From contig CAYOAM010000003.1 in NCBI GenBank assembly GCA_964402035.1, positions 162,657 to 226,656 on the forward strand: a stretch of DNA of 64,000 nucleotides, in the 5' to 3' direction. How positions within the stretch are numbered: the stretch's first letter is position 1; each line of letters starts with the position of its first letter. A model generated the notes under the pieces. The model saw nothing but the letters and a program-made list of their open reading frames with translations. It did no database searches and was not told where the DNA came from. Origin of the DNA: an uncultured Candidatus Saccharibacteria bacterium (lineage in GTDB: Bacteria; Patescibacteriota; Minisyncoccia; Phycocordibacterales; UBA918). This document shows, one piece after another, positions 1 through 64,000 of the stretch. The translations under genes and the position numbers were made by a program.

Positions 1-208
1 CGTAACCATGAACAATCTTCTTCGGATCATGCCACGGCTGGCTAGTATCGAGCGCATCAATAAAATCACATACGAGGATATCCCCCGCTTCCCGCACAAT
101 ACTCTCCTGTTCACTTTTGATCGTTATAGGATTTTTTCTAAATTGAATACCGAGAATTTTTTTCATACGAAATCGCAACGTATAACCGTTCGCAATTCAA
201 CTTTACTA

Positions 209-239
209 TAAAAAAAGGAGGTGTGAAACACACCTCCTT
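209..239 (-). terminator. Rho-independent terminator for the 244..1268(-) gene
   Basis: On the minus strand, stem aaggaggtgtg / cacacctcctt with a 3-nt loop is followed by a T-tract (A-tract on the plus strand), 5 nt after the gene's stop. Confidence 0.6.
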
Positions 240-243
240 GGCA

Positions 244-1268
244 CTACCCAAACACAAACGGAGAAAGTACCGTACCTCGCACATGCCCTCGAATCCTCGG
301 ATTTGGGCGAGGGCTTGAACAGACCAAACCACCAAGTACTTCAAAGTCACCGGTATATGGATTGTACACTGCGTGCCCATAAAACACTGATGCATACTCG
401 TCGCCGATTAGCGTCATGCTTGGCACGTATGGCTGTGCAACAAATCCACCAGCTGTCGCATCGATCGCGGACATTACATCGTCCAATCGGCTGTAACACT
501 CGGGCCAACATCCTGAAGGTGCTCTTCGACGTAACTCTTCCGGCACCAAGAATCGCAATCGAGGTGTCACGTCTGCATCGACAGGTCGAAACACAAATGC
601 ACTATGTGCAATATCGAGTGGTTCTCCATTTCCGTACGCAATAATCGTCTCATTGCGACTAACCGACACAATGTCCACGCTGCGCCATAGACCCATGCCA
701 ATACCATACCGACGACCGCCATGTTCAAGTGGAACAAGCGACAATCGCTTATACTGCTCACGGACACGACGTTGTTTTTCTTTATCGTTGTGTGCAAACA
801 GACCACGAGCCACGAGTGCACTCTCCGCCATCAATGCTGTCTCGTGATCAATCGTATCAAGATACAGACCGTCATCAGCTTTTGCTTTGTCTTTCGCCAA
901 GATAAACCGTATCGGCATACCAAGACGATAGGCAAGATACTTTATCAATTTTTCTACCCGTTCTCCCAGTGACGGATTGAAATACGATGCGGTCCCCAGG
1001 CCATAGCCGCGCGGGTCAATAGACAGTACCTGCAAGGCTCCCTGCTGATCAAACGAGCAGCAGATTCCAAGCATAATGGTTGGGATACCAAATGCTTTGT
1101 ATGCAAGATTGTCGTATTTGCCATACGGACTTTCACCAAGCCACCCTCGCACCGCATTTTGTAGCACGGTGCGATGGGTTGGAGAAAGTCTGGTGACATG
1201 TCGAGGTAGTACAGAATAATCCACCCAACCGACACGTGGCAGGTGCAACTTATGATCCTGAATTTCAA
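244..1268 (-). CDS. Hypothetical protein (conserved-looking, function not recognised)
   Basis: Long ORF. The internal Met at 1268 is preceded by a strong SD (GAGGAGaaaacgATG), so the true start is probably 1268 rather than 1431. I recognise no diagnostic motif. Confidence 0.5.
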
Positions 1269-1442
1269 CCATCGTTTTCTCCTCTATGAAAGGAACATGA
1301 CATCTTGAGTACCGTGCGATCGCATGTACATGCAATCGCATGGTACTCAAGCTCAAACCAAATCTCAGAGCTACGCCTTGAGATTTGGACATTGACGCAA
1401 ATCTTTTTTCGCACCAATGTCCACCCCTCAACCGTATAAACT

Positions 1443-1470
1443 AAAACCGGCCCTTGCGAGGCCGGTTTTG
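1443..1470. terminator. Bidirectional hairpin terminator (aaaaccggc...gccggtttt)
   Basis: GC stem flanked by an A-tract and a T-tract, located between the stop of 1593..3002(-) and the start of the 244..1268(-) gene. Confidence 0.45.
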
Positions 1471-1592
1471 TCTTGAGAAAAAATATACAGACTAACGGAC
1501 CCCGCTTTGGGACATAAAAAACATAAAGCGTGACCATGTAGCGTTGTTTCGTTGCATAGGCATACTGTAATTCTTTTTGATTTGGAGGTCAA

Positions 1593-3002
1593 CTAGTACG
1601 GTGTCGAAGACGCTGGCGTTGAGGTCCCAGCAACTTCAGCTTCTGGCAGTGTTGCTTCAGTACTCGAAGCTACAGCAACTGTCGATGTGGCGACTTCAAC
1701 AGACACCGGCACTTCGCTCGTAGGCGAAATGAGTTGCTCAGTCATAATCAGCATGTCGCGGATGAGTTCCCGTGCTTCTTTTGCTGCTACTTCCGCATGT
1801 GCGAGCGTCTCTTCAGTATGTGAAAGTGCAGCGTCAATAATAACAATATCCTTCAGCACGATATCCATACCCGTTCCTATTTTAGTAATCAAACCATCGT
1901 CGGTTGATGACGCCATGCGCGCACGAATAATTGCGATACTCGATGTTGCTTCAGCGGTAAACGATCGCAGCGCATCTTGGCGTTCTTCGTCGGTCAATAT
2001 TTTTGGTACCAATTCCTCAAGTGTTACTGAGCGGCGCACATCAATATCCGTCATGAATGCAATAATTTTTTGCGTATCTCCAAGCACCTCCTTCAATTCC
2101 TTTATAGCTTCTATTGCATCGCCTGATTCTTGCAGCTCACGCACATGCCCTACTCGGCGCCCAATATCTTCCAATCGTCGAGAAATATCTACGCGCTCAT
2201 CGTCTGAGACCGCCGTATTGATCGTCATGAACAACTCATGAGCACGAGTTGTTTCTACTTCGACTTCAGCAGAAAAGCGCTCATACGAGGAGAGCGTCGG
2301 TTCATCAGCATTCTCCACACGCACAATCTCACGCGCATCACGCACGGTCGAGGCGAGCATTTGTATCTGCACATCTTCTTTGGTTGTTGATCCGTGGCCA
2401 GTTTCCAACACTGCGCTCTGCACATCGAGAGCGGATTCCAACACAACCTGCGCAACCGCAGCCTCATCGGCATTGTTTTCACGCAGTGTAGCTAGCTCCT
2501 TTTGTGCGGTAGCCGCATGCGCTTTCACCGTTTCATTTATTTGTGCCTCAACAACATCAGTCAACTTCCCTTCCTTCGCCAATAGCCGCGCTTCAGCAAT
2601 GCGCCGTTCTACACGACGTGTCTCCCACACCACTTTTTCGTATGAAGAAAATGATAGCGATGCATACGCTTCTTCATTGACATGAAGCTTCACCGCATAC
2701 AGCGTCTCGCCAGGCACCGCGCGTTCTGCTGCAAGCGGCACACTCGCTACGAGCAGTATTGCAAAAGCTCCCGCCGTTATGCGCGCAGACCATGACTTAA
2801 GACCAACATGTATATATGAAAATTGTTCTGTATAAGCAGGCGCTGGTTCTTTTGCTTTTATTTTTTTAGGAGTTTGGAACGACACTGGCAGCGGATGATA
2901 CTCCATGTATGAAATGATACGTTCACGCAACAAATGACTCTCCGCTTTTTTTAAGCGAATCTTTTGTGCTGCGTGAGTAATTTTTTTCTCGAATTGTTCC
3001 AT
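1593..3002 (-). CDS. Putative anti-sigma factor / membrane-anchored coiled-coil protein (DUF5667-like)
   Basis: Sits immediately downstream of the ECF sigma gene with a 6-bp gap. It has a single N-proximal TM helix (AGAFAILLVASVPLAA) followed by a long Ala/Glu-rich helical region. Confidence 0.4.
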   Translation of the reverse strand: MEQFEKKITHAAQKIRLKKAESHLLRERIISYMEYHPLPVSFQTPKKIKAKEPAPAYTEQFSYIHVGLKSWSARITAGAFAILLVASVPLAAERAVPGETLYAVKLHVNEEAYASLSFSSYEKVVWETRRVERRIAEARLLAKEGKLTDVVEAQINETVKAHAATAQKELATLRENNADEAAVAQVVLESALDVQSAVLETGHGSTTKEDVQIQMLASTVRDAREIVRVENADEPTLSSYERFSAEVEVETTRAHELFMTINTAVSDDERVDISRRLEDIGRRVGHVRELQESGDAIEAIKELKEVLGDTQKIIAFMTDIDVRRSVTLEELVPKILTDEERQDALRSFTAEATSSIAIIRARMASSTDDGLITKIGTGMDIVLKDIVIIDAALSHTEETLAHAEVAAKEARELIRDMLIMTEQLISPTSEVPVSVEVATSTVAVASSTEATLPEAEVAGTSTPASSTPY

Positions 3003-3008
3003 GAAATG

Positions 3009-3563
3009 TTACGGCGTCCCTGTGATCATGTCGCGTAACACTTTCATGCCACGATTGATCCGTACTGAGACCACGTTTTCTGTTTCTTCAATGAGTACCG
3101 CTATCTCTTTTGGGCCAAGTCCATCTACGTACCTTAGTGTCAAAATCTCACGATAGACGAGCGGCATTGTACCTATAACTTCGATGATTCGTTTTGCATC
3201 GAGCGCCGCCAATGTCTCCTCGAGTGACCCTTCCGCTAGATCGGAAAACCGTCCACTGTCCATCCCCTCTTCTTCCAACAGTGCGTCGAGCGACTCTGTG
3301 CGACGTCTGCGATACTCGTCAATGATCAGGTTACCGAGGATTTTGTAGAGGAATGGTCGATATGTCTCAACCACATTTCCCCCACGTACGTACCCCCAAG
3401 CTTTTGTAAATGCATCATGCACGAGCTCTATTGCCCGCTCATGATCAGATACACGTATGACCGCATGCCGATACAACGCATCAGCATAATCATCAAACGC
3501 TTTCAAAAAACGTTCTTCGTGGCTCCCCGCTGCCTCGTTCGCTTTTAACGTTCGTTTGGCCAT
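3009..3563 (-). CDS. ECF-type RNA polymerase sigma-70 factor
   Basis: Sigma-70 region 2 (YRHAVIRV...DLVHDAFTKAW) and region 4 (PLVYREILTLRYVDGLGPKEIA) motifs, ~180 aa. Confidence 0.85.
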   Translation of the reverse strand: MAKRTLKANEAAGSHEERFLKAFDDYADALYRHAVIRVSDHERAIELVHDAFTKAWGYVRGGNVVETYRPFLYKILGNLIIDEYRRRRTESLDALLEEEGMDSGRFSDLAEGSLEETLAALDAKRIIEVIGTMPLVYREILTLRYVDGLGPKEIAVLIEETENVVSVRINRGMKVLRDMITGTP

Positions 3564-3762
3564 GTGGAACCATTATATATAAAGACGTACGAGAGTACGA
3601 ACCCTTTCAGTGCTTAGGAAGCACAAATGGGGAAAATACAAGGTTTAGCGAAATTAACCGTTTTATGTGCAATCATTGAGTTTGTTCTTAGGGTTTGGGG
3701 GATGAATCTAAGCCTATTTATTTTAGAAAATGGCTTTGTTGAAGTGTTTTTATGGTTTTAGC

Positions 3763-3791
3763 TTGACATTTTAGTTAGATATGACATTATA
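3763..3791 (+). promoter_or_regulatory. Sigma-70-like promoter (TTGACA-17-ATTATA) for the 3817 gene
   Basis: Perfect -35 TTGACA at 3763-3768, a 17-bp spacer, then -10 ATTATA at 3786-3791. An RBS AGGAAAGG lies 6 nt before the ATG at 3817. Confidence 0.55.
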
Positions 3792-3816
3792 AAAGCAGGA
3801 CTGGTTCTAGGAAAGG

Positions 3817-4161
3817 ATGGACAAAATGATACGCGCGACCATTCAGGGTTCGTTTTCGGGTCAAGCCGTAATCGACGCCGTTAAGGCCGTTGCTGAAGAA
3901 TTGTATCTAGTTGAGGATGGGTTCGACGATGGCCCAACAAAGACTGTGGGGCAGCGTTCCAATGACCCGCACAAGCACATCATCGTGCTAGTGGATTCCT
4001 CCGATTCAATTCACCCGAAGAGAAAGTATTCCGTGGTTACCGTTCAACATCATGGTTGGGGTGGTAGGGTATTCGCCATTGAGCCCACAGCTGAATGCAA
4101 AATTCAGGAGGTCAGAGACTTTTGCAGCAGACTCTCTGCCTATTTGAATTTGAACCCTTGA
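3817..4161 (+). CDS. Hypothetical protein (114 aa)
   Basis: ORF with its own promoter, RBS and a strong downstream terminator. Confidence 0.55.
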   Translation: MDKMIRATIQGSFSGQAVIDAVKAVAEELYLVEDGFDDGPTKTVGQRSNDPHKHIIVLVDSSDSIHPKRKYSVVTVQHHGWGGRVFAIEPTAECKIQEVRDFCSRLSAYLNLNP

Positions 4162-4176
4162 TTTTCGATTTTCACC

Positions 4177-4229
4177 CGCCCAACCCCAGAGATCGCCCGA
4201 TCTCTGGGGTTGGGCGTTTTCTTTTTTTG
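4177..4229 (+). terminator. Strong Rho-independent terminator
   Basis: 19-bp perfect stem (cgcccaaccccagagatcg / cgatctctggggttgggcg) with a 2-nt loop, followed by ttttcttttttt. Confidence 0.85.
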
Positions 4230-4571
4230 TATAAAGACGTGAGTTTTAGAGGGAACGGGGCCGAGTAATCGGTCACAACTCTCGCTTCGCTCGGTCGCGA
4301 CCCCGCCTCAGCGCTGCATCCCGCCCCGCGGGCGCGCTTGCGGCCTTCGATTCTCGGACGGAAAGCACCCCGTGCTTTCCTCACCCAACGAAAATACTGC
4401 GTATTTTCGGGGCGCTAGATCGTCCCCAAAATTCTAACTAAAATCAGTACTACGTCTGATTTTAGCTAAGATTTCTGGACGGCGACTCGAATATTGCACT
4501 GAAAAGTGCAATATATACTGCGCCGCTTCGATTCTCGGTCGAAAGCTTTGCTTTCTCGCACCTCACTTCGT

Positions 4572-4642
4572 TCGGGGCGCCGAGAATCGAACTCGGTCTA
4601 TCTGGTCCCAAACCAGACGTACTACCGGTATACTACGCCCCG
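4572..4642 (-). tRNA. tRNA-Pro (anticodon UGG), CCA not encoded
   Basis: Manual fold of the minus strand. Acceptor CGGGGCG / CGCCCCG with C1:G72 and A73 (Pro-typical). D-stem GTAT/GTAC, anticodon stem TCTGG/CCAGA, loop TTTGGGA, T-arm CCGAG-TTCGATT-CTCGG. 71 nt. Confidence 0.8.
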
Positions 4643-4842
4643 TATATATTTATTTTACATTAAAACCAGGCCTACCGGTCCGCTAGCTGGCGGAACTACG
4701 CCCTGTATATTTGATGTAGCCACTATCCTAACACGGCACAATAAAAAAGCGAAGAAATTGGCTAATTCTCAAGCATATAGAGCATAAAGGTCATAATGTC
4801 CTTTATGCTCACCCACTATTCTATTTACAATACTTCCCATTT

Positions 4843-5856
4843 GTTACACGTGAAACTACTGATACCGTCACAAAATTCTAGTTTATTTTTGAAAATTTCT
4901 TCACAAAGATATAGTTTCACATGGAACACTATTAATTACAATACAAAAATCACTCCATGATCACATTATCAATAATCCGAATAGTAGCTTTTCTCGATAC
5001 TGGATCAATTGCCACAGCCGCAACATCAAGCTGCCAATCCCCTTTATATTGATTTTTAGCAATCCATACTTGGATAGTGTTGTAGACTTTTCTCAATTTA
5101 TCCCTATGTACATTGTCTTCTGGTCTGTATGTTCCATGTGAAACATTATATTTAGAAATATTTTCCCCCATTTCACGTGAAACTGTCTTAACTTCAATGA
5201 AATGAACTCTTCTATCTTTTTCTAAAATGATGTCAATTTCTCCTGTTTTTGCCCGAAAATTGGATTCAATATGAGAAAAACCTTGCCTTTTGAGATGGTT
5301 CCACGTGGCAATTTCGCCTTTCCTACCCAGAGTCATCTTTAAAGTTTCCATAGTGTACTAGGTAAAGTATATCCAGTAATAGAGTTTTCTGTTGCCAGTA
5401 TGCACAGTTCCATGTGGAACAGTCAGATAATACTGACCTATTCAATTATGTAAGAAAATACTTGAATAGAACTTACTTTCTACTCATTCAAAATGAAACA
5501 CTGAATTCACTTTGGCATGTTTCATGTGTAACATGTTCCACGTGGCACACTTATTTATAGAAACCTTATTTTAAGCCATTTTATAAAATTCAATGTCTTT
5601 TATATTTGTCCTTTATACACATATCCACTGACTTATACACAGGTGGAAATTTGTCTGAAAAAGTCATTTCCACAGTCTGTACAGCTGTTTTGCAGAGGAA
5701 ATCAAGTGGAAATTCACAGCGTTGTACCCAAAAATTACCTCCACTTGTGGATAAATAGGGAGGACGTGTATCTAGTTTCATGTGGAACTGGATTTATTCG
5801 TCTTTTAGTAGAGTTTTGGGGTCAGGTTCGTAATTCGTTTCATCTTTCAGTGAAAC
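4843..5856. repeat. Cluster of ~10 copies of a 14-bp palindromic motif GTTYCAYGTGRAAC
   Basis: Copies at 4843-4856, 4914-4927, 5131-5144, 5170-5183, 5298-5311, 5407-5420, 5519-5532, 5535-5548, 5775-5788, plus an interrupted copy at 5837-5856. Spacing is irregular. Copies lie both inside and flanking the YraN-like gene. Confidence 0.7.
4950..5351 (-). CDS. YraN/UPF0102-family predicted endonuclease
   Basis: ~130 aa with the characteristic 'KTGEIDIILEK...VHFIEVKT' core of the UPF0102 (YraN) family. Confidence 0.65.
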   Translation of the reverse strand: METLKMTLGRKGEIATWNHLKRQGFSHIESNFRAKTGEIDIILEKDRRVHFIEVKTVSREMGENISKYNVSHGTYRPEDNVHRDKLRKVYNTIQVWIAKNQYKGDWQLDVAAVAIDPVSRKATIRIIDNVIME

Positions 5857-5963
5857 TCATAACGACCTCCTCCCCGGACTCGTGGTTTTTGCACTAGGCA
5901 AAAACATCGCTCCGTCTCACAAAACGCAAAATACGAGACGTTGGTCTCGTATTTTGTCTGTTT

Positions 5964-5986
5964 TGTGCGGGCAGGGGGAATCGAAC
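5964..5986 (-). repeat. 23-nt exact duplicate of the tRNA-Gly 3' end (T-loop to discriminator +2), att-like
   Basis: tgtgcgggcagggggaatcgaac is identical to 6110-6132. Upstream context (TAGAG instead of GGGGG) cannot form a T-stem, so this is a fragment rather than a second tRNA. Confidence 0.75.
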
Positions 5987-6111
5987 TCTACGAGTTCGGT
6001 ATGGTCTGTCGCTATTTTGTTTTGTCTAGGACTCACAAAATTGCTGGCAGACCCTTCGATTCCCGGCAAAAAGAAGGCTTTTTGCTCCTGCAGCCAAATA
6101 CTGCGTATCTG

Positions 6112-6182
6112 TGCGGGCAGGGGGAATCGAACCCCCGACTCATCCATGGCAAGGATGTATTCTACCACTAAACCATGCCCGC
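6112..6182 (-). tRNA. tRNA-Gly (anticodon GCC), CCA not encoded
   Basis: Manual fold. Acceptor GCGGGCA / TGCCCGC, anticodon stem CATCC/GGATG, loop TTGCCAT, T-arm GGGGG-TTCGATT-CCCCC. 71 nt. Confidence 0.8.
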
Positions 6183-6313
6183 TTTGTGAGACGATTATAC
6201 TACATCACCCAACATAATCCAGCGTTTAAATATGCTGTGCGCTATATTTTAATAAATTGACTAATGTAGATATTGCTGTAGATTGACGCCTAGGTTCAAT
6301 CCAAAATAGGGGA

Positions 6314-6949
6314 GTGGCGATGAAATCCAACGCAGAAGCAATCTCCAGATTTGTACGTGATCTGGAGGTAAAACTTGACCTTGCGTATGCGGTTCCAGGA
6401 CACATACTATTTCAAGACTTTCAGCTTACTCCAACTGCGGAACCTATGGGAGTCGTGGAGATCTTGTACAACTCATGGAAGAGACTTGCACCTCCTGAAC
6501 AATCCCGCGCGACTGACCTTGTTGCTGACACCCTCACATGTTGTGCTGCGGTGTACACGAGAACGAATTTCGATGTCACCATAGTCCTTTTGGATTTGGC
6601 ATATGCCATCAATCCAAAGCTGGTGCCCAGAGATGTGCTCCGTACCCTCTTCCTTCGGCCATCGGGGCTTCCTCATGAAGAAGCGGTACATCCGGTATTT
6701 CTCGGCCGGCTTATGAGTAGCATGATGTCGAAAAGTCTTAAGAATCCGCTAACCAACGACGAGTGGGCTTGGGTCGGAAGTCACATCGAACTACTTTCTC
6801 TTGACAAGCTAATCTACTACACGAGAAAACATCCCGAAATCGACGTTGCTTCAGTTCTGAGACGGCGAATTCAGGAAAATAGATCTACCTTTTTTGTATT
6901 CGGGGAAAATCCCGACGTACTTCTTGAGTTGCTCTCAAAAGCCGCCTGA
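6314..6949 (+). CDS. Hypothetical protein (211 aa)
   Basis: Clean ORF between the tRNA-Gly and tRNA-Arg loci. No recognisable motif. Confidence 0.5.
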   Translation: MAMKSNAEAISRFVRDLEVKLDLAYAVPGHILFQDFQLTPTAEPMGVVEILYNSWKRLAPPEQSRATDLVADTLTCCAAVYTRTNFDVTIVLLDLAYAINPKLVPRDVLRTLFLRPSGLPHEEAVHPVFLGRLMSSMMSKSLKNPLTNDEWAWVGSHIELLSLDKLIYYTRKHPEIDVASVLRRRIQENRSTFFVFGENPDVLLELLSKAA

Positions 6950-7057
6950 CAGGCTCCCAATCGGGTGCCTGTTTTTAAATTCCAATACGCTCGCAAATGT
7001 TGTCCTGCTTTGCCCATGTATGAAAAAACAACGCCCATGCGTTGTTTTTTCTCATGT

Positions 7058-7079
7058 GTGCACCTGTCAGGACTCGAAC
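7058..7079 (-). repeat. 22-nt exact duplicate of the tRNA-Arg 3' end, att-like
   Basis: gtgcacctgtcaggactcgaac is identical to 7199-7220 and lies ~140 bp downstream of the intact tRNA. Confidence 0.75.
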
Positions 7080-7163
7080 ATTACATGTTCAGTTCAGGTT
7101 GTATGATAATTTCTTCCATTGGTCGAAATTATCGACAACCTTTTCGAGTCCATGGGCCTGAAA

Positions 7164-7190
7164 TAAAAAACCGGCATAAAGCCGGCTTTT
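7164..7190. terminator. Bidirectional hairpin (aaaaaaccggc-ataaa-gccggcttttt)
   Basis: GC stem flanked by an A-tract and a T-tract, between the tRNA-Arg gene and its duplicated 3' fragment. Confidence 0.55.
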
Positions 7191-7199
7191 TATTTCAGG

Positions 7200-7271
7200 T
7201 GCACCTGTCAGGACTCGAACCTGAAACGTCTCGTCCGAAGCGAGATATGATATCCATTTCACTACAGGTGC
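7200..7271 (-). tRNA. tRNA-Arg (anticodon UCG), CC encoded, terminal A not
   Basis: Manual fold. Acceptor GCACCTG / CAGGTGC, D-stem GTGA/TCAT, anticodon stem TCTCG/CGAGA, loop CTTCGGA, T-arm TCAGG-TTCGAGT-CCTGA. Confidence 0.75.
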
Positions 7272-7288
7272 ATGTGACACTGAGCTTA

Positions 7289-7978
7289 CTACCCTTTCAT
7301 TAAATATTCAAACTGCATTGATTGCCAAAATTTCATTTGACAAAGAAGCGCGTGGCTCTTAGGTACCTCTATACGAAGACACCCAATGTACCCTGGGCGT
7401 TTTTTAACGCCCAGGTTTGTTGGTTTATATACAGTTTTAACAAATTGTGCTTCTGAAACTCCAAGCTTTTTCATCCAAAGTGCCTCGAGATGTTCGTGTG
7501 CGTATGGTTTGTGAATATACAACCGATATCGCAAGGTTATACGCTCTCGTTGTACGAATTTCTCTAACCAATGAATCATGACGAGCGCCATTTCATAGTC
7601 AGAATTCGTGAATAAAAATTGATTATGTCGCCGTGCTCCCTCAGCCCAATACAACGCAATCCCGATATGAAATAGGGGATCATCCTTATACTGCTTAAAA
7701 ATTGTTTTTGCGGAAATAAAATACTCTTTTTCGCGGATAAGTCTGTTTCGCCTATGCACCGCACCTGCACGTATACGACCTCTTGTAATATTGCCCTCTT
7801 TTCTTTTTCTCAGAAAGATCTTTTCTTCGGCAGTTAACGGAAAATCTTTCAACCAGAGCGATAGGGAACTTTTCGACACCAAAACCTCTTTTAGAATTTC
7901 TTTGTAGCTTAAGCCCTGTCTTCTCAATTCTATTGCTCTATTTTTTTCTATTAGTTTAGGGACCATGTTACATTTCAT
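7289..7978 (-). CDS. Hypothetical DNA-binding protein with N-terminal HTH; possible LAGLIDADG-like endonuclease
   Basis: N-terminus 'ELRRQGLSYKEILKEVLVSKSSLSLWLK' resembles a resolvase/transposase-type HTH. 'HIGIALYWAEGARR' weakly resembles a single LAGLIDADG motif. The gene ends 18 bp from tRNA-Arg. Confidence 0.35.
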   Translation of the reverse strand: MKCNMVPKLIEKNRAIELRRQGLSYKEILKEVLVSKSSLSLWLKDFPLTAEEKIFLRKRKEGNITRGRIRAGAVHRRNRLIREKEYFISAKTIFKQYKDDPLFHIGIALYWAEGARRHNQFLFTNSDYEMALVMIHWLEKFVQRERITLRYRLYIHKPYAHEHLEALWMKKLGVSEAQFVKTVYKPTNLGVKKRPGYIGCLRIEVPKSHALLCQMKFWQSMQFEYLMKG

Positions 7979-8040
7979 AATAACATGGTTCGAACACCAG
8001 TCGAGTAGCTAAAATGCAAAAATGGTTCTAGAATGACGGT

Positions 8041-9519
8041 ATGTCAATGATAGTCCGCAGCGAAATTCCGAAAGAAGTACTCTTTGTCGCAGACACGCTC
8101 GAAGCAGCGGGTTTTGAAGCATACCTCATCGGAGGCTGCGTGCGCGACATCTTAATAGGGAAGCGACCAAAGGATTGGGACATCACCACCAATGCACGTC
8201 CAGAAGAAATAACAGGACTCTTTGTGAACACCTACCAGAACAATGATTTTGGCACGGTGGGCGTCGTCAACGACGAAACGACTGACGAGACGCTCAAAGT
8301 AGTCGAAGTCACTCCATATCGCGTAGAATCAAGCTATTCTGACGCGCGCAGACCTGATTCTGTCTCATTTAGTACTTCAATTGAGGACGATCTCAAACGC
8401 CGCGACTTTACCATCAACGCTATTGCGTATCGCCCTAGAAACGAGGAATTTATTGATCTGTTCGAAGGAATAGGGGACTTAAAGGCAAAACGACTCCGCG
8501 CGGTAGGTATTCCGCATGACCGCTTTGCTGAAGATGCTCTCAGGATGATGCGTGCCGTTCGACTTGCGGTCGAGCTTTCATTAGTTATTGATGGTGACAC
8601 GCTGACCGCCATAGCGGGCAACGCCGAAAACCTAGGTCGTATATCGAAAGAGCGCATTCGAGACGAGTTTATCCGTATCTTGCAATCGAAGCAGCCCATG
8701 CAAGGCATTATTTTCCTTGAAAAGCTTGGCCTTTTGCCCTATATCGCTCCTGACCTCCTCCGGGGCATCGGGGTCGCGCAAAACCAAGCCCATGCTTTCG
8801 ATGTATACGAGCATCTCCTGCGCACCATGCAGCATGCTGCAGACCAAGATTGGCACTTTGATATCCGCCTTGCAGGACTTTTTCATGATATCTCAAAACC
8901 TGAGACTCGACGCTGGTCCGATGAGAAGAAAGATTGGACGTTTCATGGGCACGAAGTGGTTGGTGTACGTGTAACAAAAAAAGCGCTTGAAGCACTCAAG
9001 TTTCCACGTGAAACGATGGATCGGGTCCTAAAACTCGTACGCTGGCACATGTTTTTTTCAGACCCGGATCAAGTCACTCTTTCTGCCGTACGTCGGACCA
9101 TACAAAATGTGGGGGAGGAGAACGTGTGGGATCTATTAAAACTCCGTATTTGTGACCGCATCGGCACGGGGCGACCAAAGGCACAGCCATTTAGACTCCG
9201 CAAATACACTGCGATGGTGGAAGAAGCACTTCGCGACCCAATTAGCGTCAAGATGTTGAAGATTGATGGGGCAAAAATTATGGAAATTAGTGGGGAAAAG
9301 CCCGGGCCAAAGCTTGGTCATGCCCTCCATGCACTCCTCGAAGAGGTACTTGAAGATCCAAAGGTAAATACGGCTGAATACTTGGAAAAGAGAGCGGCAG
9401 ATCTTATGAAAATGCCTATTGACGCACTTAAAGCTCTTGGTGATAAGGGGAAGGATAAGCAGCGATTAGAAGAAGAAGGTGCAATCAAAGCTATCCAGAG
9501 AAAGCACCATGTAGCCTAA
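8041..9519 (+). CDS. cca: CCA-adding tRNA nucleotidyltransferase (PolyA-pol head plus HD domain)
   Basis: 'LIGGCVRDILIGKRPKDWDITTNARPEE' nucleotidyltransferase motif, 'RDFTINA' motif, and a C-terminal HD domain (HAFDVYEHLL...FHDISKP). Confidence 0.85.
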   Translation: MSMIVRSEIPKEVLFVADTLEAAGFEAYLIGGCVRDILIGKRPKDWDITTNARPEEITGLFVNTYQNNDFGTVGVVNDETTDETLKVVEVTPYRVESSYSDARRPDSVSFSTSIEDDLKRRDFTINAIAYRPRNEEFIDLFEGIGDLKAKRLRAVGIPHDRFAEDALRMMRAVRLAVELSLVIDGDTLTAIAGNAENLGRISKERIRDEFIRILQSKQPMQGIIFLEKLGLLPYIAPDLLRGIGVAQNQAHAFDVYEHLLRTMQHAADQDWHFDIRLAGLFHDISKPETRRWSDEKKDWTFHGHEVVGVRVTKKALEALKFPRETMDRVLKLVRWHMFFSDPDQVTLSAVRRTIQNVGEENVWDLLKLRICDRIGTGRPKAQPFRLRKYTAMVEEALRDPISVKMLKIDGAKIMEISGEKPGPKLGHALHALLEEVLEDPKVNTAEYLEKRAADLMKMPIDALKALGDKGKDKQRLEEEGAIKAIQRKHHVA

Positions 9520-9951
9520 AACGCTGAGGGAGACTTGATCAGTTTGATCATTTTTGCCCTAGAAAACTCTAAAACAGAGCGGCTATAAATAACAAAGGCC
9601 CAAGAAGAGTGAATCAAATGCTGTGGGTGACTAAGCATGTGATGATGACAATTCTGGGCCTTTTTCAAGCGTGTCCTATAGAAGGACTGTGTGACACTTT
9701 TGGTCACGACATATGCTTGTGGGCATCGCAACCACAATGAAGTGTGTGGGTTGAGCGATCCCGTCTTCAACATCCAGCCATGTTTTTGGTGATGGGTGCT
9801 AAGGGCGGGACCACTCGTTCATTGGGAGCAATACAAAAATATTGAAGAACATAAAGTAGTTTGGAGGAACTACTCTTTCTGGTTGTGAATGAACAATTCG
9901 GATGCCTAGCAAACTAGGTATCTATAGCCTTCAAGGGCCAACCCTTAGAGT

Positions 9952-10013
9952 ATGTCCTTTAGATTATCATGTAAAGGACATACATGTGGATAAGTGTCCT
10001 TTATAAAGGACAC
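9952..10013. promoter_or_regulatory. Operator-like palindromes upstream of the prephenate-dehydratase gene
   Basis: Inverted repeat ATGTCCTTTA-N10-TAAAGGACAT (9952-9981), a perfect 20-bp palindrome GTGTCCTTTATAAAGGACAC (9994-10013), and a DnaA-box-like TGTGGATAA (9986-9994). Confidence 0.5.
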
Positions 10014-10063
10014 TGCCTACTACCCAGCGCAATGACGCCTCATGTGTTATAGTTTTTTCCATT

Positions 10064-10702
10064 ATGGAAAATAATACTGCGACAAAAAAACAGCCGACTT
10101 CGGTACCTACAAAAAAAGCCAACGGCAATCAACGGGAGCAGATCGGTCTTATGGGTGCAAAAGGTAGTTTTTCCGAAGAAGCGGCGCGTACCTATGCAAA
10201 CAAGGCAGGGATAAAGGCCTTCGACCTTCACTATCTTATCAATGCAGAAAATGTACTCTCTGCTCTTGAGAAAGGGGAGATCGACATCGCTATCTTTCCT
10301 ATAGAAAATAGCAACGGAGGCATCGTCCTTGAGGCAGTGCACGCAATGTCCAAGCACAATTTTGATATTAAGAAGATCTTTGAGATTGACGTCCATCACA
10401 ACCTCCTCGTGAAAAAGGGGACAAGGGCAGGGGAGATCACGGCGATCACGTCACATGACCAAGCCATTAAGCAGTGCCGCATGTACCTCAAGCGCATGTG
10501 GCCTACAGCGGAGATACAAGTATACGTAGACACTGCCAAAGCAGCGGCCGACCTCGCCAATGGCACGCTACCAAGAACAACTGCTGTCATAGCCTCCCGC
10601 GCAGCAGCAAAAATCTACAAGCTCGACATCCTCGAAGAGTCGATCCAAGACCTCAAGTGGAACTACACAAGCTTTATCGCAGCGACTAAACGAAATACGT
10701 AA
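10064..10702 (+). CDS. pheA: Prephenate dehydratase catalytic (PDT) domain protein, no ACT domain
   Basis: 'IGLMGAKGSFSEEAA' N-terminal motif. A PBP-like fold with length (~210 aa) appropriate for a stand-alone PDT domain. Confidence 0.6.
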   Translation: MENNTATKKQPTSVPTKKANGNQREQIGLMGAKGSFSEEAARTYANKAGIKAFDLHYLINAENVLSALEKGEIDIAIFPIENSNGGIVLEAVHAMSKHNFDIKKIFEIDVHHNLLVKKGTRAGEITAITSHDQAIKQCRMYLKRMWPTAEIQVYVDTAKAAADLANGTLPRTTAVIASRAAAKIYKLDILEESIQDLKWNYTSFIAATKRNT

Positions 10703-10732
10703 AAAAAAGCCGCACTCTCGTGCGACTCTACA

Positions 10733-11485
10733 CTACGTCCTTAAAAATTTTTCTAATTTCTTGAGTAGTACGTACGCTTCAGGATACTTTTCCTCCTTTA
10801 TTTGTTGTCTGTAGAGTTTAGCAAGCTTCTCCCTTGCTTCTTGTATTGCACTAGAAGATAACTCAATATTTTCATCAAGGAGATCTGGTCCATATCTCCT
10901 ATAGTCCATTGTATCTACTGCCGCATAGCTGGCTGGCTCCACAAGGGCAACATCAAACATACCCTGATTAGGTCGATCATTATAGGTTACCTTGCCCTTA
11001 AGGAGCACCCCATCACACTCAACCTCTACAAAGGTTTGTATCGCATACAAGCGTGCATGGCGTTCTCTTTGTTTTCGAAGTCGTTCTGCTTTTGCGATCT
11101 CAATCAATCGCATTGCTTCTCCTTCAGCATGAGCGCGAACTACCGCCGGTCCTTTTTCAAGCAACTCATGTGGTATGACAACCTTTATGTCAGGGTTGCG
11201 CTCATGCTTCCACGCATAGCCACACAAGACAAGCTCCCCTGATCGAGAAACGACATAATCAAGACCCCATAGCGTGTGATTCGTATCGTATCCAACCATC
11301 TTTTTCCCTTTCTCTTGTAAACGAACATCCGCCCGTATGGGCGGATGTAATATGTCGTGAGTTGATACATCGCCCCCCATACGAGGTTGGATTTCGCACC
11401 TTACATTCTGCAGGTTGCGGACAGAGTTTTGGGCCAGTTCCCTTAACACCTCTGCTCTCTTGATGTGATCTACTCGTTGCAACAA
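10733..11485 (-). CDS. Hypothetical protein (250 aa)
   Basis: Clean ORF. No recognised motif. Confidence 0.45.
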   Translation of the reverse strand: MLQRVDHIKRAEVLRELAQNSVRNLQNVRCEIQPRMGGDVSTHDILHPPIRADVRLQEKGKKMVGYDTNHTLWGLDYVVSRSGELVLCGYAWKHERNPDIKVVIPHELLEKGPAVVRAHAEGEAMRLIEIAKAERLRKQRERHARLYAIQTFVEVECDGVLLKGKVTYNDRPNQGMFDVALVEPASYAAVDTMDYRRYGPDLLDENIELSSSAIQEAREKLAKLYRQQIKEEKYPEAYVLLKKLEKFLRT

Positions 11486-11539
11486 TTGATCAAAAGTAAA
11501 AGTTCCATATTTTTAAACCTGCCACCCACAAATATGTAG

Positions 11540-12310
11540 CTACACTTCAATCTCCAATGTCACCGGGCAGTGGTCTGAGCCGAAGATGTTGGGGAGGATT
11601 TCTGCTCTTTTGAGTTTTGGAATAAGATCTTGGCTTGCGAAAAAGTAGTCGATACGCCAGCCGACATTGCGATCGCGGGCTCGCGTCTTTTGATCCCAGT
11701 ATGAATAGGCGCCAGTTTTGGTAGGGGAGAAGTGGCGGAACGTGTCGACATAGCCGTGGCGCACCACCTCATCAAGCCACGCACGCTCCTCAGGGAGAAA
11801 ACCGGTGTTTTCTACATTTTCTTTGGGACGCGCAAGGTCGATCGCTTCATGCGCGGTGTTTACATCACCACAGAAAATCACCGACCTGCCTTTAGATCGA
11901 AGCGCATCGACGTACGCGAGAAAGGCATCATAAAATTCCATCTTGTATGCAAGTCGCTCGGGACCTTGCCCTCCGTTTGGAAAATAGATATTGAGAAGAA
12001 CAAAATCTCCGAAGTCACCGCCAATGATGCGCCCTTCGTCATCAAACTTCGATATACCAATGCCGTATATGACTTCTTTTGGAGCCACTTTTGTATAGAG
12101 CGCAACCCCGCTGTATCCCTTTTTTAATTTCGAGGAGGAAAAGTACGAAGTGTATCCCGATGGAATACGCAGAAAGTCCGAAAGCTGGCTTTCTTCTGCT
12201 TTAGTTTCTTGAAGACAAAAAATATCGGGCGCGAGTGCGAGAAAATCGGCAAAAGTTCCATTTCCCTCGCATGAGCGCAGGCCGTTGACGTTCCATGATA
12301 TGAGTTTCAT
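11540..12310 (-). CDS. xth: Exodeoxyribonuclease III / AP endonuclease (EEP family)
   Basis: 'MKLISWNVNGLR', 'FCLQETK', 'SYWDQKTRARDRNVGWRIDY' and a C-terminal 'GSDHCPV' hallmark. Confidence 0.9.
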   Translation of the reverse strand: MKLISWNVNGLRSCEGNGTFADFLALAPDIFCLQETKAEESQLSDFLRIPSGYTSYFSSSKLKKGYSGVALYTKVAPKEVIYGIGISKFDDEGRIIGGDFGDFVLLNIYFPNGGQGPERLAYKMEFYDAFLAYVDALRSKGRSVIFCGDVNTAHEAIDLARPKENVENTGFLPEERAWLDEVVRHGYVDTFRHFSPTKTGAYSYWDQKTRARDRNVGWRIDYFFASQDLIPKLKRAEILPNIFGSDHCPVTLEIEV

Positions 12311-12451
12311 CGGACATAACTATACCAAATCTGATATAAAAAACATGGATACATCCCTAGGCTTACCCCAGGGGGTGGTTGGAGATAGGCAGGTTTAATG
12401 GTATATAATGGATCCGTTGGGTGTGTACTAAAAAAATAATTTAAATTCACT

Positions 12452-12709
12452 ATGGTTAGAAAAGCCAATCCTGCACTATTAAAGCCGATGAACCTCTCAG
12501 CTGAACTTGAGGCAGTTGTTGGAAAGGGTCCAATGCCACGTTCACAGGTTGTTAAAAAGATTTGGGAGTACATCAAGAAGAAAGATCTTCAGAATCCAAA
12601 GAACAAGCGCAACATTTTTTCTGACGACATGTTGAAGCCCCTCTTTGGTGGAAAGAGCGAAGTGACCATGTTTGAAATGACCAAACTCATCTCAGCACAC
12701 ATCTCGTAA
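12452..12709 (+). CDS. SWIB/MDM2-domain protein
   Basis: 85 aa with 'LSAELEAVVG...PMPRSQVVKKIWEYIKKKDLQNPKNKRNIFSDDMLKPLFG', typical of bacterial SWIB domains. Confidence 0.7.
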   Translation: MVRKANPALLKPMNLSAELEAVVGKGPMPRSQVVKKIWEYIKKKDLQNPKNKRNIFSDDMLKPLFGGKSEVTMFEMTKLISAHIS

Positions 12710-12723
12710 CCCTCAAGCCTCGT

Positions 12724-12757
12724 AAAAGCCCCGCGACCAAATGTCGCGGGGCTTTTA
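12724..12757. terminator. Bidirectional terminator between convergent genes
   Basis: aaaagccccgcgac-caaat-gtcgcggggctttt. A 10-bp GC stem with an A-tract and a T-tract. Confidence 0.8.
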
Positions 12758-12822
12758 CTGTATATCACGCACACATCAGAATTAAAAAACTCATTGGTGT
12801 AATGGCACCAGTGAGTTTTGTG

Positions 12823-13092
12823 TTAGTGGATCTTGCCCTCAAATCGTGCATACCTGATATCGGTTGCACGAACAAGTACGCTATGTGCCACCCTCACCGA
12901 ACGAAGCGGCCCCTCAATTTCGCGCTTCCAAAAATCAAGAAATTCTTTGAGTCTTGGAAACTTAGGTGAATAATCATATTCCTGCCAGATATAGACCTGC
13001 AGGAGACTATAGTCAGGGAGTCTGTACTCGATTTCTGCAGTGGTCAGTCCATAGTCCCCATCGGGGTCAGTCGATCGAATGATATGCACCAT
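12823..13092 (-). CDS. Hypothetical protein (89 aa)
   Basis: ORF ending at the convergent terminator. Confidence 0.45.
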   Translation of the reverse strand: MVHIIRSTDPDGDYGLTTAEIEYRLPDYSLLQVYIWQEYDYSPKFPRLKEFLDFWKREIEGPLRSVRVAHSVLVRATDIRYARFEGKIH

Positions 13093-13443
13093 CAGACACC
13101 TCCCAAAAACAAACCCCTACCAGTAAATCGCTGTACGAGCGAGAAGTCAATATGACAAACGAATAGCTACACAGCCAAAAACGACCCTGCTTTTTTGCGG
13201 GGTCTTTTTTATAAAAAAAAGACCCCGCAGCATGTGCCACGAGGACTTAAGTTTTTGTTGGCATCGTTCGCAAAAGAAGCAGACGGGCTTCAGCGATCAA
13301 AAATGCAGCAGCTTGTACCGCCTTGTCTGCCTCATCGAGGTATCGCTTTCCGGAAGCGACAATATCTGCCCGTACGTGTACCGGTAAAACCGCAACACGC
13401 CGAATAGTCACTTTTCTTTTCATGATAATCAAACTCCTGTCAG

Positions 13444-13860
13444 TTAAAGCTTGAAGGAATCATCCTCTTGCAAAAGTTTCCTACGGTAAAATTCTCTACC
13501 CTTAGGCGGTATACTTATAAGTGCGTATTGCGCGCAAAAGTTGAATGGGTATGGTAATGACTCATCATTAAACCATCGACCGTTTCGCCGTTTGTGTACC
13601 AGGAGTCCCGAGGCACATGCCGCCCTCTCTATGTGTTCAACATCGGAAGAGCGCGTCACGAAAAGATGATACAGGACACCGCCGACAGGGCATTCAAACA
13701 ACTTGAGTCCCATAAGTGAGGGGCTCAAGTTGACACTATATTGGTGTATGGTGCGAAAACAATCCTCTATAGGCAGACACCTTCTGCCTATAAAACAGAC
13801 ATGATCATACAGACCAACATACGGAGCACGTGACACCAGGTTCATTTGTAGCCTCCCCAC
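13444..13860 (-). CDS. Hypothetical protein (138 aa)
   Basis: ORF only. Confidence 0.4.
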   Translation of the reverse strand: MGRLQMNLVSRAPYVGLYDHVCFIGRRCLPIEDCFRTIHQYSVNLSPSLMGLKLFECPVGGVLYHLFVTRSSDVEHIERAACASGLLVHKRRNGRWFNDESLPYPFNFCAQYALISIPPKGREFYRRKLLQEDDSFKL

Positions 13861-14003
13861 AGGTATCGTACGGAAGATCTTTACATCTTTGCCAAGTATG
13901 TTGCATTTTCTTTTATTGTCAATTTACGCTGAATATGTGCCTCTTAGCAATCACGTCCATGACCATAAATTTGTTTATATGCACTACATAATTCGTTAAT
14001 GAG

Positions 14004-14033
14004 AAAAAGGCGCCCTCTATGAGGGCGCCTTTA
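14004..14033 (-). terminator. Rho-independent terminator for the 14106..14474(-) gene
   Basis: ggcgccctc-tat-gagggcgcc stem followed by a T-tract on the minus strand. Confidence 0.65.
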
Positions 14034-14105
14034 GCAAAAGACAATCTCTCTCTTTAGGTCCGTTGAACATTTCTCACACACCATTCGGCATCAAAGTTCG
14101 TGTTT

Positions 14106-14474
14106 TCACACAACGACAAGGCACCTTAAACTTAGACAATACAATTTACCAGGGAATGGCTTCCTCTGTCTGTATTCCTCTACATCCAACTGTGATGCTC
14201 GCGCAGCCCGAATAGCAGCCTCGACCTCTTGTATTGGAACAACTGCAACGCGATAATCGTGCCCAGATCTCCATACTCTGAATAATCCGAGTATCCATGG
14301 AGCATGCTCATACTTGAGCCGTAACTGACATAGGAAATCCGTTATCGCAGACTGCGTCTGCGATCTAGGCACACATCCAACAAAACAAGCTTTGTTAAGA
14401 ACCGTAGCCCGAAACTGCTCTCGTGTAATCTTCCCCTGAGGCATTCCTTCAATATTCCAAGGCACAATGCGCAT
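14106..14474 (-). CDS. Hypothetical protein (122 aa)
   Basis: ORF only. Confidence 0.4.
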   Translation of the reverse strand: MRIVPWNIEGMPQGKITREQFRATVLNKACFVGCVPRSQTQSAITDFLCQLRLKYEHAPWILGLFRVWRSGHDYRVAVVPIQEVEAAIRAARASQLDVEEYRQRKPFPGKLYCLSLRCLVVV

Positions 14475-14534
14475 CTCGGCCCCCTTTATGAATTCCGCTA
14501 CCAGAGTACGCCCAAAGAAAGTCTGCTGTCAACG

Positions 14535-15455
14535 TTACCTCCGTCCCTTTCCATGAAAGTTTTTATGCACTTCGCGCAAGTGTGCATCGGTAACGTGGGT
14601 GTAGATTTGGGTCGTCGCTATGTTCGCGTGACCTAACAGTGCTTGGACGGAGCGAATGTCGGCGCCATTGCCCAGAAGGTCCGTGGCGAAGCTGTGCCGG
14701 ATAATGTGCGGCGTGACCTTGCGAGTGATGCCCGCTTTGATCGCATACTGCTTTACCGTACGCTGCACCGCGCGTACCGTGAGTCGCAATTCCTTCGTAT
14801 TTTTCGCATTTTTTCCATACTGCACAAACATCGCATCATCCATATCTTTGCGTACCTTGAGATATTCTTTGATCGCATTTTTTGCGGTAGGGGAGAGAAA
14901 GACAACCCGTACCTTGTCGCCCTTGCCGCGCACCGAAAATTCATCACGAGAGAGATCCACATCATCAGTCGAGAGTGCGCAAAGCTCAGAAACACGTAGC
15001 CCTGTTGAAAAAAGGAGTTCGAGTATCGCGCGATCACGGAGACCCTGTGTCGTTTTAGCATCGGGCGCCGCCAAAAGGCGTTCGAGCTCGGCTTGGGTGA
15101 TAAGGTCGAGAGATCTCTCACCGACTTTCGCAAGCTCAATACGTTCAGGAGAAACTGACTCAATGCCGCGTTTGCGGAGAAACTTTAAAAATGCGCGGAG
15201 TGCTATGAGGTAGTAGTTCTGTGTACGTCGCTTCATCGTCTCGACATTGCGCCCGACTTTGGTACCCGCTTGCCTGTTGAGCCAGACACGATACTCACGA
15301 ATCATGCTTTCCGTGATATCTCCCGGATCTTTTATTTTTGCATATACCACAAAACGCTCCAGGTAATGCCCATAGTTGTCGATCGTTTTTGCACTGCGAC
15401 CCTTTTCAATTTCAAGATACTGCAAAAATTCTCGGATACCTTCAGTAATAGTCAT
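14535..15455 (-). CDS. xerC: Tyrosine site-specific recombinase, XerC/XerD family
   Basis: C-terminal catalytic motifs 'GLRVSELCAL', 'HIIRHSFATDLL', 'LLGHANIATTQIYTHV', plus an N-terminal SAM-like domain. Probable start is the Met at 15455. Confidence 0.85.
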   Translation of the reverse strand: MTITEGIREFLQYLEIEKGRSAKTIDNYGHYLERFVVYAKIKDPGDITESMIREYRVWLNRQAGTKVGRNVETMKRRTQNYYLIALRAFLKFLRKRGIESVSPERIELAKVGERSLDLITQAELERLLAAPDAKTTQGLRDRAILELLFSTGLRVSELCALSTDDVDLSRDEFSVRGKGDKVRVVFLSPTAKNAIKEYLKVRKDMDDAMFVQYGKNAKNTKELRLTVRAVQRTVKQYAIKAGITRKVTPHIIRHSFATDLLGNGADIRSVQALLGHANIATTQIYTHVTDAHLREVHKNFHGKGRR

Positions 15456-15511
15456 ACGACTATTGTACGCTGCATCACAAGCGTCGCACAATATGGTAGA
15501 GTGTTTGCACT

Positions 15512-15784
15512 ATGGAAAAACAACAGATGAAAATCGAAGTGGAGAAACATGCACACGCACTCACGAATGTTATTTTTGGGCACAATGGGGAACAGTTTGA
15601 TCTTTTGATGGTTTCCGGCCACACCGGACGACACTATGTCTGTACACCAGCACACGCAAAGCGCGTTTTGTTGCGCCTTGGCGAACACATTGCCGCATTT
15701 GAGAAAGAGCATGGCGAAATCAAGGTCTCTTTGCCAAAAGTAGCGAAAAATGAGAGCGGGGAAGAGAAACGGGTCGGTTTTTAG
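15512..15784 (+). CDS. DUF3467-like small protein
   Basis: 90 aa with 'HALTNVIFGHNGEQFDLLMVSG', reminiscent of the DUF3467 family. Weak call. Confidence 0.35.
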   Translation: MEKQQMKIEVEKHAHALTNVIFGHNGEQFDLLMVSGHTGRHYVCTPAHAKRVLLRLGEHIAAFEKEHGEIKVSLPKVAKNESGEEKRVGF

Positions 15785-15868
15785 CCAAAAAGAAGCCTTG
15801 GGGGGCTTTTGCAAGGTGCAGTTACGACAGTACTTGCAAATATTGTCAATCTGTGCTATAGTCTAAAC

Positions 15869-16135
15869 ATGCTTACGAAACGAAAGAAATTGAATGCCAC
15901 GAAAGAAACGCGTCGGCATGACAGCGATACCGGATCGCCTGAAGTACAGGTTTCTCTTTTATCAAAACAAATTGACGAGCTTTCGACGCATTTGCGCAAA
16001 CACAAGGGTGATGTGCACTCACGACGTGGACTTTTGCAAATGGTTGCTGATCGTCGCAAACATTTGAAGTACTTGGAGCGTACTAATGTGAAAGCATATA
16101 GCACACTCACAAAGAAACTTGGTCTCAAGAAATAA
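15869..16135 (+). CDS. rpsO: 30S ribosomal protein S15
   Basis: 'GSPEVQVSLLSKQIDELSTHLRKHKGDVHSRRGLLQMVADRRKHLKYL' is canonical S15. The true start is the in-frame Met at 15869 (88 aa). Confidence 0.9.
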   Translation: MLTKRKKLNATKETRRHDSDTGSPEVQVSLLSKQIDELSTHLRKHKGDVHSRRGLLQMVADRRKHLKYLERTNVKAYSTLTKKLGLKK

Positions 16136-16251
16136 ACGCGCCAACGGCTCCCGAAGGGGGCCGTTATGCTATACTCGTTTGTAGGTACCGTTCATTATTT
16201 TTTATACATTAAACAGACGCATTTCTTCAAAACATTGGAGAAAGGATTTAT

Positions 16252-16836
16252 ATGACTATCGTTAAACACAAAGAACAACGTGTCGGTATCTTTATCGACA
16301 CACAAAACCTCTATCACAGTGCAAAAAATATTTATAAGGCAAAAGTAAACTTCGAAGCCGTTGTCCACGAAGCTTTGGGCGACCGCAAGCTCGTTCGCGC
16401 TATTTCCTATGTCGTCACAACTGAAAGCGGGGAAGAACAGGCTTTTTTCGAAGCTCTCCAGAAAATCGGCATTGAGACAAAGACCAAAGATCTACAAATT
16501 TTCTTTGGTGGGGCAAAAAAGGCAGATTGGGACGTCGGTATGGCGATTGATGCCATTAAGATGGCTCCTAAACTTGATGTTATTGTCCTTGCGACAGGAG
16601 ACGGAGACTTTGTACCGCTCGTTGAATACGTGCGCGGCCAAGGATGCCAAGTGGAAGTACTCGCTTTTGGACGTTCAGCCTCTGCGCGCCTCCGTGAGAT
16701 TGCAGATGATTTTCTCGATATGGATGAAGACCCACATACGTTCCTCATTGGCCACAGGCAATCACATAAACACAAACAAGGGAGACAGGATCGTCCCGGT
16801 GCAGGCACCATTGAAACCATTGGTGCCGACGCGTAG
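16252..16836 (+). CDS. NYN-domain / LabA-like protein
   Basis: 'VGIFIDTQNLYHS', 'DVGMAIDAI' and 'ATGDGDFVPLVE' NYN signatures. Confidence 0.75.
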   Translation: MTIVKHKEQRVGIFIDTQNLYHSAKNIYKAKVNFEAVVHEALGDRKLVRAISYVVTTESGEEQAFFEALQKIGIETKTKDLQIFFGGAKKADWDVGMAIDAIKMAPKLDVIVLATGDGDFVPLVEYVRGQGCQVEVLAFGRSASARLREIADDFLDMDEDPHTFLIGHRQSHKHKQGRQDRPGAGTIETIGADA

Positions 16837-16853
16837 AGCTGTAACTACATCGA

Positions 16854-16895
16854 AAACCCCCGCGACAAGCGCTGCTTGTCGCGGGGGTTTTCTTT
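16854..16895 (+). terminator. Rho-independent terminator
   Basis: aaaacccccgcgacaagc / gcttgtcgcgggggtttt. A 15-bp stem followed by ttttctttttg. Confidence 0.85.
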
Positions 16896-17021
16896 TTGCC
16901 GTGTGCTTATATATACTCTATCTATTATCAATAGTCGGGAGGTAGGCGGATACAGGTTTGAAATGCAAAGAGCGTATGAACGCTTAGACTTCAAATCTCC
17001 ATTCCGAAAATCTCCCACGTT

Positions 17022-19199
17022 TTGGAGGTTATGCAAAAAAAATCATTCACGACCGAAATTGCAGGAAAAAAAATTACTGCCGAATTCAATGACCTTGTCG
17101 AAAATGCGACCGGATCCGTCATGATGCGCTCCGGCGACACGGTCATTTTGGTCACGGCCGTCATGGGTGCCGAAGAAAAAGCGGGCCTTGGGTACTTTCC
17201 ACTCTCGGTAGAGTTTGAAGAGCGCTTCTATGCTGCAGGACAAATCCTTGGCAGTCGTTTTGTACGACGCGAAGGACGACCGTCGGACGAAGCGGTGCTC
17301 TCTGCACGTATCGTCGATCGCACCATACGCCCGCTGTTTTCACACACGCTGCGCAATGAAATCCAGGTCGTAATTACGGTACTTGCTGTCGGGGAAGATG
17401 ATCCAGATATTCTCGCTGTTATTGGCGCATCGCTCGCACTTTCTGTTTCAGAGATTCCATTTAATGGACCTGTTTGCGCAGCGCGCATTGCAAAGCGTGC
17501 GAGCGATGGCGCACTCCTCGTCAATCCTACCTATCTTGAACGGGTGACCGATAGTCTTTCATACGAAGTATTGGCGTGTGGGAAAGACGACACCATCAAC
17601 ATGATCGAGACCGAGGGCAACGAGGTATCTGAATCTGACGTCGCTCTCGCTCTCGAGAAGGCACGTGACATGCACCGTGCCCTCGAGGTGTTTCAAAAAG
17701 AAATTATTGCACAAATCGGGGTTCCAAAAAAAGACGTAGCAAAGCCACAGCAGGCTATAGAAGCTCTTGAGCTTTTTAAGACAACGATCGCACCAAAAAT
17801 CTATGACGCTGTGTTTTCTGGCGCTCCCGGAAAACAAGCAATCACAGCACTCAAAAAAGAATGGCACACGATCATAAACGCGGCACTCCCAGACGCCGCG
17901 CGTGGCGCCGACACCATTTTTGAACATGCGATCGATGAAGCCCTCCACGAAGGCGGCATCGTAGATGGAAAGCGTCCCGACGGGCGCGGCTTCGATGATC
18001 TGCGTCCACTCTTTGCACAAGCTGGCGGTATTTCAAATGTGCTTCACGGATCAGGTATTTTCTATCGGGGCGGTACCCATATTTTTTCTGCGCTCACACT
18101 TGGCGGACCACAAGATTCGCAGATTATCGACACCATGGAAGAGCGAGAGATGAAAAAGCAGTTTATGCACCACTACAACTTTCCACCATTTTCGGTGGGA
18201 GAAACGGGACGTGTGGGTGGATCAAACCGCCGCATGACCGGACACGGCGCACTTGCAGAAAAAGCACTGCTTCCCGTAATCCCTGCAAAAACAATATTTC
18301 CCTATACTATTCGACTGGTTTCCGAGACTATGTCATCCAACGGTTCTAGTTCTATGGGCTCGGTTTGTGCTTCAACACTCGCACTCATGGACGGAGGCGT
18401 TCCGATCAACCGCCCCGTTGCCGGTATTGCTTCAGGACTCTTGCTTAAAGACCACAGCTCATATGTACTTTTAACCGACATCCAAGGACCTGAAGATGAG
18501 TACGGCGATATGGATTTTAAGGTTGCTGGCACCCGCGTGGGTATCACTGCTATCCAAATGGATGTGAAAGTCGATGGCGTCCCAATTGCGATCCTCAAAG
18601 AAGCTCTGGAAAAAGCAAAGTCTGCGCGACTACGCATCTTGGATGTTATGGAAGCAGAGATAGCTGCACCACGATCGGACATTTCACCACGCGCACCAAA
18701 GATTGTTGTCCTTCAGATTCCGGTATCTAAAATCGGTATGGTCATCGGTTCTGGTGGAAAGACCATCAACAAAATCAAAGAAGAGACGCTGGTTGCCGAA
18801 ATTACTATCGAGGATGACGGTACCATATTTATTACCGGCAAAGACGGTAGCGCAGAACGAGCTGCTGATCGTATCCGCATGATGACTCACGAATTTAAAG
18901 CAGGCGAAGCATTCATGGGCAAAGTTACGCGCCTTGCAACGTTTGGTGCTTTTATCGCCTTAAACGACTTCACGGACGGACTCCTTCATATTTCTGAAAT
19001 TGCGCCATTCCGTATCGATAGGGTCGAAGAAGCGCTTGCGGTCGGGGACATCGTGCCGATTGTGATTAAAGAAATTGAGGGTGAAAAAATATCGCTATCG
19101 ATCAAACAGCGAGATCCTGAATTTGCCGCACGCAAGGGCTTGAAACCTTCGACGCATCCTCCAACTCCCCCACGTACTCCATACCGTCCGCGGAATTAA
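17022..19199 (+). CDS. pnp: Polynucleotide phosphorylase (polyribonucleotide nucleotidyltransferase)
   Basis: Two RNase PH domains plus KH and S1 domains (e.g. 'GLLHISEIA'). Lies downstream of rpsO, as is typical. Carries a short basic Pro-rich C-terminal tail. Confidence 0.92.
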   Translation: MEVMQKKSFTTEIAGKKITAEFNDLVENATGSVMMRSGDTVILVTAVMGAEEKAGLGYFPLSVEFEERFYAAGQILGSRFVRREGRPSDEAVLSARIVDRTIRPLFSHTLRNEIQVVITVLAVGEDDPDILAVIGASLALSVSEIPFNGPVCAARIAKRASDGALLVNPTYLERVTDSLSYEVLACGKDDTINMIETEGNEVSESDVALALEKARDMHRALEVFQKEIIAQIGVPKKDVAKPQQAIEALELFKTTIAPKIYDAVFSGAPGKQAITALKKEWHTIINAALPDAARGADTIFEHAIDEALHEGGIVDGKRPDGRGFDDLRPLFAQAGGISNVLHGSGIFYRGGTHIFSALTLGGPQDSQIIDTMEEREMKKQFMHHYNFPPFSVGETGRVGGSNRRMTGHGALAEKALLPVIPAKTIFPYTIRLVSETMSSNGSSSMGSVCASTLALMDGGVPINRPVAGIASGLLLKDHSSYVLLTDIQGPEDEYGDMDFKVAGTRVGITAIQMDVKVDGVPIAILKEALEKAKSARLRILDVMEAEIAAPRSDISPRAPKIVVLQIPVSKIGMVIGSGGKTINKIKEETLVAEITIEDDGTIFITGKDGSAERAADRIRMMTHEFKAGEAFMGKVTRLATFGAFIALNDFTDGLLHISEIAPFRIDRVEEALAVGDIVPIVIKEIEGEKISLSIKQRDPEFAARKGLKPSTHPPTPPRTPYRPRN

Positions 19200-19226
19200 C
19201 ACCCCCCACAGCCCGCAATCGCGAGA

Positions 19227-21026
19227 GTGGCGAGAGCATGCGATACTATAGACGTAATGCCTCCCGAGAAAAAAGCAACGGTACTCCGTGTCAGAACGTT
19301 TGCTGACGATATTAAACGTGCCGAAGGAGGGGCACCCACACACCTGCCGGGTGCATCGGCACAATCTCCGTCACACTCACTCGCTGATGCACTTGCAGCG
19401 CATGTTGATGACATAGCAGAACGACCAAAAACACCCGTGACGGTGCCTACCGACACCACCCCTCCACAACGTACGCAGGATCATTTTGATATTCGTCGTG
19501 CCGAATCAGATGGTATGGAGGAAGGTACCATCATCCAAGATCGAAAAGAAAAGGAGTGGTCATTTTTCGATGCGCTGAAAACATCTACCGAAACATGGTG
19601 GGCCACACGCGTACAACCGTTGTTTGAAAAAAAGAGCAACCAAGGGAAGGCGGATATTGCACCACTTTCACGCGGACCAAAGACTATTGTTGCTCCCGAC
19701 GCATTCACGATAGCACCCCGAGACGACCATGGAGCACTCCTCAAAAATATCCGCGGAAATGAAGAGCATCCGCTACAAAAAGAAGTGACGCCACAAACAC
19801 CCGCCCCGGCTATACGACCCCCAGCACCGATCACCACTGGCTGGCGTCGTATCAGCGAACCAAGAGAAGGAACCGCTGTTTCACATACCACAAGCGAAGA
19901 AGCACGTACCTATAAAGAAGATCTTCGTCGAGCGCTACCACAAAAAAATACCATCTCCCCGTCTCTTAAAACGAGCGCACCACTCCGCAGCATACCTCGC
20001 ACTGATATTGTCGCAAAAAACACCGCTCCCGTAGCACCGGATATACCAGAGCGAGAAGCGACACTTGCACGAGAGCGTCTAGCAGCTTTGGCGCACGAAG
20101 CAGCAGCGAGTGTCCCACAACCAAAACGAGTGTCTCGAGACATCCCTTTTATTCCACCAAAACTCACACGTACCGAAGCTCCACCATTGCGCACCTATCG
20201 CAACGACGTTCTGACCGATGTTAAAGCGCGCGATCTTTCAGCTCCAAAGATAGCTGCCGCTGAATATGTACGCCGTGACCAACTGGGTACCATGGGCATC
20301 CCTCAAGATCGCCCGCGTCTTATTTCTCGTATACTACCCATTTTCATTGTTTTGTTGGTGATCGTTGCTTTGAGTGCTGGTGGCTATCTCCTCTACCCAC
20401 TACTCACCAAAGAGTCTCCGATTGAAACAGTACGCGGGGTACCAGCCCTCTTTTCAACAGATGCACAAAAAGCATTGCCACTTCCTACAGAACGCGGTGA
20501 ACTTTTAAAAAACCTAAACACGCTACGTCTTGAAACGCCACTCAAAGACGGCGGATTTCTGCAACTATATGCGGAAATCAAAGACGGTGAAACGACACGC
20601 ATAGCAAAGACAAGCGACATTATGAAAGTGCTTGATCCACGAGCGCCCGGTGCTTTTATACGATCTCTCAAAGAAGAGAGTATGATCGGCGTCTACGACA
20701 GCACTCGTGCTCCATATATGATTTTCACAACCGACGCATTTACAACGGCATTTGCTGGAATGCTTGCATGGGAAGAGACCATGAGTGTTGATCTCGCACC
20801 ATTCTTTGGTGGTCCTGTACGGCGATCTTATGACGATACTGCACTTACAATCGATCAATCAAAACCTGCTCGTTTTACCGACATTGTCGTACGAAACAAA
20901 GATGTCCGCATGCTCTATGACGAATTTGGCGAAGAACGTATTGCCTACACCTTTGCGAACGAAAATACGATTGTGCTCACCACGAGTTCCAAGGCGCTTG
21001 ATGCACTAGTGAACGCACTTAAATAG
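19227..21026 (+). CDS. Hypothetical membrane-anchored Pro/Thr-rich protein
   Basis: 599 aa with a single TM helix (ISRILPIFIVLLVIVALSAGGYLLYPLL) after a ~370-aa low-complexity N-terminal region. Confidence 0.45.
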   Translation: MARACDTIDVMPPEKKATVLRVRTFADDIKRAEGGAPTHLPGASAQSPSHSLADALAAHVDDIAERPKTPVTVPTDTTPPQRTQDHFDIRRAESDGMEEGTIIQDRKEKEWSFFDALKTSTETWWATRVQPLFEKKSNQGKADIAPLSRGPKTIVAPDAFTIAPRDDHGALLKNIRGNEEHPLQKEVTPQTPAPAIRPPAPITTGWRRISEPREGTAVSHTTSEEARTYKEDLRRALPQKNTISPSLKTSAPLRSIPRTDIVAKNTAPVAPDIPEREATLARERLAALAHEAAASVPQPKRVSRDIPFIPPKLTRTEAPPLRTYRNDVLTDVKARDLSAPKIAAAEYVRRDQLGTMGIPQDRPRLISRILPIFIVLLVIVALSAGGYLLYPLLTKESPIETVRGVPALFSTDAQKALPLPTERGELLKNLNTLRLETPLKDGGFLQLYAEIKDGETTRIAKTSDIMKVLDPRAPGAFIRSLKEESMIGVYDSTRAPYMIFTTDAFTTAFAGMLAWEETMSVDLAPFFGGPVRRSYDDTALTIDQSKPARFTDIVVRNKDVRMLYDEFGEERIAYTFANENTIVLTTSSKALDALVNALK

Positions 21027-21086
21027 GCCAGCGGAGTGTGACCTTGGTCTATAGGGGCCATAGATACTGCATATTCTGTATATGGT

Positions 21087-21473
21087 ATGATTGCACGTAT
21101 GGAAACAGCACACTACAAACAGAAACTACAGGAGGAACTAGCGACCGTTACTGAAGAATTGCAGACCCTTGGTGTGCAGAATCCCGACAATGCAGAAGAT
21201 TGGGTAGCAACACCGACTGATACCGAGACCGGCGAAGCAGACGAAAATGTGAGTGCGGATCACGCTGAAGATCTTGAAGAGCGTACTGCAATCCTCGCTG
21301 ATCTTGAGAAAAAATACAACAGTATTCTGCATGCTCTGAGAAAAATAGAGACCGGAACATACGGCATATGCGAAGTAAGTGGGGAGCAGATTGAAGAAGA
21401 TCGACTCGATGTAAATCCCGCAGCACGAACCAACAAGGCTCACATGGAGGAAGAGGATACATTGCCGCTATAA
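21087..21473 (+). CDS. DksA/TraR-family protein with degenerate zinc finger
   Basis: Coiled-coil N-terminus and a C-terminal 'GICEVSGEQIEEDRLDVNPAAR' region matching the DksA C4 region, but only one Cys is retained. Confidence 0.45.
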   Translation: MIARMETAHYKQKLQEELATVTEELQTLGVQNPDNAEDWVATPTDTETGEADENVSADHAEDLEERTAILADLEKKYNSILHALRKIETGTYGICEVSGEQIEEDRLDVNPAARTNKAHMEEEDTLPL

Positions 21474-21478
21474 ACACT

Positions 21479-22423
21479 ATGATTGCCCGCGTCTTCTCGG
21501 CACAGCCAGCGGTTCAAGGAGGACATGTGGTCACGATCGAAACAGACCTCGCGAGAGGTCTGTATTCGTTTACGGTCGTCGGCCTCCCGGACAAAGCCGT
21601 CGAAGAAGCGCGCGATCGCTTGAGCGCCGCTATAAAGAATTCCGGTTTTGAATCTCCCAAAAGCAAAAATCACAAAATTATTATTTCATTGGCGCCTGCA
21701 GATTTGCGCAAAGAAGGGCCGCTCTTTGATCTTCCGATGGCCGTGGGGTACTTGATCGCCGCACACGACATACAAGCATCGGTTGCAGACACGTTAATAA
21801 TCGGTGAACTTGCGCTCGATGGCACCATACGTGGCGTGCGTGGCGCATTGCCGATTGTTCAGGTAGCAAAGAATGCAGGGTTCAAAACGGTCATCGTACC
21901 AAAAGAAAATGCGCTCGAAGCAGCACTCGTGCCTGAGATTGAAATCATTGCAGCCGGCACCCTCCTTGATGTCGTACGACACCTTGATCACACAAGGGAA
22001 GATCATCAACTACTCACTCCAGAGCCTCACACAGACATTATTCCAACGTGGAGCGAGAGCACTATATATCTTGAAGATATCAAAGGACAGGAAAGTGCAA
22101 AGAGGGGACTCTTGATTGCCGCAGCAGGACGACACAACAGCATCATGATCGGTCCACCCGGCACGGGGAAAACGATGCTCGCGCGCGCATTTCAAAGTAT
22201 GTTGCCACCGCTCTCTATAGAAGAAGCGCTCGAAGTCACCGCGATACATTCAATAGCTGGCACGCGCGACGAACCGGTGATAACACTCCCTCCTTTTCGT
22301 GCACCACACCACACAGCTTCACACACTGCGCTCGTGGGTGGCGGTATGCATCCGCGACCTGGGGAAGTCACCCTCGCACATCGGGGCGTACTTTTCTTAA
22401 AGTCAGTCCCACAAAACGTTTAG
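21479..22423 (+). pseudogene. comM: comM (YifB/Mg-chelatase-like AAA+ ATPase) 5' fragment, interrupted at the Walker-B 'GVLFL' by an inserted element
   Basis: N-terminal Lon-protease-like domain ('LPDKAVEEARDRL') and Walker A 'GPPGTGKTM'. The ORF ends 'LAHRGVLFL|KSVPQNV*'. The expected continuation 'DEFPEF...' resumes at 33138. Confidence 0.85.
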
Positions 22424-22621
22424 TCTTTCTAGAAAAGGTGCTTCTCTTAATATTAAGTAGCGAATCTTTTTTGAGGTGATTTATACATTCAGTGTAATCA
22501 GTAGGTAACAGTTGGTAAAATAAGTCACATGTTAAATTGTAGGACACACTTTATGAAAACAGTCCTTCAATAATTTATTGAACCAAATCGATTTTTCGCC
22601 AAAAAATGCTATATTTAGGCG

Positions 22622-23551
22622 ATGGATGACATCATAAACAGATCGATTTTAAAGAATAAAGGTAAGCTTTTGTCATACTATAGAGAGCAGGCAGCAGAGC
22701 TTATAAAAGAACTCAGAAGAGTTTACTCTGACAGCGAATATCGAAAACGAGCCGTTGCTGTAAATAATGGTCTTACAAATTTGAGAAAATCTCTTATTTC
22801 TAATTTATTGGAAAAAGCGGAGACCGAGTCTTGGTCTGCTGAGGAGGTATTGTCTGGAGTACTACTGGTGACATATACCAACTATGTAGTAATGATGGAA
22901 TCCAGAAATGATGTTTGGCCGTATGAGTATATGGCTTTTGCTCGTAGAATTGGTGAGTTGTGGGAACCATTCTGTCAGTTATGTTGGGTACATCCCGTAA
23001 AGGCTGGCATTTCATACATTGAACCTCCTGTGTATTCACATGTTAAAAATCAGCTTTTAGACAATATCAAATCTTACGTTAATGACCTAAAGCTGGAAAA
23101 GGAACAAAAGGATGTTTTGTTAAATCATTATGAAACTATCTCTGCACTGGTTAGTTCTGGTGAAATAAATCTTGAGCTTGATTTACACTTTAAATCAGGC
23201 GGGAAAAAATATGTCGTTGATTTTAAAAGTGGCTTTAGTTCTAACGAGAAAGGTAACACCAATCGACTATTACTTGTTGCAAATATCTACAAATCCCTAA
23301 ACGAGGGATACAATTGCCTACTTTTTGTAAGGTCAAACGAAGAAATGAACAATCATTATCTTCAAACACTTAAAAAGTCTGGTCTATGGACAGTTTACTG
23401 TGGAGAAGAAACCTATAAAATAGTAAGTACATACACGGGTTTTGACCTAGCGTCGTGGATGAAAAAAAATATTAACTGGGCTGAAGACTTCGATGAGAAA
23501 ATGTATGCACATTTAAAGCAAAATCAATTGCTACAGTATTTAGAATGGTAG
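22622..23551 (+). CDS. Putative PD-(D/E)xK nuclease (candidate restriction endonuclease)
   Basis: 'ELDLHF...YVVDFKSG' fits a D...(D/E)xK catalytic core. Its 3' end overlaps the start of the methyltransferase gene by 7 nt. Confidence 0.4.
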   Translation: MDDIINRSILKNKGKLLSYYREQAAELIKELRRVYSDSEYRKRAVAVNNGLTNLRKSLISNLLEKAETESWSAEEVLSGVLLVTYTNYVVMMESRNDVWPYEYMAFARRIGELWEPFCQLCWVHPVKAGISYIEPPVYSHVKNQLLDNIKSYVNDLKLEKEQKDVLLNHYETISALVSSGEINLELDLHFKSGGKKYVVDFKSGFSSNEKGNTNRLLLVANIYKSLNEGYNCLLFVRSNEEMNNHYLQTLKKSGLWTVYCGEETYKIVSTYTGFDLASWMKKNINWAEDFDEKMYAHLKQNQLLQYLEW

Positions 23552-25044
23552 ATAAAATTATTCAAGGAAAAAAACGTACTCATAGACAATACGCTTCATA
23601 CTATACAGATTCTGAACCAATCTTGTCTTACATGGTACAAAAACTTAACGTCGCCGAAGGCGATGCAATTTTCGAACCTTGTGCTGGTGACGGTGCCTTT
23701 ATAGAAAAAATCTTTTCAAAAAATTCAAGTGATATTTCGATTCACGCTGTTGACCTAAACCCCATTGCTGTCAATAATCTGAAAGAAAGATTTTCTTCAG
23801 CGAACATACTAGTGGAACAGGTTGATACCTTGCTCGACCGCTCTGTGTTGACTAAAAAGTATTCAAAAATAATTGGCAATCCACCATACGGAGCTTGGCA
23901 AGATTTATCAAAAAGAGATGAATTAAAAAAAATATATGGAGGTTACGTAAAAGAAACGTACACTCTCTTCTTACAGAAGTGCATTGATTTGCTTGAAGAA
24001 AATGGAAAGCTGGTATTTATTATCCCAGATACTTTTCTTGCATTACATATGCATAAGGGAACCAGAGCGAAGATTCTAACCAAAACACGAGTCGAAGAAA
24101 TCCTGTTAATACCATCAAATTTCTTTCCTGGGGTTAATTTTGGTTATGCAAACCTCTGCATAATTACACTTGTTAAAAGTGAATCTGTGGCAGGTAATAC
24201 TATAAAGATTGCCTCGGTTAGAGACTCTGTTGAAAAGTTAACAACGCTTGCAAGTGGAGACTATTCTGAGTGTCATTCTTTGGAATCTCTTTTGCAAGAT
24301 GACGTTTTAAACTCAGAAAATCTTTCGTTTTTTATTGGAAGCAACGAATCATCAAGAAGCTTAATGAAAGAGGATGTTCTCAAACTTGGAGACATAGCGG
24401 ATTGTGTTACCGGTTTCTATTCAGGGGACAATAAGAAATACATCAGGGTTCTAAATAAGGACATTAAGAGGTCGAATGGCTACTCAATAGTAGATAGTAA
24501 AGAAGTCGAATATACCCATTTTCCAGCTGACATTTTAAAACAAGGATTGACGAAAAAAAGCTATATTCCGTACTTAAAAAATGCGATTGGTACTTTTTCA
24601 ATTGAGACCCAATGGTTCATTCAGTGGGACAAAAACACAGTTCAGGAATACAAAAAAGACAAACGAGCTCGATTCCAAAATTCTGAATTTTATTTCAAGG
24701 AAGGTATAGGAGTACCAATGATTAAAAGCAGTAATACACACGCAGTATTGTTAGAGAAAAGGTTGTTTGACCAGTCCGTTGTTGGGGTCTTCCCCAAAGA
24801 TTTGAAACATAGAGATTATCTGCTAGCTTTCCTCAACTCAAAAACTTGCAGTAAGTTACTAAACATTATTAATCATACGGCTAATAATTCCGCAAACTAT
24901 CTCAAAAAACTCCCTATCATCGTCAATGACGAGGGTGTAAAAGTGGTCAATAAAATAATGTCGAAATACTTTGAAAGTAAGGACAAAACCAAAGCTCTTG
25001 CAGAAATCGATGAATTCTTTACTAAACTCTACAATTTGGACTAA
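23545..25044 (+). CDS. N6-adenine DNA methyltransferase (gamma-class, NPPY motif)
   Basis: SAM-binding 'FEPCAGDGAF' (motif I) precedes 'IIGNPPYG' (motif IV), followed by a long C-terminal target-recognition region. Confidence 0.75.
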   Translation: MVDKIIQGKKRTHRQYASYYTDSEPILSYMVQKLNVAEGDAIFEPCAGDGAFIEKIFSKNSSDISIHAVDLNPIAVNNLKERFSSANILVEQVDTLLDRSVLTKKYSKIIGNPPYGAWQDLSKRDELKKIYGGYVKETYTLFLQKCIDLLEENGKLVFIIPDTFLALHMHKGTRAKILTKTRVEEILLIPSNFFPGVNFGYANLCIITLVKSESVAGNTIKIASVRDSVEKLTTLASGDYSECHSLESLLQDDVLNSENLSFFIGSNESSRSLMKEDVLKLGDIADCVTGFYSGDNKKYIRVLNKDIKRSNGYSIVDSKEVEYTHFPADILKQGLTKKSYIPYLKNAIGTFSIETQWFIQWDKNTVQEYKKDKRARFQNSEFYFKEGIGVPMIKSSNTHAVLLEKRLFDQSVVGVFPKDLKHRDYLLAFLNSKTCSKLLNIINHTANNSANYLKKLPIIVNDEGVKVVNKIMSKYFESKDKTKALAEIDEFFTKLYNLD

Positions 25045-25270
25045 CGAGGAGTCTATTTACTTTTCTTCAAAAAGAAATACTATTTACTGACAACTTAATA
25101 TAAATGACCTAACCCTCAGTCGTAAGATTGAGGTATGGTCGAAAACCGTTGAAGACAAACACCCCATTATCAGGGCGCGTCTTCAACGTTATAAGGGGAA
25201 ACTCTTATAGGACTTCGGTCCACCTGGTAGTGGGTTTTTTGTATCTCGTTACCAGAATCTTACTTATTTA

Positions 25271-25864
25271 ATGAATAGATTTATGAACGAGAAAACTAAC
25301 GTTTTGGATAAAAAAATACCATGGTGGGCTGGACTAGCATTTTTTATATTTGTTATAAGTACGTTACTGTACGGACTTTTAGGAGGCTTTTCTACAGCTT
25401 CGAAAGTTGAAGAAGTTTCAAAGGAAGAAGTTAAAACTGACCAGCCAGCCAAAGAACCAATAATACAAATTGCGACCTTGTACAACATTCCAATGTCGAA
25501 GTTGTCTGAGCAATTTACTGCCCCACTGAACAGTGCGGGGAATCTTGTTATAGATACCGATGAGTACAAGCTACTGATTGAAAGTAAAAACGGCGTGAAC
25601 TCAGACTATGTGGAAGTGCAACTCAAAGCTCTTGGTAGTTGTGCTAAATCTGGTGTACCCCGAAACAGTGATGAGGCACTGCAACTAGTAGGGTTGAAAC
25701 CGCAGCTAAAGGGTAACCCGACCAATCCTCCTGCTGGGATAGCGAATGGTGCGATTGAGTACTGTGACTATCCGAGTGATAAATTCTCCGTCGGTGCTTC
25801 ATGTATGTATGACGGTGGATATTACGATGTCAGCCTGTCTCCACGTACATATTGTGGCAACTAG
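25271..25864 (+). CDS. Hypothetical secreted/membrane-anchored Cys-containing protein
   Basis: N-terminal TM/signal segment (WWAGLAFFIFVISTLLYGLLGG). The C-terminal half contains 4 Cys. Confidence 0.45.
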   Translation: MNRFMNEKTNVLDKKIPWWAGLAFFIFVISTLLYGLLGGFSTASKVEEVSKEEVKTDQPAKEPIIQIATLYNIPMSKLSEQFTAPLNSAGNLVIDTDEYKLLIESKNGVNSDYVEVQLKALGSCAKSGVPRNSDEALQLVGLKPQLKGNPTNPPAGIANGAIEYCDYPSDKFSVGASCMYDGGYYDVSLSPRTYCGN

Positions 25865-26526
25865 GGTACGTTTAGTTGTCCAGAAAACGTTAGCTACGGC
25901 ATTCGATAGCGGAAAGGCGAGGTAATATACCAACCTCTGTAAAAGTTATTCACAGTCATTGAGTTACAGAACAATAATATTTTTTAGTCAAAAACCCTTA
26001 TTTAAAGGGGTTTTTTGCTTATAGCTTCTTCTATATACTTCCAGCTCCTTATAGATTTTTATAGATAATTACATCTTCTTCTACGTGTACGTCAAGACCA
26101 TCTAGGTGTAGTGTTCGGAGTAACAATGACTAATCAGCCAGAACAGAACATTGAGCATGGTCCCGCAGGTGTCGAATGGACACTTCTCTTTGGGAAGCTA
26201 CTGACCGATAAGTCAGCGTCGAAATTATCAAATAAATCTGAAACCGACACCGGCAATCAGATTGCAATCAAAACAAACAATGAAAACACTTATAACGAAG
26301 CAAACGAATTTAACCAAGTCACCTATAACTCTCGCTGACCTCGTGAACACTGGCTACGCTCATATCAGCACTGACATTAACAAAGCAAGAGAGAATATCG
26401 AACGATATGCAACTACCGCAGTTCGAGTGATTGCACCAAAGAATTGTAGAGATATAACAATCGACTTATCAAAACCTGACAAGCCGAGAGTGAGATACAA
26501 GATTACCAAGAATATGACGAGCTAGC

Positions 26527-27228
26527 ATGGCTAGAAAGAAAGTTCAGCAAAACGAAAGATTTCCTGGCTTTCCAAAAAGCATCAATCGTGGATTCTTTCG
26601 GTATCCAACAATTCTTGAAAAATACTGGTGTGACCTCGAAGGTTCTGAACAAAAGGTTTTAGACTACATCCTTCGTCAGACTAAGGGTTGGGGCAAGAAT
26701 TTTGACAAAATCAGCTTGTCTCAGTTTGCGAAAGGAAACGGAAAAAATACAAAGGGTGCAGGTATTAGTGAAACGCAGGCAGCTGCTGCGCTTAAAGCGC
26801 TGGAAGTGAAAGGCTACATAACAGTCGAACGACGAGCTAGAAAGACGAATGTTATTCACCTCAAGTATGACGAGACTGTCAGTGATAGTCCGAAGTGTAG
26901 CGATGAGATTCGAGAACTCATCATGCAATTTGAACCAGTCGCTAACCACTTAGTAAAGGACTACTTGGAAGATGAGCGTGAAATATCTGCTCTTGAAGAG
27001 CTTGTCACCTATTACGGCTACCATAAGGTGAGAGATTGTATCTCGGTACTCAGGGATTCAAACCCAGAGCAGTACATGCCTACGATAATCTCACCCAGAG
27101 ACCTCAGAACAAAGATGCCTAGTCTATTATCGGCTATTGCAACTATGCAGATAGAGCACGATACGTTTTGGCAGGTCAATCTAGATAATGATAGACGTTT
27201 CGTCTCGAAAATTGAAAAAATACTTTGA
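26527..27228 (+). CDS. Winged-helix protein, possible replication initiator / DnaD-like
   Basis: 'QKVLDYILRQTKGW...ISLSQFAKGNG...ISETQAAAALKALEVKGYITVER' resembles the N-terminal wHTH of phage/plasmid replication initiators. Confidence 0.35.
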   Translation: MARKKVQQNERFPGFPKSINRGFFRYPTILEKYWCDLEGSEQKVLDYILRQTKGWGKNFDKISLSQFAKGNGKNTKGAGISETQAAAALKALEVKGYITVERRARKTNVIHLKYDETVSDSPKCSDEIRELIMQFEPVANHLVKDYLEDEREISALEELVTYYGYHKVRDCISVLRDSNPEQYMPTIISPRDLRTKMPSLLSAIATMQIEHDTFWQVNLDNDRRFVSKIEKIL

Positions 27229-27493
27229 GGTGGTTAGGTGATTGGTACAAAAGTTGGATATCTGTATCACAACTGATACCAGGAAAAAGTGAAACTGTAC
27301 CAATCTGTTATCAGACAATAGATAGATAGGTATCTACAAAATTGTATATATTCACACTCACTTGAAAGTGAGTGTAGATAATTCTGGAAATAAGATTATT
27401 TAACGACCAGTAATTAAATAGGGAGTCCCTACCTCGCTTGTTAACAGTCACACTACACAACATATATACAAAGTTGTAAAGATATGGAATTAT

Positions 27494-27560
27494 ATAACTG
27501 AGAAACCGTTGTTTTAAGCCAAATTTCCGGCTGTGGCAACTACCCCTTCTCAGTTATATG
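27494..27560. repeat. 13-14-bp inverted repeats (TATATAACTGAGAA ... TTCTCAGTTATAT) separated by ~40 bp, upstream of the recombinase genes
   Basis: Read directly from the sequence. Candidate recombinase binding or crossover site. Confidence 0.5.
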
Positions 27561-27708
27561 AACCATATTGACGACATTAAAGACTACTTAATCGCAGATG
27601 AGATTCAGCGCATTCAGTCGTTGTCACATGAACAATTGGTTTGTGAACTGATTGAAGTGAAAACACGAGATATAGAGCTGGGCAAAATCACCATTAACAC
27701 TAACGTAC

Positions 27709-28128
27709 ATGGAAACTAAGAAAACACTAATTATTAACTCAAAGAGCTTGAACGGGTTGCGCTACTTCGGCATAACTAAAAAGTGTATCGAACATTGCCA
27801 GACACAAAAATGGGCTATCGAACCCGATAACATTCATAGCGAAATAAACCTCACTCCTTACGTAGAGTATGAAGGGGTACCTGAGAACGAACCAGTCTAC
27901 ATGATTGAAAAAAATAGAGTTGCGTGTCTGCTCACTTATTCAATCGAAAGCCTTGGTCTATCACTACGTGAACTGCTAGAACTCATGCATTTACTTGAAA
28001 AGCATGAGGTGAGGCTCGTCTCAGTAACTGAGAAACTAGAACCCGACACTCATTCGGGAAGACTGAGGATTCACCTAGCCGCAATAACCGCTGAGTTTCG
28101 ACGTGCGGATAATGCTAACTATCTATGA
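27709..28128 (+). CDS. Resolvase-like catalytic-domain remnant lacking the Ser nucleophile region
   Basis: 'LSLRELLELMHLLEKHEVRLVSVTEKLEPDTHSGRLRIHLAAITAEFRRAD' matches the C-terminal half of a serine-recombinase catalytic domain. There is no 'RVSTxxQ' motif. It overlaps the start of the next gene by 4 nt. Confidence 0.5.
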   Translation: METKKTLIINSKSLNGLRYFGITKKCIEHCQTQKWAIEPDNIHSEINLTPYVEYEGVPENEPVYMIEKNRVACLLTYSIESLGLSLRELLELMHLLEKHEVRLVSVTEKLEPDTHSGRLRIHLAAITAEFRRADNANYL

Positions 28129-29882
28129 ATGACCCAGCTACTGTAAAGAACAAACGTGTTGCTATATACCTCCGTGTCTCCACTGACGAACAGGCTAAGG
28201 AGGGTCACTACGGTTTGAAAGTTCAAGAAGATAGACTTCGACAGTTTTGTGCCAGCCAAGGTTACGAACTCAGTGAAGAACATGTTTACCGTGACGAGGG
28301 CTACTCTGGGACTCTTAAAGTTGAAATGCGACCTGGTCTATCTGCCCTGTATGAAGCAGCAAGGGAAAAACAGTTTGACACGTTGATTGTCTACAAACTC
28401 GATAGACTATTTCGTAATCAAACCAAGCTACTAGTATCACTTGAACAGCTCATAGATTATGGCGTAGGTTTCCAATCAGCAACGCAGTCGTTCGATACGG
28501 ATACATCAACAGGTCGTCTCATGATGCAAATTCTGGGTTCCTTTGCTGAACACGAGCGAGAACTGATTCGTGAACGAATGACAGCCGGTAAACTTCGCGC
28601 AGCTAAAGAGGGTAAATGGGTCACTGGTGTTCCGCCTTACGGATATCGAGTTGACGAAAAAACACAAACACTCATTCCACAAGCTGAAGAAGCTGAGGTT
28701 GTCCAGAAATTCTACGAGTGGTTGGTTTATGAAAAATGCTCTCTGCGTGAAATCACTAAGCGTGCAATAGAACAAAACCTACCGACCCCGAAGCACAAGA
28801 ACGCGAAGGGTAAGAATAGAGTTGGCGGAAAATGGTACAAACGAACCATTAATCGAATTCTGGTCAATGAAGTTTATACAGGTCAGTTTTACTACAACAA
28901 GTACAAACGACCATTCCAATACCTGAATGCTGTACTGGACGAACAACATCAACGACCACAAGAAGACCATATTCTTATCACTGTTCCAGCAATCATTTCA
29001 TCCGATTTGTTTGAGAAGTCGATACAGCAACTGCAAGACAATCGTCGATTCCAAAAACGAAACGAGAAGCGTGTCTACCTGTTTGCTGGACTACTCTATT
29101 CAGGAATATCGGGACGTAAGTTGCAAAGTGGTTATCAAACACCCAAAAAGGATAAGACAACCCCGATTCTAGGGAAGTACTACCATGTATACGTTCCAGA
29201 CATAGACAGGAAACCTACTGATTGCGATAAAAATAACCCTGAAGGGCAATGTGCTGAAAGTCGATTGATTCCTATTTGGGATACGTTGGTCGCGATACTG
29301 AGCGACCCGAAGAACGTAATACCGCAACTGGAAGAGTACACCTTTAAGACCAGCAACGAGGTCAAAGTGAAGAAGGAGTTAGTGCTACTCGAAAAGCAAT
29401 TCGAGACACTTAGAGTAAAGAAGCAACGTGTTCAAGAAGTGTATCTGGAAGCACAAATGGATAAGGACGACTACAACAGTCGGATGAAGCAAGTGAGAAA
29501 GGACGAAAAGGATATAGTCATCCAGAAACAGAAACTGTCACAACTACTCCTAAAACAAGATGAACAAAAAGACCGAGATAAAATCATTCAATCACTCTAC
29601 GGCAGACTAAAAGCCAGAATCAGTAACGTGACCTACGAGGAAAAGCAATACATTCTTCGTTTGTTTGTCGAAAAGATTACTTTACACCACAAGAAAGGAT
29701 ATGCGGAGGTAGCATTCAAGTTCCCACTAAACACGAATGTTCCAACCACTGCACCTGCCAGCATGACAGAGGGTAGGCATATGCGACTGGTACTGCATGT
29801 GAAGATTTATTCTGAAAAAGAACGACGAATTCAAATCTTTCAAAGTGTTCCAGAGATGTGTAAAAAACCAGTAGCAGTATAG
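28125..29882 (+). CDS. Large serine recombinase (integrase)
   Basis: N-terminal 'VAIYLRVSTDEQ' resolvase catalytic domain, a recombinase domain, and a C-terminal coiled-coil/zinc-ribbon-like region. 585 aa. Confidence 0.85.
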   Translation: MNDPATVKNKRVAIYLRVSTDEQAKEGHYGLKVQEDRLRQFCASQGYELSEEHVYRDEGYSGTLKVEMRPGLSALYEAAREKQFDTLIVYKLDRLFRNQTKLLVSLEQLIDYGVGFQSATQSFDTDTSTGRLMMQILGSFAEHERELIRERMTAGKLRAAKEGKWVTGVPPYGYRVDEKTQTLIPQAEEAEVVQKFYEWLVYEKCSLREITKRAIEQNLPTPKHKNAKGKNRVGGKWYKRTINRILVNEVYTGQFYYNKYKRPFQYLNAVLDEQHQRPQEDHILITVPAIISSDLFEKSIQQLQDNRRFQKRNEKRVYLFAGLLYSGISGRKLQSGYQTPKKDKTTPILGKYYHVYVPDIDRKPTDCDKNNPEGQCAESRLIPIWDTLVAILSDPKNVIPQLEEYTFKTSNEVKVKKELVLLEKQFETLRVKKQRVQEVYLEAQMDKDDYNSRMKQVRKDEKDIVIQKQKLSQLLLKQDEQKDRDKIIQSLYGRLKARISNVTYEEKQYILRLFVEKITLHHKKGYAEVAFKFPLNTNVPTTAPASMTEGRHMRLVLHVKIYSEKERRIQIFQSVPEMCKKPVAV

Positions 29883-29886
29883 GCCG

Positions 29887-30507
29887 TTAATCTTGCTTAT
29901 TAAGTGAGTGGATGACGGCCTTTGCTATACCTACAATTTCGAAGGAATCTGATTTTTTAATTTTCAGGTCTTTATATTCAGGATTGCTAGATCGAAGTAT
30001 TATTTCATTACTCTCCTTAATAACCTTTTTTATTTTAGGTTCACCGTTGTGTAGTACTAACGAAAGTTGGCCTGGAGAATCTAAGGTTTCATCCTTCTGA
30101 AACAGAACTAAGTCACCAGAGTTAATGTTTGGAGACATTGAGTCACCTTTTGCTAACACCGCAAAGATAGAGCTGGGGTCAGAGATATTAAACATCTTTG
30201 TAGATATAGAAATCTTTTCTTCGAGGTTAGACTCACTTACCAAGTCACTAGCATGACCGCAGGAAGCCATTCCATACCTACTGATGGTAACGACATCTTC
30301 TACAGGGCTTTTCAAAACCTCAAAAGTTGAGTTGTCGCCTCTTCGGAGGTAGCCCTTATTTTCTAATTGACGTAAATGGTGAGCCACATTCTGTGCGCTA
30401 CCAAGGTCAGCCTCTTTTGCAATTTGCCAAAGACTCATCTCAGACAAGGCTTCTTCATTTTCAATCAAAAAATTCAGCAGCTTTTGCTGGCTGGGGTGTA
30501 ATTGCAT
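29887..30507 (-). CDS. LexA/CI-like repressor (S24 peptidase family)
   Basis: N-terminal LexA-type winged helix ('SQQKLLNFLIENEEALSEMSLWQIAKEADL...VAHHLRQLENKGYL') and a C-terminal S24 domain ('GDSMSPNINSGDLVLF', Lys in 'KIKKV'). Confidence 0.75.
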   Translation of the reverse strand: MQLHPSQQKLLNFLIENEEALSEMSLWQIAKEADLGSAQNVAHHLRQLENKGYLRRGDNSTFEVLKSPVEDVVTISRYGMASCGHASDLVSESNLEEKISISTKMFNISDPSSIFAVLAKGDSMSPNINSGDLVLFQKDETLDSPGQLSLVLHNGEPKIKKVIKESNEIILRSSNPEYKDLKIKKSDSFEIVGIAKAVIHSLNKQD

Positions 30508-30744
30508 AACAAGAGCAGTATATATGACAGGGAGACATTTGTACACACTTTATTAACAGGAAACGAAACATTTGACGTTTTCCACCGCTACCGTACAATA
30601 GTACGAAGAAAGCCAGCTTGCGCTGACTTTCGAACGAATATTATTCCTCTTCAGGTTAGTGTAACACCACTTTCCTGAAGGTCCGACCGACTGGTCTTAC
30701 TTTACATAGTATTCCAGTTGGGCGGGCTAATCAAGTATTGGCCT

Positions 30745-30963
30745 ATGCGTAAGTATTACGTAAACCACAACGAACAGCCGGAGGGAGAACATGAGGTACA
30801 TGACTGGAATGCGAATTGCTCGCACCCACCACTCATGCAAAATCGTGTTGACCTCGGTTATCACACCACGTGCCGTGGTGCAATCTTTGAGGCACAAAAA
30901 CTTTATCCGCACTCACATGTAAACGGTTGCGCTTACTGTGTTCCAGACTGTAACTCTGACTAG
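30745..30963 (+). CDS. Small Cys/His-rich protein (possible Zn-binding), divergent from the repressor
   Basis: ~72 aa with C/H spaced as H..H..C..H...C...H.H..C..C..C. Confidence 0.35.
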   Translation: MRKYYVNHNEQPEGEHEVHDWNANCSHPPLMQNRVDLGYHTTCRGAIFEAQKLYPHSHVNGCAYCVPDCNSD

Positions 30964-30965
30964 TT

Positions 30966-31169
30966 ATGGCTCAATACGAACGCAACTCCGGCAAACGCTG
31001 GACAGTGAAAGAGGAAAAGCAACTCCGTTCTCTAGCAAAGGACAACACACCGACACGTGTCATTGGGTTGAAACTTGGCCGCCCTGTAGGGGGAGTGCAA
31101 GCTAAAGCACAAGAACTGGACGTGAGTCTGAAACCAACCAATCAGTCTCCGTACAATCGAAAGAAGTAG
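30966..31169 (+). CDS. Small basic hypothetical protein
   Basis: 67-aa ORF immediately following. Confidence 0.3.
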   Translation: MAQYERNSGKRWTVKEEKQLRSLAKDNTPTRVIGLKLGRPVGGVQAKAQELDVSLKPTNQSPYNRKK

Positions 31170-31374
31170 CAGAACCTTTACAGAGCATAATAGAATCCCT
31201 GCTTGTCAGGGGTTTTGTTATCATTGTGGGACAACTTTCCTAATAGTTGTCCTCCAGTTTATAAGATTTTGAACCCCAAATACTGCCATCTATCGACTTT
31301 TCCGTCATTGGTGGTATTTTTGTTTTACGTGCTATGACGCAAAAACGCCAAGTACCTAAGGAAAAAATCCAAAT

Positions 31375-32586
31375 ATGTGGGTTATCGTTAATGGAACATA
31401 CTCAACCGAGATTGAGGATAGCGTTGTTGAACGTGTTCTTAACCTATACCCAGAAGAGCGGCTTCTGAAACGTAAAGTATTTCAAAGTGCTTTTGCAACA
31501 GGTTCTATCAAACTGTCTGACCTAAAAGATGAATGCGATAAACTACTCATCCCATGGCAGATGTTCCTACTGGATACAGAAAACCACAAGAAGCAAATTG
31601 AACATATTGAAAAGACCAGAGCTGATAAGATTTCAGCTCGACTTCTGGCTAAACGAAAGGGTTCTGGTGATGTTACTTCAAAACGCATTGTAGACCGACT
31701 TATTCGCTTGCAAGGTTTTGTTTCAGCAACAACCTCACTACCGAACAATCCCTATTGCGATTCGCTGAAGAGCAAGAGTGTAAAAGTGGCCGCAAAGCAT
31801 GTAATCGACTATTTCAAAATTGACCAAAACTGGTTCTGGTCAACTCGTGGGAAAGGAACAGCGTTGTCAAAACTAATTTCTTTGGTAGAAGCAAAAAATA
31901 TCAATGTGTGTCAGGGTGTTCTCCAGAATAAAATGCTACCCCATCACTCTGTTGTAGCCGGTGATGTATATAAAAATACCAGCGGTTTTTCTATTAAGGA
32001 CGACAAGGTACCATTTGTATTTTTGCCGAGTGAAATCAACCCTGATGAGGTTGAGAGTCGTCAAATTTTTACACTTATATATCTCTTGGTAATTATTGGT
32101 CTTGGTAAGTATGACTACTACCTAGAGAAGGATTTTAGTACCAAAATGGTAGGAACAGACCGAATCTCTCGCAGAATTTTCGATATTACAACAGAAATTC
32201 TAATCCCCGAATCGGAAACTGATAAGTTGCGAAGTAAGACAATCACGGTATCTATGCGTGACGAGTTGGCGAGTAAGTTTAAAGTCTCACCATCAGCTCT
32301 TATTACCACTTTGCGAATCAGAAAAATAATTACTAAACCAGAATACAACGCATTAATGCCAGAGAAATATAAGCCTGGTACAAGAAAGTCTGGTCCAATG
32401 AATACTCAAAAAATTTCAACTTCAGTACAGAAATTCTGTGGACGAATTGCCGTAACTCACGTCAATGAAGGAATCAGAAAAGGTGGAAGGGGTGGAGGGG
32501 TTGAAAGTATTCAAGCGCAGTACATGCTTTTTGGTGCTGTAAACAAACCGCACTACCATGACTACCGTAAACAAATGGGACTATGA
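31375..32586 (+). CDS. Hypothetical protein (403 aa), partner of the downstream PIN-like gene
   Basis: Clean ORF that overlaps the next gene by 4 nt (ATGA). Confidence 0.45.
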   Translation: MWVIVNGTYSTEIEDSVVERVLNLYPEERLLKRKVFQSAFATGSIKLSDLKDECDKLLIPWQMFLLDTENHKKQIEHIEKTRADKISARLLAKRKGSGDVTSKRIVDRLIRLQGFVSATTSLPNNPYCDSLKSKSVKVAAKHVIDYFKIDQNWFWSTRGKGTALSKLISLVEAKNINVCQGVLQNKMLPHHSVVAGDVYKNTSGFSIKDDKVPFVFLPSEINPDEVESRQIFTLIYLLVIIGLGKYDYYLEKDFSTKMVGTDRISRRIFDITTEILIPESETDKLRSKTITVSMRDELASKFKVSPSALITTLRIRKIITKPEYNALMPEKYKPGTRKSGPMNTQKISTSVQKFCGRIAVTHVNEGIRKGGRGGGVESIQAQYMLFGAVNKPHYHDYRKQMGL

Positions 32587-33023
32587 ATCTAATTGACACT
32601 GTTGGTATCAATCACATTTTTGAAAAATCTCTTAAAATGAGTGAGGTTTATTATCTTGCTCCAGACATTTCTGAGGAAGTCGAGATGACAGAAATGATTC
32701 ACAGTAAACGCATCCCTGATGAGGTCAGATACGCAGCAGAGGTTGATGAATTTGATGAGTCAGTATATTTGCACCATTACAAAATTGCACTGAACTCCTA
32801 TAAAAAACGGTCATTCTATAACATGAAAGGATTTGGTGATGTATCAATTATTGCTACAGTGAAAACAATTCTAGATGGATATAAAAAACAGGATACTGAA
32901 CAGCTTTTTTCAACAAAAGAACCAGTCATTGTTTATACTGGTGATACAAACCTTACAGAAGTCTTAAATGCTGAATTTGATAGCTCGGACGTGCAGGTAA
33001 AAGGGATTGCCGACATTAAATAG
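32583..33023 (+). CDS. PIN-like domain protein
   Basis: 'MNLIDTVGINHIF' N-terminus and acidic residues spaced as in PIN domains (D5, E~35, D~96 'FGDVSI', D~121 'TGDTNL'). Confidence 0.4.
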   Translation: MNLIDTVGINHIFEKSLKMSEVYYLAPDISEEVEMTEMIHSKRIPDEVRYAAEVDEFDESVYLHHYKIALNSYKKRSFYNMKGFGDVSIIATVKTILDGYKKQDTEQLFSTKEPVIVYTGDTNLTEVLNAEFDSSDVQVKGIADIK

Positions 33024-33134
33024 ACGATTCCAACTGGGTGACTGTTGTTGCAGTATCTGTTCCTCAGTTTTGGCGCACTGAGTTGAGTAACAGTTATTGT
33101 AGAAGGTGTCCTACAAAATTGAGGGACAATAACA

Positions 33135-33737
33135 TTGGATGAATTTCCTGAATTTGACCGAAGATCAATTGATACGTTGCGCCAACCGCTTGAAGATAAA
33201 GTAGTTTCAATATCGCGCGTACATGGACAGGCAACATTTCCAGCAGACTTCACCCTCGTTGCCGCTATGAACCCCCATCGTGGTACCCACGATGGCAGTG
33301 ACCCGAGTGACAGCATGCTCGATGCATACAAAAAGAAAATTTCAGGGCCCATCATGGACCGCATCGACCTTTGGCTCACTGTTTCACATATACCGTATGA
33401 GGAACTCGCACAAAATGAGAAGCATATCGATCAAAATCGTGACGAAACCAAACGCGCACGAGAACAGGTACAGGATGCACGTCTCAAACAACGGCAACGC
33501 TACGGAGTTGCAACAAAAACAAACGGTGTGCTCTCTGCGCGAGATATTGAGATACATGTGCGCTTGGCGAAAGAAACAGAAACACTACTCATTGAATCTG
33601 CCAAAAAACTAGCACTCTCTCCGCGCGGCTACCACAGACTCATAAAAGTCGCCCGCACTATCGCAGATTTAGAGGGCGCAGATGATATTAAAACCACGCA
33701 CGTCCTCGAGGCGCTCCAATACCGCGCTCGGATATGA
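33135..33737 (+). pseudogene. comM: comM 3' fragment (Mg-chelatase C-terminal domain)
   Basis: It begins '(L)DEFPEFDRRSIDTLRQPLEDKVVSISR...', the direct continuation of ComM after Walker B. Confidence 0.85.
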
Positions 33738-33770
33738 AAAAAGCGCTACGATTTTGTAGCGCAGAAAACC

Positions 33771-34406
33771 TTATTGCAACTTGTAGCCACACCCCCACAT
33801 TGGCTCAATGTTTAGCCCATCAGTGCCAAATTCCCTCAGAGCTTTCCTCAATCTGCACACCAATACGTCAACGATTTTTGCGTTAGGAACCGTGTCCCGT
33901 CCGCGATACAACCAGGACAGGATACCTGACTTTGTAACGGCGCCATCGGAGTTCTTGATCAAAATTGCAAGCAGAAGCCCTAGTTGTCTTGAGAGTTTGA
34001 CGCACATGTCTCCACTCTCAAGATTAAATGCTGCCCTCGTTCGCACACCAGGCATTCCCTCTTGATGTGGGTTCTGCCGCAATGTGATCTTTTTATACGT
34101 TAATGTCTCCATGATCCCATTGTCTAACTCGGGAAAAAGAGCGGCACTTACCAAACGATGGGCCGATGCATGAGTTGTGTGCAGCGCATTGGGTGTATCT
34201 TGTGGCGCGGTCAACCACTCTCCGACCATAGCCTCAGAAAGTCCCGGGTAGATGCTTGCTGCTTGAGCTCGTGTCCATGCACCCTCCCTGACGCCATCCA
34301 CTATGTACGCTTTTCGTCGTGGCGTAAGTCGCCGCCACGTATATGCATCCATCTCCAGGTCAATCAGTTTAGCAAATCTCATTGCGCGTACTCCTGTAAG
34401 GTTCAA
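33771..34406 (-). CDS. Transcriptional regulator with C-terminal OmpR/PhoB-type winged helix
   Basis: C-terminal 'LSWLYRGRDTVPNAKIVDVLVCRLRKAL...GYKL' resembles a trans_reg_C domain. The N-terminal domain is unrecognised. Confidence 0.45.
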   Translation of the reverse strand: MNLTGVRAMRFAKLIDLEMDAYTWRRLTPRRKAYIVDGVREGAWTRAQAASIYPGLSEAMVGEWLTAPQDTPNALHTTHASAHRLVSAALFPELDNGIMETLTYKKITLRQNPHQEGMPGVRTRAAFNLESGDMCVKLSRQLGLLLAILIKNSDGAVTKSGILSWLYRGRDTVPNAKIVDVLVCRLRKALREFGTDGLNIEPMWGCGYKLQ

Positions 34407-34661
34407 GCTGGCTGCACACTATCATACATAGTGAGCGATGTAAAAACAGGCGGGCACGGTTATTTTGTTGTAATGATTTTAAAGAAATTCCATACATACA
34501 CCTCGCGCCTCAAAATCGCCATCTGCGAGGCGTCAAGGAAGAAAAGTGCGCGGCAGTGAAATATGCTGGGAGCATATTTCACGATTTCTACAATGAACAT
34601 CTTTGCGACGCCATCCGCCAGCTGGCGGAAACGAAGTAGCTGACGATTTTGGTGCGTGAGG

Positions 34662-35642
34662 TTAGAATGGGTTTTTGGCGCCACGTACTTCAAAGTGTAG
34701 ATGTGCTCCTGTTGAGCGACCAGTCGATCCAACACGTCCCACCGTTTGACCTTGTGCAACATAATCTCCAACAGAAACTGCATTGCTACTCATGTGCGCA
34801 TAGAGCGTCTGCGTGCCATTTGGATGTTTAATAACGACATAGTTTCCATAGCCACCGTTATATCCACCGACACGTGAAAGGATGACATTGCCTGAAGCAG
34901 CAGCAAGGATAGGAGTACCGATGGGCGCACCAAGATCCACACCATTGTATCCATGGATACCCTGCGTTCGTACTGAGCCAGGCAATGGATGCTTGAAATA
35001 GCCACTAGCAATTGAGCCGCCCGCGGATCCTACCGGTTTCTTTTTTGCCGGTGCGGCAACCACTTCACCTCCGGGGATTACGATCGTTGCGCCAGGAGCA
35101 ATATCTGAAGCATCTGCAAGACGATTATACGCAATAATATCATCGACATCACCATGGTATTTCGTGGCAATAGCCTTGAGGGTGTCACCCTTTTTCACGA
35201 CATGACGTACACCTGAAACAGGAAGCACAACCAAAGTATCTCCTGGTTGTATGGTATTTACATCCTTAATATCATTTGCCCATAAAATAGTATGCACCGA
35301 CACGCCAAACATATCTGCAATCTGTGAAAGAGAGTCGTCAGGACGCACCACATAGGTACTAATCTCACCATTATTGATCGCTTTATCTTCGCCTGAAGAT
35401 GGACCGAGACTTGGTACAAGAACGCCGTCTTCATCAACCACAATATCTCCGCCACCAATAGCAGCGTATGGATTGCTATTTATCGCAGCGCGTAAGAGCG
35501 GAACAGTCTGTGCATTATATATATCCGACCCTGTATGTCCTGAAAATTCGGCTTGTGCAGTAAGACCAAAAAACGACGCAACAAAACCAGCCTGTATGAA
35601 TACGGGGGTAAGCAACGCGCCTACAGATGCATACTGCACCAA
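34662..35642 (-). CDS. LysM-domain M23 family peptidase
   Basis: N-terminal signal peptide, two LysM repeats ('VKKGDTL..IA..Y') and a C-terminal M23 region ('HLHFEVR' in the HxH region). Confidence 0.85.
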   Translation of the reverse strand: MVQYASVGALLTPVFIQAGFVASFFGLTAQAEFSGHTGSDIYNAQTVPLLRAAINSNPYAAIGGGDIVVDEDGVLVPSLGPSSGEDKAINNGEISTYVVRPDDSLSQIADMFGVSVHTILWANDIKDVNTIQPGDTLVVLPVSGVRHVVKKGDTLKAIATKYHGDVDDIIAYNRLADASDIAPGATIVIPGGEVVAAPAKKKPVGSAGGSIASGYFKHPLPGSVRTQGIHGYNGVDLGAPIGTPILAAASGNVILSRVGGYNGGYGNYVVIKHPNGTQTLYAHMSSNAVSVGDYVAQGQTVGRVGSTGRSTGAHLHFEVRGAKNPF

Positions 35643-36142
35643 TAGAGTGTATTTTTTATAATATGTCGTCGAAACCTTCGCGGCGAGAGTGGTTAGTGAA
35701 GGGTCGATGTCCTGTTGGTTGAGTTCAATAAGCCTTTTTATTATGGACGCGCCGCAATGCAGAGAGCGAAGGAAATTCAGAGAAGAAAGAAAATAGAGCC
35801 TCGAAGCTCTACACTTTTTTTGATAGGTTCACCCACTTCAACTGATTAACGCCAGAAGAAATGAGGTGCATTTCTGATGCACCATCTATCGGTACCAAGT
35901 CGGTACAGGTACCACTATAGCGGAGTAAAAAGGAGAATCAATTGACGAAAGAAGAATTGTCCACAGCAGTCGTCCTAAGCCTTTTTTGGCCTTATAAATA
36001 GGGATATTTTAGCTATTGACTAGATATGTTTATTGTTGGTTAATTTGTGTACGGTGTAATAATCTTTCCAAACGCCTTTTTGAACTTTTCAATGCCGTTC
36101 GTCTTAATTACAATTACCGGCATGCTATAGTGGCGCACATAC

Positions 36143-38080
36143 ATGGAATATCTTTCCGTTCTCAACGCCCAACAAAAAAGTGCGGTCACCAAAACAGAAG
36201 GTCCCGTACTCGTCTTAGCTGGAGCAGGGTCAGGAAAGACCCGCGTGATCACGTACCGTATTTTGCATCTTATTGAACAGGGTATTGCTCCCGACAAAAT
36301 TCTCGCCGTCACCTTCACGAACAAGGCTGCCAAAGAAATGCGTGAGCGCGTTTTGGCGCTCGCGCATAGCTACCCTCACATAGAAAGAATCTTTATGAAC
36401 GTGCAGCCGACGATCGCTACCTTCCACTCATTGGGCGTTATGATGCTGCGCGAACGACATAAAGAGCTAGGAGTTAAGCGCTATTTTACGATCTACGACC
36501 GCAGTGACTCCCTAACCGCCATCAAACAGGCACTCGAAGCTTTAGGCTACGGGGCTAAACAATTTGAGCCCCGAAAGATCTTGAGCCACATCTCGAAAGC
36601 AAAAGGGGATGCGCACACCGCACAAACATACGGCGAGCAAGCAAAAACCGCCATGGAGAAGGTGGTGCGTGATATATGGAATCGGTACGACACCATTCTC
36701 CGAGAAAATGAAGCATTTGATTTTGATGACCTGCTACTCCGAACACTCAATATGCTTCGCGCAAACCCGCAGGTTCTTAAAGAGTACCAAGATCGCTTTC
36801 ACTATATTCATATCGACGAATATCAGGACACCAACAAAGTGCAGTACGAAATCGCTCGTCTTCTTGGCGGTGGCACGGGTAATATCTGTGCTGTCGGCGA
36901 TGTCGACCAGAATATCTATTCATGGCGTGGTGCAGATATGAACAACATCCTTCAGTTTGAACGTCATTTCAAGGGTGCCGAAGTCATTCTGCTCGAGGAA
37001 AACTACCGTTCCACCCAGACCATTATTGCCGCTTCGAATGACATTATAGAAAAAAATACGGCACGTATCCCAAAGACTGTTTTTACCAAAAATGCTGAGG
37101 GTGAGCCGATTTCTCTCTATGCTGCATACAATGAAGAGGAAGAAGCGGTCTACGTAGCGCGCGAAGCACAAAAGCTGATCCGAGATGGATGTGATCCATC
37201 CGCAATAGCGGTGCTCTTTCGAGCCAATTTTCAATCCCGCATTCTCGAAGAGTCGTTCCTTGCATACAATGTTCCGTACCAAATGCTCGGTACACGATTT
37301 TTCGAACGCAAAGAGATTAAAGATGTACTCTCGTATGTGCGCCTAGCTCTCAATCCTGCGAGCACCAATGATCTTTCTCGTGTCATCAATATTCCTCCAC
37401 GTGGAATTGGCAAAATAACGCTTCTTAAACTGCTCGAAGGCCAGCGAAACTCCATAACCGGCAAAACGATAGCAAACATCGAAGCATTTGAGGCGATTAT
37501 GGAGCAGATCCGCGCAACGCTCACCAAAGGACCACTAAGCAATGCACTTCGTGAACTCGTTAAAATAAGTGGCCTAGAAGCAGAGCTTAAACAGGGCGGG
37601 GAAGCGGAACTCGAACGACTGGAAAACATCCACGAACTGGTGTCACTTGCTACAAAATATGATAGCTACGAAGGTCTTGAGGGCGCAGCGGCACTTCTTG
37701 AAAATGCGGCTCTACAAAGCGACCAAGACGCACTTGATCCAAAAGATACGAGCAAGGATGGAGTCAAACTGATGACTGTACACGCCGCAAAGGGTCTCGA
37801 ATTTGCCTATGTATTTATAACCGGTATGGAAGAAGGGCTTTTCCCCCACGAACGACTCTCGGATGAACGTATCGACGAGGAAGAAGAGCGCCGTCTCTTC
37901 TATGTAGCACTGACCAGAGCTCAAAAAAAGGTATATTTGTCCTTTGCAGGTATCCGTACGGTCTTTGGGAGCCAACGGATCAATGCACCCTCATCATTTA
38001 TTGACGATATCAGTGAAGCGCATATGATGTCGGCAAATCCTTCGGAAACTGGCCATGAGCGGACAGTATACTTGGACTAA
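36143..38080 (+). CDS. pcrA: ATP-dependent DNA helicase, UvrD/PcrA family
   Basis: Walker A 'AGAGSGKTRV', 'DEYQDTN', 'VGDVDQNIYSWRGA', 'TVHAAKGLEF'. 645 aa. Confidence 0.9.
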   Translation: MEYLSVLNAQQKSAVTKTEGPVLVLAGAGSGKTRVITYRILHLIEQGIAPDKILAVTFTNKAAKEMRERVLALAHSYPHIERIFMNVQPTIATFHSLGVMMLRERHKELGVKRYFTIYDRSDSLTAIKQALEALGYGAKQFEPRKILSHISKAKGDAHTAQTYGEQAKTAMEKVVRDIWNRYDTILRENEAFDFDDLLLRTLNMLRANPQVLKEYQDRFHYIHIDEYQDTNKVQYEIARLLGGGTGNICAVGDVDQNIYSWRGADMNNILQFERHFKGAEVILLEENYRSTQTIIAASNDIIEKNTARIPKTVFTKNAEGEPISLYAAYNEEEEAVYVAREAQKLIRDGCDPSAIAVLFRANFQSRILEESFLAYNVPYQMLGTRFFERKEIKDVLSYVRLALNPASTNDLSRVINIPPRGIGKITLLKLLEGQRNSITGKTIANIEAFEAIMEQIRATLTKGPLSNALRELVKISGLEAELKQGGEAELERLENIHELVSLATKYDSYEGLEGAAALLENAALQSDQDALDPKDTSKDGVKLMTVHAAKGLEFAYVFITGMEEGLFPHERLSDERIDEEEERRLFYVALTRAQKKVYLSFAGIRTVFGSQRINAPSSFIDDISEAHMMSANPSETGHERTVYLD

Positions 38081-38084
38081 CATT

Positions 38085-38882
38085 ATGGAAAAATTTACTG
38101 CCAAGAAATCGTTGGGACAGAACTTCCTAACCAATCCCAAAATAGCCGAGCGCATAGCGCAGGCAGCGGATATCAAGACGGGGGAGACGGTACTTGAAAT
38201 CGGCCCAGGGACGGGGATGTTGACGCGCGCCCTCCTAAAGGAGGGCGCGCGTGTCATCGCGCTCGAAGCCGACAGTCGCACATTGCCAATCCTCAACGCC
38301 AGTTTTGAAAAAGAGCTATTAGATGGTCAACTCACCCTCATACACGGAGATGTCAGGACATACGATATAGCCAGTGTTTTAAAAGGTTTTTCGTATAAAG
38401 TCGTCGCCAATATCCCGTACTACCTCTCGGGTATGCTCTTTCGACTTTTTCTTGAAAATACTGCTGACCAACCCTCCACAATCGTCTTTTTAGTCCAAAA
38501 AGAGGTCGCGGAGCGTATTGTACGCAGCAAAAAGGAGTCCATCCTCTCACTTTCTATAAAGGCGTACGGTGAACCGAGCTTCGTAGCCACGGTTTCTCGA
38601 GGAAATTTCTCCCCGCAGCCGAATGTCGACTCTGCCGTCCTTAAAATAAGCGATATTTCCAAAAATAGCTTCAAAAGCGTCCCCGAGTCGGCATTTTTCA
38701 CCATCCTAAAGACCGGATTTGCAGCAAAACGCAAACATCTTGCCGGCAATCTATCGCTCTTAATGCCTCGCGCAGATATCCTTGCCGCATTTGACGCACT
38801 TAAACTGCCACATGATGTCCGCGGTGAGGACATACACATCGACACATGGCTGGCGCTTGCTGAAAAATTGAAGTCTGCTTAA
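38085..38882 (+). CDS. rsmA: 16S rRNA adenine dimethyltransferase KsgA/RsmA
   Basis: 'KKSLGQNFL' and 'VLEIGPGTGMLT' SAM motif. Probable start is the Met at 38085, overlapping the end of pcrA. Confidence 0.9.
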   Translation: MEKFTAKKSLGQNFLTNPKIAERIAQAADIKTGETVLEIGPGTGMLTRALLKEGARVIALEADSRTLPILNASFEKELLDGQLTLIHGDVRTYDIASVLKGFSYKVVANIPYYLSGMLFRLFLENTADQPSTIVFLVQKEVAERIVRSKKESILSLSIKAYGEPSFVATVSRGNFSPQPNVDSAVLKISDISKNSFKSVPESAFFTILKTGFAAKRKHLAGNLSLLMPRADILAAFDALKLPHDVRGEDIHIDTWLALAEKLKSA

Positions 38883-38887
38883 TGACA

Positions 38888-38960
38888 AGAAGCGCCGGCC
38901 TCCATTTTAAAAAGGTTGAGGGTAGGACTGGGTTTTAAAATGGAGGCCGGCGCTTCTTTA
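38888..38960. terminator. Long perfect hairpin terminator
   Basis: agaagcgccggcctccattttaaaa / ttttaaaatggaggccggcgcttct. A ~25-bp stem. Confidence 0.8.
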
Positions 38961-39017
38961 ATTACCAATCAATAACATCTGTCCCCATAGTGCAAAAAAC
39001 TTCCTAAAGCGCGCCTG

Positions 39018-39944
39018 TTGCCCCTGCTATACTTAGGGCAACGCATGACCGTGAATACGACACTACGGGTGGGGGGTGCAATGCTTGTTGGCATTGCTCT
39101 TGTTGGTGGAGCACTCCTCTTGAGTAAAAAACAAACAGCCGCAGAATATTCTGCGGCTGTTGTTGTGGCAGACAAACCACGAGCGTATCAAGAAACGCGC
39201 GATGGCGATGGCGATGGGCTTCGTGATTGGGAAGAAGAGCTGCGTGGTACTGATCCAAAAACCCCCGATGATCTTTCTAAAAAACCTGAACCTGTAGAAG
39301 AAGCTCCTGTCGAAGAGCTTCCAAACACCATGACCAATCAGTTTTCAAAAGACTTTTTCGCATACTACCTCAAACACAATGCCGGGAATGCCGCAATGAC
39401 GCAAGAACAAAAAGATGCATTTATAAAGCAGGCGGCCGCGGCTGCCGAAAAGCAAGTAGATAGCAAGCTTCTAACGACTACTGATATTATTACTTCCAGT
39501 GAAAATAATTTTGCTGTTTGGCGCGACTATGGCAACACTGTTGCAATGATTATGCAACGTTACCCTGTAAAAAATGAAAACGAATTATCAATTTTTAGCC
39601 GAGCAATACAATCGAACGATCCATCCATCATAGAAGAACTTGGCCCTATAGAAAAATCATATAACGACACCATTGCGGATCTGCGAACCCTTCAAACCCC
39701 CACACTATTTCTCAATGAACATCTCAATCTTCTAAACCGGATGATTTCGGTTCATAATACAGTGATTGCTATGCAGAATGTCTTCAGTGATCCATTACCT
39801 GCTCTGGTACGTACACAACAGTATCAAGATGAGGCACAGCAACTATCAAATGCCCTTGCAAGCATGCATGCTCTACTCACAGCTCAAGGTGTCACCTACA
39901 CCTCCGATGAACCAGGAATCTTCTTTGAAGCATTTCAACCTTAG
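39018..39944 (+). CDS. Hypothetical N-terminally membrane-anchored protein
   Basis: TM helix 'GGAMLVGIALVGGALLL' followed by a ~270-aa soluble domain. First gene of the T4SS-like cluster. Confidence 0.45.
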   Translation: MPLLYLGQRMTVNTTLRVGGAMLVGIALVGGALLLSKKQTAAEYSAAVVVADKPRAYQETRDGDGDGLRDWEEELRGTDPKTPDDLSKKPEPVEEAPVEELPNTMTNQFSKDFFAYYLKHNAGNAAMTQEQKDAFIKQAAAAAEKQVDSKLLTTTDIITSSENNFAVWRDYGNTVAMIMQRYPVKNENELSIFSRAIQSNDPSIIEELGPIEKSYNDTIADLRTLQTPTLFLNEHLNLLNRMISVHNTVIAMQNVFSDPLPALVRTQQYQDEAQQLSNALASMHALLTAQGVTYTSDEPGIFFEAFQP

Positions 39945-39947
39945 CGT

Positions 39948-41480
39948 ATGAGACTTTCCAGAAAAGAACAACTACACTACTTCCTCTCAACTGTTCTTGC
40001 TGTTCTGTTTATTATTACCCCGCTTTACACACTCATCCCTACACGAGCAAATGCTATTACGGTAACCGTTAATGGAGGAACGGGGACAGTTCCAGATATT
40101 ATAACCGCAAAAAATACCACCGTTTCTGCTGCCGCAAACACCGCAACCGCAAAAAGTACTGGCTCAATTGCACTCAAGGAATTAAAAATGGATGGGGTCT
40201 TTAATGCTTTGGCAAAAATGGTGGTGCAGGGCATGGTGCGCAGTACCGTGGCATGGATTAATTCGGGTTTTAAAGGCAGCCCTATGTTTGTGACAGACCC
40301 CGGTCAATTTCTCCTTAATATTGCAGACCAAGAAGCGGGGAGAATGCTGTACAACAGCGAAGACTTAAATTTTCTCTGCAGACCAATGAACATCCGTATT
40401 GCACTTGATTTCTATTATCGCTCCTCACGAAATCAGCTACCCGTACAATGTACACTTTCTGGAGCCTTAGGAAACGTGCAACGTTTTATGGAAGGCAATT
40501 TCCTCGCTGCTGGTTGGCCTGGATGGTTATCGGTAAGTCTCAACCCCACCAATCACCCGATCGGTGGCGCATTTGCTATGGAACGAAAACTCGAAACGAA
40601 CATAGCCGCGTTACAAAATCTCAATATTATGGAATGGGGCTGGGCGCGCGGATTCCTCTCAACAAAGAGCTGCGATGATGGGCCGAATGGAAAGATCAAT
40701 TGTCGAACCATCACGCCTGGCGATACAATCGCATCTGCACTCAATTACAACTTAACTTTGCCTGCAGAATCACTTATATCTGCGGATGAAATTAACGAAG
40801 TTGTTGGTGCACTCTTTGCTCAACTCGCTCAACAAGCACTCACGGGTGCGGCAGGTGTCTTTGGCCTCACAGACAGCGGTTCAGGATCAAGTGGGTTTTC
40901 TGATGCAGGATTTGGTGGAACAAACGGAGGTCTTGGGACAGCAGCATGCAATGGGCTTTCATATCTCAATCAATTGAGTGACCCCCGATGCAACCTCAAT
41001 CTAGGATCAGGAAGTATTGCAACTTCTACTGACGATGATTTTATCGGTAAGGCCATTCATGACGAGCAGGCATACCAGCGCATGCATCAAAATATTATAG
41101 ACGCCGCAAATGATACTATCGCTGAAGCAACTGAACGTGGAAAGGAATGTTCCGGAAACACATCAGTCATCAGAACTGCATCCCGTTACGTTGAAACTGC
41201 CAGCTCTTCAATGTTGACCTCAAAAGTAACTGAGGCAAAGTTGGCCGCTTTAGCTATACGCGATGCACAGGGGACGGTGGAAGAACGTATTGCGGCATTG
41301 AGCGCTTTTAATGAACTTTCAATATCGGGCGGCCTCCATTCATCAATCACCAACGTGACAACTTCATTTGAAACAGCGGATGTTATAAAAAATATACAAG
41401 AATTAAGAGCTACTATCACTGATTGTCCTCGTGATAATAGTAACAACAGCAACAGTGGAAGTTCAGGAGGCCGTGATTGA
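39948..41480 (+). CDS. Hypothetical secreted Gly/Ser/Asn-rich protein
   Basis: N-terminal signal/TM 'YFLSTVLAVLFIITPLYTLIPTRANA'. 510 aa, low complexity. Confidence 0.45.
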   Translation: MRLSRKEQLHYFLSTVLAVLFIITPLYTLIPTRANAITVTVNGGTGTVPDIITAKNTTVSAAANTATAKSTGSIALKELKMDGVFNALAKMVVQGMVRSTVAWINSGFKGSPMFVTDPGQFLLNIADQEAGRMLYNSEDLNFLCRPMNIRIALDFYYRSSRNQLPVQCTLSGALGNVQRFMEGNFLAAGWPGWLSVSLNPTNHPIGGAFAMERKLETNIAALQNLNIMEWGWARGFLSTKSCDDGPNGKINCRTITPGDTIASALNYNLTLPAESLISADEINEVVGALFAQLAQQALTGAAGVFGLTDSGSGSSGFSDAGFGGTNGGLGTAACNGLSYLNQLSDPRCNLNLGSGSIATSTDDDFIGKAIHDEQAYQRMHQNIIDAANDTIAEATERGKECSGNTSVIRTASRYVETASSSMLTSKVTEAKLAALAIRDAQGTVEERIAALSAFNELSISGGLHSSITNVTTSFETADVIKNIQELRATITDCPRDNSNNSNSGSSGGRD

Positions 41481-43372
41481 ACATGAAAAAATTACTCCCA
41501 CATATTTGCGCATGTCTCATCATCGGTATTGGGTTTTTTGTGGCTTCAGAAATCTTTGCACAGGCCCCCGACGCAAAGGTCACAGCTCCTACGCAAGCAA
41601 AACCAGGCGCTGCGGAACGCTTCTTTTACTCCGCCCTTGAAGGAACAGTAAAATGGATCGCATTTGCCATTTTGCAATTCTTCATATGGCTAACATCTAT
41701 TACCGGCCTTCTACTCAACATGTCTATCGACTGGCTCATCATCGGGATGGGAGATATGGTGCGTACAAAGGGTTTTGGAATTGCCATTGATAAACTTTGG
41801 ACTATCATCCGAGATATTGTAAATATCTGTTTCGTATTCGGACTCGTGTACATTGGCATTACGACTATTGTCAAAAGTGAAGCTTCGGGTGCTAAACGAC
41901 TACTCTCATCGCTCATTATTTCTGCTCTACTCGTAAATTTTAGTCTGTTCTTTACAAAAGCAATTATTGACCTATCAAACATCACTGCAGACAACATCTA
42001 TCGTCAGATGATTACTGGTTCATCAAAAGATGGTATATCTGGAGAATTTGTAAGTCAAATGGGCCTCACCTCTATTGTCGGTGGAGGAAAATCAAAACAA
42101 TCAGAAGAGATACTCAATAAAGTACTCGCAGAAGGTGGAGGTATACCCTTTATGATTGTGTTTGCGTTAGGGTCCGGCATTCTACTATTTAAACTTGCAT
42201 TTGCATTTGGCATTGGGGCATTTCTCATTCTCATTCGCTTTGTCATGCTCATACTGCTCATGATCTTTTCTCCGATCGCATTCTTGCCCGAAGTGCTACC
42301 AAACCTTGGAAAGTACCGACAACAATGGTGGGATACGCTTTTGAGCCAAGCATTCTTTGCGCCTATTTATATTTTTGGCATTTACCTTTCACTCATCGTG
42401 CTTCGGTCAAATCCTGTGGCGCTTGGCGACCGCAACCTGATAAATTTGTTCACAGAAAGCGCTGTCGCCGGTACTGTACAAGTGCTGCTGTTTTATCTCA
42501 TAGCTATCATCATGATAATTGCCACAACCACTATGGCAAAAAGCATGAGCACCTCAGGCGCATCTATTGTTGGAAAAATCAGTGAAGGTGCAGCAAAATA
42601 CGCCCGAAAGACAGTTGGTAAAACAATTGCCGGAGCTTCAGTTGCAGGTGGAATTGTCGGTAGAAACACCGTCGGACGGGTAGGATACAATCTATCAAAA
42701 AAGGAAGGTCTCTTGAAGGCCGCAGCGGGTGGCGGGTTAACAGGATGGGCTGCACGAAGAGCGGTTGATACCACTCGCGCTGCAGCAAAGGGCAGCTTTG
42801 ATGCTCGTGCACTACCTGGCATGAAAGGTGCTGCTGGTCTGGTAGATGTAGACCTCGGCAAACCTGGAAAAGGAAGCTACGAAGCACGCACTAAAGACAT
42901 TAACAAGAAAGAGCTTGAGTATGCAGAGTCATTGAACGTCGAAAAAGGGGCTGATGTTGAAAAAGTTAAGCATAAGATCGATGGGCATAAAACATATATT
43001 AAGGAAAAGCAGAGGGACTACAATTTGGGGGTCAAGAATGGCGCATCTGAAACAGAGAAACAAAAAATCCGTGATGAGATAGCTATTGCCAAATCTGAAT
43101 TGGAGGACGCAAACAGAGAACTTATTGAAGTAAAATCAGCAAACCAGAGGAAATATGCAAAGACTTTACAAGATGGTCAGTTAGGATTCATGGGTCTACC
43201 TGGGACAAGTATTTTCCCCGCCAGGACTAAAAAAGAGAATGCTGCTGCAGCAAATCATATTCGTGAAGGGATAGAGAAAAAGAAAAATAAGACTGATACC
43301 GACCGCTTGATTGATGCCACCAAAGAATCTGCCGAAAAAGCTTCAAAAAATGCTAAGGAAGATGCTCATTAA
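41477..43372 (+). CDS. VirB6/TrbL-like polytopic membrane protein
   Basis: Signal peptide plus ~6-7 TM helices, followed by a ~270-aa Lys/Glu-rich hydrophilic tail. It overlaps the previous gene by 4 nt. Confidence 0.5.
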   Translation: MNMKKLLPHICACLIIGIGFFVASEIFAQAPDAKVTAPTQAKPGAAERFFYSALEGTVKWIAFAILQFFIWLTSITGLLLNMSIDWLIIGMGDMVRTKGFGIAIDKLWTIIRDIVNICFVFGLVYIGITTIVKSEASGAKRLLSSLIISALLVNFSLFFTKAIIDLSNITADNIYRQMITGSSKDGISGEFVSQMGLTSIVGGGKSKQSEEILNKVLAEGGGIPFMIVFALGSGILLFKLAFAFGIGAFLILIRFVMLILLMIFSPIAFLPEVLPNLGKYRQQWWDTLLSQAFFAPIYIFGIYLSLIVLRSNPVALGDRNLINLFTESAVAGTVQVLLFYLIAIIMIIATTTMAKSMSTSGASIVGKISEGAAKYARKTVGKTIAGASVAGGIVGRNTVGRVGYNLSKKEGLLKAAAGGGLTGWAARRAVDTTRAAAKGSFDARALPGMKGAAGLVDVDLGKPGKGSYEARTKDINKKELEYAESLNVEKGADVEKVKHKIDGHKTYIKEKQRDYNLGVKNGASETEKQKIRDEIAIAKSELEDANRELIEVKSANQRKYAKTLQDGQLGFMGLPGTSIFPARTKKENAAAANHIREGIEKKKNKTDTDRLIDATKESAEKASKNAKEDAH

Positions 43373-43374
43373 TT

Positions 43375-44031
43375 ATGGAACAATCAATTCAAAAAATTAT
43401 TTCAGAGAGATACAATACACTCCCCATCTCACTCAAAGATTTTATTTCTAATCCCACCCTTGAAGAAACCCTGCATACAATCGCCCAAAAATATAATCTC
43501 AACAAAGATACAGAAGTATTACTTGAAAATGAAGTAATGTTTGTACTACTTGGTTTTGAACCCAGTGAGGAATTTATGGGACAGCTAGCAATTTGCCTAC
43601 CTATTGACCCCACGACCACCATGAATATTGCGGACGAAATAACAACATCGATATTCAATCACATTGGGCCTGAACTCCACGCACTTGATACTGAATACCT
43701 TCAAGATGGGGCGATTGTTGACAGCGCCGAGTCTATTTTGATGCCAACATCTTCCGAAGAAACACCGACTCAAACGCCAGAAATCCACACGGAAACAGAG
43801 GAAGAATCAACATCAGTACCAGCTCAACTGCAACCAACAGACGAAATAACTGTACCCGCTCCTGCGGCAGAACCAGCACCATCAGTGTCAGAGGCTGAAG
43901 TGCCTGCACCTGCGCCAGAACCTGTTCCAGTGGAACCACCTGAACCCGTTATTGTCCCTTCATACGCCAAACCACTTACCGACACACCGCGATATACGGA
44001 CGACCCATATCGCGAATCGCCACACTCATAA
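43375..44031 (+). CDS. Hypothetical acidic protein with Pro/Ala/Glu-rich C-terminus
   Basis: ORF with a 'PAPAAEPAPSVSEAEVPAPAPEPVPVEPPEPV' tail. Confidence 0.4.
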   Translation: MEQSIQKIISERYNTLPISLKDFISNPTLEETLHTIAQKYNLNKDTEVLLENEVMFVLLGFEPSEEFMGQLAICLPIDPTTTMNIADEITTSIFNHIGPELHALDTEYLQDGAIVDSAESILMPTSSEETPTQTPEIHTETEEESTSVPAQLQPTDEITVPAPAAEPAPSVSEAEVPAPAPEPVPVEPPEPVIVPSYAKPLTDTPRYTDDPYRESPHS

Positions 44032-44042
44032 CAAAACGCAGT

Positions 44043-44495
44043 GTGAGTCACACAAGAAATGCATTCATGACATATACGGCATGTATAATACTAGTACCTA
44101 TGCGCTTTGAAGTACCACAATTTATTGAAATTGAAGACAAAATTTTTGGGCCATTTACCTGGAAACAATTTGTCTACCTATTGGGTGGGGCAGGAGCGAT
44201 CTTTATGCTCTTTGTGTGGTTACCATTTATTATTTTTGTTGTCGCCGCAGCACCAATCGTCGCACTCACTGCCGGACTTGCTTTCTACAAAGTGAACAAT
44301 CGCCCCTTTGCAGCCATCTTGGAATCATTTGTAACGTATTTCATGAATGCGCGCCTCTATCTGTGGAAAAAGCAAGAGCAAAAAGTGGTTCCGACCGGGG
44401 GTGGGGCTCCGCAAACATACCTTCCACCATCAAAGACAACGCTTTCAACACTTTCGCGCCAACTAGAGTTAAATGCGCTCAGGGGCAAAAAATAA
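44043..44495 (+). CDS. VirB3/PrgI-like small 2-TM protein
   Basis: 'FEVPQFIEIEDKIFGPFTWKQFVYLLGG' followed by two hydrophobic helices, typical of the VirB3/TcpE/PrgI family. Confidence 0.5.
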   Translation: MSHTRNAFMTYTACIILVPMRFEVPQFIEIEDKIFGPFTWKQFVYLLGGAGAIFMLFVWLPFIIFVVAAAPIVALTAGLAFYKVNNRPFAAILESFVTYFMNARLYLWKKQEQKVVPTGGGAPQTYLPPSKTTLSTLSRQLELNALRGKK

Positions 44496-45129
44496 TATGG
44501 CACATAGCGAAGCAACACAAAAATTTGTATCTCTCAAGGAAATCCGCGATGGTATTGTTATATTAAAAGACGGTAGTCTCCGCGCTATCCTTATGGCTTC
44601 CTCCATAAATTTCGCGCTCAAGTCCGGCGATGAACAGCAAGCGATCTTGCGACAATTTCAAAGTTTCCTGAATACACTTGATTTTTCGTTGCAGCTTTAT
44701 GTCCAATCGCGCGAACTCAATATCGAACCATACCTCGCACTCTTGGGATCCTTTGAGGCGGGACAAAAAAATGACCTCATGCGCGTACAGCTCCGAGAAT
44801 ACATGGGCTTTATCCGCAAGTTTACTGAGGATGTTGATATTATGACCAAGAGTTTCTTTGTGGTCGTGTCATACACCCCTGCGGCCGTCGACGTCACCAA
44901 GGGACTTAAAAGTCTCCTTGGTGGCCCAACTCAAAAGAAGAATCTCTTGCCGACAGAAATATTTGAAGAACACAGAAGCCAACTCGAGCAACGCATAGCT
45001 GTGGTGGAACAAAGTCTTCGCCGCATCGGTATTCGCACCGCAACCTTGGGTACGGCCGAAGTTGTCGATCTTTTTTATCATATTTTCAATCCCAACGAAG
45101 GAAACAGGGCACTACCCACAGCAACATGA
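44473..45129 (+). CDS. VirB4-like N-terminal domain protein (separate ORF)
   Basis: 'LKEIRDGIVILKDGSLRAILMASSINFALKS' resembles the VirB4/TraE N-terminal domain. Its stop overlaps the next start (ATGA). Confidence 0.45.
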   Translation: MRSGAKNNMAHSEATQKFVSLKEIRDGIVILKDGSLRAILMASSINFALKSGDEQQAILRQFQSFLNTLDFSLQLYVQSRELNIEPYLALLGSFEAGQKNDLMRVQLREYMGFIRKFTEDVDIMTKSFFVVVSYTPAAVDVTKGLKSLLGGPTQKKNLLPTEIFEEHRSQLEQRIAVVEQSLRRIGIRTATLGTAEVVDLFYHIFNPNEGNRALPTAT

Positions 45130-46934
45130 GCATTTTTGATATTTTTAAAAAGCCAAAAGAGACCGAGGAGTCACTTGCACTTCCCAAGGATATTTATGAT
45201 GCGAGCACTCTTGCTTTGGAAGATGTGATCGCGCCATCTGCGATAGGGGTGAGTCCACGCCAGCTCAACATCAGCGGCAAATTGACCCGAACTTTTTTTG
45301 TGGTTGCGTACCCGCGATCACTCACGGAAAGCTGGCTTGAACCGATTCTCGATCTTGAACGAGTATTTGACCTTTCTATTTTTGTGCATCCGATGGACAC
45401 GACCGAGGTTTTGAAGAAGTTTCAAAAGAAGGTTGCTGAGGTGCAGAGTCAGATTTCCACCCGCGAAGATAAAGGGTTTGTTCGTGACCCCCAACTCGAA
45501 GCGGCATACAAAAACCTTGAAGATCTCCGTGACAAACTCCAACAAGCCGAAGAGCGTCTCTTTGATGTCGGCCTCTATATCACTATCTATGGTGACCATG
45601 AAGAGCAGCTTGAAAAGGCAGAGAGTGAGATCCGCACCATCCTCGACTCGCGCTTGGTGTACATGAAGCCAGCACTTTTCCAGCAGGAGCAAGGGTTTAA
45701 AAGCACAATGCCCTTGGGGACGGACGAACTTTCGGTCCACAGCAAGTTTAATTCTGATCCACTTTCGAGCTTTTTCCCATTCACCTCTTTTGACCTCACG
45801 GCAGATACCGGTATCCTCTACGGCATCAACCGCCACAACTCATCACTGGTTCTCTTTGATCGTTTTTCGCTCGAAAACTACAACTCCGTCACTTTCGCAA
45901 CATCGGGTTCTGGAAAATCGTACGCTGCAAAGCTCGAAATCCTCCGTTCACTCATGTTTGGTACCGAAGTTATCGTGATCGACCCTGAACGCGAATACGA
46001 ATATCTCGCTGAAGCGACCGGCGGCAGATTTTTCAATATTTCTCTCTCATCTCCCCACCACATCAATCCCTTTGATCTCCCTGAACTACTTGCTGACGAA
46101 TCACCCGAAGAAGTGCTCCGCTCCCACATCATCAATCTCGTCGGACTTTTCCGCATCATGCTTGGGGGACTCACACCCGAAGAAGATGCAATCGTCGATC
46201 GCGCGATCGCAGAAACGTATGCGCTCAAAGACATCACGCCGAACAGTGGTTTTGCAGGCCATGAGCCACCACTTCTTTCGGATTTTGAAATGGTCCTAAG
46301 CGGTATGGTGGGAAGTGAATCTCTCGTGACACGCCTTTCAAAATACACTCGCGGCACATGGGAAGGGTTTATCAACCGACCCACAAATGTCGATATCAAC
46401 CAGCATTTCGTCGTATTTTCTTTGCGCGAAATTGAAGACGAACTCAAAACGGTCGCCATGTACATCATCACGCACCACATTTGGAGTGCAATCAGGCGTA
46501 CGCTTAAGAAGCGTTTGCTTGTCATAGACGAAGCGTGGTGGATGATGAAAAGTGAAGATACCGCATCATTTCTTTTTGGCATCGCCAAGCGTGGACGCAA
46601 GTACTACTTGGGGCTTTCCACCATCACCCAAGACGTCAACGACTTTCTCAATTCACCATATGGTGTCCCCATGCTCACAAACTCCTCACTACAGCTTTTG
46701 ATGAAGCAGTCACCAACGACGATCGACTCACTACAAAAAGCGTTCAATCTCACCGACGAAGAGAAGTTCCTACTCCTTGAGTCGGGGGTGGGGGAAGGGA
46801 TATTCTTCGCAGGACTCAAACATGTCGCGATCAAAGTTATCGCTTCCTACACCGAAGACCAGATCATCACGTCCGATCCTTCGCAGATTCTTCAGATCAA
46901 GAAGGCTCGTGAGGAGCTGAATATGTCGAAGTAA
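45126..46934 (+). CDS. VirB4/TrbE-like conjugation ATPase (C-terminal ATPase domain)
   Basis: Walker A 'FATSGSGKSYAA', Walker B 'RLLVIDEAWWMM', 'GRKYYLGLSTITQ'. Confidence 0.65.
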   Translation: MSIFDIFKKPKETEESLALPKDIYDASTLALEDVIAPSAIGVSPRQLNISGKLTRTFFVVAYPRSLTESWLEPILDLERVFDLSIFVHPMDTTEVLKKFQKKVAEVQSQISTREDKGFVRDPQLEAAYKNLEDLRDKLQQAEERLFDVGLYITIYGDHEEQLEKAESEIRTILDSRLVYMKPALFQQEQGFKSTMPLGTDELSVHSKFNSDPLSSFFPFTSFDLTADTGILYGINRHNSSLVLFDRFSLENYNSVTFATSGSGKSYAAKLEILRSLMFGTEVIVIDPEREYEYLAEATGGRFFNISLSSPHHINPFDLPELLADESPEEVLRSHIINLVGLFRIMLGGLTPEEDAIVDRAIAETYALKDITPNSGFAGHEPPLLSDFEMVLSGMVGSESLVTRLSKYTRGTWEGFINRPTNVDINQHFVVFSLREIEDELKTVAMYIITHHIWSAIRRTLKKRLLVIDEAWWMMKSEDTASFLFGIAKRGRKYYLGLSTITQDVNDFLNSPYGVPMLTNSSLQLLMKQSPTTIDSLQKAFNLTDEEKFLLLESGVGEGIFFAGLKHVAIKVIASYTEDQIITSDPSQILQIKKAREELNMSK

Positions 46935-46941
46935 AACCGTT

Positions 46942-47499
46942 ATGAACAGTAACACCACAGAGAAAAAGATATCGACCGGACTTGGTATTATTTTTCTTAC
47001 TATGGCGGTAATAATCGATGTTCTCCAGTTCTTCCTTATGTTTTTAATTTTCACGGGAATTTTGGCCGTATTAGGTATAGCTTTATCGTGGTTTCTTGCA
47101 GCCGTACTTATACCTCTTTTCATGATGACTATGATGTCACATCATGTACCCCTTTTTTCCGGATCCAAAATGAAGCGCACTGGTGCAACAATTATTGCAG
47201 AATTCATACCAATTTTTGGCAATTTCTGCCCATCGCTCTCAATATGGATATATCTCACACTGCGAGAGAACAAAAAGACGATGGTTAAAATAGCCACAGA
47301 GGCACGGGCACAAGAGGAAAAAGAGCTCAAACGGAATGCTACAATTAGAAGGAGGCTTGCGCAACAAGCTGAAGCCTCTGCAATAGAGGTACCGCAAGGC
47401 ACGAGAGACAACAGCCCTGCAGTTCGACGCAGGTACAAAGATGTCAACTATAGACCCGACCCTACGCACGAAGATCTTACGTTTAAGCAAGCCGCTTAG
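46942..47499 (+). CDS. Hypothetical polytopic membrane protein
   Basis: Three or four TM helices followed by a basic C-terminal tail. Confidence 0.4.
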   Translation: MNSNTTEKKISTGLGIIFLTMAVIIDVLQFFLMFLIFTGILAVLGIALSWFLAAVLIPLFMMTMMSHHVPLFSGSKMKRTGATIIAEFIPIFGNFCPSLSIWIYLTLRENKKTMVKIATEARAQEEKELKRNATIRRRLAQQAEASAIEVPQGTRDNSPAVRRRYKDVNYRPDPTHEDLTFKQAA

Positions 47500-48484
47500 T
47501 ATGCATACACTCCGAATATTTTTAGCACCCATTGCCGGAATAATAGTTTTTGCATTTCTGTTCATTACGGCAGTTTCTGTACATGCGCAATTTCAGGCTC
47601 CCGGTGTGCCTTCAGCGCACATTGAACTAAGTCCAACCTATCCAAGAGCAGGCGAACCGTTTACCGCCCGACTTGCAGACTACGGATCGCAAACAAATGA
47701 TACGGTGAGTTGGCTCATTGATGGAGTGCTTTTGAGTGACAAACAACGCGTTATTGAATTAACAGCACCACTCCTAGGGGTGCCTATGACCATAGAGGCA
47801 CGCATAACCACTTCTGGTGGCGCTACCGAAAGCACTAGAATAGTGGCAGTACCTTCAGACATCGACATTATTACCGAAAGCAACACAACAGCGCCGTATT
47901 TTTATAAGGGGCGGCGCACACCGAGTACGGGCAGTGACGCGCATCTCGTAGTGATTCCACACTTATTTTCAAAAAAAGGCACCCGAATTCCAACTTCTGA
48001 AGTAGAGTACACTTGGAGTATCAATAACGGCCTTGTAAATACGGACCGCAAGGACGGCGCCTTGGATACTACACTTTCAAGTGTCGGGGATTCGTTAGTC
48101 CGTATTACGGCTGATGCACCTGCGTATGGAGTACGGTACGAAAAAACATTCACTATTGAATCGGGTGAGCCCCAGCTAGCATTTTACGTATACAACGCAC
48201 TCACGGGACTTTCTCAAAATGCTATCCAAGATAACTATACCGAAGCAGTGAGAGAAATTTCAGTCCGAGCACAGCCTTACTTTATGGATCGAAACGTGTA
48301 CAGAAATGTGGAACAAGGATGGAGCATCAACGGAGAGCGTACACAAAATTCTGGCGGCGACCAAGAATTTATTACACTCCAATCAGGCGGCAATGGGGGT
48401 GTGACAGATGTTGGTTACTCGATCCGAAACCTGTCTGCGCTTTCACAATATGCCGCTAATCTATTTCGTATAGCTTTCAAATAA
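47441..48484 (+). CDS. Hypothetical secreted protein
   Basis: N-terminal TM/signal 'LAPIAGIIVFAFLFITAVSVHA'. Confidence 0.4.
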   Translation: MSTIDPTLRTKILRLSKPLSMHTLRIFLAPIAGIIVFAFLFITAVSVHAQFQAPGVPSAHIELSPTYPRAGEPFTARLADYGSQTNDTVSWLIDGVLLSDKQRVIELTAPLLGVPMTIEARITTSGGATESTRIVAVPSDIDIITESNTTAPYFYKGRRTPSTGSDAHLVVIPHLFSKKGTRIPTSEVEYTWSINNGLVNTDRKDGALDTTLSSVGDSLVRITADAPAYGVRYEKTFTIESGEPQLAFYVYNALTGLSQNAIQDNYTEAVREISVRAQPYFMDRNVYRNVEQGWSINGERTQNSGGDQEFITLQSGGNGGVTDVGYSIRNLSALSQYAANLFRIAFK

Positions 48485-48487
48485 TCT

Positions 48488-49453
48488 ATGAAGTTCTATT
48501 TCTACAGTGGTACCCAATTCAGGAAATATGTATGCTGTTGGTTGCTTTTTGGTATTTTTTTGGTGGCCCCGCTAATATCTATTGCACAAACTGCTCCACT
48601 GCCACCTCCGCCAGCACCCTCTGTGGCAGCACAGCCGGCGTCAAAAGAGCCAGCATCTGTTACAACTGGTCCCGTTCAGAACCCTCCACTTCAAAAGTTT
48701 CAGCCACTCGCTGGGATACCTGGGGTTACTGATTCCTTGACTCTTGCCGGTTTGTTACAAAATCTGTATCGACTTGCTATCGTTATTGGGGCCCTTATTG
48801 CGGTCATAAAAATTACCCTCGCTGGATTTTCGTATATGAGCTCTGACTCAATCGGAAATAAGAGTAGCGCGAAGGATGACATCGCGTCATCGTTACTTGG
48901 TCTCGTTATCATCCTCGCTACGGTACTTATTTTGGAAACTATATTTGGCACCGTAAACTTTAATTTCCTTCAGAATGCAGAAACCGTGACGTTATCAGGG
49001 AGAGAAACGGTGGTCAGTAATCCAATTACTTCTTACGACATTAAACCTGAATATGGATGTAAACAACTGGAAGCGACAGGTAAAGAATGTCCATCCGGTA
49101 ACGTAGGAATCTTCACTAAGAGTGGTATGGGTTGTGCGCCAAGTGGTTCCGTCCCGCTAGTACCAGGACAATCCGAATTTAAATACATGGATGAATCCAC
49201 ATGCTGGAGTGATGAGACAAGGTTCGCTGGATATCGTCTCCAAACCAATGAGCTAAAAACACTCGACGGGTACATGAATATAAAAGAGAGTGATCTACCC
49301 TCAGGAATGACGATGGATAAGTACAGAAAGGAAAAATTAGAGCCTGCATGTAAAAGTATCAACCCAAGTGCAGTGGTGACCATGGAGTGGAGTAGAGCAA
49401 AGTATATTGTGACTGGAGATACTACGTACCACTTTACGTGTACCAGTAAATAA
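48488..49453 (+). CDS. VirB2/TrbC-pilin-like protein with Cys-rich C-terminal extension
   Basis: After the signal/TM comes 'LAGLLQNLYRLAIVIGALIAVIKITLAGFSYM' then a short loop then 'LLGLVIILATVLILETIFG', which is the two-helix T4SS pilin architecture. A ~180-aa C-terminal extension carries 8 Cys. Confidence 0.45.
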   Translation: MKFYFYSGTQFRKYVCCWLLFGIFLVAPLISIAQTAPLPPPPAPSVAAQPASKEPASVTTGPVQNPPLQKFQPLAGIPGVTDSLTLAGLLQNLYRLAIVIGALIAVIKITLAGFSYMSSDSIGNKSSAKDDIASSLLGLVIILATVLILETIFGTVNFNFLQNAETVTLSGRETVVSNPITSYDIKPEYGCKQLEATGKECPSGNVGIFTKSGMGCAPSGSVPLVPGQSEFKYMDESTCWSDETRFAGYRLQTNELKTLDGYMNIKESDLPSGMTMDKYRKEKLEPACKSINPSAVVTMEWSRAKYIVTGDTTYHFTCTSK

Positions 49454-49454
49454 T

Positions 49455-50651
49455 ATGAAAAACGCACTTATTATCGTCCTTATTGTCATCATCCTCATTC
49501 TCGGGGGGATTTGGGGGTACCTGTTTCTCAATGGGGCGCCAAAAAGTCTCTCTGACGTGGGAGATAATGTCTTTGGCACGAGTCCCGCGGTCGTCCCCGT
49601 TGCCACAGATACTGAGGTTACACCAGGTCCTGTCGATAGTGGCGCGAGCCGCACCGTAAAAACAGACGCAATTCTAGCGAAACTCACCACTCGTGCGGTC
49701 GCTGGAGCAATGATCAGCACCTCAAGCGTCGATACCTTCATCCGATACGCAGAAAAGGGCACCGGCTACATTTTTGAAATTGACCTAAAGACTGGTACCG
49801 AAATCCGCATCTCAAATAAAGTAATTGCGCGTGCAGTGGAGGCATATTGGTCACCAACCGGGAATCATGTCGTCTTTATAACAGACGCACAAGGAAAGAG
49901 GGACGAGACACTACTCGGGACGCTCAGCATCAAAAAAGATACAAAAGAAACCGTACTCGATACCGAATCAATAGCACAAGGATCTAATATTGCATTTACA
50001 CGAAATGGTAAAGAACTCCTCTACACAGAAACAAATCCGAGCGGTGGCACAACCTCATTTAGTCGCACTCTCGCAACGGGGGACACAAAAACGCTCTTCA
50101 CCGTACCTTTTGCGGAAAGTACCGTACTGTGGGACCTCTGGGGAACGAGTGCCCACTATGTCTATACAAAACCAGCGCTTGGTTTCAATGGCTATCTCTA
50201 CAAGGTCACCAAAGGCGGTCTTGAGAAAATAGACGAAGCATCAGCACTTTCTGCTGCACGACTCGGTACCAGCACTCTTATTATCAACAAAAATTCTGGT
50301 AAAGGTCCGTATAGCCTCCTTGTTGATACGGTAAAAAATAACGGCATTTTCTTGAATATTCAAACACTCTCCGAAAAATGTGCAAAGATTGGCATCTCAA
50401 TATGGTGCGGAAGTGATGCTGCAGCAAATAGCAACACATTCCCTATATCGTGGTATCAAGGAGAAGTATCCTACGCTGATCTTATTTGGAACGTCGACAG
50501 TATGACTGGGGAAGGGAGCATTGCTGTTGACCCTGAGGCATTTATACGCGAACAGATCGATGTGACAGACATGATGACGTCGGACGAGGGACCACTGATC
50601 TTTAGAAACAAGCGCGACGATACACTGTGGATCTTCAACCCACCTAAATAA
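49455..50651 (+). CDS. Hypothetical membrane-anchored protein with large extracytoplasmic domain
   Basis: N-terminal TM 'LIIVLIVIILILGGIWGYLFL' followed by a ~370-aa soluble region. Confidence 0.4.
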   Translation: MKNALIIVLIVIILILGGIWGYLFLNGAPKSLSDVGDNVFGTSPAVVPVATDTEVTPGPVDSGASRTVKTDAILAKLTTRAVAGAMISTSSVDTFIRYAEKGTGYIFEIDLKTGTEIRISNKVIARAVEAYWSPTGNHVVFITDAQGKRDETLLGTLSIKKDTKETVLDTESIAQGSNIAFTRNGKELLYTETNPSGGTTSFSRTLATGDTKTLFTVPFAESTVLWDLWGTSAHYVYTKPALGFNGYLYKVTKGGLEKIDEASALSAARLGTSTLIINKNSGKGPYSLLVDTVKNNGIFLNIQTLSEKCAKIGISIWCGSDAAANSNTFPISWYQGEVSYADLIWNVDSMTGEGSIAVDPEAFIREQIDVTDMMTSDEGPLIFRNKRDDTLWIFNPPK

Positions 50652-50801
50652 AACGCTTTAAAACCCGTACCTACTTTGTTGTCTACGTCACTTAGACCGC
50701 TCACCGTATAGAAAATACGGCTCGAGTCTTCGTTCCTTGACGTCTCGTAGCTACAGGTTTGTAAATGCGTTTTATCGAATTGTTAAGATTTGCCAGTAGA
50801 G

Positions 50802-51569
50802 TTATGCAACTTTTTCGGCGGTAACGTCCACTTCACGATGTCGATCAGGGATTTTGGCACGCACTACGTACTCTTGCGCAATAGACATCACATTGCTGAC
50901 GACAAAATAGAGCGCTACAGCGGCAGAAAAATAGTAAGCGGTAAAACCGATCATGACGGGCATAGCGTATTTCATCTGCAACTGCATGCTTTGCGTGAGA
51001 TCTTCCTTAAAGTTCGGCGTCGTGCCTGTCTTTTTCTTGATGGGTGGCAAGGACATATGACCAAAAATGTATTGTGAAATACCCGCAAGTAGGGCGAGCA
51101 CGATACTTTTTGAGCTCATATCAACAAGTCCTAAAAAGAGCATACTGATCGTTTCTGGGGCAGGGACAAAACTATACAAGAGCGCAGTATTAATACCGGG
51201 CAATTTAACACCACCGCCACTTGAGACCGCAAAATAGAGCGCAATGATGATCGGGATTTGAATCAGTGCGAAAAAAATACTCGCAAATGGGTTCACACCT
51301 GCAGATTTGTACGCAGCCATTGTCTGCCGTGCCAATTCTTCTTTCGCATCCTTGTACTTCTCCTTGATACGGGTGAGCTCAGGCTCTAGGAAACGCATAG
51401 CGTGCTGCGCGTGAGCCGCTTTGATCGAAATCGGAAGCATGATTATTTTAACTGCTATCGTGAGTAAAATAATCGCGATACCGACATCTGCATTCTGAAC
51501 ATGGCCCACAAGAAAGATAAGTCCGTTGTATATCGGATCAAAAAATACGCCGTGCCAAATGGTGCCCCA
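50802..51569 (-). CDS. yidC: Membrane protein insertase YidC/Oxa1 (short form)
   Basis: 'ILLTIAVKIIMLPISIKAAHAQHAMRFLEPELTRIKEKYKD' plus a conserved C-terminal TM bundle. The start was chosen at the internal Met to avoid overlap with rnpA. Confidence 0.85.
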   Translation of the reverse strand, partial: WGTIWHGVFFDPIYNGLIFLVGHVQNADVGIAIILLTIAVKIIMLPISIKAAHAQHAMRFLEPELTRIKEKYKDAKEELARQTMAAYKSAGVNPFASIFFALIQIPIIIALYFAVSSGGGVKLPGINTALLYSFVPAPETISMLFLGLVDMSSKSIVLALLAGISQYIFGHMSLPPIKKKTGTTPNFKEDLTQSMQLQMKYAMPVMIGFTAYYFSAAVALYFVVSNVMSIAQEYVVRAKIPDRHREVDVTAEKVA

Positions 51570-51591
51570 CATAATTAGTATGGTCGTTATT

Positions 51592-51936
51592 CTACCTCGA
51601 ATGTGACGTACGTGAAAGTAGTGATGATCGAACGTCACGAAGCGACTGCCGAACCGACACCATAGGATGCTGTTTTAATAGCGGCTGCACTAGGACGATA
51701 TATGTACCTCCACGTGGGTTTTCGCGCTCGATACCTGCCAAAAGACTATATATCTGGCGCCGTATTCGATTTCGAGTACTCGAAAGGAGGCTCACCTTTT
51801 TTGAAACCACGACTGAAACATGAAGGCTCGGTGACGGTTGATAGAGCATCGTAAAGCCGAGCCCAGAAGCACGCACTGAGCGCTTAAAAATTTTATTAAA
51901 CTCTTCCCGCCCCAGACGAGAACGTTTTGGCAGCAT
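51592..51936 (-). CDS. rnpA: Ribonuclease P protein component
   Basis: 114 aa, basic, 'LPKRSRL...F..VF...VRASGLGFTML', sitting between rpmH and yidC. Confidence 0.8.
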   Translation of the reverse strand: MLPKRSRLGREEFNKIFKRSVRASGLGFTMLYQPSPSLHVSVVVSKKVSLLSSTRNRIRRQIYSLLAGIERENPRGGTYIVLVQPLLKQHPMVSVRQSLRDVRSSLLSRTSHSR

Positions 51937-51937
51937 A

Positions 51938-52075
51938 TTACACCGCTAAGCGTGCACGCCCTTTTTGTCTTCGTCGACGCAAAAGCGCCTTACCTTGAGG
52001 TGTTGCAGTACGAGCCAAGAAACCGTGCGTGGTTGCACGCTTTCGTTTCTTCGGCTGATAGGTTCTCTTTGACAT
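51938..52075 (-). CDS. rpmH: 50S ribosomal protein L34
   Basis: Manually translated from the minus strand: [45 protein letters not shown]. It is below the ORF-track length cutoff. Confidence 0.9.
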
Positions 52076-52265
52076 ACCGGAAAGAGTACACTACTTTCTT
52101 TTGATTTTCAACTTGCCACAAAAAGGGGCTTGACGAAGTGCGTGTATACACGCTTTCAACAGGTTATACACATTATAATATTTATGTGGCGCAATCATTC
52201 ATTTTTTTTGTAATAGTTTACAGTTACTCATCGAAGAGTATAATGCTTTAGAAATTTAGCGCATT

Positions 52266-53645
52266 ATGAATGTCTCATCACACACTTCACTCCATGCGCT
52301 GCGCACTGAGCAGCTCGACACAAAACAATTGTGGGACAACACGCTCGTCAATATTGAGCTCTCGATATCGGCAGCAAATTTTAAAACGTGGTTTCGTGAT
52401 ACACATATCGCATCTTTTGAAGATGGCACCATCACCGTTGGTGTTCCGAGTGTTTTTGTTCGAGATTGGCTTTCTGACAAATTTCACGGACTGATTTTGA
52501 AGACCCTACGCGATCTTTCACACCATGTTCGCAGTGTCGAATACTTGGTCGTACAAAAAAGCGAGCGCAAGAGTGATCGCATAAAGCCGCAAACCATAAA
52601 TGCGTCGCTACCACTCGAAGAGTACTACATCAACAAGAGCGATAACCTCAATCCACGCTACACGTTTGATAATTTTGTTGTAGGTCCCTTTAATCAGCTG
52701 GCGCATGCTGCAGCACAGACCGTTGCGCGTGAGCCAGGCATCGCATACAACCCACTGTTTGTGTATGGACCAACAGGTCATGGCAAAACACACCTCATAC
52801 AGGCAGTGGGGAATCACCTCAAAAAACAAGGAAAGAAAGTGTTCTATGTCACGAGCGAGCGTTTTACTGTTGACTACATGAACGCGCTGCAAAACGGCAC
52901 CGCAAACAACTTTAAAGACAAATACCGTCAATACGATGCACTCATCATGGACGACGTACAATTTCTTTCGAATAAAGAAAAGACACAGGAAGAGCTTTTT
53001 CACCTTTTCAACTCTCTCCATGATAACAACAAACAGATTGTGTTTTCATCCGATGTGCACCCACGACTCATGAACAATATGGAAGAACGTCTCCAGTCAC
53101 GCTTTGCTCAGGGTATGATCGTCGATATCCCTAAAACCGACTACGAGTCACGTTTGGCAATATTACGTGCCAAAGCCGCACACAACAATATTGCGCTCAC
53201 CAATGATGTTGTAGAGCATTTGGCGGTCACTATCGAAGGAAACATCCGTGAGCTTGAGGGCGCACTCAACACCATCATGTGTCAGTCACAACTCTCGGGA
53301 CGCGCACTCGAACTCGATGAAGTTCGTGTGCTGATCAAAAATAGTACGCGTCCCCGAAAATCCCTTGCTGTTGCAGATGTTGTTGATAAGATTGCACGAT
53401 TTTTTGATATTGAATCAGCCAGCATTTATGAAAAAACACGTCGTAAAGAAGTGGTGAAGCCGCGACAACTCATTATGTATATTTTGCGAGAAGATTTCCA
53501 AATATCATATCCTGCGATTGGTCAAAAAATGGGCGGTCGTGATCACACTACCGTTATTCACTCCTGTGAAAAAATAAAACGTGACTTAAAACAAGACACA
53601 ACACTAGAAGAAGAGTTGGGGCAAATCCGCGCACTCTTAAAATAG
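52266..53645 (+). CDS. dnaA: Chromosomal replication initiator DnaA
   Basis: AAA+ region 'GPTGHGKTHL', 'LIMDDVQFL', and C-terminal domain IV 'VKPRQLIMYILRE...IGQKMGGRDHTTV'. Confidence 0.92.
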   Translation: MNVSSHTSLHALRTEQLDTKQLWDNTLVNIELSISAANFKTWFRDTHIASFEDGTITVGVPSVFVRDWLSDKFHGLILKTLRDLSHHVRSVEYLVVQKSERKSDRIKPQTINASLPLEEYYINKSDNLNPRYTFDNFVVGPFNQLAHAAAQTVAREPGIAYNPLFVYGPTGHGKTHLIQAVGNHLKKQGKKVFYVTSERFTVDYMNALQNGTANNFKDKYRQYDALIMDDVQFLSNKEKTQEELFHLFNSLHDNNKQIVFSSDVHPRLMNNMEERLQSRFAQGMIVDIPKTDYESRLAILRAKAAHNNIALTNDVVEHLAVTIEGNIRELEGALNTIMCQSQLSGRALELDEVRVLIKNSTRPRKSLAVADVVDKIARFFDIESASIYEKTRRKEVVKPRQLIMYILREDFQISYPAIGQKMGGRDHTTVIHSCEKIKRDLKQDTTLEEELGQIRALLK

Positions 53646-53901
53646 AGCTGTGTATATCCCTGTGTATGTTGTGCACATATCTACGGGGAAAAGATAGCGG
53701 AAAAGTTTTGTCGACGACCAAAAAAGAGGAGAGTTGTACACACGGAGTGATTTTGAAACATAAACGCAGGATAACTTTCACACAACTACCGAATAGATTG
53801 TGAATAAAAAATCCATAGTATAAAACATATTATTTAGAAATCCCCATATCAACAGGATTAATAGTAAAAATACTTTTTAAATAGAAAATTAAAGAAAAGT
53901 T
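53646..53901. promoter_or_regulatory. Candidate oriC / DNA-unwinding element (AT-rich dnaA-dnaN intergenic region)
   Basis: The stretch 53790-53900 is very AT-rich. Degenerate DnaA-box-like 9-mers occur here (ttgtacaca, tttcacaca). In the rpmH-dnaA spacer there is TTATACACA at 52164-52172. Confidence 0.4.
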
Positions 53902-55002
53902 ATGCACATAGAAATTAAAAAAGAAGTACTGATAAAAAAACTTTCTTTGGTGGCACGCATCGCCGCGAAGCATCTCACGCTACCAGTACTACAATGTGTG
54001 CGTATCGAAGCGGTTGCGGGAAAAATTACTTTCACCGGGACAAACTTGGAGTTAGGTATGACATTGTTGGTAGAGGGGACTGTACATGAAGATGGGGTTA
54101 TTGCGGTGCCAGGCGCATTATTACTCCAAACAGTGGAGCTTATCCAGGATGGTATTGTCTCTTTAAAAATGGAGAGTGATGTTTTGGTTGTTGTGTCTCG
54201 TGGTTCGCGTACAAAAATTAATACATTCTCGGTGGGGGAATTTCCCACTATCCCTCTTCTTGAGGGAAAAGCACAGCGTATAAACGCAAAGACATTCGCG
54301 CTCGGTATTCGCACCGTCTCATTTGCCACGTCACAATCCACCATTAAGCCAGAGTTGGGTAGTGTTGCGATTCAGCAACATAAAGAGCATAGCCTTACGT
54401 TTATTGCGACCGATTCATTTCGGCTTATTGAAAAAACGGTATCACAAGAACAATTGACGCTCGAAAGTCCTTTGTTGATTCCGCAAAAAAATGCGCTCGA
54501 GATTGCGCGTGTGCTGGAGCTTATGGAAGAAGGTCCAGAATGTATTATTGGAGAGGGGCAGATGGCATTTCGTTTTAATGATGGCACCTATCTCACTACA
54601 CGCCTCACAGAAGGCTCTTTCCCTGACTACACGCAGATTATCCCAAAAGAGTACGTAACGCATGTTACGGTGCTTACCGCTGATCTTGAACATGCGCTAA
54701 AGATGACGAATGTCTTTACCAATAAGTTTATGCAGGTAGGTTTCGAAATACAGGGAGCAGAAAAAGCACTAGTGCTTTCTTCTGATAGCGGTGAATCAGG
54801 GGCAGCGACGGAGCAGATTGCTGCAGTTATAGAAGGGGAGGATTTGAAATTAAGTTTTAATCAACGGTATGTCAGTGACCCTCTCTCGCATATGCCAGGA
54901 GAAAGTATCGTACTGCATTTTGCAGGCATCGGGAGGCCGATGGTGATGGAGGATGTGCGGGAGAAACATATACGGTATCTCGTGATGCCAATGAATAAAT
55001 AA
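53902..55002 (+). CDS. dnaN: DNA polymerase III beta sliding clamp
   Basis: 366 aa with a three-domain clamp pattern, located after dnaA. Confidence 0.85.
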   Translation: MHIEIKKEVLIKKLSLVARIAAKHLTLPVLQCVRIEAVAGKITFTGTNLELGMTLLVEGTVHEDGVIAVPGALLLQTVELIQDGIVSLKMESDVLVVVSRGSRTKINTFSVGEFPTIPLLEGKAQRINAKTFALGIRTVSFATSQSTIKPELGSVAIQQHKEHSLTFIATDSFRLIEKTVSQEQLTLESPLLIPQKNALEIARVLELMEEGPECIIGEGQMAFRFNDGTYLTTRLTEGSFPDYTQIIPKEYVTHVTVLTADLEHALKMTNVFTNKFMQVGFEIQGAEKALVLSSDSGESGAATEQIAAVIEGEDLKLSFNQRYVSDPLSHMPGESIVLHFAGIGRPMVMEDVREKHIRYLVMPMNK

Positions 55003-55003
55003 T

Positions 55004-55294
55004 ATGTCGCGTATGCGCGGAGAACACTTGCGCTCAGTTGGTGACCTGCTTCAGAAATATCGCACGCTTCGCGCGCCGCAGGGTACCGTCATCACTTCAT
55101 TTTTACTAGCGGTGCAGACGGTCTGCAAATTTGAGCTCAAAAAACATGCGGTCAAATACAATCCGCATGCAAAAGCAGTATTTCTCATCCTCGCTGGGCC
55201 AGCAAAGCATGAAATACTGCTGCACACAAATGAAATCTTGCAGTTTTGCGTGCGTGATATTGGTGCAGAGAATGCGCCGCGGTCTATTGGTTAG
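55004..55294 (+). CDS. Small DUF721/DciA-like protein (putative)
   Basis: 96-aa basic protein immediately after dnaN, the position usually occupied by DUF721. Called on sequence family and context only. Confidence 0.35.
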   Translation: MSRMRGEHLRSVGDLLQKYRTLRAPQGTVITSFLLAVQTVCKFELKKHAVKYNPHAKAVFLILAGPAKHEILLHTNEILQFCVRDIGAENAPRSIG

Positions 55295-57501
55295 TTTCTA
55301 TCGGTTTTTCGTGGGGGTTTTTCGTCTTTCTTTTCCTGATCTATGGTAGCTTCAAGGAGCGCTGTTTTCCAGAGTGAAACTGGATATTCCCATAGTTTAA
55401 ATTGTCCGTCACTGTAGGGGTCGGTGGGATTTGGACCCTGTGGGTCATCTTTTTTAACAAAGTAGAGAATTTCATGCGCATTTGCAATAGTGCTTTGCAT
55501 AGAAATTTCCGGCACATCATTACCTTCACTCACCAATGCTTCCGTATCAAACCAAATACCCCGGAGTACCGGCTTATAGTGTGCAGGAGTCGCTTCGGGT
55601 TGTGCAAATGTTTCAGTGGTTCGCTTTGTGAGGGCAAAATCCATAAATTCACGCCACATAGGGGACACAATAAAACCGGCTGTTTTTTTTGCCATGGAGC
55701 GGTTGTCATTGTTTCCTGCCCATGCTCCGACAGCAATCGTTGGTGTATAGCCTATGATCCATGTGTCACGGTAATCATTAGTGGTACCTGTTTTCACTGC
55801 GACGTCGCGACCAGGAAAATAGAGGGGAGAATTTGGGCCGAATGTTGGTGTTCGTGCGGCATTGTCGGAAAGTATGTCAGACATTTGGAGTGCAATCTGT
55901 CTCTCGAGGACGCGTCGAGCGGTTGGCTTGAGTTCCTCAACTACAGCTCCTGTGCTATCTTCAATACGAATAATACTTGCAAGATCTGAACGCTCACCCT
56001 CGTTTGCAAATACGCCATATGCGCCCACCATATCAAGAAGTCGTACTTCACCACCTCCCAAGACTAGTGTAAGACCATACCGTCCTTTATCGGTGAGTGT
56101 TGTAACGCCCAGATCTCGAGCAAGTTTGATTGAGGAATCAATACCTGCAAGGTAGAGGGCTTTTACTGCAGGAACATTGATTGACTGAGCAAGGGCATTA
56201 CGAAATGAAATAGGGCCGCGAAATGTATCATCGTAATTTGATGGTGCGTAACATTTGTCATCTGTTTCAAGATATGAAGGATCGCATGCCGTTGAGAATT
56301 GAGTCTTGAGGTCAAATACTACTGTTTCTGGCGTGTACCCTTTTTGGAAGGCAGCGGCGTAGACAAATGGCTTAAACGAAGATCCTGGCTGGCGTTCCGC
56401 AAGAGCAATATTATATTTACCGTCTATTTTCTTATCAAAGTAGTCGCGTGAACCCACCATAGTCAGTATTTCACCCGTTTTAGGATCAGTCGCAACGATG
56501 GCTGCATTTTCGGCATTGAATGTCTGTTCATTTTTAAGTGCCCAATCATGCACTGTCTGTTCTGCCTTTTCCTGTAATTCCCAATCGAGTGTCGTAATTA
56601 CTTTGAAACCTCGCTCTCCAAGAAGTTCCTCCCCGTAGGTACGTGCGAGATAGTCACGTACATAAAAAACAAAATGTGGTGCTTTAATACCAGTCGCCAC
56701 TTGCCCTTTAAACTCCGGTTTTTCAGCAATGGCTGCATCGTACTCTTCTTTGGTTATAAATTCTTTTGCTAGCATGCGCGAAAGGGTCAAGTCTTTTCTT
56801 GCATCAAGCGCTGCGCGGTTTGGTCCGTAGGGAGCTAGGTAGGTTGGCGCCTGGGGTAGTGAGGCAATATATGCAGCTTCTGCAAGTGTCACATCAGATG
56901 CAGATTTACCAAAAAAAGCCAAGCTTGCTTCCTCAACACCGTAAATAGTTCCCCCGTATGGTGATTCATTGAGATAGTGACCTAGGATTTCTTCCTTACT
57001 GAGTTCTCGTTCGAGCTTGAGTGCTAGTATCCATTCTTTCACTTTTCGGGTAACCGTTTTTTCTTGTTTGAGTATCGAGTTTTTTATTACTTGTTGGGTA
57101 ATGGTTGACCCTCCTTGGCCACCGAGGAGATTTCCACCCTGCATGTTCGCTAAAATTGCTCGTAAAATAGAAAAAGGGCGGATTCCTGCGTGCTCAAAAA
57201 ATGTATCATCTTCAATAGCAACGGTGGCGTTTTTAATGTGACGTGAAATTTGTTCGTACGGTATAATCGTTCGTTTTATGTCTTGATGGAGGTCATACAG
57301 CAGGATTTCTCCAGTGCGATCGTAGATCTTTGTTGATTGCAGGACACGCCGCTGATTGAATGCAGAAAGATCAGGTATTTCGAGAGTTGAGACCCAGAGG
57401 AGTAAGAGACCGCTACCGATAAGGCCTACGACAAAAAACAGTATCAGTGCATCGATACTCAGTCGCCAAAATCGTCCACGCCACTTACTTTTTGCTGGCA
57501 T
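55291..57501 (-). CDS. Class A penicillin-binding protein (PBP1A; transglycosylase plus transpeptidase)
   Basis: N-terminal TM, GT51 motifs ('EDDTFFEHAGIRP', 'GGSTITQQ'), and transpeptidase 'SSFKP' and 'KTGTT'. Confidence 0.9.
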   Translation of the reverse strand: MPAKSKWRGRFWRLSIDALILFFVVGLIGSGLLLLWVSTLEIPDLSAFNQRRVLQSTKIYDRTGEILLYDLHQDIKRTIIPYEQISRHIKNATVAIEDDTFFEHAGIRPFSILRAILANMQGGNLLGGQGGSTITQQVIKNSILKQEKTVTRKVKEWILALKLERELSKEEILGHYLNESPYGGTIYGVEEASLAFFGKSASDVTLAEAAYIASLPQAPTYLAPYGPNRAALDARKDLTLSRMLAKEFITKEEYDAAIAEKPEFKGQVATGIKAPHFVFYVRDYLARTYGEELLGERGFKVITTLDWELQEKAEQTVHDWALKNEQTFNAENAAIVATDPKTGEILTMVGSRDYFDKKIDGKYNIALAERQPGSSFKPFVYAAAFQKGYTPETVVFDLKTQFSTACDPSYLETDDKCYAPSNYDDTFRGPISFRNALAQSINVPAVKALYLAGIDSSIKLARDLGVTTLTDKGRYGLTLVLGGGEVRLLDMVGAYGVFANEGERSDLASIIRIEDSTGAVVEELKPTARRVLERQIALQMSDILSDNAARTPTFGPNSPLYFPGRDVAVKTGTTNDYRDTWIIGYTPTIAVGAWAGNNDNRSMAKKTAGFIVSPMWREFMDFALTKRTTETFAQPEATPAHYKPVLRGIWFDTEALVSEGNDVPEISMQSTIANAHEILYFVKKDDPQGPNPTDPYSDGQFKLWEYPVSLWKTALLEATIDQEKKDEKPPRKTDRN

Positions 57502-57680
57502 AGCAAAATACTACCATAATGACGTTTCAAATAGGATACGCCTTGAAAAATCTCGCTATGTGGTATGTAGAGGTGTGCAAAAAATCCTTAGATACGCGAC
57601 GTCAAGGAATGCAGACCCGAGGCAGTAAAACATGCTGGGAGCATGTTTTACGATCCTCTCAATACTATAAATCCGCCGAA

Positions 57681-57923
57681 TTACATTTCGTCAACATCGT
57701 CAAATGAATCATGCTCATCGTCGTCATCATCTTCAGCAAATGGGTCTTTTTCTTCAACTTCTTCTTCAAAAATAGCCGCAGGAATTTCCGTTTCAAGAGG
57801 TAGCGGAAGTTCAGCGTCAACGATCTCATCGTCCTCATCATCGCCTAGATCCACGGGAGCATCGACGTCCTTATCTTTTTCCTCATCCTCGTCCATGGTG
57901 TGTGCTATGTAAAGTTCAAACAT
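57681..57923 (-). CDS. Small highly acidic hypothetical protein
   Basis: 80 aa, more than 40% Asp/Glu. Confidence 0.35.
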   Translation of the reverse strand: MFELYIAHTMDEDEEKDKDVDAPVDLGDDEDDEIVDAELPLPLETEIPAAIFEEEVEEKDPFAEDDDDDEHDSFDDVDEM

Positions 57924-58008
57924 AATGTGTGCTGTATCTAATCTATGAGTTATTTCTACCAGAGTGTACGACTTATAAAAAACTTGTACATATGGTTTAT
58001 GTGGATAA

Positions 58009-58479
58009 TTATCTCTCGCGTGCGAGCGCTGTCATCGCAATCGCGATTGCATCATACTCATCATCCAAGGCGTCATGTCGTACGCTAGGAATGAGTTTTT
58101 GCACCATGCATGCTACCTGTTTTTTGTCACTTTTACCATACCCGGTTACCGCCACTTTTACTTCTTGTGGAGTGTACTCAAAAATACGGCAATGATGACA
58201 CTGTGCAAGGTATACCACTATGCCCCGTACTTCTGCAACCCCCATGGCGGTCCGTTGGTTTTTGTTGAAATAGAGACGTTCAAGAGCAACGGCAGTGGGT
58301 GTGTAGGTGGTGAGAATCTTCTCGAGTGCTGCACCCATTTTTTCTAGTCGAAATGATAGCGGATCTGCTTTATTGGTCGTAACGCATTCTGAGTGGAGCA
58401 AGATGCCGTTATGCGCATCTTTGTCCATGACGGCAACACCGAGACGGTCGTAGCCAGGGTCTATAGCGACGACGCGCAT
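58009..58479 (-). CDS. ruvC: Holliday junction resolvase RuvC
   Basis: 'MRVVAIDPGYDRLGVAV' start and RNase-H-like fold motifs. Start set at the internal Met at 58479. Confidence 0.85.
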   Translation of the reverse strand: MRVVAIDPGYDRLGVAVMDKDAHNGILLHSECVTTNKADPLSFRLEKMGAALEKILTTYTPTAVALERLYFNKNQRTAMGVAEVRGIVVYLAQCHHCRIFEYTPQEVKVAVTGYGKSDKKQVACMVQKLIPSVRHDALDDEYDAIAIAMTALARER

Positions 58480-58483
58480 GGTG

Positions 58484-59032
58484 TTATGAAGCGTGTTCGA
58501 TTTCATCTGCTGCAGTATACACGTCTTGCACATCATCGTGATCTTCGAATTGCTCGATAAGTTCGGCAAGTAGCGCCCCATCCTTCTCGCTCAACTCTAA
58601 TACAGCTGTGGGTGCATACCCGTGTCCCTTTTTTATGAACGCCCATGCTGCGGATCCTGGTGTTCCTAGGGCATAGCCATTTTTTGAAAGGAGGTGGCGC
58701 ATCTCTTGGCTGGTGCGGTTCTTATTGTCCGTTTGCGTGACAATGAGTAGTGCAACGCCACCTGGACCATACCCTTCATAAACGATTTCCTCGAGCACTG
58801 CTCCATCGGTGCCCATACCCTTTGTCACGGCGCGGTCGATATTGTCGTTTGGCATAAAATCAGCGCGAGCACGCTCAATAGCGGCACGAAGGCCTGGTGC
58901 ATCCTTGCTCCCTGCAGCTTTTTTCGCTTCAACAGCTATAAAGCGTGCATGTTTTGAAAAAAGCTTACTTTTCTTTGCGTCGGTCGCTGCTTTTTTGTGC
59001 TTTACTTTTGACCATTTGTTGTGTCCTGACAT
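58484..59032 (-). CDS. yebC: YebC/PmpR-family protein (short form)
   Basis: 'MSGHNKWSKVKHKKAATDAKKSKLFSKHARFIAVEAKKAAG' is the canonical YebC N-terminus. Located between ruvB and ruvC. Confidence 0.8.
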   Translation of the reverse strand: MSGHNKWSKVKHKKAATDAKKSKLFSKHARFIAVEAKKAAGSKDAPGLRAAIERARADFMPNDNIDRAVTKGMGTDGAVLEEIVYEGYGPGGVALLIVTQTDNKNRTSQEMRHLLSKNGYALGTPGSAAWAFIKKGHGYAPTAVLELSEKDGALLAELIEQFEDHDDVQDVYTAADEIEHAS

Positions 59033-59094
59033 GTTGCACAGAGTGTACCGTGCACAGTATCTGAAATCAAATCCTCGAGCGTTGCATGTGCGTG

Positions 59095-60111
59095 CTAGCG
59101 GTGGTCGCGCATTTCGATAGACCGCATGTGTTCGAAGGCGGCCGCAGTTGCTATCCTACCTCGTGGTGATCGATCAATAAAACCAAGGCGCAGTAAGTAT
59201 GGTTCCAAAACGTCTTCAAGTGTTGCTTGTTCTTCACTCAAGGCTGCTGCAAGGGTGTTTAATCCCACCGGGCCACCATGAAATTTATGAATCAATGTCT
59301 GCAAGAGGGCGCGGTCAGGGGCGTGGAGGCCGAAGGAATCTATTTCAAGTAGCGTAAATGTGCGTTCGATGATGTCCTTTGATAGCGTGCCTCCTTCGAG
59401 CTGGGCAAGATCGCGGCAGCGCTTCAAAAGATAGTTTGCTGTACGGGGTGTCGCGCGGCTGCGAGATCCAATACGAAAGAGCGCTTCCTCATCGGCGGGA
59501 ATATTGAGCATTACTGCAGAGCGTTTGAGGATTTCGAGCATTTCGTCATTGCTATAGTACTCAAGTCGAAACGTGCCGCCGCCAAATCGTGATCGCAACG
59601 GAGCGGAGAGCATCGATATGCGTGTCGTGGCGGCGACGAGTGTAAATGGCGGCAAATCGAGTTGTACGGTACGTGCTGAAGGACCCTTGCCAATAATAAT
59701 ATCAAGCACACCTGATTCCATGGCGGGGTAGAGCACCTCCTCAATTGATTTTGAAAGTCTATGAATTTCGTCAATAAAAAGTACATCGCCTGGAGAAAGG
59801 TTGGTAAGGATTGCCGCCAAATCACCAACACGTTCTATGGCAGGGCCAGACGTTGTCCGCATGTTGGTGCCGAGGGTTCGCGCAATCAGGTGGGCCAGTG
59901 TCGTTTTACCGAGCCCTGGTGGACCATAGAGCAAAATATGTTCCGCAGCATGTCCTCTTTCGCGGGCAGCAGTCAGCAAAATACGTAGGTTTTCCTTCAC
60001 TTTTGCTTGCCCAATGTATTCTTCCCATCCGGTAGGTCGCAGGGTCTGATCAAGGTTATGAATTCCCTCGGTAGGGCGGGATTCAGTCTCTTTTTTGGGG
60101 GTACTTGACAT
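59095..60111 (-). CDS. ruvB: Holliday junction branch-migration helicase RuvB
   Basis: 'LLYGPPGLGKTTLA', 'VLFIDEIHRL', and a winged-helix C-terminus. Confidence 0.92.
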   Translation of the reverse strand: MSSTPKKETESRPTEGIHNLDQTLRPTGWEEYIGQAKVKENLRILLTAARERGHAAEHILLYGPPGLGKTTLAHLIARTLGTNMRTTSGPAIERVGDLAAILTNLSPGDVLFIDEIHRLSKSIEEVLYPAMESGVLDIIIGKGPSARTVQLDLPPFTLVAATTRISMLSAPLRSRFGGGTFRLEYYSNDEMLEILKRSAVMLNIPADEEALFRIGSRSRATPRTANYLLKRCRDLAQLEGGTLSKDIIERTFTLLEIDSFGLHAPDRALLQTLIHKFHGGPVGLNTLAAALSEEQATLEDVLEPYLLRLGFIDRSPRGRIATAAAFEHMRSIEMRDHR

Positions 60112-60471
60112 AAAAATTAATTCATGCTAGTATAGCACACATACGTTCCCTCGTGCACCGACTCCACCAGGAGCACGCACATTGTTTTTCTCACATTTTG
60201 TAGTAAGACCCCACGAAATGGGGTTATGGGTTGTGTGCTATCCAGGCGATAACCCTCTACGCAACGTTGGCAACCACACGAGGTTGTTTTGGTTTTTGAC
60301 CTCGGTCGAAGTACTGGGGCACACCTTAGTTTGGCATGTCACTTTTTTAATAGAAAGGTTTGCGTAGAGGGTTATATTCTGGATCGCATCTCAAGGTACA
60401 GAGGGTTGAAAAGGATTCTAAGGCGACTATAGCATACGCCTATAGCGGGGTGGAATATTGACCGCTAGAAA

Positions 60472-62151
60472 TTACTGTGCGGTGACCGGTGTTTCCTCTT
60501 TATACAGGTCAACAACGCGCTCAAGCTCATCAATAGAAGTTGTGCCATCGATTACTTTCACAACACCGTCCTGCTGCATATTTGGTATATGTTGTGGTTG
60601 TGCTGCCTTTATGATTTCGGCCTCAGAAAGATCGTTCATGATGGTTTCTGCGACGACAGGAGTGATTTGTATACCCTCATATATACCCGTGCGTCCCTTG
60701 AAACCACTTCCGCTACACTTGTCGCATCCAACCGATTCAAAAATGTGAACACCGGCGACCGCGATCGGCATTGGGTACCCGACCAAAATACGCGTAAAGC
60801 GGCTTTCTTCAGTAGGTGTGAGTGCGCGCTCGCGTTTGCAGTGCGGACAGAGCTTTCGTACGAGTCGTTGTGCGAGTACGAGATTCATAGCGCTCCCCAT
60901 GGTGCGTGTATCGATACCAAGATCGCGCAAGCGGGGGAATGCACCTGCTGCACTATTGGTGTGCAGTGTTGAAAATACTAAGTGACCCGTGAGCGCGGCG
61001 TTTATGGCGGTTTCTGCCACATCGCGATCACGGATTTCTCCCACCATGATGATGTCAGGATCTTGTCGCAAAATTGCACGCAGTCCGCTTGCAAAAGAAT
61101 ATTCGTCGGTTGTCTGAGTTTGTACGATGCCGGCAATGTGGTATTCAATAGGATCTTCGATGGTGATTATTTTTACTTCAGAGTTGTGTACCATGCGCAA
61201 AAAAGTATAGAGCGCTGTGGTTTTTCCAGATCCCGTAGGTCCAGTCGTGATAATCATGCCGTTTGGTCGTTTGAGCTCTGTTTCAATAACGGAAAGTAGA
61301 AAATTATTTATTCCGAGGTCAGCAATGGTGACATCGATATTCGATGGGTCCAAGAAACGCATCACAATTGATTCTCCATATCCACCCGGGATAACTGAAG
61401 CGCGAATTTCGTACTCCTTTTTTCCAACATCGATCGTAAAGCGTCCGTCTTGAGCGCGGTCGGTGATATTGAGTTTAATACCCGCAAGGAGCTTAAGACG
61501 CCCACGCAAGAGATCACAGGTGTGTGTGTCGATTGTGGCTACATTTATGAGTACACCATCAAGTCGGTAGCGTATGTGCGTATCATTTTCCTCGGGCTCA
61601 ATATGCATATCGGACGCTTTGAGGGAAATGGCGCCGCCAAGAAATATCGTCAAAAGAAGTGAGGCATTGTTTCGGTCGTTGCCTTTGAGGACACCTTCGA
61701 TGGCGACTGCGACATCCGCGGTAGATTTTATTGCGCCAGCCATGCGCTCAATTTCTTCGGCGGTGATACCGAGAACTCCCTTTTCACTGGCACTTGTTTT
61801 TATAATGTCGTGATAACGCTCCCATGCGTGCTCCAAGCTCGCTGTTGAGACCATGAAGATCGTGATCGTGAAATTGCGTTCTTTGAGTGCTGCAAGAGCA
61901 TCAATCGTCGCTTTATTATTGGGATTGCGAATTGCGACCGACAGTTTCGTTCCTGCGCGCATAAAAATAGCGAGTTCAGCCGCGCGCGCAACCGTTTCTG
62001 GTATCAAGCGTATTGCCTCAATGTTTATCACTGTTCCAATGAGGTTTGTGTATTGGTGACCGTATTTTATTGAGAGCGTTTTAATCAATTCTTCCTCCTC
62101 TTGTCGGTGGAGAAGGGAGACTTTGTCGCTCACATCATCAAATCGAAGCAT
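60472..62151 (-). CDS. pilB: Type IV pilus / type II secretion assembly ATPase (PilB/GspE family)
   Basis: Walker A 'GPTGSGKTT', 'VGEIRD', and a tetracysteine CxxC...CxxC motif. Confidence 0.88.
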   Translation of the reverse strand: MLRFDDVSDKVSLLHRQEEEELIKTLSIKYGHQYTNLIGTVINIEAIRLIPETVARAAELAIFMRAGTKLSVAIRNPNNKATIDALAALKERNFTITIFMVSTASLEHAWERYHDIIKTSASEKGVLGITAEEIERMAGAIKSTADVAVAIEGVLKGNDRNNASLLLTIFLGGAISLKASDMHIEPEENDTHIRYRLDGVLINVATIDTHTCDLLRGRLKLLAGIKLNITDRAQDGRFTIDVGKKEYEIRASVIPGGYGESIVMRFLDPSNIDVTIADLGINNFLLSVIETELKRPNGMIITTGPTGSGKTTALYTFLRMVHNSEVKIITIEDPIEYHIAGIVQTQTTDEYSFASGLRAILRQDPDIIMVGEIRDRDVAETAINAALTGHLVFSTLHTNSAAGAFPRLRDLGIDTRTMGSAMNLVLAQRLVRKLCPHCKRERALTPTEESRFTRILVGYPMPIAVAGVHIFESVGCDKCSGSGFKGRTGIYEGIQITPVVAETIMNDLSEAEIIKAAQPQHIPNMQQDGVVKVIDGTTSIDELERVVDLYKEETPVTAQ

Positions 62152-62208
62152 ACATATATCGTAGCATGGGGTCGGGCGCTTCTGTGGTGATTTTGTTATA
62201 CTGCCGGT

Positions 62209-62679
62209 ATGGAATCAGTTAGTCAGGTGCGCACTATCACGCTTGATGATATGTCGGTGTTAGTCCGCGAAGTGTTGGCTGCAGTACGCGCGCGCCAAGG
62301 CTTTGGCGCGCGCGTACTAGCGCTTACGGGCGAGTTGGGTGCTGGCAAGACTACCTTCACCAAAGAGTTGGCAAAACAGCTCGGTGTTGCGGATGATGTG
62401 ACGAGTCCAACATTTGTGATATTGAAAAACTATCAAACAACCGACGCCAATTTTAAAACACTGACACATATCGACGCGTACCGCATCGAAGATCCGCGAG
62501 AGCTTACGGTGCTGGGTTTTGAAGATATACTTAAAGACACCGAGCGGCTCTTGGTTATTGAGTGGGCAGAGCGTGTTGATGCGCTACTTCCCGAAACGGC
62601 ATACCGTATGACCTTTTCGCATCTTGATGCATCGTCACGACATATCGCAATCGATACGGGAGCTACAACATACGTATGA
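62209..62679 (+). CDS. tsaE: tRNA threonylcarbamoyladenosine biosynthesis protein TsaE
   Basis: 'LALTGELGAGKTTFTK' P-loop, 'SPTFVI', ~155 aa. Confidence 0.8.
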   Translation: MESVSQVRTITLDDMSVLVREVLAAVRARQGFGARVLALTGELGAGKTTFTKELAKQLGVADDVTSPTFVILKNYQTTDANFKTLTHIDAYRIEDPRELTVLGFEDILKDTERLLVIEWAERVDALLPETAYRMTFSHLDASSRHIAIDTGATTYV

Positions 62680-64000
62680 AAAAGACCACTCCAAAGAAAG
62701 AAAAAAGGGAAGTGGTCCGCAAGCGTCTGGTGCTTCTTGATGCGCACGCTATTTTGCATCGCGCGTACCACGCACTCCCTGATTTCACATCTCCAAAAGG
62801 GGAGCCAACGGGAGCGCTCTATGGCCTCGTTGCTATGCTCCTTAAGATTATTGATGATTTGAAGCCCGACTACATGATCTCGTGTTTTGATTTGCCGGAG
62901 CCAACATATCGACATGATGCGTTTGCAGGGTACAAAGCAGGGCGGGTAAAAACGGACGATGCGCTGGTGGCACAGATTGATCGATCGCGAGATGTATTTG
63001 CTGCATTTGGTATTCCGATATTTGAACATGTTGGGTTTGAGGCTGACGACATGCTGGGCACCATCGTGCATCAAGCCAAGGGGTATCCCAACCTCGATAT
63101 TGTGATTGCATCGGGCGATATGGACACGATGCAGCTTATTGATGGAAAACGTGTGCAGGTGTATACCCTACGCAAGGGGATCAAGGATACCGTTATCTAT
63201 GACGAAAAGGGGGTGAAGGAGCGCTACGGTTTTGGCCCCGAGATGATTCCTGACTACAAAGGTCTACGCGGGGATCCATCAGATAATATTCCGGGTATTG
63301 TGGGTATTGGTGAAAAAACGGCGACAGAACTCATTGTCAATTTTGGCACGATTGAAAAGTTGTATGCAACGCTCAAAAAAAATGAGCAGAAATTTGTTGC
63401 GGCCGGCATCAAACCACGCATGATTGAACTTTTGAAAACAAACGAAGAAGAGGCGTTGTTTTCAAAGATGCTCGCAACAATTCGTCTTGACGCACCCGTC
63501 TCCTTTTTGCTACCGGATCATTCATGGAGGGATTCGCTCGACGTTGAAAAACTCCTAGCACTCTTTAGCGAGCTGGGTTTCCGGACGCTTGCTGATCGCG
63601 TGCGTACACTGTTTGGGGTCGCTAAGGTGGTGGAAGAGAAAAAGGAGGAAGAGCAGGTGTCGAAAGATGAGATTGAACACGTTGGATTGGCGCTATGGGT
63701 ATTGCGATCCGATATCACGAGTCCGACGCTCGAAGATATTCTTGCGTATGGCAGTACCGAAGGAAAGTGTGCTGATTTTGCAAGTACGAAAGCATTTATT
63801 TTTGAATCGTTGAAAAAACAATCATTGGATACGGTTTTTGAATCGATTGAGGTCCCTTTGATTCCGGTTGTACATCGCATGGAGAGGGAGGGCATTGCAC
63901 TTGATGTGCCATATTTAGGAGAGCTCTCAAAGAAAATGCATGTTGAACTTGCCGCAGCGGAAAAGACGATTCACAAAAGTGCAGGTATTGAGTTTAATAT
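62676..64000 (+). CDS. polA: DNA polymerase I, N-terminal 5'-3' exonuclease region (partial; runs off the window)
   Basis: 'LVLLDAHAILHRAYHAL', 'GYKAGR', 'IPGIVGIGEKTA' 5'-nuclease/H3TH motifs. The ATG at 62676 overlaps the TGA of tsaE. Confidence 0.85.
   Translation, partial: MKKTTPKKEKREVVRKRLVLLDAHAILHRAYHALPDFTSPKGEPTGALYGLVAMLLKIIDDLKPDYMISCFDLPEPTYRHDAFAGYKAGRVKTDDALVAQIDRSRDVFAAFGIPIFEHVGFEADDMLGTIVHQAKGYPNLDIVIASGDMDTMQLIDGKRVQVYTLRKGIKDTVIYDEKGVKERYGFGPEMIPDYKGLRGDPSDNIPGIVGIGEKTATELIVNFGTIEKLYATLKKNEQKFVAAGIKPRMIELLKTNEEEALFSKMLATIRLDAPVSFLLPDHSWRDSLDVEKLLALFSELGFRTLADRVRTLFGVAKVVEEKKEEEQVSKDEIEHVGLALWVLRSDITSPTLEDILAYGSTEGKCADFASTKAFIFESLKKQSLDTVFESIEVPLIPVVHRMEREGIALDVPYLGELSKKMHVELAAAEKTIHKSAGIEFN

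Follow-up and report, generated by a model that had tools for sequence, protein, structure and literature searches.

What is a serine recombinase catalytic domain that has lost its catalytic residues doing directly upstream of a large serine recombinase (LSR)? The question is raised by an open reading frame of 139 codons (27709..28128, plus strand) within a stretch of 64,000 nucleotides, hereafter the window. A first-pass annotation had described this ORF as the C-terminal half of a resolvase catalytic domain without its serine motif, and had offered several readings of it: a decayed duplicate, an accessory subunit or a recombination directionality factor (RDF), with a nearby inverted repeat as the attP or res core. 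The existence of the ORF, the absence of the motif, and the overlap of its stop codon with the integrase start as ATGA are all confirmed here.

The LSR itself (28125..29882, plus strand; 585 aa) is the integrase of an element inserted into comM, a member of the Mg-chelatase family with a role in competence. Its identity is supported by Pfam Resolvase (PF00239, E = 7e-40) and Recombinase (PF07508, E = 5e-19) domains and by the split target gene that flanks the element; Pfam detects no zinc-ribbon domain in it. A protein search with the LSR returned 647 relatives at E <= 1e-20. The three whose source is named among the matches listed come from Patescibacteria-group MAGs, and every relative examined sits in an element that splits comM. 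In the window, the interruption falls between VLF and DEFPEF, the comM frame running through HRGVLF to 22396 and picking up again at 33138 with DEFPEF. We infer TT as the crossover dinucleotide at both ends, so that attL (22397..22418, plus strand) would comprise TT at 22397-22398 and the element-side arm AAAGTCAGTCCCACAAAACG, and attR (33115..33136, plus strand) the arm AAAATTGAGGGACAATAACA and TT at 33135-33136. The junction arms read AAAATTGAGGGACA... and ...GTCCCACAAAA, and the GGGAC..GTCCC symmetry of the attL and attR arms is the basis on which attP was reconstructed, as 33115-33136 joined to 22399-22418. The GTCCC half-site is also found in attL of the related element L006, and the attR arm AAAACTGTGGGACA is kept in eight relatives. 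We considered and rejected an element-supplied start codon for the C-terminal comM fragment, as the ATG/TTG concerned belongs to the host and lies in the shared core.

The resolvase homology of the 139-aa ORF holds, with a PF00239 match of 36.7 bits against a cut-off of 23.3 bits (E = 5.4e-9) in which residues 66-134 align with profile positions 59-127. Its description as a C-terminal half does not: structure and profile comparisons agree that the whole catalytic domain is there, ending midway in helix alpha-E. An AF2 model, of moderate confidence (pLDDT 66, falling below 50 for residues 36-59), has the order b1-aA-b2-aB-b3-aD-b4-aE, and Foldseek matches it to the N-terminal domain of TP901-1 integrase (3bvp) over about 135 columns (E = 7e-6). 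Profile-profile comparison by hhalign pairs residues 27-138 with LSR N-terminal domains at 98.6% probability, and further profile matches are to the solved catalytic domains of Gin, TP901-1, and gamma-delta. Pairwise BLASTP of the ORF against its own LSR gives no match (E = 14), so that the kinship of the two is visible by profile and fold methods only.

What the domain has lost is equally clear. The nucleophilic serine motif, R-x-S-T-x-x-Q after beta-1, is absent; the strand itself is in place with its residues substituted, LIINSKSLNG aligning where LSRs read IYLRVSTDEQ. At the second active-site cluster (D67-R68..R71 in gamma-delta numbering) the ORF has YSIESLGL for YKLDRLFR, and the equivalents of R8, S10, D67, R68, and R71 are substituted without exception. 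Translation stops 23 residues into alpha-E, the codons that follow being those of the LSR in a different frame, and no DNA-binding domain, whether HTH, recombinase, or zinc-ribbon, is found in the ORF. Nor does any upstream in-frame extension restore the serine motif, the upstream frame being full of stops. The product cannot be an enzyme. Its N terminus, METK, resembles that of the LSR at locus L038, METITN.

The dead domain is the middle member of a chain of three overlapping ORFs. The first, which the first-pass annotation did not list, encodes 53 aa (MNHIDDIKDYLIADEIQRI...; 27558..27719, plus strand) and fills the gap between the inverted repeat and the 139-aa ORF: its start codon falls in the repeat's right arm, and its end overlaps the start of the dead domain by 11 nt. 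The stop of the latter (TGA, 28126-28128) shares ATGA with the LSR start at 28125, and no obvious Shine-Dalgarno sequence precedes the ATG of either the dead domain or the LSR in the window. Programmed frameshifting that would fuse the ORFs was rejected, because both overlaps lack a slippery heptamer. As the leading gene of the integrase operon, the 53-aa ORF is a candidate regulator or RDF. It has no match in Pfam or PHROG searches, and is well-conserved: a gene of 51-60 aa stands directly 5' of the LSR or of the middle ORF in 11 of 12 related comM elements, with amino-acid identity of 67-82% and pN of 0.10-0.20 across relatives.

The middle ORF has a very different distribution among these elements, which were compared as a set consisting of the window element and 12 related comM-inserted elements, probably in Patescibacteria. 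The pairing with the LSR recurs in part only. Dead homologues of 22-48% identity occur in three of the 12 (L006, 143 aa; L035, 148 aa; L037, 153 aa); those of L006 and L035 read LILNQK(H/Y), without serine, at the motif position, and all four dead domains have leucine at the R71 equivalent. One further element (L004/L005) carries in the identical slot a 160-aa ORF, again a catalytic domain only, that keeps the R-x-S and D-R..R motifs and shares 54% protein and 67% DNA identity with the LSR N-terminal domain; this copy seems to represent a stage that is earlier or has been maintained independently. The remaining eight have no middle ORF, and there the small upstream ORF is joined straight to the LSR and itself overlaps the LSR start; the LSR evidently works without the middle ORF. 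Where the middle ORF is present, the same 11-nt overlap with the small ORF is seen in the window, L006, L035, and L004, and in L037, whose small ORF in the leading position is another gene, the dead domain still adjoins the LSR.

Wider searches did not enlarge this family. A profile of the four dead ORFs run against 5.8 billion proteins recovered the same four and no more, a word-indexed search of that collection with the single 139-aa sequence found only itself, and exhaustive phmmer with the window ORF gave two full-length relatives and generic matches to resolvase C-terminal halves, with no further full-length member. Searches for related loci in metagenome and genome collections returned few close relatives. 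Five candidates with 40-45% identity confined to the N-terminal domain (L016, L018, L019, L029, and L030) proved to be ordinary small resolvases with an HTH, and at a Paenibacillus locus (L033) the LSR is broken, its N-terminal domain persisting as a 134-aa fragment with other frames behind it; none of these bears on the present case. The family is rare, patchy, and dispensable, the last because most sister elements do without it.

Has the domain, then, simply been left to decay? The dead-domain frames have remained open in four lineages despite saturation at synonymous sites; a shuffled sequence is open in at most 1.5e-4 of trials per locus, and the other two frames contain 4-22 stops. Non-synonymous change is below synonymous (pN 0.32-0.54, pS 0.67-0.84), and certain residues are invariant: T114, G117, A128, E129, and R132 at the start of alpha-E, and S78, L82, and L84 in the core. 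Constraint is nonetheless far looser than on the LSR. Where dS is computable, dN/dS of the dead domain is 0.41-0.46, or about 0.4-0.5, with precision limited by saturation and few sequences, compared with 0.04-0.14 for the LSR, in which synonymous sites are likewise saturated (pS 0.60-0.85). Dead domains are 22-48% identical against 71-89% for the LSRs that they adjoin, and thus evolve far faster, a comparison limited by the mosaic nature of the LSR genes, since middle ORF and LSR may differ in history. Open frames, pN below pS, and a kept fold argue against a decaying pseudogene. Of the earlier suggestion of a decayed duplicate, the duplicate origin finds support in the intact copy occupying the same slot in L004/L005, while ongoing decay does not fit these observations.

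The inverted repeat upstream is real, its perfect 13-bp arms ATATAACTGAGAA (27492-27504) and TTCTCAGTTATAT (27547-27559) being lengthened to 14 pairs by a T-G pair; the distance from its end to the 139-aa ORF downstream is 149 bp and not 70 bp as first annotated. Markov shuffles give a chance expectation of about 0.17 such repeats per 64-kb window. The repeat would form the base of a leader hairpin of about 70 nt (27491..27560, plus strand), with the start codon of the 53-aa ORF in its right arm. In the window, the predicted RNA has a minimum free energy of -29.7 kcal/mol (z = -6.45), and a hairpin with a paired AUG is predicted in all 10 related loci, with z between -2.7 and -7 in eight. Stem positions 11 and 13 switch from A-T to G-C between loci, several pairs are G-T wobbles, and RNAalifold finds 14 pairs, two with double changes, in what is a small sample. 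Rfam has no family match to the hairpin; a hit to the S4-Fusobacteriales leader was rejected as chance-level (E = 0.8, 20.7 bits against a 48.8-bit cut-off). On these predictions, the repeat behaves as a conserved cis-regulatory RNA hairpin whose structure is kept by compensatory changes.

Immediately upstream lies a region that is near-invariant in 10 loci (27457..27493, plus strand), containing a palindrome, ACAAC-N11-GTTGT, at 27457-27477 and a promoter-like TATACA-17-(TGg)AATTAT at 27465-27493. In L024 the corresponding site reads TTTACA-17-AATTAT, preceded by a TG, and is called as a promoter; a sigma-70 scan of the window calls no plus-strand promoter at the conserved site, this copy scoring 8 of 12 against a threshold of 9. 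From the sequence, then, the region may serve as promoter and operator, and transcripts from the predicted promoter, T(T/A)TACA-17-AAyTAT, would begin within the left arm of the repeat.

We hold with high confidence that the 139-aa ORF is, in identity and origin, a stand-alone copy of the integrase catalytic domain, and it is probably expressed and under selection. What it does is a more delicate matter. An accessory or modulating role, one of the possibilities raised at the outset, is plausible from sequence, and our preferred, still tentative reading, with a chance approaching even, is an LSR-derived pseudo-recombinase that probably acts as a dispensable modulator of the integrase. The ORF would have arisen when roughly the first 420-480 bp of the LSR gene, start codon included, were duplicated, in tandem or through unequal exchange. 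The anatomy of the chain suggests that ribosomes hand over from ORF to ORF along it, and the leader hairpin, by pairing the AUG of the first ORF, would probably limit translation of the operon, either on all transcripts or, if transcription begins in the left arm, on read-through transcripts only. The 139-aa protein might then bind the LSR catalytic domain through the alpha-E/catalytic-domain interface, a putative heteromerization that we think possible rather than probable, and tune recombination, most simply by damping it, a proposal that follows the precedent of truncated transposase derivatives that inhibit their own enzymes. The rarity of the ORF, its absence from eight of the 12 related elements, and its fast divergence count against the modulator, as does the truncated alpha-E, which could weaken any dimer contact. 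A more elaborate version, which we regard as doubtful, has the pseudo-recombinase as a subunit supplied in fixed ratio by translational coupling, joining mixed LSR dimers or tetramers via alpha-E and so setting activity or directionality; the intact copy of L004/L005 would then be its still-active precursor.

The reading that competes most seriously with the modulator, although we think it rather unlikely, is that the relic is a translational conduit only, its frame kept since an LSR without its own ribosome-binding site uses the ribosomes that terminate at ATGA. The overlaps at both ends, the lack of an obvious Shine-Dalgarno sequence before either ATG, the patchy and dispensable occurrence, the very rapid divergence with every catalytic residue gone, and the small ORF that itself overlaps the LSR start elsewhere would all be expected of a conduit. 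Selection for an open frame alone, however, predicts neutral amino-acid change, and not pN below pS; nor does it account for invariant resolvase-specific core and alpha-E residues, or for a family that still matches LSR N-terminal domains and is modeled with their fold. A conduit is also unnecessary, because a simple deletion would restore the usual overlap of small ORF and LSR. Simple decay of a frameshifted or truncated second integrase is very improbable and largely refuted: truncated LSR fragments do occur elsewhere, as in the Paenibacillus locus, but here the upstream frame has many stops while beta-1 is present in place and substituted, a remnant of a DNA-binding domain downstream is impossible because the LSR starts at the stop codon, and length, frame, and the overlaps at either end are preserved across four diverged copies.

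Two further readings assign the locus a role in directionality or as a DNA site. An RDF that turns the LSR towards excision (attL x attR) by binding to it would suitably be encoded beside the integrase and, as predicted, co-expressed with it, and RDFs have no conserved fold and are identified case by case (PMC12286644). Yet all RDFs, whether known or predicted, contact DBD2 where it meets the coiled coil and not the catalytic domain, and no known RDF is a resolvase paralogue (PMC12286644); the eight related elements without the ORF must excise all the same, the 53-aa ORF is the better candidate by its presence in 11 of 12, and expression in fixed ratio with the integrase would hinder integration. 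The suggestion of an RDF thus gains no support, and we consider it improbable. Slightly more so is the repeat (ATAACTGAGAA) as a DNA site. As an attP or res core it is excluded, lying 5.1 kb inside the element and sharing nothing with the GGGAC/GTCCC arms at the comM junctions. Half-sites of an operator for the element's repressor would suit a left arm overlapping the predicted -10 and transcription start and a right arm overlapping the ATG, both typical operator positions, and a LexA/S24-type repressor gene lies at 29887-30546. Against this, 55 bp separate the arms, neither of which is itself a palindrome; a change in either arm has its counterpart in the other, and among the resulting pairs are G-T wobbles, which have no meaning in duplex DNA; inner stems pair as well, and a deletion in L007 removes the hairpin tip alone; and the repeat is kept in relatives in which no S24 repressor gene was seen among the called genes.

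LSRs are among the foremost tools for the genomic insertion of large DNA, and to our knowledge RDFs, with their binding site in the DBD2/coiled-coil region, are the only proteins that regulate them in nature. A dead domain that tunes its integrase through the catalytic domain would provide a second transferable control point besides DBD2 and the coiled coil, and in the more elaborate version above would represent a class of LSR regulators directed at that domain. It would furthermore offer a clear example, in a prokaryote, of a pseudoenzyme that originated from the very enzyme it partners. Should the protein turn out to be inert, the window element and the 12 related comM islands would still make up a compact system for the study of how integrase genes are rebuilt and silenced, their catalytic-domain modules being swappable and their leader hairpin and upstream gene conserved.

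Among PF00239 domains, the 139-aa ORF is closest to LSR N-terminal domains such as that of TP901-1 integrase. With these enzymes it has in common the fold, the order of secondary structures, and the G-R...AE..R start of alpha-E, and it differs from them in the lost Ser, R8, D67, R68, and R71 equivalents, the short alpha-E, and the lack of a DNA-binding domain. Tn5 Inh, IS1 InsA, and IS3 OrfA are regulators made from truncated transposases or upstream ORFs. Another upstream regulator is Orf121 of IS91, whose stop overlaps the tnpA start (PMC13181058), much as the 139-aa ORF overlaps the LSR. All are small proteins encoded with the recombinase or overlapping its start, often derived from the enzyme, that modulate or inhibit it. 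They serve DDE or HUH transposases, however, whereas the candidate described here pairs with a serine integrase, and the truncated transposases keep the DNA-binding or multimerization part of an otherwise identical protein, whereas the 139-aa ORF is a dead paralogue that follows an evolutionary course of its own.

The RDFs of LSRs, among them SPbeta SprB, Bxb1 gp47, and phiC31 gp3, which bind DBD2 at the coiled-coil junction (PMC12286644), are likewise small, element-encoded proteins, and the 139-aa protein could similarly bind its cognate integrase; no catalytic-domain paralogue is among them, and as a rule they are encoded outside the integrase operon (PMC12286644). For the leader, a parallel is offered by IS10/Tn10, where RNA secondary structure protects the element from external promoters, according to the work of Davis, Simons and Kleckner (1985) as cited in PMC13181058. 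Going by that citation, the likeness lies in a downstream repeat arm that covers the translation start of the recombinase operon, with a predicted promoter in or adjoining the upstream arm. The setting is different, being an integrative island with a serine integrase, in which the gated ORF is the 53-aa leader gene and not the recombinase, and the transcription start is a prediction. A further parallel comes from a quite different quarter. Poxvirus F16 is a predicted inactive serine-recombinase homologue (Senkevich, Koonin and Moss 2011, as cited in PMC4304020), and in the account of it given in PMC4304020 is a nucleolar protein of a eukaryotic virus with no partner recombinase. The 139-aa ORF is not a member of its family (PF04708, Pox_F16; E = 0.1, 12.5 bits against a 30-bit cut-off). 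What the two nevertheless share is descent from a serine recombinase, loss of the catalytic residues, and retention of the protein.

The 139-residue ORF at 27709–28128 (the middle ORF) precedes the large serine recombinase (LSR; 28125–29882, 585 residues) that is the integrase of its element, and its stop codon overlaps the LSR start as ATGA, as the first-pass annotation had claimed. Its resolvase homology is sound (Pfam Resolvase, E = 5.4e-9, passing the curated cut-off) and includes the C-terminal half of the catalytic domain, but the view that only this half remains was too narrow, as the whole domain matches. The AF2 model (pLDDT 66, pTM 0.61) has the complete β1-αA-β2-αB-β3-αD-β4-αE order and is aligned by Foldseek to the TP901-1 integrase catalytic domain over ∼135 columns, and also to other serine recombinases; hhalign comparison of the small dead-ORF family with LSR N-terminal domains gave 98.6% probability across residues 27–138. 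In the alignment the β1 strand is in its expected place with changed residues, LIINSKSLNG standing where LSRs have IYLRVSTDEQ, so that the serine motif is indeed absent, and YSIESLGL is found in place of YKLDRLFR. The equivalents of R8, S10, D67, R68, and R71 are all substituted, and further conserved positions are likewise replaced. The protein stops 23 residues into helix αE, and there is no room for a DNA-binding domain because the LSR begins at the ORF's stop codon. It is a member of the resolvase fold family lacking every enzymatic hallmark, a dead catalytic-domain paralogue without a DNA-binding domain.

Twelve distinct related elements were compared with the window, and comM, a competence gene of the Mg-chelatase family, is the insertion site in every case where the contig extends far enough to tell. 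Pairing of such an ORF with the LSR is found in a minority. Eight elements (L007/8, L009 (= L024), L036, L038, L039, L040, and L041) have a conserved 51–60-residue ORF (MNHIDDIKDYLIADEIQRI...) that itself overlaps the LSR start, with no middle ORF between; three carry a dead middle ORF (L006, 143 residues; L035, 148; L037, 153); and in one (L004/L005) a 160-residue, catalytic domain–only ORF fills the slot upstream of the LSR (L004 7538–8020; L005 3706–4188), with its R-x-S and D-R..R motifs both intact. The latter is 54% (protein) and 67% (DNA) identical to the LSR N-terminal domain, compared with only ∼22% to the dead copies, and may be either a recent duplicate or a domain that is potentially active though it lacks DNA-binding domains. 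The middle ORF is rare: a search of 5.8 billion proteins with a profile built from the four dead ORFs recovered only those four. Its position, between the conserved small ORF and the LSR, is fixed, each stop codon overlapping the start that follows, and dead-type and intact-type loci have an identical 11-nt overlap between small and middle ORFs. This common overlap, together with the similarity of the middle ORF N terminus (METK...) to that of the LSR (METITN... in L038), points to an origin by duplication of the LSR 5′-end, start codon included. L037 has a different small gene upstream and still keeps the dead domain, which links this domain to the LSR and not to the small ORF.

The LSR genes are themselves mosaic. 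When the window gene was compared with those of L004, L006, L036, L037, and L041, identities of the catalytic domain (residues 1–165) and of the remainder disagreed (90 and 79% for L004, 72 and 91% for L036, 54 and 88% for L037), and L037 and L041 have a distinct N-terminal domain in common (93%). Catalytic-domain modules seem, on these identities, to have been swapped among elements near αE, and such swapping could be a further source of tandem domain ORFs. LSR residues ∼325–380 (29100–29270) gave no match to the Pfam zinc ribbon (PF13408); YSGISG occupies the expected first Cys pair and only two Cys are left (DCDKNNPEGQC). These departures are conserved across the family consensus, and the zinc-ribbon domain may be degenerate.

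No in-frame upstream extension restores the serine motif of the middle ORF, the frame upstream of 27709 containing many stops. The earlier suggestion of a decayed duplicate is supported as to duplication of the LSR 5′-end, but not as to decay. Synonymous sites are saturated between elements (LSR pS 0.60–0.85), and nonsynonymous divergence of the middle ORFs (pN 0.32–0.54) lies below their synonymous divergence (pS 0.67–0.84); LSR pN is 0.07–0.18. Shuffling left each ORF open in ≤1.5e-4 of trials; its two alternative frames have 4–22 stops. Invariant residues (S78, L82, L84, T114, G117, A128, E129, and R132) map to the hydrophobic core and the beginning of αE. Fold and frame are conserved, and these features together speak against a decaying pseudogene; they favor a protein that is translated and weakly constrained by purifying selection, subject to the small number of sequences, saturation, and mosaic histories.

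The gap between the inverted repeat and the middle ORF is filled by a 53-residue ORF (27558–27719) absent from the first-pass annotation, whose ATG lies within the right arm of the repeat and whose stop overlaps the middle ORF start. Eleven of the 12 related elements keep it ahead of the LSR, and it matched no known family. Its pS of 0.39–0.55, against 0.63–0.71 for the LSR in the same pairs (window, L006, and L035), hints at extra nucleotide-level constraint. The repeat itself is real (13 perfect bp, 27492–27504/27547–27559; 0.17 expected per whole window), and lies 149 bp, rather than 70 bp, upstream of the middle ORF. It had been proposed as an attP or res core. However, attP reconstructed by joining the element-side arms of attR and attL is AAAATTGAGGGACAATAACA-TT-AAAGTCAGTCCCACAAAACG, with symmetric GGGAC/GTCCC half-sites conserved in relatives, and because this has nothing in common with ATAACTGAGAA, the repeat is neither. 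It is instead the base of a predicted ∼70-nt imperfect hairpin (−29.7 kcal/mol, z = −6.45), conserved over the first start codon: it is predicted in all 10 loci having the region (strong in eight, weak in L036 and L039), with the small-ORF AUG paired every time. Two stem positions show a coordinated A-T to G-C switch, and several pairs are G-T wobbles, meaningful solely in RNA, so the hairpin is read as RNA. An 18-nt deletion in L007 removes the tip alone. Rfam contained no matching family. A conserved promoter-like sequence, T(T/A)TACA-17-TGn-AAyTAT, has its 3′-end inside the left arm; if real, the outer left arm would be missing from native transcripts and the AUG sequestered in read-through transcripts only, the alternative being simple occlusion of the AUG. 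The palindrome ACAAC-N11-GTTGT (27457–27477) runs across the predicted −35 element of this operon and is a candidate operator by its conservation, being kept in nine of 10 loci and shifted by one base in L039; a partly complementary copy lies at 27335–27351. A tight hairpin, CACACTCACTT GA AAGTGAGTGT (27349–27380), lacking a T-run, lies 120 bp past the RepO-like gene and is a possible terminator or origin element.

We propose that translation would pass in coupled fashion from the small ORF through the dead domain to the LSR, with the hairpin as its gate, and that the dead domain might contact the LSR catalytic domain via its αE region and tune recombination, most simply by damping. Contact and tuning form the weakest step, tentative and rather doubtful. 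It is suggested by where conservation falls, at the αE start and core, and also by comparison with transposase regulators that derive from the enzyme or are encoded upstream in an overlapping frame, namely Tn5 Inh and OrfA of IS1/IS3. IS91 Orf121 is another upstream/overlapping transposase regulator (PMC13181058). The main rival, that the ORF is a remnant whose frame stays open just to hand ribosomes to the LSR, is possible though on balance improbable; pN below pS, invariant residues, and the retained fold speak against a mere spacer. A role as recombination directionality factor (RDF), also raised in the first pass, is very unlikely: known RDFs bind DNA-binding domain 2 at the coiled-coil junction (PMC12286644), the middle ORF is missing from most sister elements, and the nearly universal 53-residue ORF, a candidate RDF or regulator, fits better.

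The integrase operon and middle ORF sit within a ∼10.7-kb AT-rich island (GC 0.34–0.45; flanks ∼0.47–0.53) that splits comM exactly at the Walker B motif, where the N-terminal part stops with ...HRGVLF (22396) and the C-terminal part restarts with DEFPEF (33138). It also carries a restriction-modification pair (22622–25044), a phage RepO-like gene (26527–27228), a LexA/S24-type repressor gene (29887–30546) convergent to the LSR, and several unknown genes. The 3′-ends of LSR and repressor gene are 4 nt apart, and an inverted repeat across the junction (GGCCGT...ACGGCC, 29883–29921) may be their common terminator. Island family members (window 22400–33137; L004, L006, L007, and L038–L041) have a common rep/small-ORF/LSR core with cargo differing from member to member (restriction-modification systems, Shedu SduA_C, PIN, SocA_Panacea, DUF4238, DUF6119, and ExoVII-large-subunit-like genes). 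A protein search found 647 LSR relatives at E ≤ 1e-20; the three source-named among the matches listed are all from Patescibacteria, Paceibacterota, or Parcubacteria MAGs, so that a patescibacterial host is presumed. These islands look like defense-cargo cassettes in Patescibacteria.

The middle ORF is real and conserved, seems to be under selection, and is relevant to LSRs as a family of tool enzymes; it is also rare and dispensable. The literature searched on inactive serine-recombinase paralogues yielded no report of one sharing an operon with an active LSR, and papers sought on catalytic domains that are truncated or dominant-negative were mostly unrelated. Poxvirus F16 (PMC4304020) is a precedent for an inactivated homologue, but its profile matches the middle ORF below threshold and its biology is unrelated. 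If the predicted promoter in the left arm is real, the leader would work as PMC13181058, citing Davis et al. 1985, describes for IS10, with only read-through transcripts folding over the AUG. We class the locus as an LSR module for integration to which a pseudo-recombinase gene has been added.

What the first reader, a model, noticed from the sequence alone, without database searches (positions are those of the whole stretch)
31375..33023. Overlapping two-gene module (403-aa unknown plus PIN-like 146-aa) at the element's right end
The two genes overlap by 4 nt. The downstream protein has PIN-like acidic-residue spacing (LIDT..., FGDVSI, TGDTNL). The upstream 403-aa protein has no motif I recognise and is far larger than a typical antitoxin. 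Positioned next to the comM junction on a mobile element, this is a reasonable candidate for an uncharacterised toxin-antitoxin or anti-phage defence pair.
Basis: inference. Interest (0 to 1): 0.6.

Follow-up and report, generated by a model that had tools for sequence, protein, structure and literature searches.

The report
Dead-protease partner plus PIN nuclease module
Two overlapping genes at the edge of a mobile element encode a small PIN-type nuclease and a large partner built on a zinc-protease fold that has lost its catalytic site, which looks like a new variant, largely confined to ultra-small (CPR) bacteria, of a known toxin-antitoxin/phage-defence gene-pair design.

Summary
ORFs 31375-32586 (403 aa) and 32583-33023 (146 aa) overlap by ATGA at the right end of a ~10.7-kb serine-recombinase island that splits comM.

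The 146-aa protein is a PIN-like nuclease. D5/E32/D86/D121 are invariant in 41 non-redundant orthologues. The AF2 model's best PDB matches are PIN domains, and one orthologue passes Pfam PIN_4.

The 403-aa protein does have a recognisable fold. Residues ~116-384 are homologous to ImmA/IrrE (peptidase M78) partners of PIN toxins (hhalign 95-97%; Foldseek CapP prob 0.99). However, HExxH and the third zinc ligand are replaced in every family member, and the usual N-terminal HTH was not detected.

The pair is tightly linked. In 52 of 53 testable loci the PIN gene follows directly, almost always with ATGA, and the two proteins' divergences correlate (r = 0.90).

Contexts are mostly mobile elements or defence islands, including one copy inside a type I R-M operon.

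Best reading: a toxin-antitoxin/abortive-defence module of the COG2856-PIN (RosmerTA-like) kind, in which a pseudo-protease restrains the nuclease by binding. Function is inferred, not tested. I rate it a new variant of a known kind, of moderate interest.

The parts
31375..32586 (+). Gene for the 403-aa ImmA/IrrE-fold pseudo-peptidase, the proposed antitoxin/sensor.
   Evidence: ORF. There are 206 homologue clusters, mostly from Patescibacteria. AF2 gives pLDDT 87.6 and pTM 0.88. The top Foldseek PDB hit is CapP 7t5t, prob 0.99. hhalign against canonical M78 proteins gives Prob 95.3%, and against the Burkholderia HTH-ImmA/IrrE protein Prob 97.0%.
31375..31779 (+). N-terminal domain (about residues 1-135) of unassigned fold. 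It occupies the place of the Xre HTH found in canonical partners.
   Evidence: It does not align to the Burkholderia HTH region. It has no Pfam hit and no PDB sequence hit. The AF2 secondary structure is a beta-hairpin followed by five helices.
31651..31713 (+). Invariant basic motif KRKGSGDVTSKRIVDRLIRLQ (residues 93-113); role unknown.
   Evidence: R94, G98, S102, R104, D107, R108 and Q113 are invariant in 55 sequences. pLDDT is below 50 at residues 95-98.
31780..32331 (+). M78 (ImmA/IrrE)-like domain, residues 136-319, with the catalytic site lost.
   Evidence: hhalign aligns residues 136-319 to the whole canonical M78 domain, E = 2.3e-8. The Pfam Peptidase_M78 hit is sub-threshold at 17.9 bits against a cutoff of 22. 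Similar sub-threshold hits occur in four divergent orthologues.
32068..32106 (+). Helix FTLIYLLVIIGLG (residues 232-244), the counterpart of the FT(I/L)xHELxH zinc-binding helix. H becomes Y236, E becomes L237, and the second H becomes I240 (or D247 in the gapped alignment).
   Evidence: Two independent hhalign alignments. None of the 51 full-length family members has HExxH, nor do the two most distant ones.
32332..32583 (+). C-terminal helical domain (residues 320-403), shared with canonical HTH-ImmA partners of DUF4411.
   Evidence: The hhalign alignment extends to residue 384, matching residue 376 of the Burkholderia 391-aa protein. Helices span residues 347-401.
32583..32586 (+). ATGA stop/start overlap, implying translational coupling.
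   Evidence: Sequence. The same junction is present in 51 of 53 testable loci.
32583..33023 (+). Gene for the 146-aa PIN-like nuclease, the proposed toxin/effector. Active-site codons are D5 (32595-32597), E32 (32676-32678), D86 (32838-32840) and D121 (32943-32945).
   Evidence: ORF. D5, E32, N71, D86 and D121 are invariant in 41 of 41 non-redundant orthologues. AF2 gives pLDDT 88.4. The Foldseek PDB top hits are PIN-like: HARP/PRORP 7e8j, Rrp44 PIN 6md3 (prob 0.97, TM 0.50) and Dis3 PIN. An orthologue passes Pfam PIN_4. The family has only 93 representatives among 1.84 billion proteins.
22398..33136 (.). Context: a ~10.7-kb integrative island inserted in comM. The module is its rightmost cargo.
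   Evidence: comM halves and island genes by Pfam, the GC dip, and the Walker-B split GVLFL|DEFPEF. A related element at the same site is seen in L073-L075.

Best explanation
The two genes form one obligate, translationally coupled module of the 'COG2856/ImmA-type partner + PIN toxin' kind (RosmerTA-like toxin-antitoxin/abortive-defence modules). It travels as cargo of mobile elements and defence islands, mainly in Patescibacteria (CPR).

The 146-aa protein is a metal-dependent PIN-type nuclease, closest to PIN_4/Dis3-type and so probably an RNase, with an intact Asp-Glu-Asp-Asp site. It would be the growth-arresting effector.

The 403-aa protein is a full-length homologue of the HTH-ImmA/IrrE partners of PIN toxins, but it has lost the HExxH motif and the third zinc ligand, and it has a different N-terminal domain. 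It cannot act by proteolysis. The inference is that it holds the nuclease inactive by direct binding (type II-like neutralisation) and releases it when the complex is disturbed, for example by loss of the element or by a phage-derived trigger.

Shown here: gene anatomy, homologies, loss of catalytic residues, obligate linkage, and co-divergence.
Inferred: nuclease activity, toxicity, neutralisation by binding, and a stabilisation or defence role.
For: PIN identity:
- The acidic tetrad and N71 are invariant in 41 of 41 pairs.
- The AF2 model's best PDB matches are PIN domains.
- Orthologue L020 passes Pfam PIN_4.

Partner identity:
- Foldseek hits CapP with prob 0.99.
- hhalign gives 95.3% against canonical M78 and 97.0% over residues 116-384 against a Burkholderia ImmA/IrrE protein. 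That protein sits upstream of a DUF4411 PIN gene, also with an ATGA overlap.
- There are weak RmrA and capP PADLOC hits.

Dead active site:
- No HExxH in any of the 51+2 members examined, and the ligand positions are Y, L, I and S/R.

Linkage:
- 52 of 53 loci carry the PIN gene directly downstream, 51 of them with ATGA.
- Even the most remote PIN representatives keep the partner.
- Pairwise identities of the two proteins correlate, r = 0.90.

Context:
- comM island with a serine recombinase.
- Serine-recombinase homologues within a few kb of the pair in about 8 distinct loci.
- One copy inside a type I R-M operon.
- One copy beside SMODS, RadC and TrwB-like genes.
- One copy in an AlpA/VapE/integrase island.
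- Copies beside Panacea and PIN/Phd TA modules and transposases.

Distribution:
- Found in 19 of 185,579 species genomes by the pattern scan, so it is accessory.

Literature:
- COG2856/DUF955 + PIN operons are predicted TA systems (PMC2701414; PMC5499597).
- ImmA-domain antitoxins were confirmed as such in RosmerTA defence systems (PMC10440598).
Against: - There are no experimental data on toxicity, binding or defence.
- Four loci have the 400-aa gene split by a 1-nt indel while the PIN gene is intact. If these indels are real, the nuclease is tolerated without its partner. They lie in A-runs and may be sequencing errors.
- One copy lies between housekeeping genes.
- No DNA-binding domain was detected for the autoregulation typical of type II antitoxins.
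- PIN_4-type domains also occur in non-toxin RNA-processing enzymes.
- The PDB fold matches for the PIN model are weak (best E = 4.8e-3, TM at most 0.50).
- The window protein itself hits no PIN profile.
- No phage or viral-contig copies were found, and no enrichment test against control loci was run.
Confidence: 0.6

Rival explanations
1. The pair is part of the element's own regulatory circuit, an ImmR/ImmA-, DdrO/IrrE- or CapH/CapP-like anti-repressor switch. In this reading the 403-aa protein controls the neighbouring LexA/S24-type repressor, and so excision, and the PIN protein is accessory.
For: The protein is homologous to ImmA/IrrE/CapP regulators. A repressor gene (29887-30546, minus strand) and a serine recombinase lie just upstream. 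ImmA controls ICE excision in Bacillus (PMC10440598; 10.1101/2022.04.27.489752).
Against: All catalytic and zinc-binding residues are missing, so it cannot cleave a repressor. The LexA-like gene and the 67-aa ORF are not conserved with the pair; only one other locus has a LexA-like gene. The pair also occurs without any recombinase or repressor, for example inside an R-M operon or between housekeeping genes. No adjacent Xre-type substrate gene is conserved.
Confidence: 0.1
2. The pair is a non-toxic RNA-processing or RNA-turnover nuclease with a dedicated scaffold or specificity subunit, a lineage-specific accessory function in CPR bacteria and not an addiction or defence module.
For: The PIN protein is closest to PIN_4 and Dis3/Rrp44-type PIN domains and to HARP RNase P, all of which are RNA-processing enzymes. 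One locus is flanked by housekeeping genes. Loci with a frameshifted partner and an intact PIN gene would be tolerable under this model.
Against: Occurrence is rare and patchy (19 species genomes; 93 representatives). The module sits in a low-GC island. It is repeatedly placed in integrative elements, R-M operons and TA clusters. The partner is homologous to antitoxin-type ImmA proteins.
Confidence: 0.12
3. A pure addiction (post-segregational killing) module that stabilises the integrative element, with no role in phage defence.
For: It sits at the very edge of the comM island. Serine-recombinase homologues lie near the pair in about 8 distinct loci. The operon anatomy is classical TA.
Against: This cannot be separated from the defence reading with sequence data. 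The copy embedded in a type I R-M operon and the copy next to SMODS look more like defence-island cargo. The large, well-folded partner (pTM 0.88) is unlike a labile antitoxin.
Confidence: 0.15

Closest known systems
HTH-ImmA/IrrE (COG2856, DUF955, Peptidase_M78) + DUF4411 PIN-like gene pairs. These are predicted three-component TA systems (Makarova 2009, PMC2701414; Matelska 2017, PMC5499597). Comparator read here: Burkholderia stagnalis NZ_CP156686.1, 391 aa + 174 aa.
   Same: Both have a gene of about 390-400 aa upstream and a PIN-like gene of about 150-175 aa downstream, overlapping by ATGA. The large proteins are homologous over the M78 domain and the C-terminal domain: hhalign Prob 97%, 248 columns, residues 116-384 matching 117-376. 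The NCBI names of the comparator pair are 'ImmA/IrrE family metallo-endopeptidase' and 'DUF4411 family protein'.
   Different: The comparator keeps HELAH and the downstream Glu, and Matelska et al. state that PIN-associated DUF955 retains HEXXH. The window family has Y-L-x-x-I instead and no ligand Glu. The comparator has an N-terminal region that looked HTH-like to me by eye (not profile-tested), whereas the window protein's N-terminal ~115 aa do not align to it and hit no HTH profile. The PIN partners are not detectably related: the window family gave no DUF4411 Pfam hit, and hhalign of A3 against the DUF4411 protein found nothing.
RosmerTA (RmrT/RmrA) anti-phage toxin-antitoxin systems (Millman 2022; Ernits 2023, PMC10440598).
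   Same: Both are two-gene modules in which an ImmA-type protein of about 360-400 aa is paired with a variable toxin. PADLOC RmrA models hit the window protein (E = 2.5e-4 to 9e-4) and 14 of 55 family members; one alignment spans residues 81-347 against profile positions 69-298 of 357. NetFlax notes that the ImmA hub is also associated with PIN-like domains.
   Different: The hits are weak and would not be called by PADLOC. RmrA is described as a Zn-peptidase that often has an N-terminal HTH, and neither feature is present here. No RmrT or other PADLOC model matches the PIN protein. Rosmer-type antitoxins swap toxin partners, whereas here partner and PIN are strictly co-inherited (r = 0.90).
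CapP, IrrE and ImmA metalloprotease regulators (CapH/CapP of CBASS, DdrO/IrrE, ImmR/ImmA).
   Same: CapP (7t5t) is the best structural match in the PDB, with prob 0.99 and 204 columns. The capP PADLOC model hits 6 of 55 members, best E = 2.2e-6. They share the M78 domain followed by an HTH-like linker helix pair (VSPSAL...RL motif).
   Different: Those proteins are active proteases; in CapP the site is H96/E97/H100/E129. They cleave an adjacent Xre-type repressor and carry a C-terminal GAF domain. The window protein lacks the catalytic residues, has no conserved adjacent Xre gene, and has different N- and C-terminal domains.
VapBC and other PIN-toxin type II TA systems; Pfam PIN_4 (PF13638).
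   Same: Bicistronic operon with the antitoxin gene first, a 4-nt overlap, a PIN protein of about 145 aa with the four-acid active site, and a mobile, patchy distribution. Orthologue L020 is a PIN_4 member by Pfam's own threshold.
   Different: The partner is 403 aa, well folded, with no RHH/AbrB/Phd/HTH DNA-binding domain detected. There is no similarity to a VapC-type PF01850 protein by hhalign. The PIN family is a small separate cluster of 93 representatives with no profile link to other PIN families.

Membership tests
PIN domain-like superfamily (closest Pfam family: PIN_4, PF13638) | Three-layer alpha/beta/alpha fold with a parallel beta-sheet | tested here: met
   The AF2 model has pLDDT 88.4 and alternating beta/alpha elements. 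The Foldseek PDB list is headed by PIN-like nucleases: HARP/PRORP 7e8j (E = 4.8e-3), Rrp44 PIN 6md3 (prob 0.97, TMq 0.50) and Dis3 PIN 6d6q/9g8n. The scores are modest.
PIN domain-like superfamily (closest Pfam family: PIN_4, PF13638) | Four conserved acidic active-site residues (D after beta1, E in helix 2, D, D) | tested here: met
   D5, E32, D86 and D121 are invariant in 37 sequences down to 24% identity, in 41 of 41 non-redundant orthologues, and in the two most remote members.
PIN domain-like superfamily (closest Pfam family: PIN_4, PF13638) | Profile-HMM match to a curated PIN family above its threshold | tested here: inconclusive
   The window protein has no Pfam, NCBIfam or PADLOC hit. 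Of 37 family members, only orthologue L020:2912-3355 matches PIN_4, at 24.8 bits against a gathering score of 21.9, over its full length. Membership therefore rests on transitivity.
PIN domain-like superfamily (closest Pfam family: PIN_4, PF13638) | Metal-dependent nuclease activity | not testable with these tools
   Needs biochemistry.
DUF4411 (PF14367), the usual PIN partner of HTH-ImmA proteins | Sequence or profile similarity to DUF4411 | tested here: not met
   No PF14367 hit for any of 37 members at E up to 10. hhalign of A3 against the Burkholderia DUF4411 protein gave no alignment.
Peptidase M78 / ImmA/IrrE (COG2856, PF06114) | Homology to the M78 domain fold | tested here: met
   hhalign gives Prob 95.3%, E = 2.3e-8 over the whole domain, and Prob 97.0%, E = 1.2e-10 against a bona fide ImmA/IrrE protein. 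Foldseek hits CapP with prob 0.99. JGI names the 94%-identical protein 'Zn-dependent peptidase ImmA (M78 family)'.
Peptidase M78 / ImmA/IrrE (COG2856, PF06114) | HExxH zinc-binding/catalytic motif | tested here: not met
   The aligned positions are Y236, L237 and I240. The motif is absent from all 51 full-length members and from the two most distant ones.
Peptidase M78 / ImmA/IrrE (COG2856, PF06114) | Third zinc ligand: a Glu about 25-30 residues downstream, in the E-x-x-A-N/D motif before LLxP | tested here: not met
   The aligned positions are S265 or R267; the family columns are variable or basic. The CapP reference ligands are H96, H100 and E129.
Peptidase M78 / ImmA/IrrE (COG2856, PF06114) | Pfam gathering threshold | tested here: not met
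   17.9 bits against a cutoff of 22 for the window protein, and 15.6-17.6 bits for four divergent orthologues.
RosmerTA (RmrT/RmrA) | Antitoxin carrying a Zn-peptidase (ImmA) domain, detected by RmrA models | tested here: inconclusive
   There are weak RmrA hits (E = 2.5e-4 for the window protein; 14 of 55 members at E up to 0.01). The domain is present but catalytically dead.
RosmerTA (RmrT/RmrA) | N-terminal HTH on the antitoxin (frequent, not universal) | tested here: not met
   No HTH family hit for 24 N-terminal domains at E up to 10 and no PDB sequence hit. A fold comparison of the isolated domain was not possible.
RosmerTA (RmrT/RmrA) | Toxicity of RmrT, neutralisation by RmrA, and phage defence | not testable with these tools
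   Needs experiments.
Type II toxin-antitoxin systems (VapBC-like) | Adjacent co-directional genes, usually overlapping, inherited together | tested here: met
   There is an ATGA overlap. 52 of 53 loci carry the PIN gene downstream. The two proteins co-diverge, r = 0.90.
Type II toxin-antitoxin systems (VapBC-like) | Small antitoxin with a DNA-binding domain and a toxin-binding tail | tested here: not met
   The partner is 403 aa and compact (pTM 0.88). No DNA-binding family was detected.
Type II toxin-antitoxin systems (VapBC-like) | Patchy distribution on mobile elements or in defence islands | tested here: met
   Six of the seven distinct contexts read carry recombinase, integrase, R-M, TA or conjugation genes within about 5 kb; the two remote copies lie beside Panacea-type TA genes and, transposases. 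This is not a controlled enrichment test.
ImmR/ImmA, DdrO/IrrE, CapH/CapP regulatory pairs | An active metalloprotease that cleaves an adjacent Xre-type repressor | tested here: not met
   The catalytic residues are absent. No conserved adjacent Xre gene exists, and the neighbouring LexA/S24 repressor and 67-aa ORF are not conserved with the pair.

The most novel reading that the evidence does not exclude
The 403-aa protein may be an immune sensor built from a dead protease. It would keep the substrate-binding cleft of an ImmA/IrrE peptidase but use it only to recognise a protein or peptide, for example a phage product or a host damage signal. Binding would release or activate the tightly co-evolving PIN nuclease. 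That would be a non-proteolytic, decoy-substrate mode of triggering abortive infection in genome-reduced CPR bacteria. It would also imply that ImmA-type 'antitoxins' in RosmerTA-like systems in general need the scaffold and not the catalysis.
Probability: 0.2. Interest if true: 0.7.

Novelty: new variant of a known kind. Interest (0 to 1): 0.45.

Why it matters
ImmA/IrrE-domain proteins are a hub 'antitoxin' in many toxin-antitoxin and anti-phage systems (RosmerTA, COG2856-PIN, COG2856-RelE). How they restrain their toxins is unknown. The standing hypothesis is that they act by cleaving an HTH domain or protein.

Here a whole natural family, with at least 206 clusters at 90% identity, has discarded every catalytic and zinc-binding residue and the recognisable HTH. 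Even so, it stays welded to an intact PIN nuclease through deep divergence. If the pair is a working TA or defence module, proteolysis is dispensable for this design. The pair would then be a clean model for asking what the M78 scaffold does.

It would also add a lineage-typical accessory or defence module to Patescibacteria, whose small genomes are poor in recognised defence systems.

If it turns out to be a non-toxic RNA-processing enzyme, it is still an example of a pseudo-enzyme acting as a nuclease partner.

Tried and rejected
A1 was used instead.

Searches with no useful result:
- Foldseek of the PIN model against viral structures gave nothing.
- The 146-aa protein had no Pfam, PADLOC or NCBIfam hit, and only a PHROG hit at E = 0.045.
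- Ten remote PIN-family representatives had no PIN-family Pfam hit, only scattered chance hits at E of 0.03 or above.
- hhalign of the PIN alignment found no similarity to a single VapC-type PF01850 protein or to a single DUF4411 protein. Single-sequence templates are weak tests.
- Profile searches against PDB sequences found nothing for either protein.
- tblastn against GenBank phages and the IMG/VR scan found no relatives, so there is no evidence that the pair is phage-borne.
- PLSDB gave only the distant Burkholderia ImmA/IrrE hit, which became the canonical comparator.
- Promoter and terminator scans found no more sites than shuffled sequence.
- Rfam found nothing.
- Upstream palindromes are conserved only in the closest relative.

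Ideas considered and dropped:
- The upstream 67-aa ORF or the LexA-like repressor as a third component: neither is conserved with the pair.
- The discrepancy of 33 PIN homologues against 206 partner homologues as a sign of partner swapping: it reflects the sensitivity of the word-indexed search. Locus-by-locus inspection shows the PIN gene in 52 of 53 loci.
- Split partner genes with an intact PIN gene as a refutation of the antitoxin role: the splits are single-base indels in A-runs, so this stays unresolved and is not decisive.
Full report
**1. Observation**

The stop of the first and the start of the second share ATGA at 32583-32586.

They are the last genes of a low-GC island, with GC 0.35-0.44 against 0.47-0.50 outside it. 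The island interrupts comM. The 5' ORF (21479-22423) carries ChlI plus Mg_chelatase profile positions 2-116. The 3' ORF (33135-33737) carries positions 112-206 plus Mg_chelatase_C. The break lies inside the Walker-B box, GVLFL | DEFPEF.

The island also encodes:
- a 585-aa large serine recombinase,
- a partial resolvase ORF,
- a LexA/S24-type repressor,
- a Phage_rep_O-like protein,
- an Eco57I/N6_Mtase/TaqI_C methyltransferase.

A related element sits at the same site in other metagenomes (L073-L075).

**2. The 146-aa protein is a PIN-like nuclease**

No curated profile matches the window protein itself. The wider evidence is as follows.

- The word-indexed search found 33 homologues. A full HMMER profile search of 1.84 billion representatives found 93. 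It is a small, separate family of proteins of about 145 aa.
- I added divergent positional orthologues taken from related loci, down to 24% identity. The only invariant columns were then D5, E32, N71, G83, D86, D121 and L124.
- In 41 non-redundant orthologues, D5, E32, N71, D86 and D121 are 41/41. The two most remote members keep all four acids. This is the PIN acidic tetrad in the expected order.
- The AF2 model is confident (pLDDT 88.4, pTM 0.84) and alternates beta and alpha elements.
- Its best PDB matches are PIN-type nucleases: HARP/PRORP, the Rrp44 PIN domain (prob 0.97, TM 0.50) and Dis3 PIN. The E-values are weak, 5e-3 to 0.2.
- One positional orthologue (L020:2912-3355, from a Saccharibacteria MAG) matches Pfam PIN_4 over its full length, at 24.8 bits against a gathering score of 21.9.

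The PIN call therefore survives a profile test by transitivity. The family is not DUF4411, and it shows no similarity to a VapC-type PIN.

**3. The 403-aa protein is an ImmA/IrrE (M78) homologue with a dead active site**

*Homology.*
- Direct scans give only sub-threshold hits: Pfam Peptidase_M78 at 17.9 bits against a cutoff of 22 (residues 221-310), PADLOC RmrA at E = 2.5e-4, and phrog_2439 'transcriptional regulator' at E = 3.4e-11.
- Four divergent orthologues give the same sub-threshold M78 hit.
- Among 55 family members, 14 hit RmrA models and 6 hit capP.
- The AF2 model is confident (pLDDT 87.6, pTM 0.88). Its only meaningful PDB match is CapP (7t5t), the IrrE-like protease that regulates CBASS, with prob 0.99 over 204 columns.
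- I built an alignment of 12 canonical M78 proteins, seeded from a 160-aa HELGH gene found in locus L019. Profile-profile comparison with the family gave Prob 95.3%, E = 2.3e-8, with residues 136-319 covering the whole M78 domain.
- A tblastn search of PLSDB turned up a Burkholderia stagnalis gene pair. NCBI names its products 'ImmA/IrrE family metallo-endopeptidase' (391 aa) and 'DUF4411 family protein' (174 aa). These two genes also overlap by ATGA.
- hhalign of the family against that 391-aa protein gave Prob 97.0%, E = 1.2e-10, over 248 columns (residues 116-384 matching 117-376).

The window protein is therefore a near full-length homologue of the canonical upstream partner of PIN toxins.

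*Loss of the active site.*
- In both alignments the HExxH helix (FT[IL]xHELxH) is matched by FTLIYLLVIIG. H becomes Y236, E becomes L237, and the second H becomes I240, or D247 in the gapped version.
- The downstream ligand Glu (E-x-x-A-N/D ... LLxP) is matched by S265 or R267.
- None of the 51 full-length family members from the fetched loci has HExxH, including those only 31-38% identical. Neither do the partners of the two most remote PIN proteins.
- For reference, CapP uses H96/H100/E129 for zinc and E97 for catalysis. Matelska et al. state that PIN-associated DUF955 domains retain HEXXH.

*The other domains.*
- The N-terminal ~115-135 residues do not align to the comparator's N-terminal region, which I read by eye as HTH-like.
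- They hit no Pfam family and no PDB sequence.
- They contain an invariant basic motif, KRxGxGxVTSKRIIDRLIRxQ, of unknown role.

**4. Linkage**

I scanned GTDB species genomes and JGI metagenomes with the partner alignment. This returned 19 and 44 loci respectively.

- Of 53 loci with at least 140 nt beyond the partner's stop codon, 52 carry a PIN-family ORF directly downstream, and 51 have ATGA at the junction.
- The exceptions are a truncated copy (L017) and a degenerate locus (L065). L061 has a 2-nt gap.
- The reverse also holds. PIN proteins looked up by identity always have the 398-447-aa partner upstream, including representatives at E = 4e-6 and 4e-4.
- Pairwise identities of the two proteins across 41 non-redundant pairs correlate at r = 0.90. 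The PIN protein diverges faster; for example, it is 42% identical where the partner is 53% identical.
- I saw no partner swapping within this family. That differs from the promiscuity described for ImmA-hub antitoxins.

**5. Context and distribution**

Of the 19 GTDB loci, 14 are labelled as Patescibacteria/CPR lineages (Paceibacteria, Saccharibacteria, Kaiserbacteria, Parcubacteria). Four carry other labels, and one is unclassified. I did not resolve whether the four are mis-binned or reflect horizontal transfer.

Neighbourhoods read through precomputed Pfam annotation:
- the comM island with a serine recombinase (window; L073-75),
- a serine recombinase plus an HTH-Panacea TA and N4/N6 methylases,
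- an AAA_16 gene, a PIN/Phd TA, DUF2290 with a helicase, and ParB,
- a position between hsdS and hsdR of a type I R-M operon, with the hsdS stop overlapping the partner's start,
- SMODS, DUF6602, RadC and TrwB-like genes,
- an AlpA/VapE-primase/tyrosine-integrase island,
- Panacea TA genes and transposases,
- one copy between housekeeping genes.

Serine-recombinase homologues lie within a few kb of the pair in about 8 distinct loci. No copies were found in GenBank phages or IMG/VR. This pattern fits mobile cargo of the TA or defence type, but I ran no control-locus enrichment test.

**6. Mechanism**

The best-supported reading (confidence about 0.6) is a two-gene toxin-antitoxin/abortive-defence module of the COG2856-PIN (RosmerTA-like) kind.

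- The PIN protein is the effector. It is probably an RNase, given its nearest relatives.
- The large protein is its restraining partner.
- Because the metalloprotease site is absent throughout the family, the published model cannot apply. That model has the protease cleave an HTH antitoxin to free the toxin.
- The partner must instead work by binding.
- Translational coupling would set the stoichiometry.

Which surface contacts the PIN active site is not known. The candidates are the basic motif, the vestigial substrate cleft, and the C-terminal helices.

Rival readings are less likely but not excluded:
- an element-regulation switch,
- a non-toxic RNA-processing enzyme with a scaffold subunit,
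- a pure addiction module.

The main unexplained point concerns four loci where a single-base indel in an A-run splits the partner gene while the PIN gene stays intact. L073 and L074 differ by that one base in 1.4 kb. If these indels are real, the nuclease is tolerated without its partner.

**7. Comparison and novelty**

*What it works like:* HTH-ImmA/IrrE + DUF4411 pairs and RosmerTA.

*Membership:* it is homologous to M78 but fails the family's defining catalytic features, so it is a pseudo-peptidase. It is a PIN-like protein nearest to PIN_4, not DUF4411 and not VapC. It is not called as RosmerTA by PADLOC models.

I rate it a new variant of a known kind. In my literature searches I found no description of a catalytically dead ImmA-type partner family or of this CPR module, but the held library is not exhaustive.

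**8. Verdict**

- Observation: confirmed.
The PIN call and the conserved pairing are right. 'No motif' and 'too large for an antitoxin' are wrong.
- Interest: moderate, 0.45. The design is known. The systematic loss of the protease site in a strictly co-inherited pair is the new and testable point.

Noticed in passing
window 21479-22423 and 33135-33737 (island ~22398-33136): comM is interrupted exactly within its Walker-B box (GVLFL | DEFPEF) by a ~10.7-kb low-GC element. The element carries a large serine recombinase, a LexA/S24 repressor, a Phage_rep_O-like gene and an Eco57I/TaqI_C-type methyltransferase. No long direct repeat flanks it; the longest shared word near the ends is 9 nt.
   Followed up: partly
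L073:1-93 (gene runs off the locus): In a related comM-inserted element, the gene caller reports a 977-aa product that joins the comM N-terminal domains (Lon_C, ChlI, Mg_chelatase) to N6_Mtase/Eco57I. The element's methyltransferase may be read there as an in-frame fusion with the interrupted comM. In the window, the comM 5' ORF ends with a stop at 22423.
   Followed up: no
window 27709-28128 and 28125-29882: A 139-aa ORF with only the C-terminal half of a Resolvase domain overlaps, again by ATGA, the start of the 585-aa large serine recombinase. It could be a recombinase remnant or a small accessory (directionality-factor-like) gene.
   Followed up: no
L076:2606-12776: One copy of the pair sits between hsdS and hsdR of a type I restriction-modification operon. 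The hsdS stop overlaps the partner gene's start, and an unknown 290-aa gene lies between the PIN gene and hsdR.
   Followed up: partly
L016, L043, L047, L073 (partner gene): The 400-aa gene is split by single-base indels in A-runs while the PIN gene is intact. L073 and L074 differ by one inserted A in 1.4 kb. This could be sequencing error, population variation or phase variation, and it bears on whether the nuclease is lethal without its partner.
   Followed up: partly
L019:2893-3375: A canonical 160-aa ImmA/IrrE gene (HELGH; Pfam M78 at 65.9 bits) lies 1.6 kb upstream of the pseudo-M78/PIN pair in a Saccharimonadales MAG. An active and a dead M78 protein therefore coexist in one neighbourhood.
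   Followed up: partly
L083:2437-4133 (Burkholderia stagnalis NZ_CP156686.1, about 150612-152308): A canonical ImmA/IrrE (391 aa, HELAH) + DUF4411 (174 aa) pair with the same ATGA overlap. It is unannotated in the PLSDB gene table but named in NCBI protein records. I used it as the comparator.
   Followed up: yes
L005, L010, L011, L017: Four of the 19 species-genome loci carry non-CPR labels (FCPU426, Methylophilus, Flavobacteriaceae, Rhizomicrobium). The Rhizomicrobium copy is truncated and lacks the PIN gene. This could be mis-binning of CPR contigs or horizontal transfer.
   Followed up: no
window 31229-31252 and 31334-31341: A perfect palindrome, GGACAACT-N8-AGTTGTCC, lies about 125 nt upstream of the operon and is conserved only in the closest relative. 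An octamer, TGACGCAA, is conserved 35-60 nt upstream of the start codon in the window, L074, L023 and L024. Either could be an operator or promoter element.
   Followed up: partly
L065:1000-4468: A degenerate locus with two diverged partial copies of the partner gene in opposite orientation and only a 44-aa PIN fragment. It appears to be a decaying or rearranged module.
   Followed up: no

Follow-up and report, generated by a model that had tools for sequence, protein, structure and literature searches.

The 64-kb window analysed here, part of a 461.7-kb contig, carries a cluster of type IV secretion system (T4SS) genes without a relaxase. The locus is the chromosomal, origin-adjacent, relaxase-free T4SS found in nearly all ultra-small candidate phyla radiation (CPR) bacteria. 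The same architecture, likewise without a relaxase and in proximity to dnaA and ksgA, has been described for the Patescibacteria-clade T4SS (Quiñonero-Coronel et al., 2025; PMC12102498). As the system was described in 2023–2025, the present copy is an ordinary member, and our analysis supports the initial annotation as correct, though not new.

Gene layout and genomic setting

Eleven tightly packed, co-directional genes on the plus strand (39045–50651), referred to as g1 to g11, are counted in the ORF list and likewise in an independent public gene call. The number of 12 given by the initial annotation is hence corrected to 11, while its tight plus-strand packing (39018/39045–50651) stands. 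Of the several 4-nt overlaps that it claimed, the public gene starts leave just one, an ATGA at g6/g7. The g5/g6 overlap is 23 nt, and the remaining junctions are gaps of 1–7 nt, with the exception of the 68 nt between g4 and g5. Promoter-like and terminator-like sites show no enrichment over shuffled sequence. All 11 ORFs are intact, and the GC content is that of the flanks. Between ksgA and yidC-rnpA-dnaA, the genes make up what looks like a single operon.

The upstream flank is composed of uvrD/pcrA and ksgA (rsmA) on the plus strand (36143–38882), identified by translations, public Pfam calls, and synteny in related loci. The downstream flank is the origin region (50802–55002), with yidC and rnpA on the minus strand and dnaA and dnaN on the plus strand, and its synteny is seen in at least 60 of the 80 related loci. 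Lying between uvrD-ksgA and yidC-rnpA-dnaA-dnaN, the cluster is therefore chromosomal and origin-adjacent. The PilB gene said to be 10 kb away is a T2SSE gene on the minus strand (pilB, 60472–62151), 9.8 kb downstream of the cluster. Elsewhere in the window, the nearest M23/LysM peptidase is encoded 3.4 kb upstream of the cluster, past uvrD-ksgA; a mobile or integrative island with a serine integrase is located at 22–33 kb, 6 kb upstream of the cluster; and comM is interrupted by an insertion, the T4SS cluster being intact.

The initial annotation had proposed a synteny comparison across relatives. In a set of 80 related Paceibacteria/Parcubacteria species-level genomes, the order uvrD-ksgA-g1...g11-yidC-dnaA-dnaN is preserved. 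Median identities in the related loci are 73% for VirB4, 59% for DnaA, 52% for UvrD, and 37% for DnaN; VirB4 identity exceeds DnaA identity in 49 of 62 loci, and the median distance from the VirB4 end to the dnaA start is 5.5 kb. The ATPase g7 has more than 8,000 homologues. The best 120 of them are ~600 aa long and 74–87% identical, including one identical sequence, and each source name given among these 120 is a Patescibacteria lineage. Among plasmid VirB4s, the best are from Gram-positives, at just 28–37% identity to g7. Both the g7 homologues and the related loci support the episymbiont (CPR/Patescibacteria) context assumed at the outset.

Core components

At the level of sequence, profile searches show a core set with a membrane platform, made up of a VirB6-like channel protein (g3), a PrgI/VirB3 protein (g5), and a split VirB4 motor (g6 and g7), and with one VirB2-like pilin (g10). 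The VirB6, VirB3/PrgI, VirB4, and TrbC/VirB2 pilin calls made earlier from raw sequence are thus all borne out, and neither the pilin-like nor the VirB3-like ORF was assigned to an unrelated family. The identities of g3 and g10 are probable ones, resting on sub-threshold or transitive matches.

The putative VirB6/TrbL-like protein g3 (41483–43372) is a polytopic membrane protein with ~9 transmembrane (TM) segments and a hydrophilic, Lys/Ala-rich C-terminal extension of ~230 aa, which makes it an 'extended VirB6'. It has no direct match in Pfam or NCBIfam, and its assignment comes via orthologues, 7 of 59 of which match TrbL/VirB6 PF04610 (best E = 2e-8). Weak hhalign matches are to PrgH (E = 2.8e-3) and TrwI (E = 1.2e-3). 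The gene is present in 62 of the 80 related loci. The PrgI/VirB3-family protein g5 (44100–44495; 131 aa in the public gene call) has two TM segments and matches PF12666 PrgI with E = 4.3e-9 and 37.2 bits, above the Pfam cut-off of 27. Its ORF (44043/44100–44495) contains IEDKIFGPFTWKQ, the sequence given with the initial VirB3/PrgI call. It is present in 78 of 80 loci at a median identity of 46%.

VirB4 is encoded by two genes. The TrsD/TraD-like g6 (44473–45129) corresponds to the VirB4 N-terminal domain. Its NCBIfam matches, each one under the cut-off, are the N-terminal parts of the Mbov_0397-family (E = 1.2e-8) and CD1110-family (E = 5.7e-6) VirB4 models, along with TrsD NF041427 (E = 4e-6); the precomputed match is to PF26593 TraC-like, and BLASTP aligns it with residues 35–189 of a 783-aa clostridial VirB4 (E = 3e-7). 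The 602-aa g7 (45126–46934) comprises the middle and C-terminal P-loop domains. It matches NF045971 conju_CD1110 over profile positions 177–733 (E = 2.6e-110, 369.9 bits, cut-off 325) and PF19044 (E = 5e-25), with Walker A ATSGSGKS at 258–265 and Walker B LLVIDE at 464–469. Hence, the initial reading as a VirB4 ATPase with Walker A and B motifs is right in identity and motifs, but not in treating it as one gene. Detected in 78 of 80 loci (median identity 54%), g6 is an ORF of its own, separate from g7, in all 78, and the split is therefore a conserved state and not a frameshift.

The candidate VirB2-like pilin g10 (48488–49453) is composed of a signal peptide, a Pro-rich linker, a two-helix pilin core (85–149), and a variable, Cys-containing C-terminal extension of ~170 aa. 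The pilin signature reported earlier, LQNLYRLAIVIGALIAVIKITLAGF...LLGLVIILATVLIL, is found in this ORF, which scores 23.5 bits against PF18895 T4SS_pilin, slightly below the 26.6 cut-off. Among its positional orthologues, 45 of 47 match PF18895 and 9 match TrbC/VirB2 PF04956. Conservation is limited to the core (tblastn coverage 0.26), and the orthologues are anywhere between 134 and 555 aa long. It is the sole pilin ORF in the window.

Accessory proteins

Six accessory genes accompany the core, five for extracytoplasmic or membrane proteins (g1, g2, g8, g9, and g11) and one for a cytoplasmic protein (g4). The five have no match among known VirB or Prg components, and the fold assignments are generic only. 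What we add on these genes are fold-level descriptions for g1, g9, and g11, and family definitions for g2 and g8. In the bitopic membrane protein g1 (39045–39944), an N-terminal TM helix is combined with a membrane-anchored, extracytoplasmic four-helix bundle, and a Ca-binding motif of the form DxDxDG (TSP3-like) is present. The TM-anchored extracytoplasmic protein g9 (47501–48484) contains tandem Ig-like β domains, its PDB profile match being the Ig-like domains of phage T4 Hoc (E = 1.4e-6); 17 of 58 orthologues match BiPBP_C and 10 of 58 match Ig_3, and the gene is present in 67 of 80 loci. The TM-anchored g11 (49455–50651), present in 70 of 80 loci, resembles TolB β-propellers (PDB profiles, E = 2.8e-6 to 3e-4) and has two invariant Cys; a few orthologues match PD40 or PG_binding_1.

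The 510-aa g2 (39948–41480), directly upstream of the VirB6-like gene, is signal-anchored, secreted, and predicted to be all-α, with four conserved Cys, a WINSGFxGxPxFVxD motif, and a C-terminal helical bundle. No match was found in Pfam, NCBIfam, or PDB profiles. Its family counts 6,149 representatives of 50%-identity clusters at E ≤ 1e-3 and 3,672 at E ≤ 1e-30; it is present in 54 of 80 loci, and part of the orthologues have extra adhesin-type domains (Ig-like, F5/8-type-C, or fn3). The AF2 model reaches a low pLDDT of 57.6, residues 365–490 alone being confident, and the best Foldseek match is no better than E = 0.27. The small polytopic g8 (46942–47499; at least 3 TM segments) belongs to a fast-evolving family positioned right behind virB4, with motifs A..D.lQ (in TM1) and E.IP..N.LPwwT. 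It has no match in Pfam or NCBIfam profiles and no tblastn match in the 80 loci. An iterative HMM search brings together 48 of the 50 positional ORFs, a number that hydrophobic composition may inflate, yet the motifs are common to them. The 218-aa g4 (43375–44031) has no TM segment. A Pro-rich linker follows its conserved N-terminal domain (~100 aa), and a DPYRE motif at the C-terminus is almost invariant; the gene is detected in 26 of 80 loci, with no Pfam, NCBIfam, or PDB match.

Comparison with known systems and probable function

The cluster shares with the published Paceibacteria arrangement VirB4 with an adjacent TrsD, PrgI/VirB3, a VirB6-like protein, a PF18895 VirB2-like pilin, the lack of a nearby relaxase or T4CP, and the chromosomal place next to dnaA, dnaN, ksgA, and rnpA (PMC12102498). 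Nothing essential differs, the other neighbours being unassigned in that paper. Like the T4SS of Southlakia epibionticum ML1 (SEML1_0006-0019; PMC10633639), it is a monoderm-type cluster with pilin and an epibiont lifestyle, and without recognisable relaxase or coupling protein. The Southlakia system, the sole member of its kind with genetic evidence (essentiality), is from Saccharimonadia and has an array of six divergent pilins, whereas a single pilin is present here; its peptidase and lysozyme genes are directly 3' of virB4, in contrast to the upstream M23/LysM gene here.

The order VirB3-like, TrsD-like, VirB4 is that of the Gram-positive pGO1/pSK41/pIP501 type (TrsC-TrsD-TrsE/TraC-TraD-TraE; MPF_FATA), with which the cluster also shares the monoderm envelope, the lack of VirB7, VirB9, and VirB10, and the match of g6 to the TrsD/TraD model. 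That type, however, lacks the pilin and possesses four parts not seen here: relaxase, T4CP, VirB1 hydrolase, and VirB8-like proteins. In common with pCF10 Prg/Pcf and clostridial CD1110-family systems are a CD1110-family VirB4 (g7 identity: C. perfringens plasmid VirB4, 31%; PrgJ, 25%), a PrgI-family protein upstream of it, and the weak similarity of g3 to PrgH. In those systems VirB4 is one protein of ~780–800 aa, and PrgK (VirB1), PrgL (VirB8-like), PcfC (T4CP), and the relaxase are without counterpart here. Gram-negative VirB/Trw systems (MPF_T), e.g. R388, likewise have a two-helix VirB2-type pilin, VirB3, VirB4, and VirB6, and with the secreted helical g2 right ahead of the VirB6-like gene, the order is reminiscent of virB5-virB6. 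In contrast to them, the VirB7, VirB9, and VirB10 outer-membrane core is absent here, as are VirB11, VirB8, and VirB1, and VirB4 identity is only 22% (TrwK). A comparison of g2 with TrwJ/VirB5 detected no similarity.

Homologues of VirD4, relaxase, MobC, and SLT were found neither in the window nor within ±10 kb of virB4 in the 80 loci, and the same holds for VirB1 in the window and ±10 kb in the 80 related genomes. Pfam and PHROG scans of the larger ORFs likewise gave no relaxase or VirD4, so the absence of relaxase and coupling protein noted initially holds for profile scans across the 64 kb. In the cluster itself, no VirB8-like or VirB1-like gene was detected. Since 64 kb of the 461.7-kb contig was inspected and VirD4-like genes far from virB4 are reported in most Patescibacteria genomes (PMC12102498), a coupling protein may be encoded distally on the chromosome.

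We consider the locus, with a probability of about 0.82, to be a vertically inherited chromosomal Patescibacteria-clade T4SS in the Paceibacteria (Parcubacteria) arrangement that acts as a host-contact conduit and not in conjugation. This function is one we infer wholly from homology, context, and work in another class, Saccharimonadia. In the single membrane, PrgI and VirB6 would be the docking site of VirB4 hexamers, which would power pilin extraction and polymerisation into a tube or pilus. The tube would traverse the cell wall, aided by the wall-spanning accessories (Ig-like g9, TolB-like propeller g11, and helical g1 and g2), touch the host cell carrying the episymbiont, and serve as a macromolecule conduit for effector export or import of host material. 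The apparatus is probably not for conjugation, since it evolves in the manner of an essential housekeeping machine and has beside it no relaxase, coupling protein, or oriT-type partner. The published view likewise favours host interaction over conjugation (PMC12102498; PMC10633639; PMC12857230): Southlakia cannot grow epibiotically without its T4SS genes, pilins included (Wang et al., 2023, PMC10633639; PMC12857230), and tubular structures at the parasite-host interface have been interpreted as possible T4SS pili (bioRxiv 10.64898/2026.06.21.733656).

An integrated conjugative element reduced to a decaying remnant, near the origin by chance and now functionless, might explain the absent relaxase, T4CP, VirB1, and VirB8 and the VirB4 in two ORFs. 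The ORFs are nevertheless intact (11/11) and tightly packed at the GC content of the flanks, the split VirB4 is a conserved state, and with gene order kept in 80 species and VirB4 under more constraint than DnaA, the conservation data effectively refute decay. A working conjugation or DNA-export machine, with relaxase and VirD4-type coupling protein elsewhere on the chromosome, could mobilise chromosomal DNA or elements such as the 22–33 kb integrative island. The VirB3, VirB4, and VirB6 core does descend from Gram-positive conjugative systems, VirD4-like genes distant from virB4 do exist in the phylum, and the serine-integrase island is 6 kb away. We regard this as very unlikely, as relaxase, MobC, and T4CP are missing from the window, the island, and ±10 kb in 80 genomes, just 109 relaxases were detected in 3,035 genomes (PMC12102498), the Southlakia t4cp gene is dispensable while the T4SS is essential, and a place at oriC, kept synteny, and a VirB4 more conserved than DnaA are not typical of genes on mobile elements.

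Of the initial suggestion of host attachment or DNA uptake, the host-interaction part agrees with the published view, whereas DNA uptake is weakened. A competence T4SS comparable with Helicobacter ComB or archaeal Ced, bringing in DNA from the environment or the host as a supply of nucleotides, would fit organisms unable to make nucleotides (PMC10633639), the lack of relaxase and T4CP as in ComB and Ced, the weak partial CedB match of g7 (E = 6.5e-9, well short of the cut-off), and an ABY1-class locus adjoining comF, recG, and radA. It is decidedly unlikely, because Southlakia competence needs type IV pili and ComEC, and comEC deletion ends competence but not viability, while the T4SS is essential (PMC12857230); moreover, Pfam and NCBIfam give no ComB- or Ced-specific component, and comM in the window is disrupted with the T4SS intact. 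We also find it unlikely that the host-contact apparatus is an adhesion-only organelle, a VirB4-driven pilus tethering the episymbiont to its host with nothing passing through. The variable C-terminal extension of the VirB2-like pilin, the adhesin-type domains in part of the g2 orthologues, and the lack of a substrate-recruiting ATPase in cis point that way, but Saccharibacteria already adhere via type IV pili (PMC12857230), a PilB gene is 10 kb away here, and the channel components VirB6 and VirB3 are retained and conserved.

Gene layout and core components of the cluster

The listed ORFs between 39.0 and 50.7 kb of the window are co-directional and form an unbroken run on the forward strand. 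Gene starts were taken from an independent public gene call of the same contig (ENA ERZ3430527 NODE_4, 461.7 kb), which places 11 genes, referred to as g1 to g11, at 39045–50651, and the ORF listing agrees with this number. The initial annotation had described a tightly packed cluster of twelve co-directional genes with several 4-nt overlaps. The packed cluster is indeed present, but neither source contains a twelfth gene, and with the public starts only one strict 4-nt overlap is seen, namely the ATGA at the g6/g7 junction. The g5 and g6 genes overlap by 23 nt, g4 and g5 are separated by a lone gap of 68 nt (44032–44099), which is the sole sizeable intergenic gap within the cluster, and the remaining genes are spaced by 1–7 nt. 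The encoded proteins have 299 (g1), 510 (g2), 629 (g3), 218 (g4), 131 (g5), 218 (g6), 602 (g7), 185 (g8), 327 (g9), 321 (g10), and 398 (g11) residues. The GC content of the cluster is 0.44–0.47, the same as that of its flanks. As a consensus promoter/terminator scan of the cluster yielded counts no higher than in shuffled sequence, the operon boundaries are drawn from spacing alone. The 68-nt gap contains a GTATAAT located 12 nt 5' of the g5 start codon ATG, which is absent from the list of the generic promoter scan and may be an internal promoter.

The ATPase g7 matches the Gram-positive CD1110-family VirB4 model (FATA type; NCBIfam NF045971) with 369.9 bits against a cut-off of 325, and its Walker A (ATSGSGKS) and Walker B (LLVIDE) motifs are invariant among relatives. 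The alignment of g7 begins only at position 177 of this model. Directly upstream, the TrsD-like g6 matches approximately the first 130–230 positions of VirB4 models as well as a TrsD/TraD model, all below threshold, aligns with residues 35–189 of a clostridial VirB4 of 783 residues, and has a precomputed match to the TraC-like family PF26593. By these alignments, the VirB4 N-terminus that is absent from g7 is supplied by g6. The two are separate ORFs in all 78 related loci with a detectable g6; hence, the split is not a frameshift.

The VirB3/PrgI homologue near virB4 is g5, which matches PF12666 (PrgI) with 37.2 bits against a gathering score of 27. The VirB2-like pilin is g10. Its own match to PF18895 (T4SS_pilin) reaches 23.5 bits, 3 bits below the cut-off, and its syntenic orthologues match PF18895 in 45 of 47 cases and the TrbC/VirB2 family PF04956 in nine. 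As only the two-helix core of the pilin is conserved, its length varies from 134 to 555 residues among relatives. The VirB6 homologue g3 has approximately nine transmembrane (TM) segments. It has no direct family match in Pfam or NCBIfam and nothing credible in a PDB profile search, and is recognized through its orthologues, seven out of 59 of which match the TrbL/VirB6 family PF04610 (best E 2e-8), and through weak hhalign matches to PrgH and TrwI. The VirB6-like, VirB3/PrgI-like, VirB4, and pilin calls of the initial annotation thus all withstand the profile searches, which assign the pilin-like and VirB3-like ORFs to no unrelated family, and the peptides it quoted are found in the cluster ORFs.

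Conservation, missing transfer partners, and rival readings

The cluster is chromosomal and origin-proximal, as uvrD/pcrA and ksgA lie upstream and yidC and rnpA (both on the reverse strand), dnaA, and dnaN lie downstream, followed by genes for a class A PBP and RuvB; a PilB-type ATPase is encoded further downstream on the reverse strand (60472–62151). A scan of one genome per species found at least 80 virB4 loci, and 80 were compared with it; their genomes are bins of Kaiser-, Campbell-, Nomura-, Wolfe-, Zambryski-, Taylor- and Paceibacteria. Tblastn with all window proteins gave the shared order uvrD–ksgA–g1–g2–g3–(g4)–g5–g6–g7–(g8)–g9–g10/g11–yidC–dnaA–dnaN. Among 80 loci, g7 was detected in all, g5 and g6 in 78 each, g11 in 70, g9 in 67, g3 in 62, g2 in 54, g10 in 50, g1 in 34, and g4 in 26. 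Exactly one pilin ORF is present in 65 of the 69 loci that have a pilin. The median identity is 73% for VirB4, 59% for DnaA, 52% for UvrD, 48% for KsgA, 45% for YidC, and 37% for DnaN. VirB4 identity stays within a narrow range (71.5–76.6%, compared with 55–79% for DnaA) and is higher than that of DnaA in 49 of 62 loci. The gene order commonly departs from this arrangement only by a swap of g10 and g11, seen in about 14 related genomes (loci L003, L005, L035, L043, and L046 among them).

More than 8,000 database relatives of g7 were found. The best 120 of them have approximately 600 residues and are 74–87% identical, with one being identical in sequence, and every source name given among these 120 belongs to a Patescibacteria lineage (Parcubacteria, Kaiserbacteria, or Pacebacteria). 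The best plasmid VirB4 matches from outside Patescibacteria are Gram-positive, with 28–37% identity. Like the CD1110 (FATA) family as the best curated model, these identities indirectly support a probable place of g7 in the monophyletic Patescibacteria clade within MPF_FATA. Many bulk-submitted MAGs titled 'uncultured Candidatus Saccharibacteria bacterium' (those of loci L001, L003, and L004 and others) bear a Paceibacteria-type locus with a VirB4 identity of 72–76% and the synteny seen in Kaiser- and Nomurabacteria bins; such titles are likely to be generic or mistaken.

The initial annotation had noted no relaxase or coupling protein in the window, and our searches agree. The larger ORFs, scanned with Pfam and PHROG, gave no match to a relaxase, MobC, VirD4, or SLT hydrolase, Pfam scans of the window found no T4CP or FtsK-like ORF, and a phmmer search of every six-frame ORF in the window with a clostridial transfer-gene set returned no relaxase, MobC, VirD4, or SLT. 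A CD1115-family VirD4 query matched nothing in the window or in the 80 loci, and homologues of VirD4, relaxase, MobC, and SLT are all missing from these loci within 10 kb on either side of virB4. Of the parts specific to other systems, VirB7, VirB9, VirB10, and VirB11 of Gram-negative MPF_T have no Pfam or NCBIfam match in any cluster protein, and, of the DNA-uptake systems (archaeal Ced, Helicobacter ComB), neither CedA/CedA1/CedA2 nor ComB2–4 and ComB6–10 were detected in the cluster. The CedB match is a partial P-loop that scores 35 bits where the cut-off is 700; that of CedD is likewise partial and far below threshold.

These features agree one by one with the published Patescibacteria-clade type IV secretion system (T4SS). 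A survey of 3,035 Patescibacteria genomes found VirB4 in 2,417, nearly all of them within a single clade that nests inside MPF_FATA, with TrsD as the commonest associated component and with PrgI/VirB3, VirB6, and PF18895/PF04956 pilins near virB4; VirB8 and VirB1 were seldom detected and relaxases hardly ever, T4CP genes mostly lay far from virB4, and the Paceibacteria locus was tied to dnaA, dnaN, ksgA, and rnpA (Quiñonero-Coronel et al., 2025; PMC12102498). The window has the relaxase-free surroundings and the chromosomal site near dnaA, dnaN, and ksgA that mark this clade. By Tn-seq, the homologous cluster of Southlakia, including its pilins, is essential for epibiotic growth, and coupling and relaxase proteins were noted as missing there (Wang et al., 2023; PMC10633639). 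A 2025 review regards the system as unique among monoderm T4SSs for its essentiality and potential pili (PMC12857230). The finding of a T4SS-like cluster lacking a relaxase, and its interpretation in the initial annotation, are real and correct, but the cluster is in all probability a further member of the system described in 2023–2025; the locus adds no new principle.

Established here are the gene content, order, and conservation, the origin of the motor from a monoderm (FATA-type) system, and the lack of DNA-processing partners in cis. Of five readings, we favour a macromolecule conduit at the interface with the host. The conserved order, the conserved VirB4, and the absence of DNA-processing genes mark a machine that is inherited vertically and strongly constrained, and not a mobile element or a relic. 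Decay from an ICE is rejected in view of the flank-like GC content and the conservation across related loci, and we give this reading practically no weight. A true conjugation machine would share the FATA-type motor, and is very improbable; of the parts of conjugative MPF_FATA systems (pCF10, pIP501, pGO1, CTn2), the relaxase and VirD4/TcpA are missing from the window and from the ±10-kb loci, and VirB1 and VirB8 from the cluster. The probability of a DNA-uptake system is small, if slightly higher; deletion of comEC ends competence, not viability (PMC12857230). An organelle serving adhesion only, which would likewise contact the host through its pilus, is the least improbable of the four rivals, and still unlikely. 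A 2026 preprint describes tubular structures, perhaps T4SS pili, that run from a parasite grown in culture into its host, and proposes the uptake of host RNA through such T4SS-like tubes.

Accessory proteins and a possible mode of action

The accessory proteins are g1, g2, g4, g8, g9, and g11. The g2 protein has no match in any library searched (Pfam, NCBIfam, PDB profiles), and its family comprises 6,149 representatives of 50%-identity clusters at E≤1e-3. It contains four conserved cysteines and a WINSGFxGxPxFVxD motif. Some orthologues carry added Ig-like, discoidin, or fn3 domains, which is consistent with surface exposure. The AF2 model of g2 is all-α, with a helical bundle at the C-terminus as its only confident part, and a Foldseek search against PDB gave only generic designed bundles (E 0.27 or worse) and no meaningful neighbour. 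The g1 model is of usable quality (pLDDT 79, rising above 90 in the C-terminal domain). It predicts a four-helix bundle instead of an NTF2 fold, together with a TM helix and a TSP3-like DxDxDG motif. A PDB profile search returned nothing credible for g1, g2, or g4. The TM-anchored g9 matches the Ig-like domains of phage T4 Hoc (E 1.4e-6), and its orthologues match BiPBP_C in 17 and Ig_3 in 10 of 58 cases. The g11 protein has an N-terminal TM anchor, and a profile compiled from 67 of its orthologues finds TolB β-propellers (E 3e-6), with a few orthologues matching PD40 or a peptidoglycan-binding domain. Tblastn did not detect g8 in related loci; most have a small polytopic ORF at its position, and an iterative HMM unites 48 of 50 such ORFs around common motifs. 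The g4 protein (43375–44031) has no TM segment and a conserved N-domain. Its C-terminus carries a nearly invariant DPYRE after a Pro-rich linker, kept across 26 orthologues, which resembles a short docking peptide and has no known counterpart.

Alignments of g1, g2, g4, g8, g9, g10, and g11 were compared by hhalign with PrgC/D/E/F/G/H/I/K/L/M and PcfA of pCF10 and with TrwJ (VirB5), TrwG (VirB8), TrwN (VirB1), TrwL, and TrwM of R388. No similarity emerged, the only signals being the weak ones of g3. Hence, neither a VirB5-like g2 (against TrwJ) nor a VirB8-like g1, g9, or g11 (against PrgL and TrwG) has sequence support. The search for NTF2-fold VirB8 or VirB1 equivalents among g1, g2, g9, and g11 was also negative against PrgK, PrgL, PrgD, TrwG, and TrwN, and no SLT, CHAP, or NlpC match indicating a VirB1-type wall hydrolase in the cluster was found with Pfam, NCBIfam, or phmmer.

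From established T4SS biology we infer the following steps. PrgI/VirB3 (g5) and the VirB6-like g3 would form a membrane platform, on which a VirB4 hexamer built from g6 and g7 would drive extraction of the pilin from the membrane and its polymerization. TM-anchored Ig-like, β-propeller, and helical proteins in the wall zone might stand in for the missing VirB8 and VirB1 functions, and the resulting structure would make contact with the host. A bolder proposal, of low probability, is that g2, g8, the Ig-like g9, and the propeller g11 constitute a Patescibacteria-specific wall-spanning and host-contact module, by which the Gram-positive conjugation core would become a conduit that imports macromolecules, RNA for example, from the host cytoplasm, with g2 as a VirB5-like factor for the pilus tip or host recognition; g2 directly precedes the VirB6-like gene, the place of virB5 in Gram-negative operons.

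The system is probably central to host exploitation by a very large, mostly uncultured bacterial radiation, and it is essential in the sole member tested genetically. The locus documents the rigidity of the Paceibacteria version, with one gene order in 80 species and a VirB4 conserved beyond DnaA, and pins down g1, g2, g8, g9, and g11 as conserved partners lacking a known counterpart. These five are targets for structural and genetic work on the cargo and on the crossing of two cell envelopes. The remaining interest lies in such accessory genes, above all the g2 family, and in the unusually strong constraint on VirB4.

Neighbouring features of the window

A wall hydrolase with two LysM domains and a Peptidase_M23 domain is encoded on the reverse strand at 34662–35642, outside the cluster and 3.4 kb upstream. 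Such a gene lies at the same relative position, about 9.6 kb upstream of virB4, in nine related loci whose flank extends so far, and about 2.0 kb upstream in a tenth. It may be the 'VirB1-like' neighbour that has been described in Paceibacteria, or merely reflect a conserved chromosomal neighbourhood.

At 21479–33737, the Mg-chelatase-like competence gene comM is interrupted by a low-GC island of approximately 10.7 kb (GC 0.38–0.42 versus 0.47), with its N-terminal part at 21479–22423 and its C-terminal part at 33135–33737. The island, at 22–33 kb, was considered as bearer of the missing relaxase or T4CP and rejected. It encodes a large serine integrase (28125–29882), an Eco57I-type N6 methylase, a replication-O-like protein, a LexA/S24 repressor, and an M78-like regulator, and Pfam and PHROG scans found neither structural phage genes nor transfer genes in it. 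Directly after the PNPase gene, a forward-strand ORF of 599 residues (19227–21026) has no Pfam or PHROG match; it features one TM helix near its middle and an N-terminal half rich in Pro and Ala. Within the island, directly after the methylase gene, the forward strand carries a LOOT RNA (Rfam RF03000) at 25106–25221, which scores 71.4 bits (gathering score 46.4).
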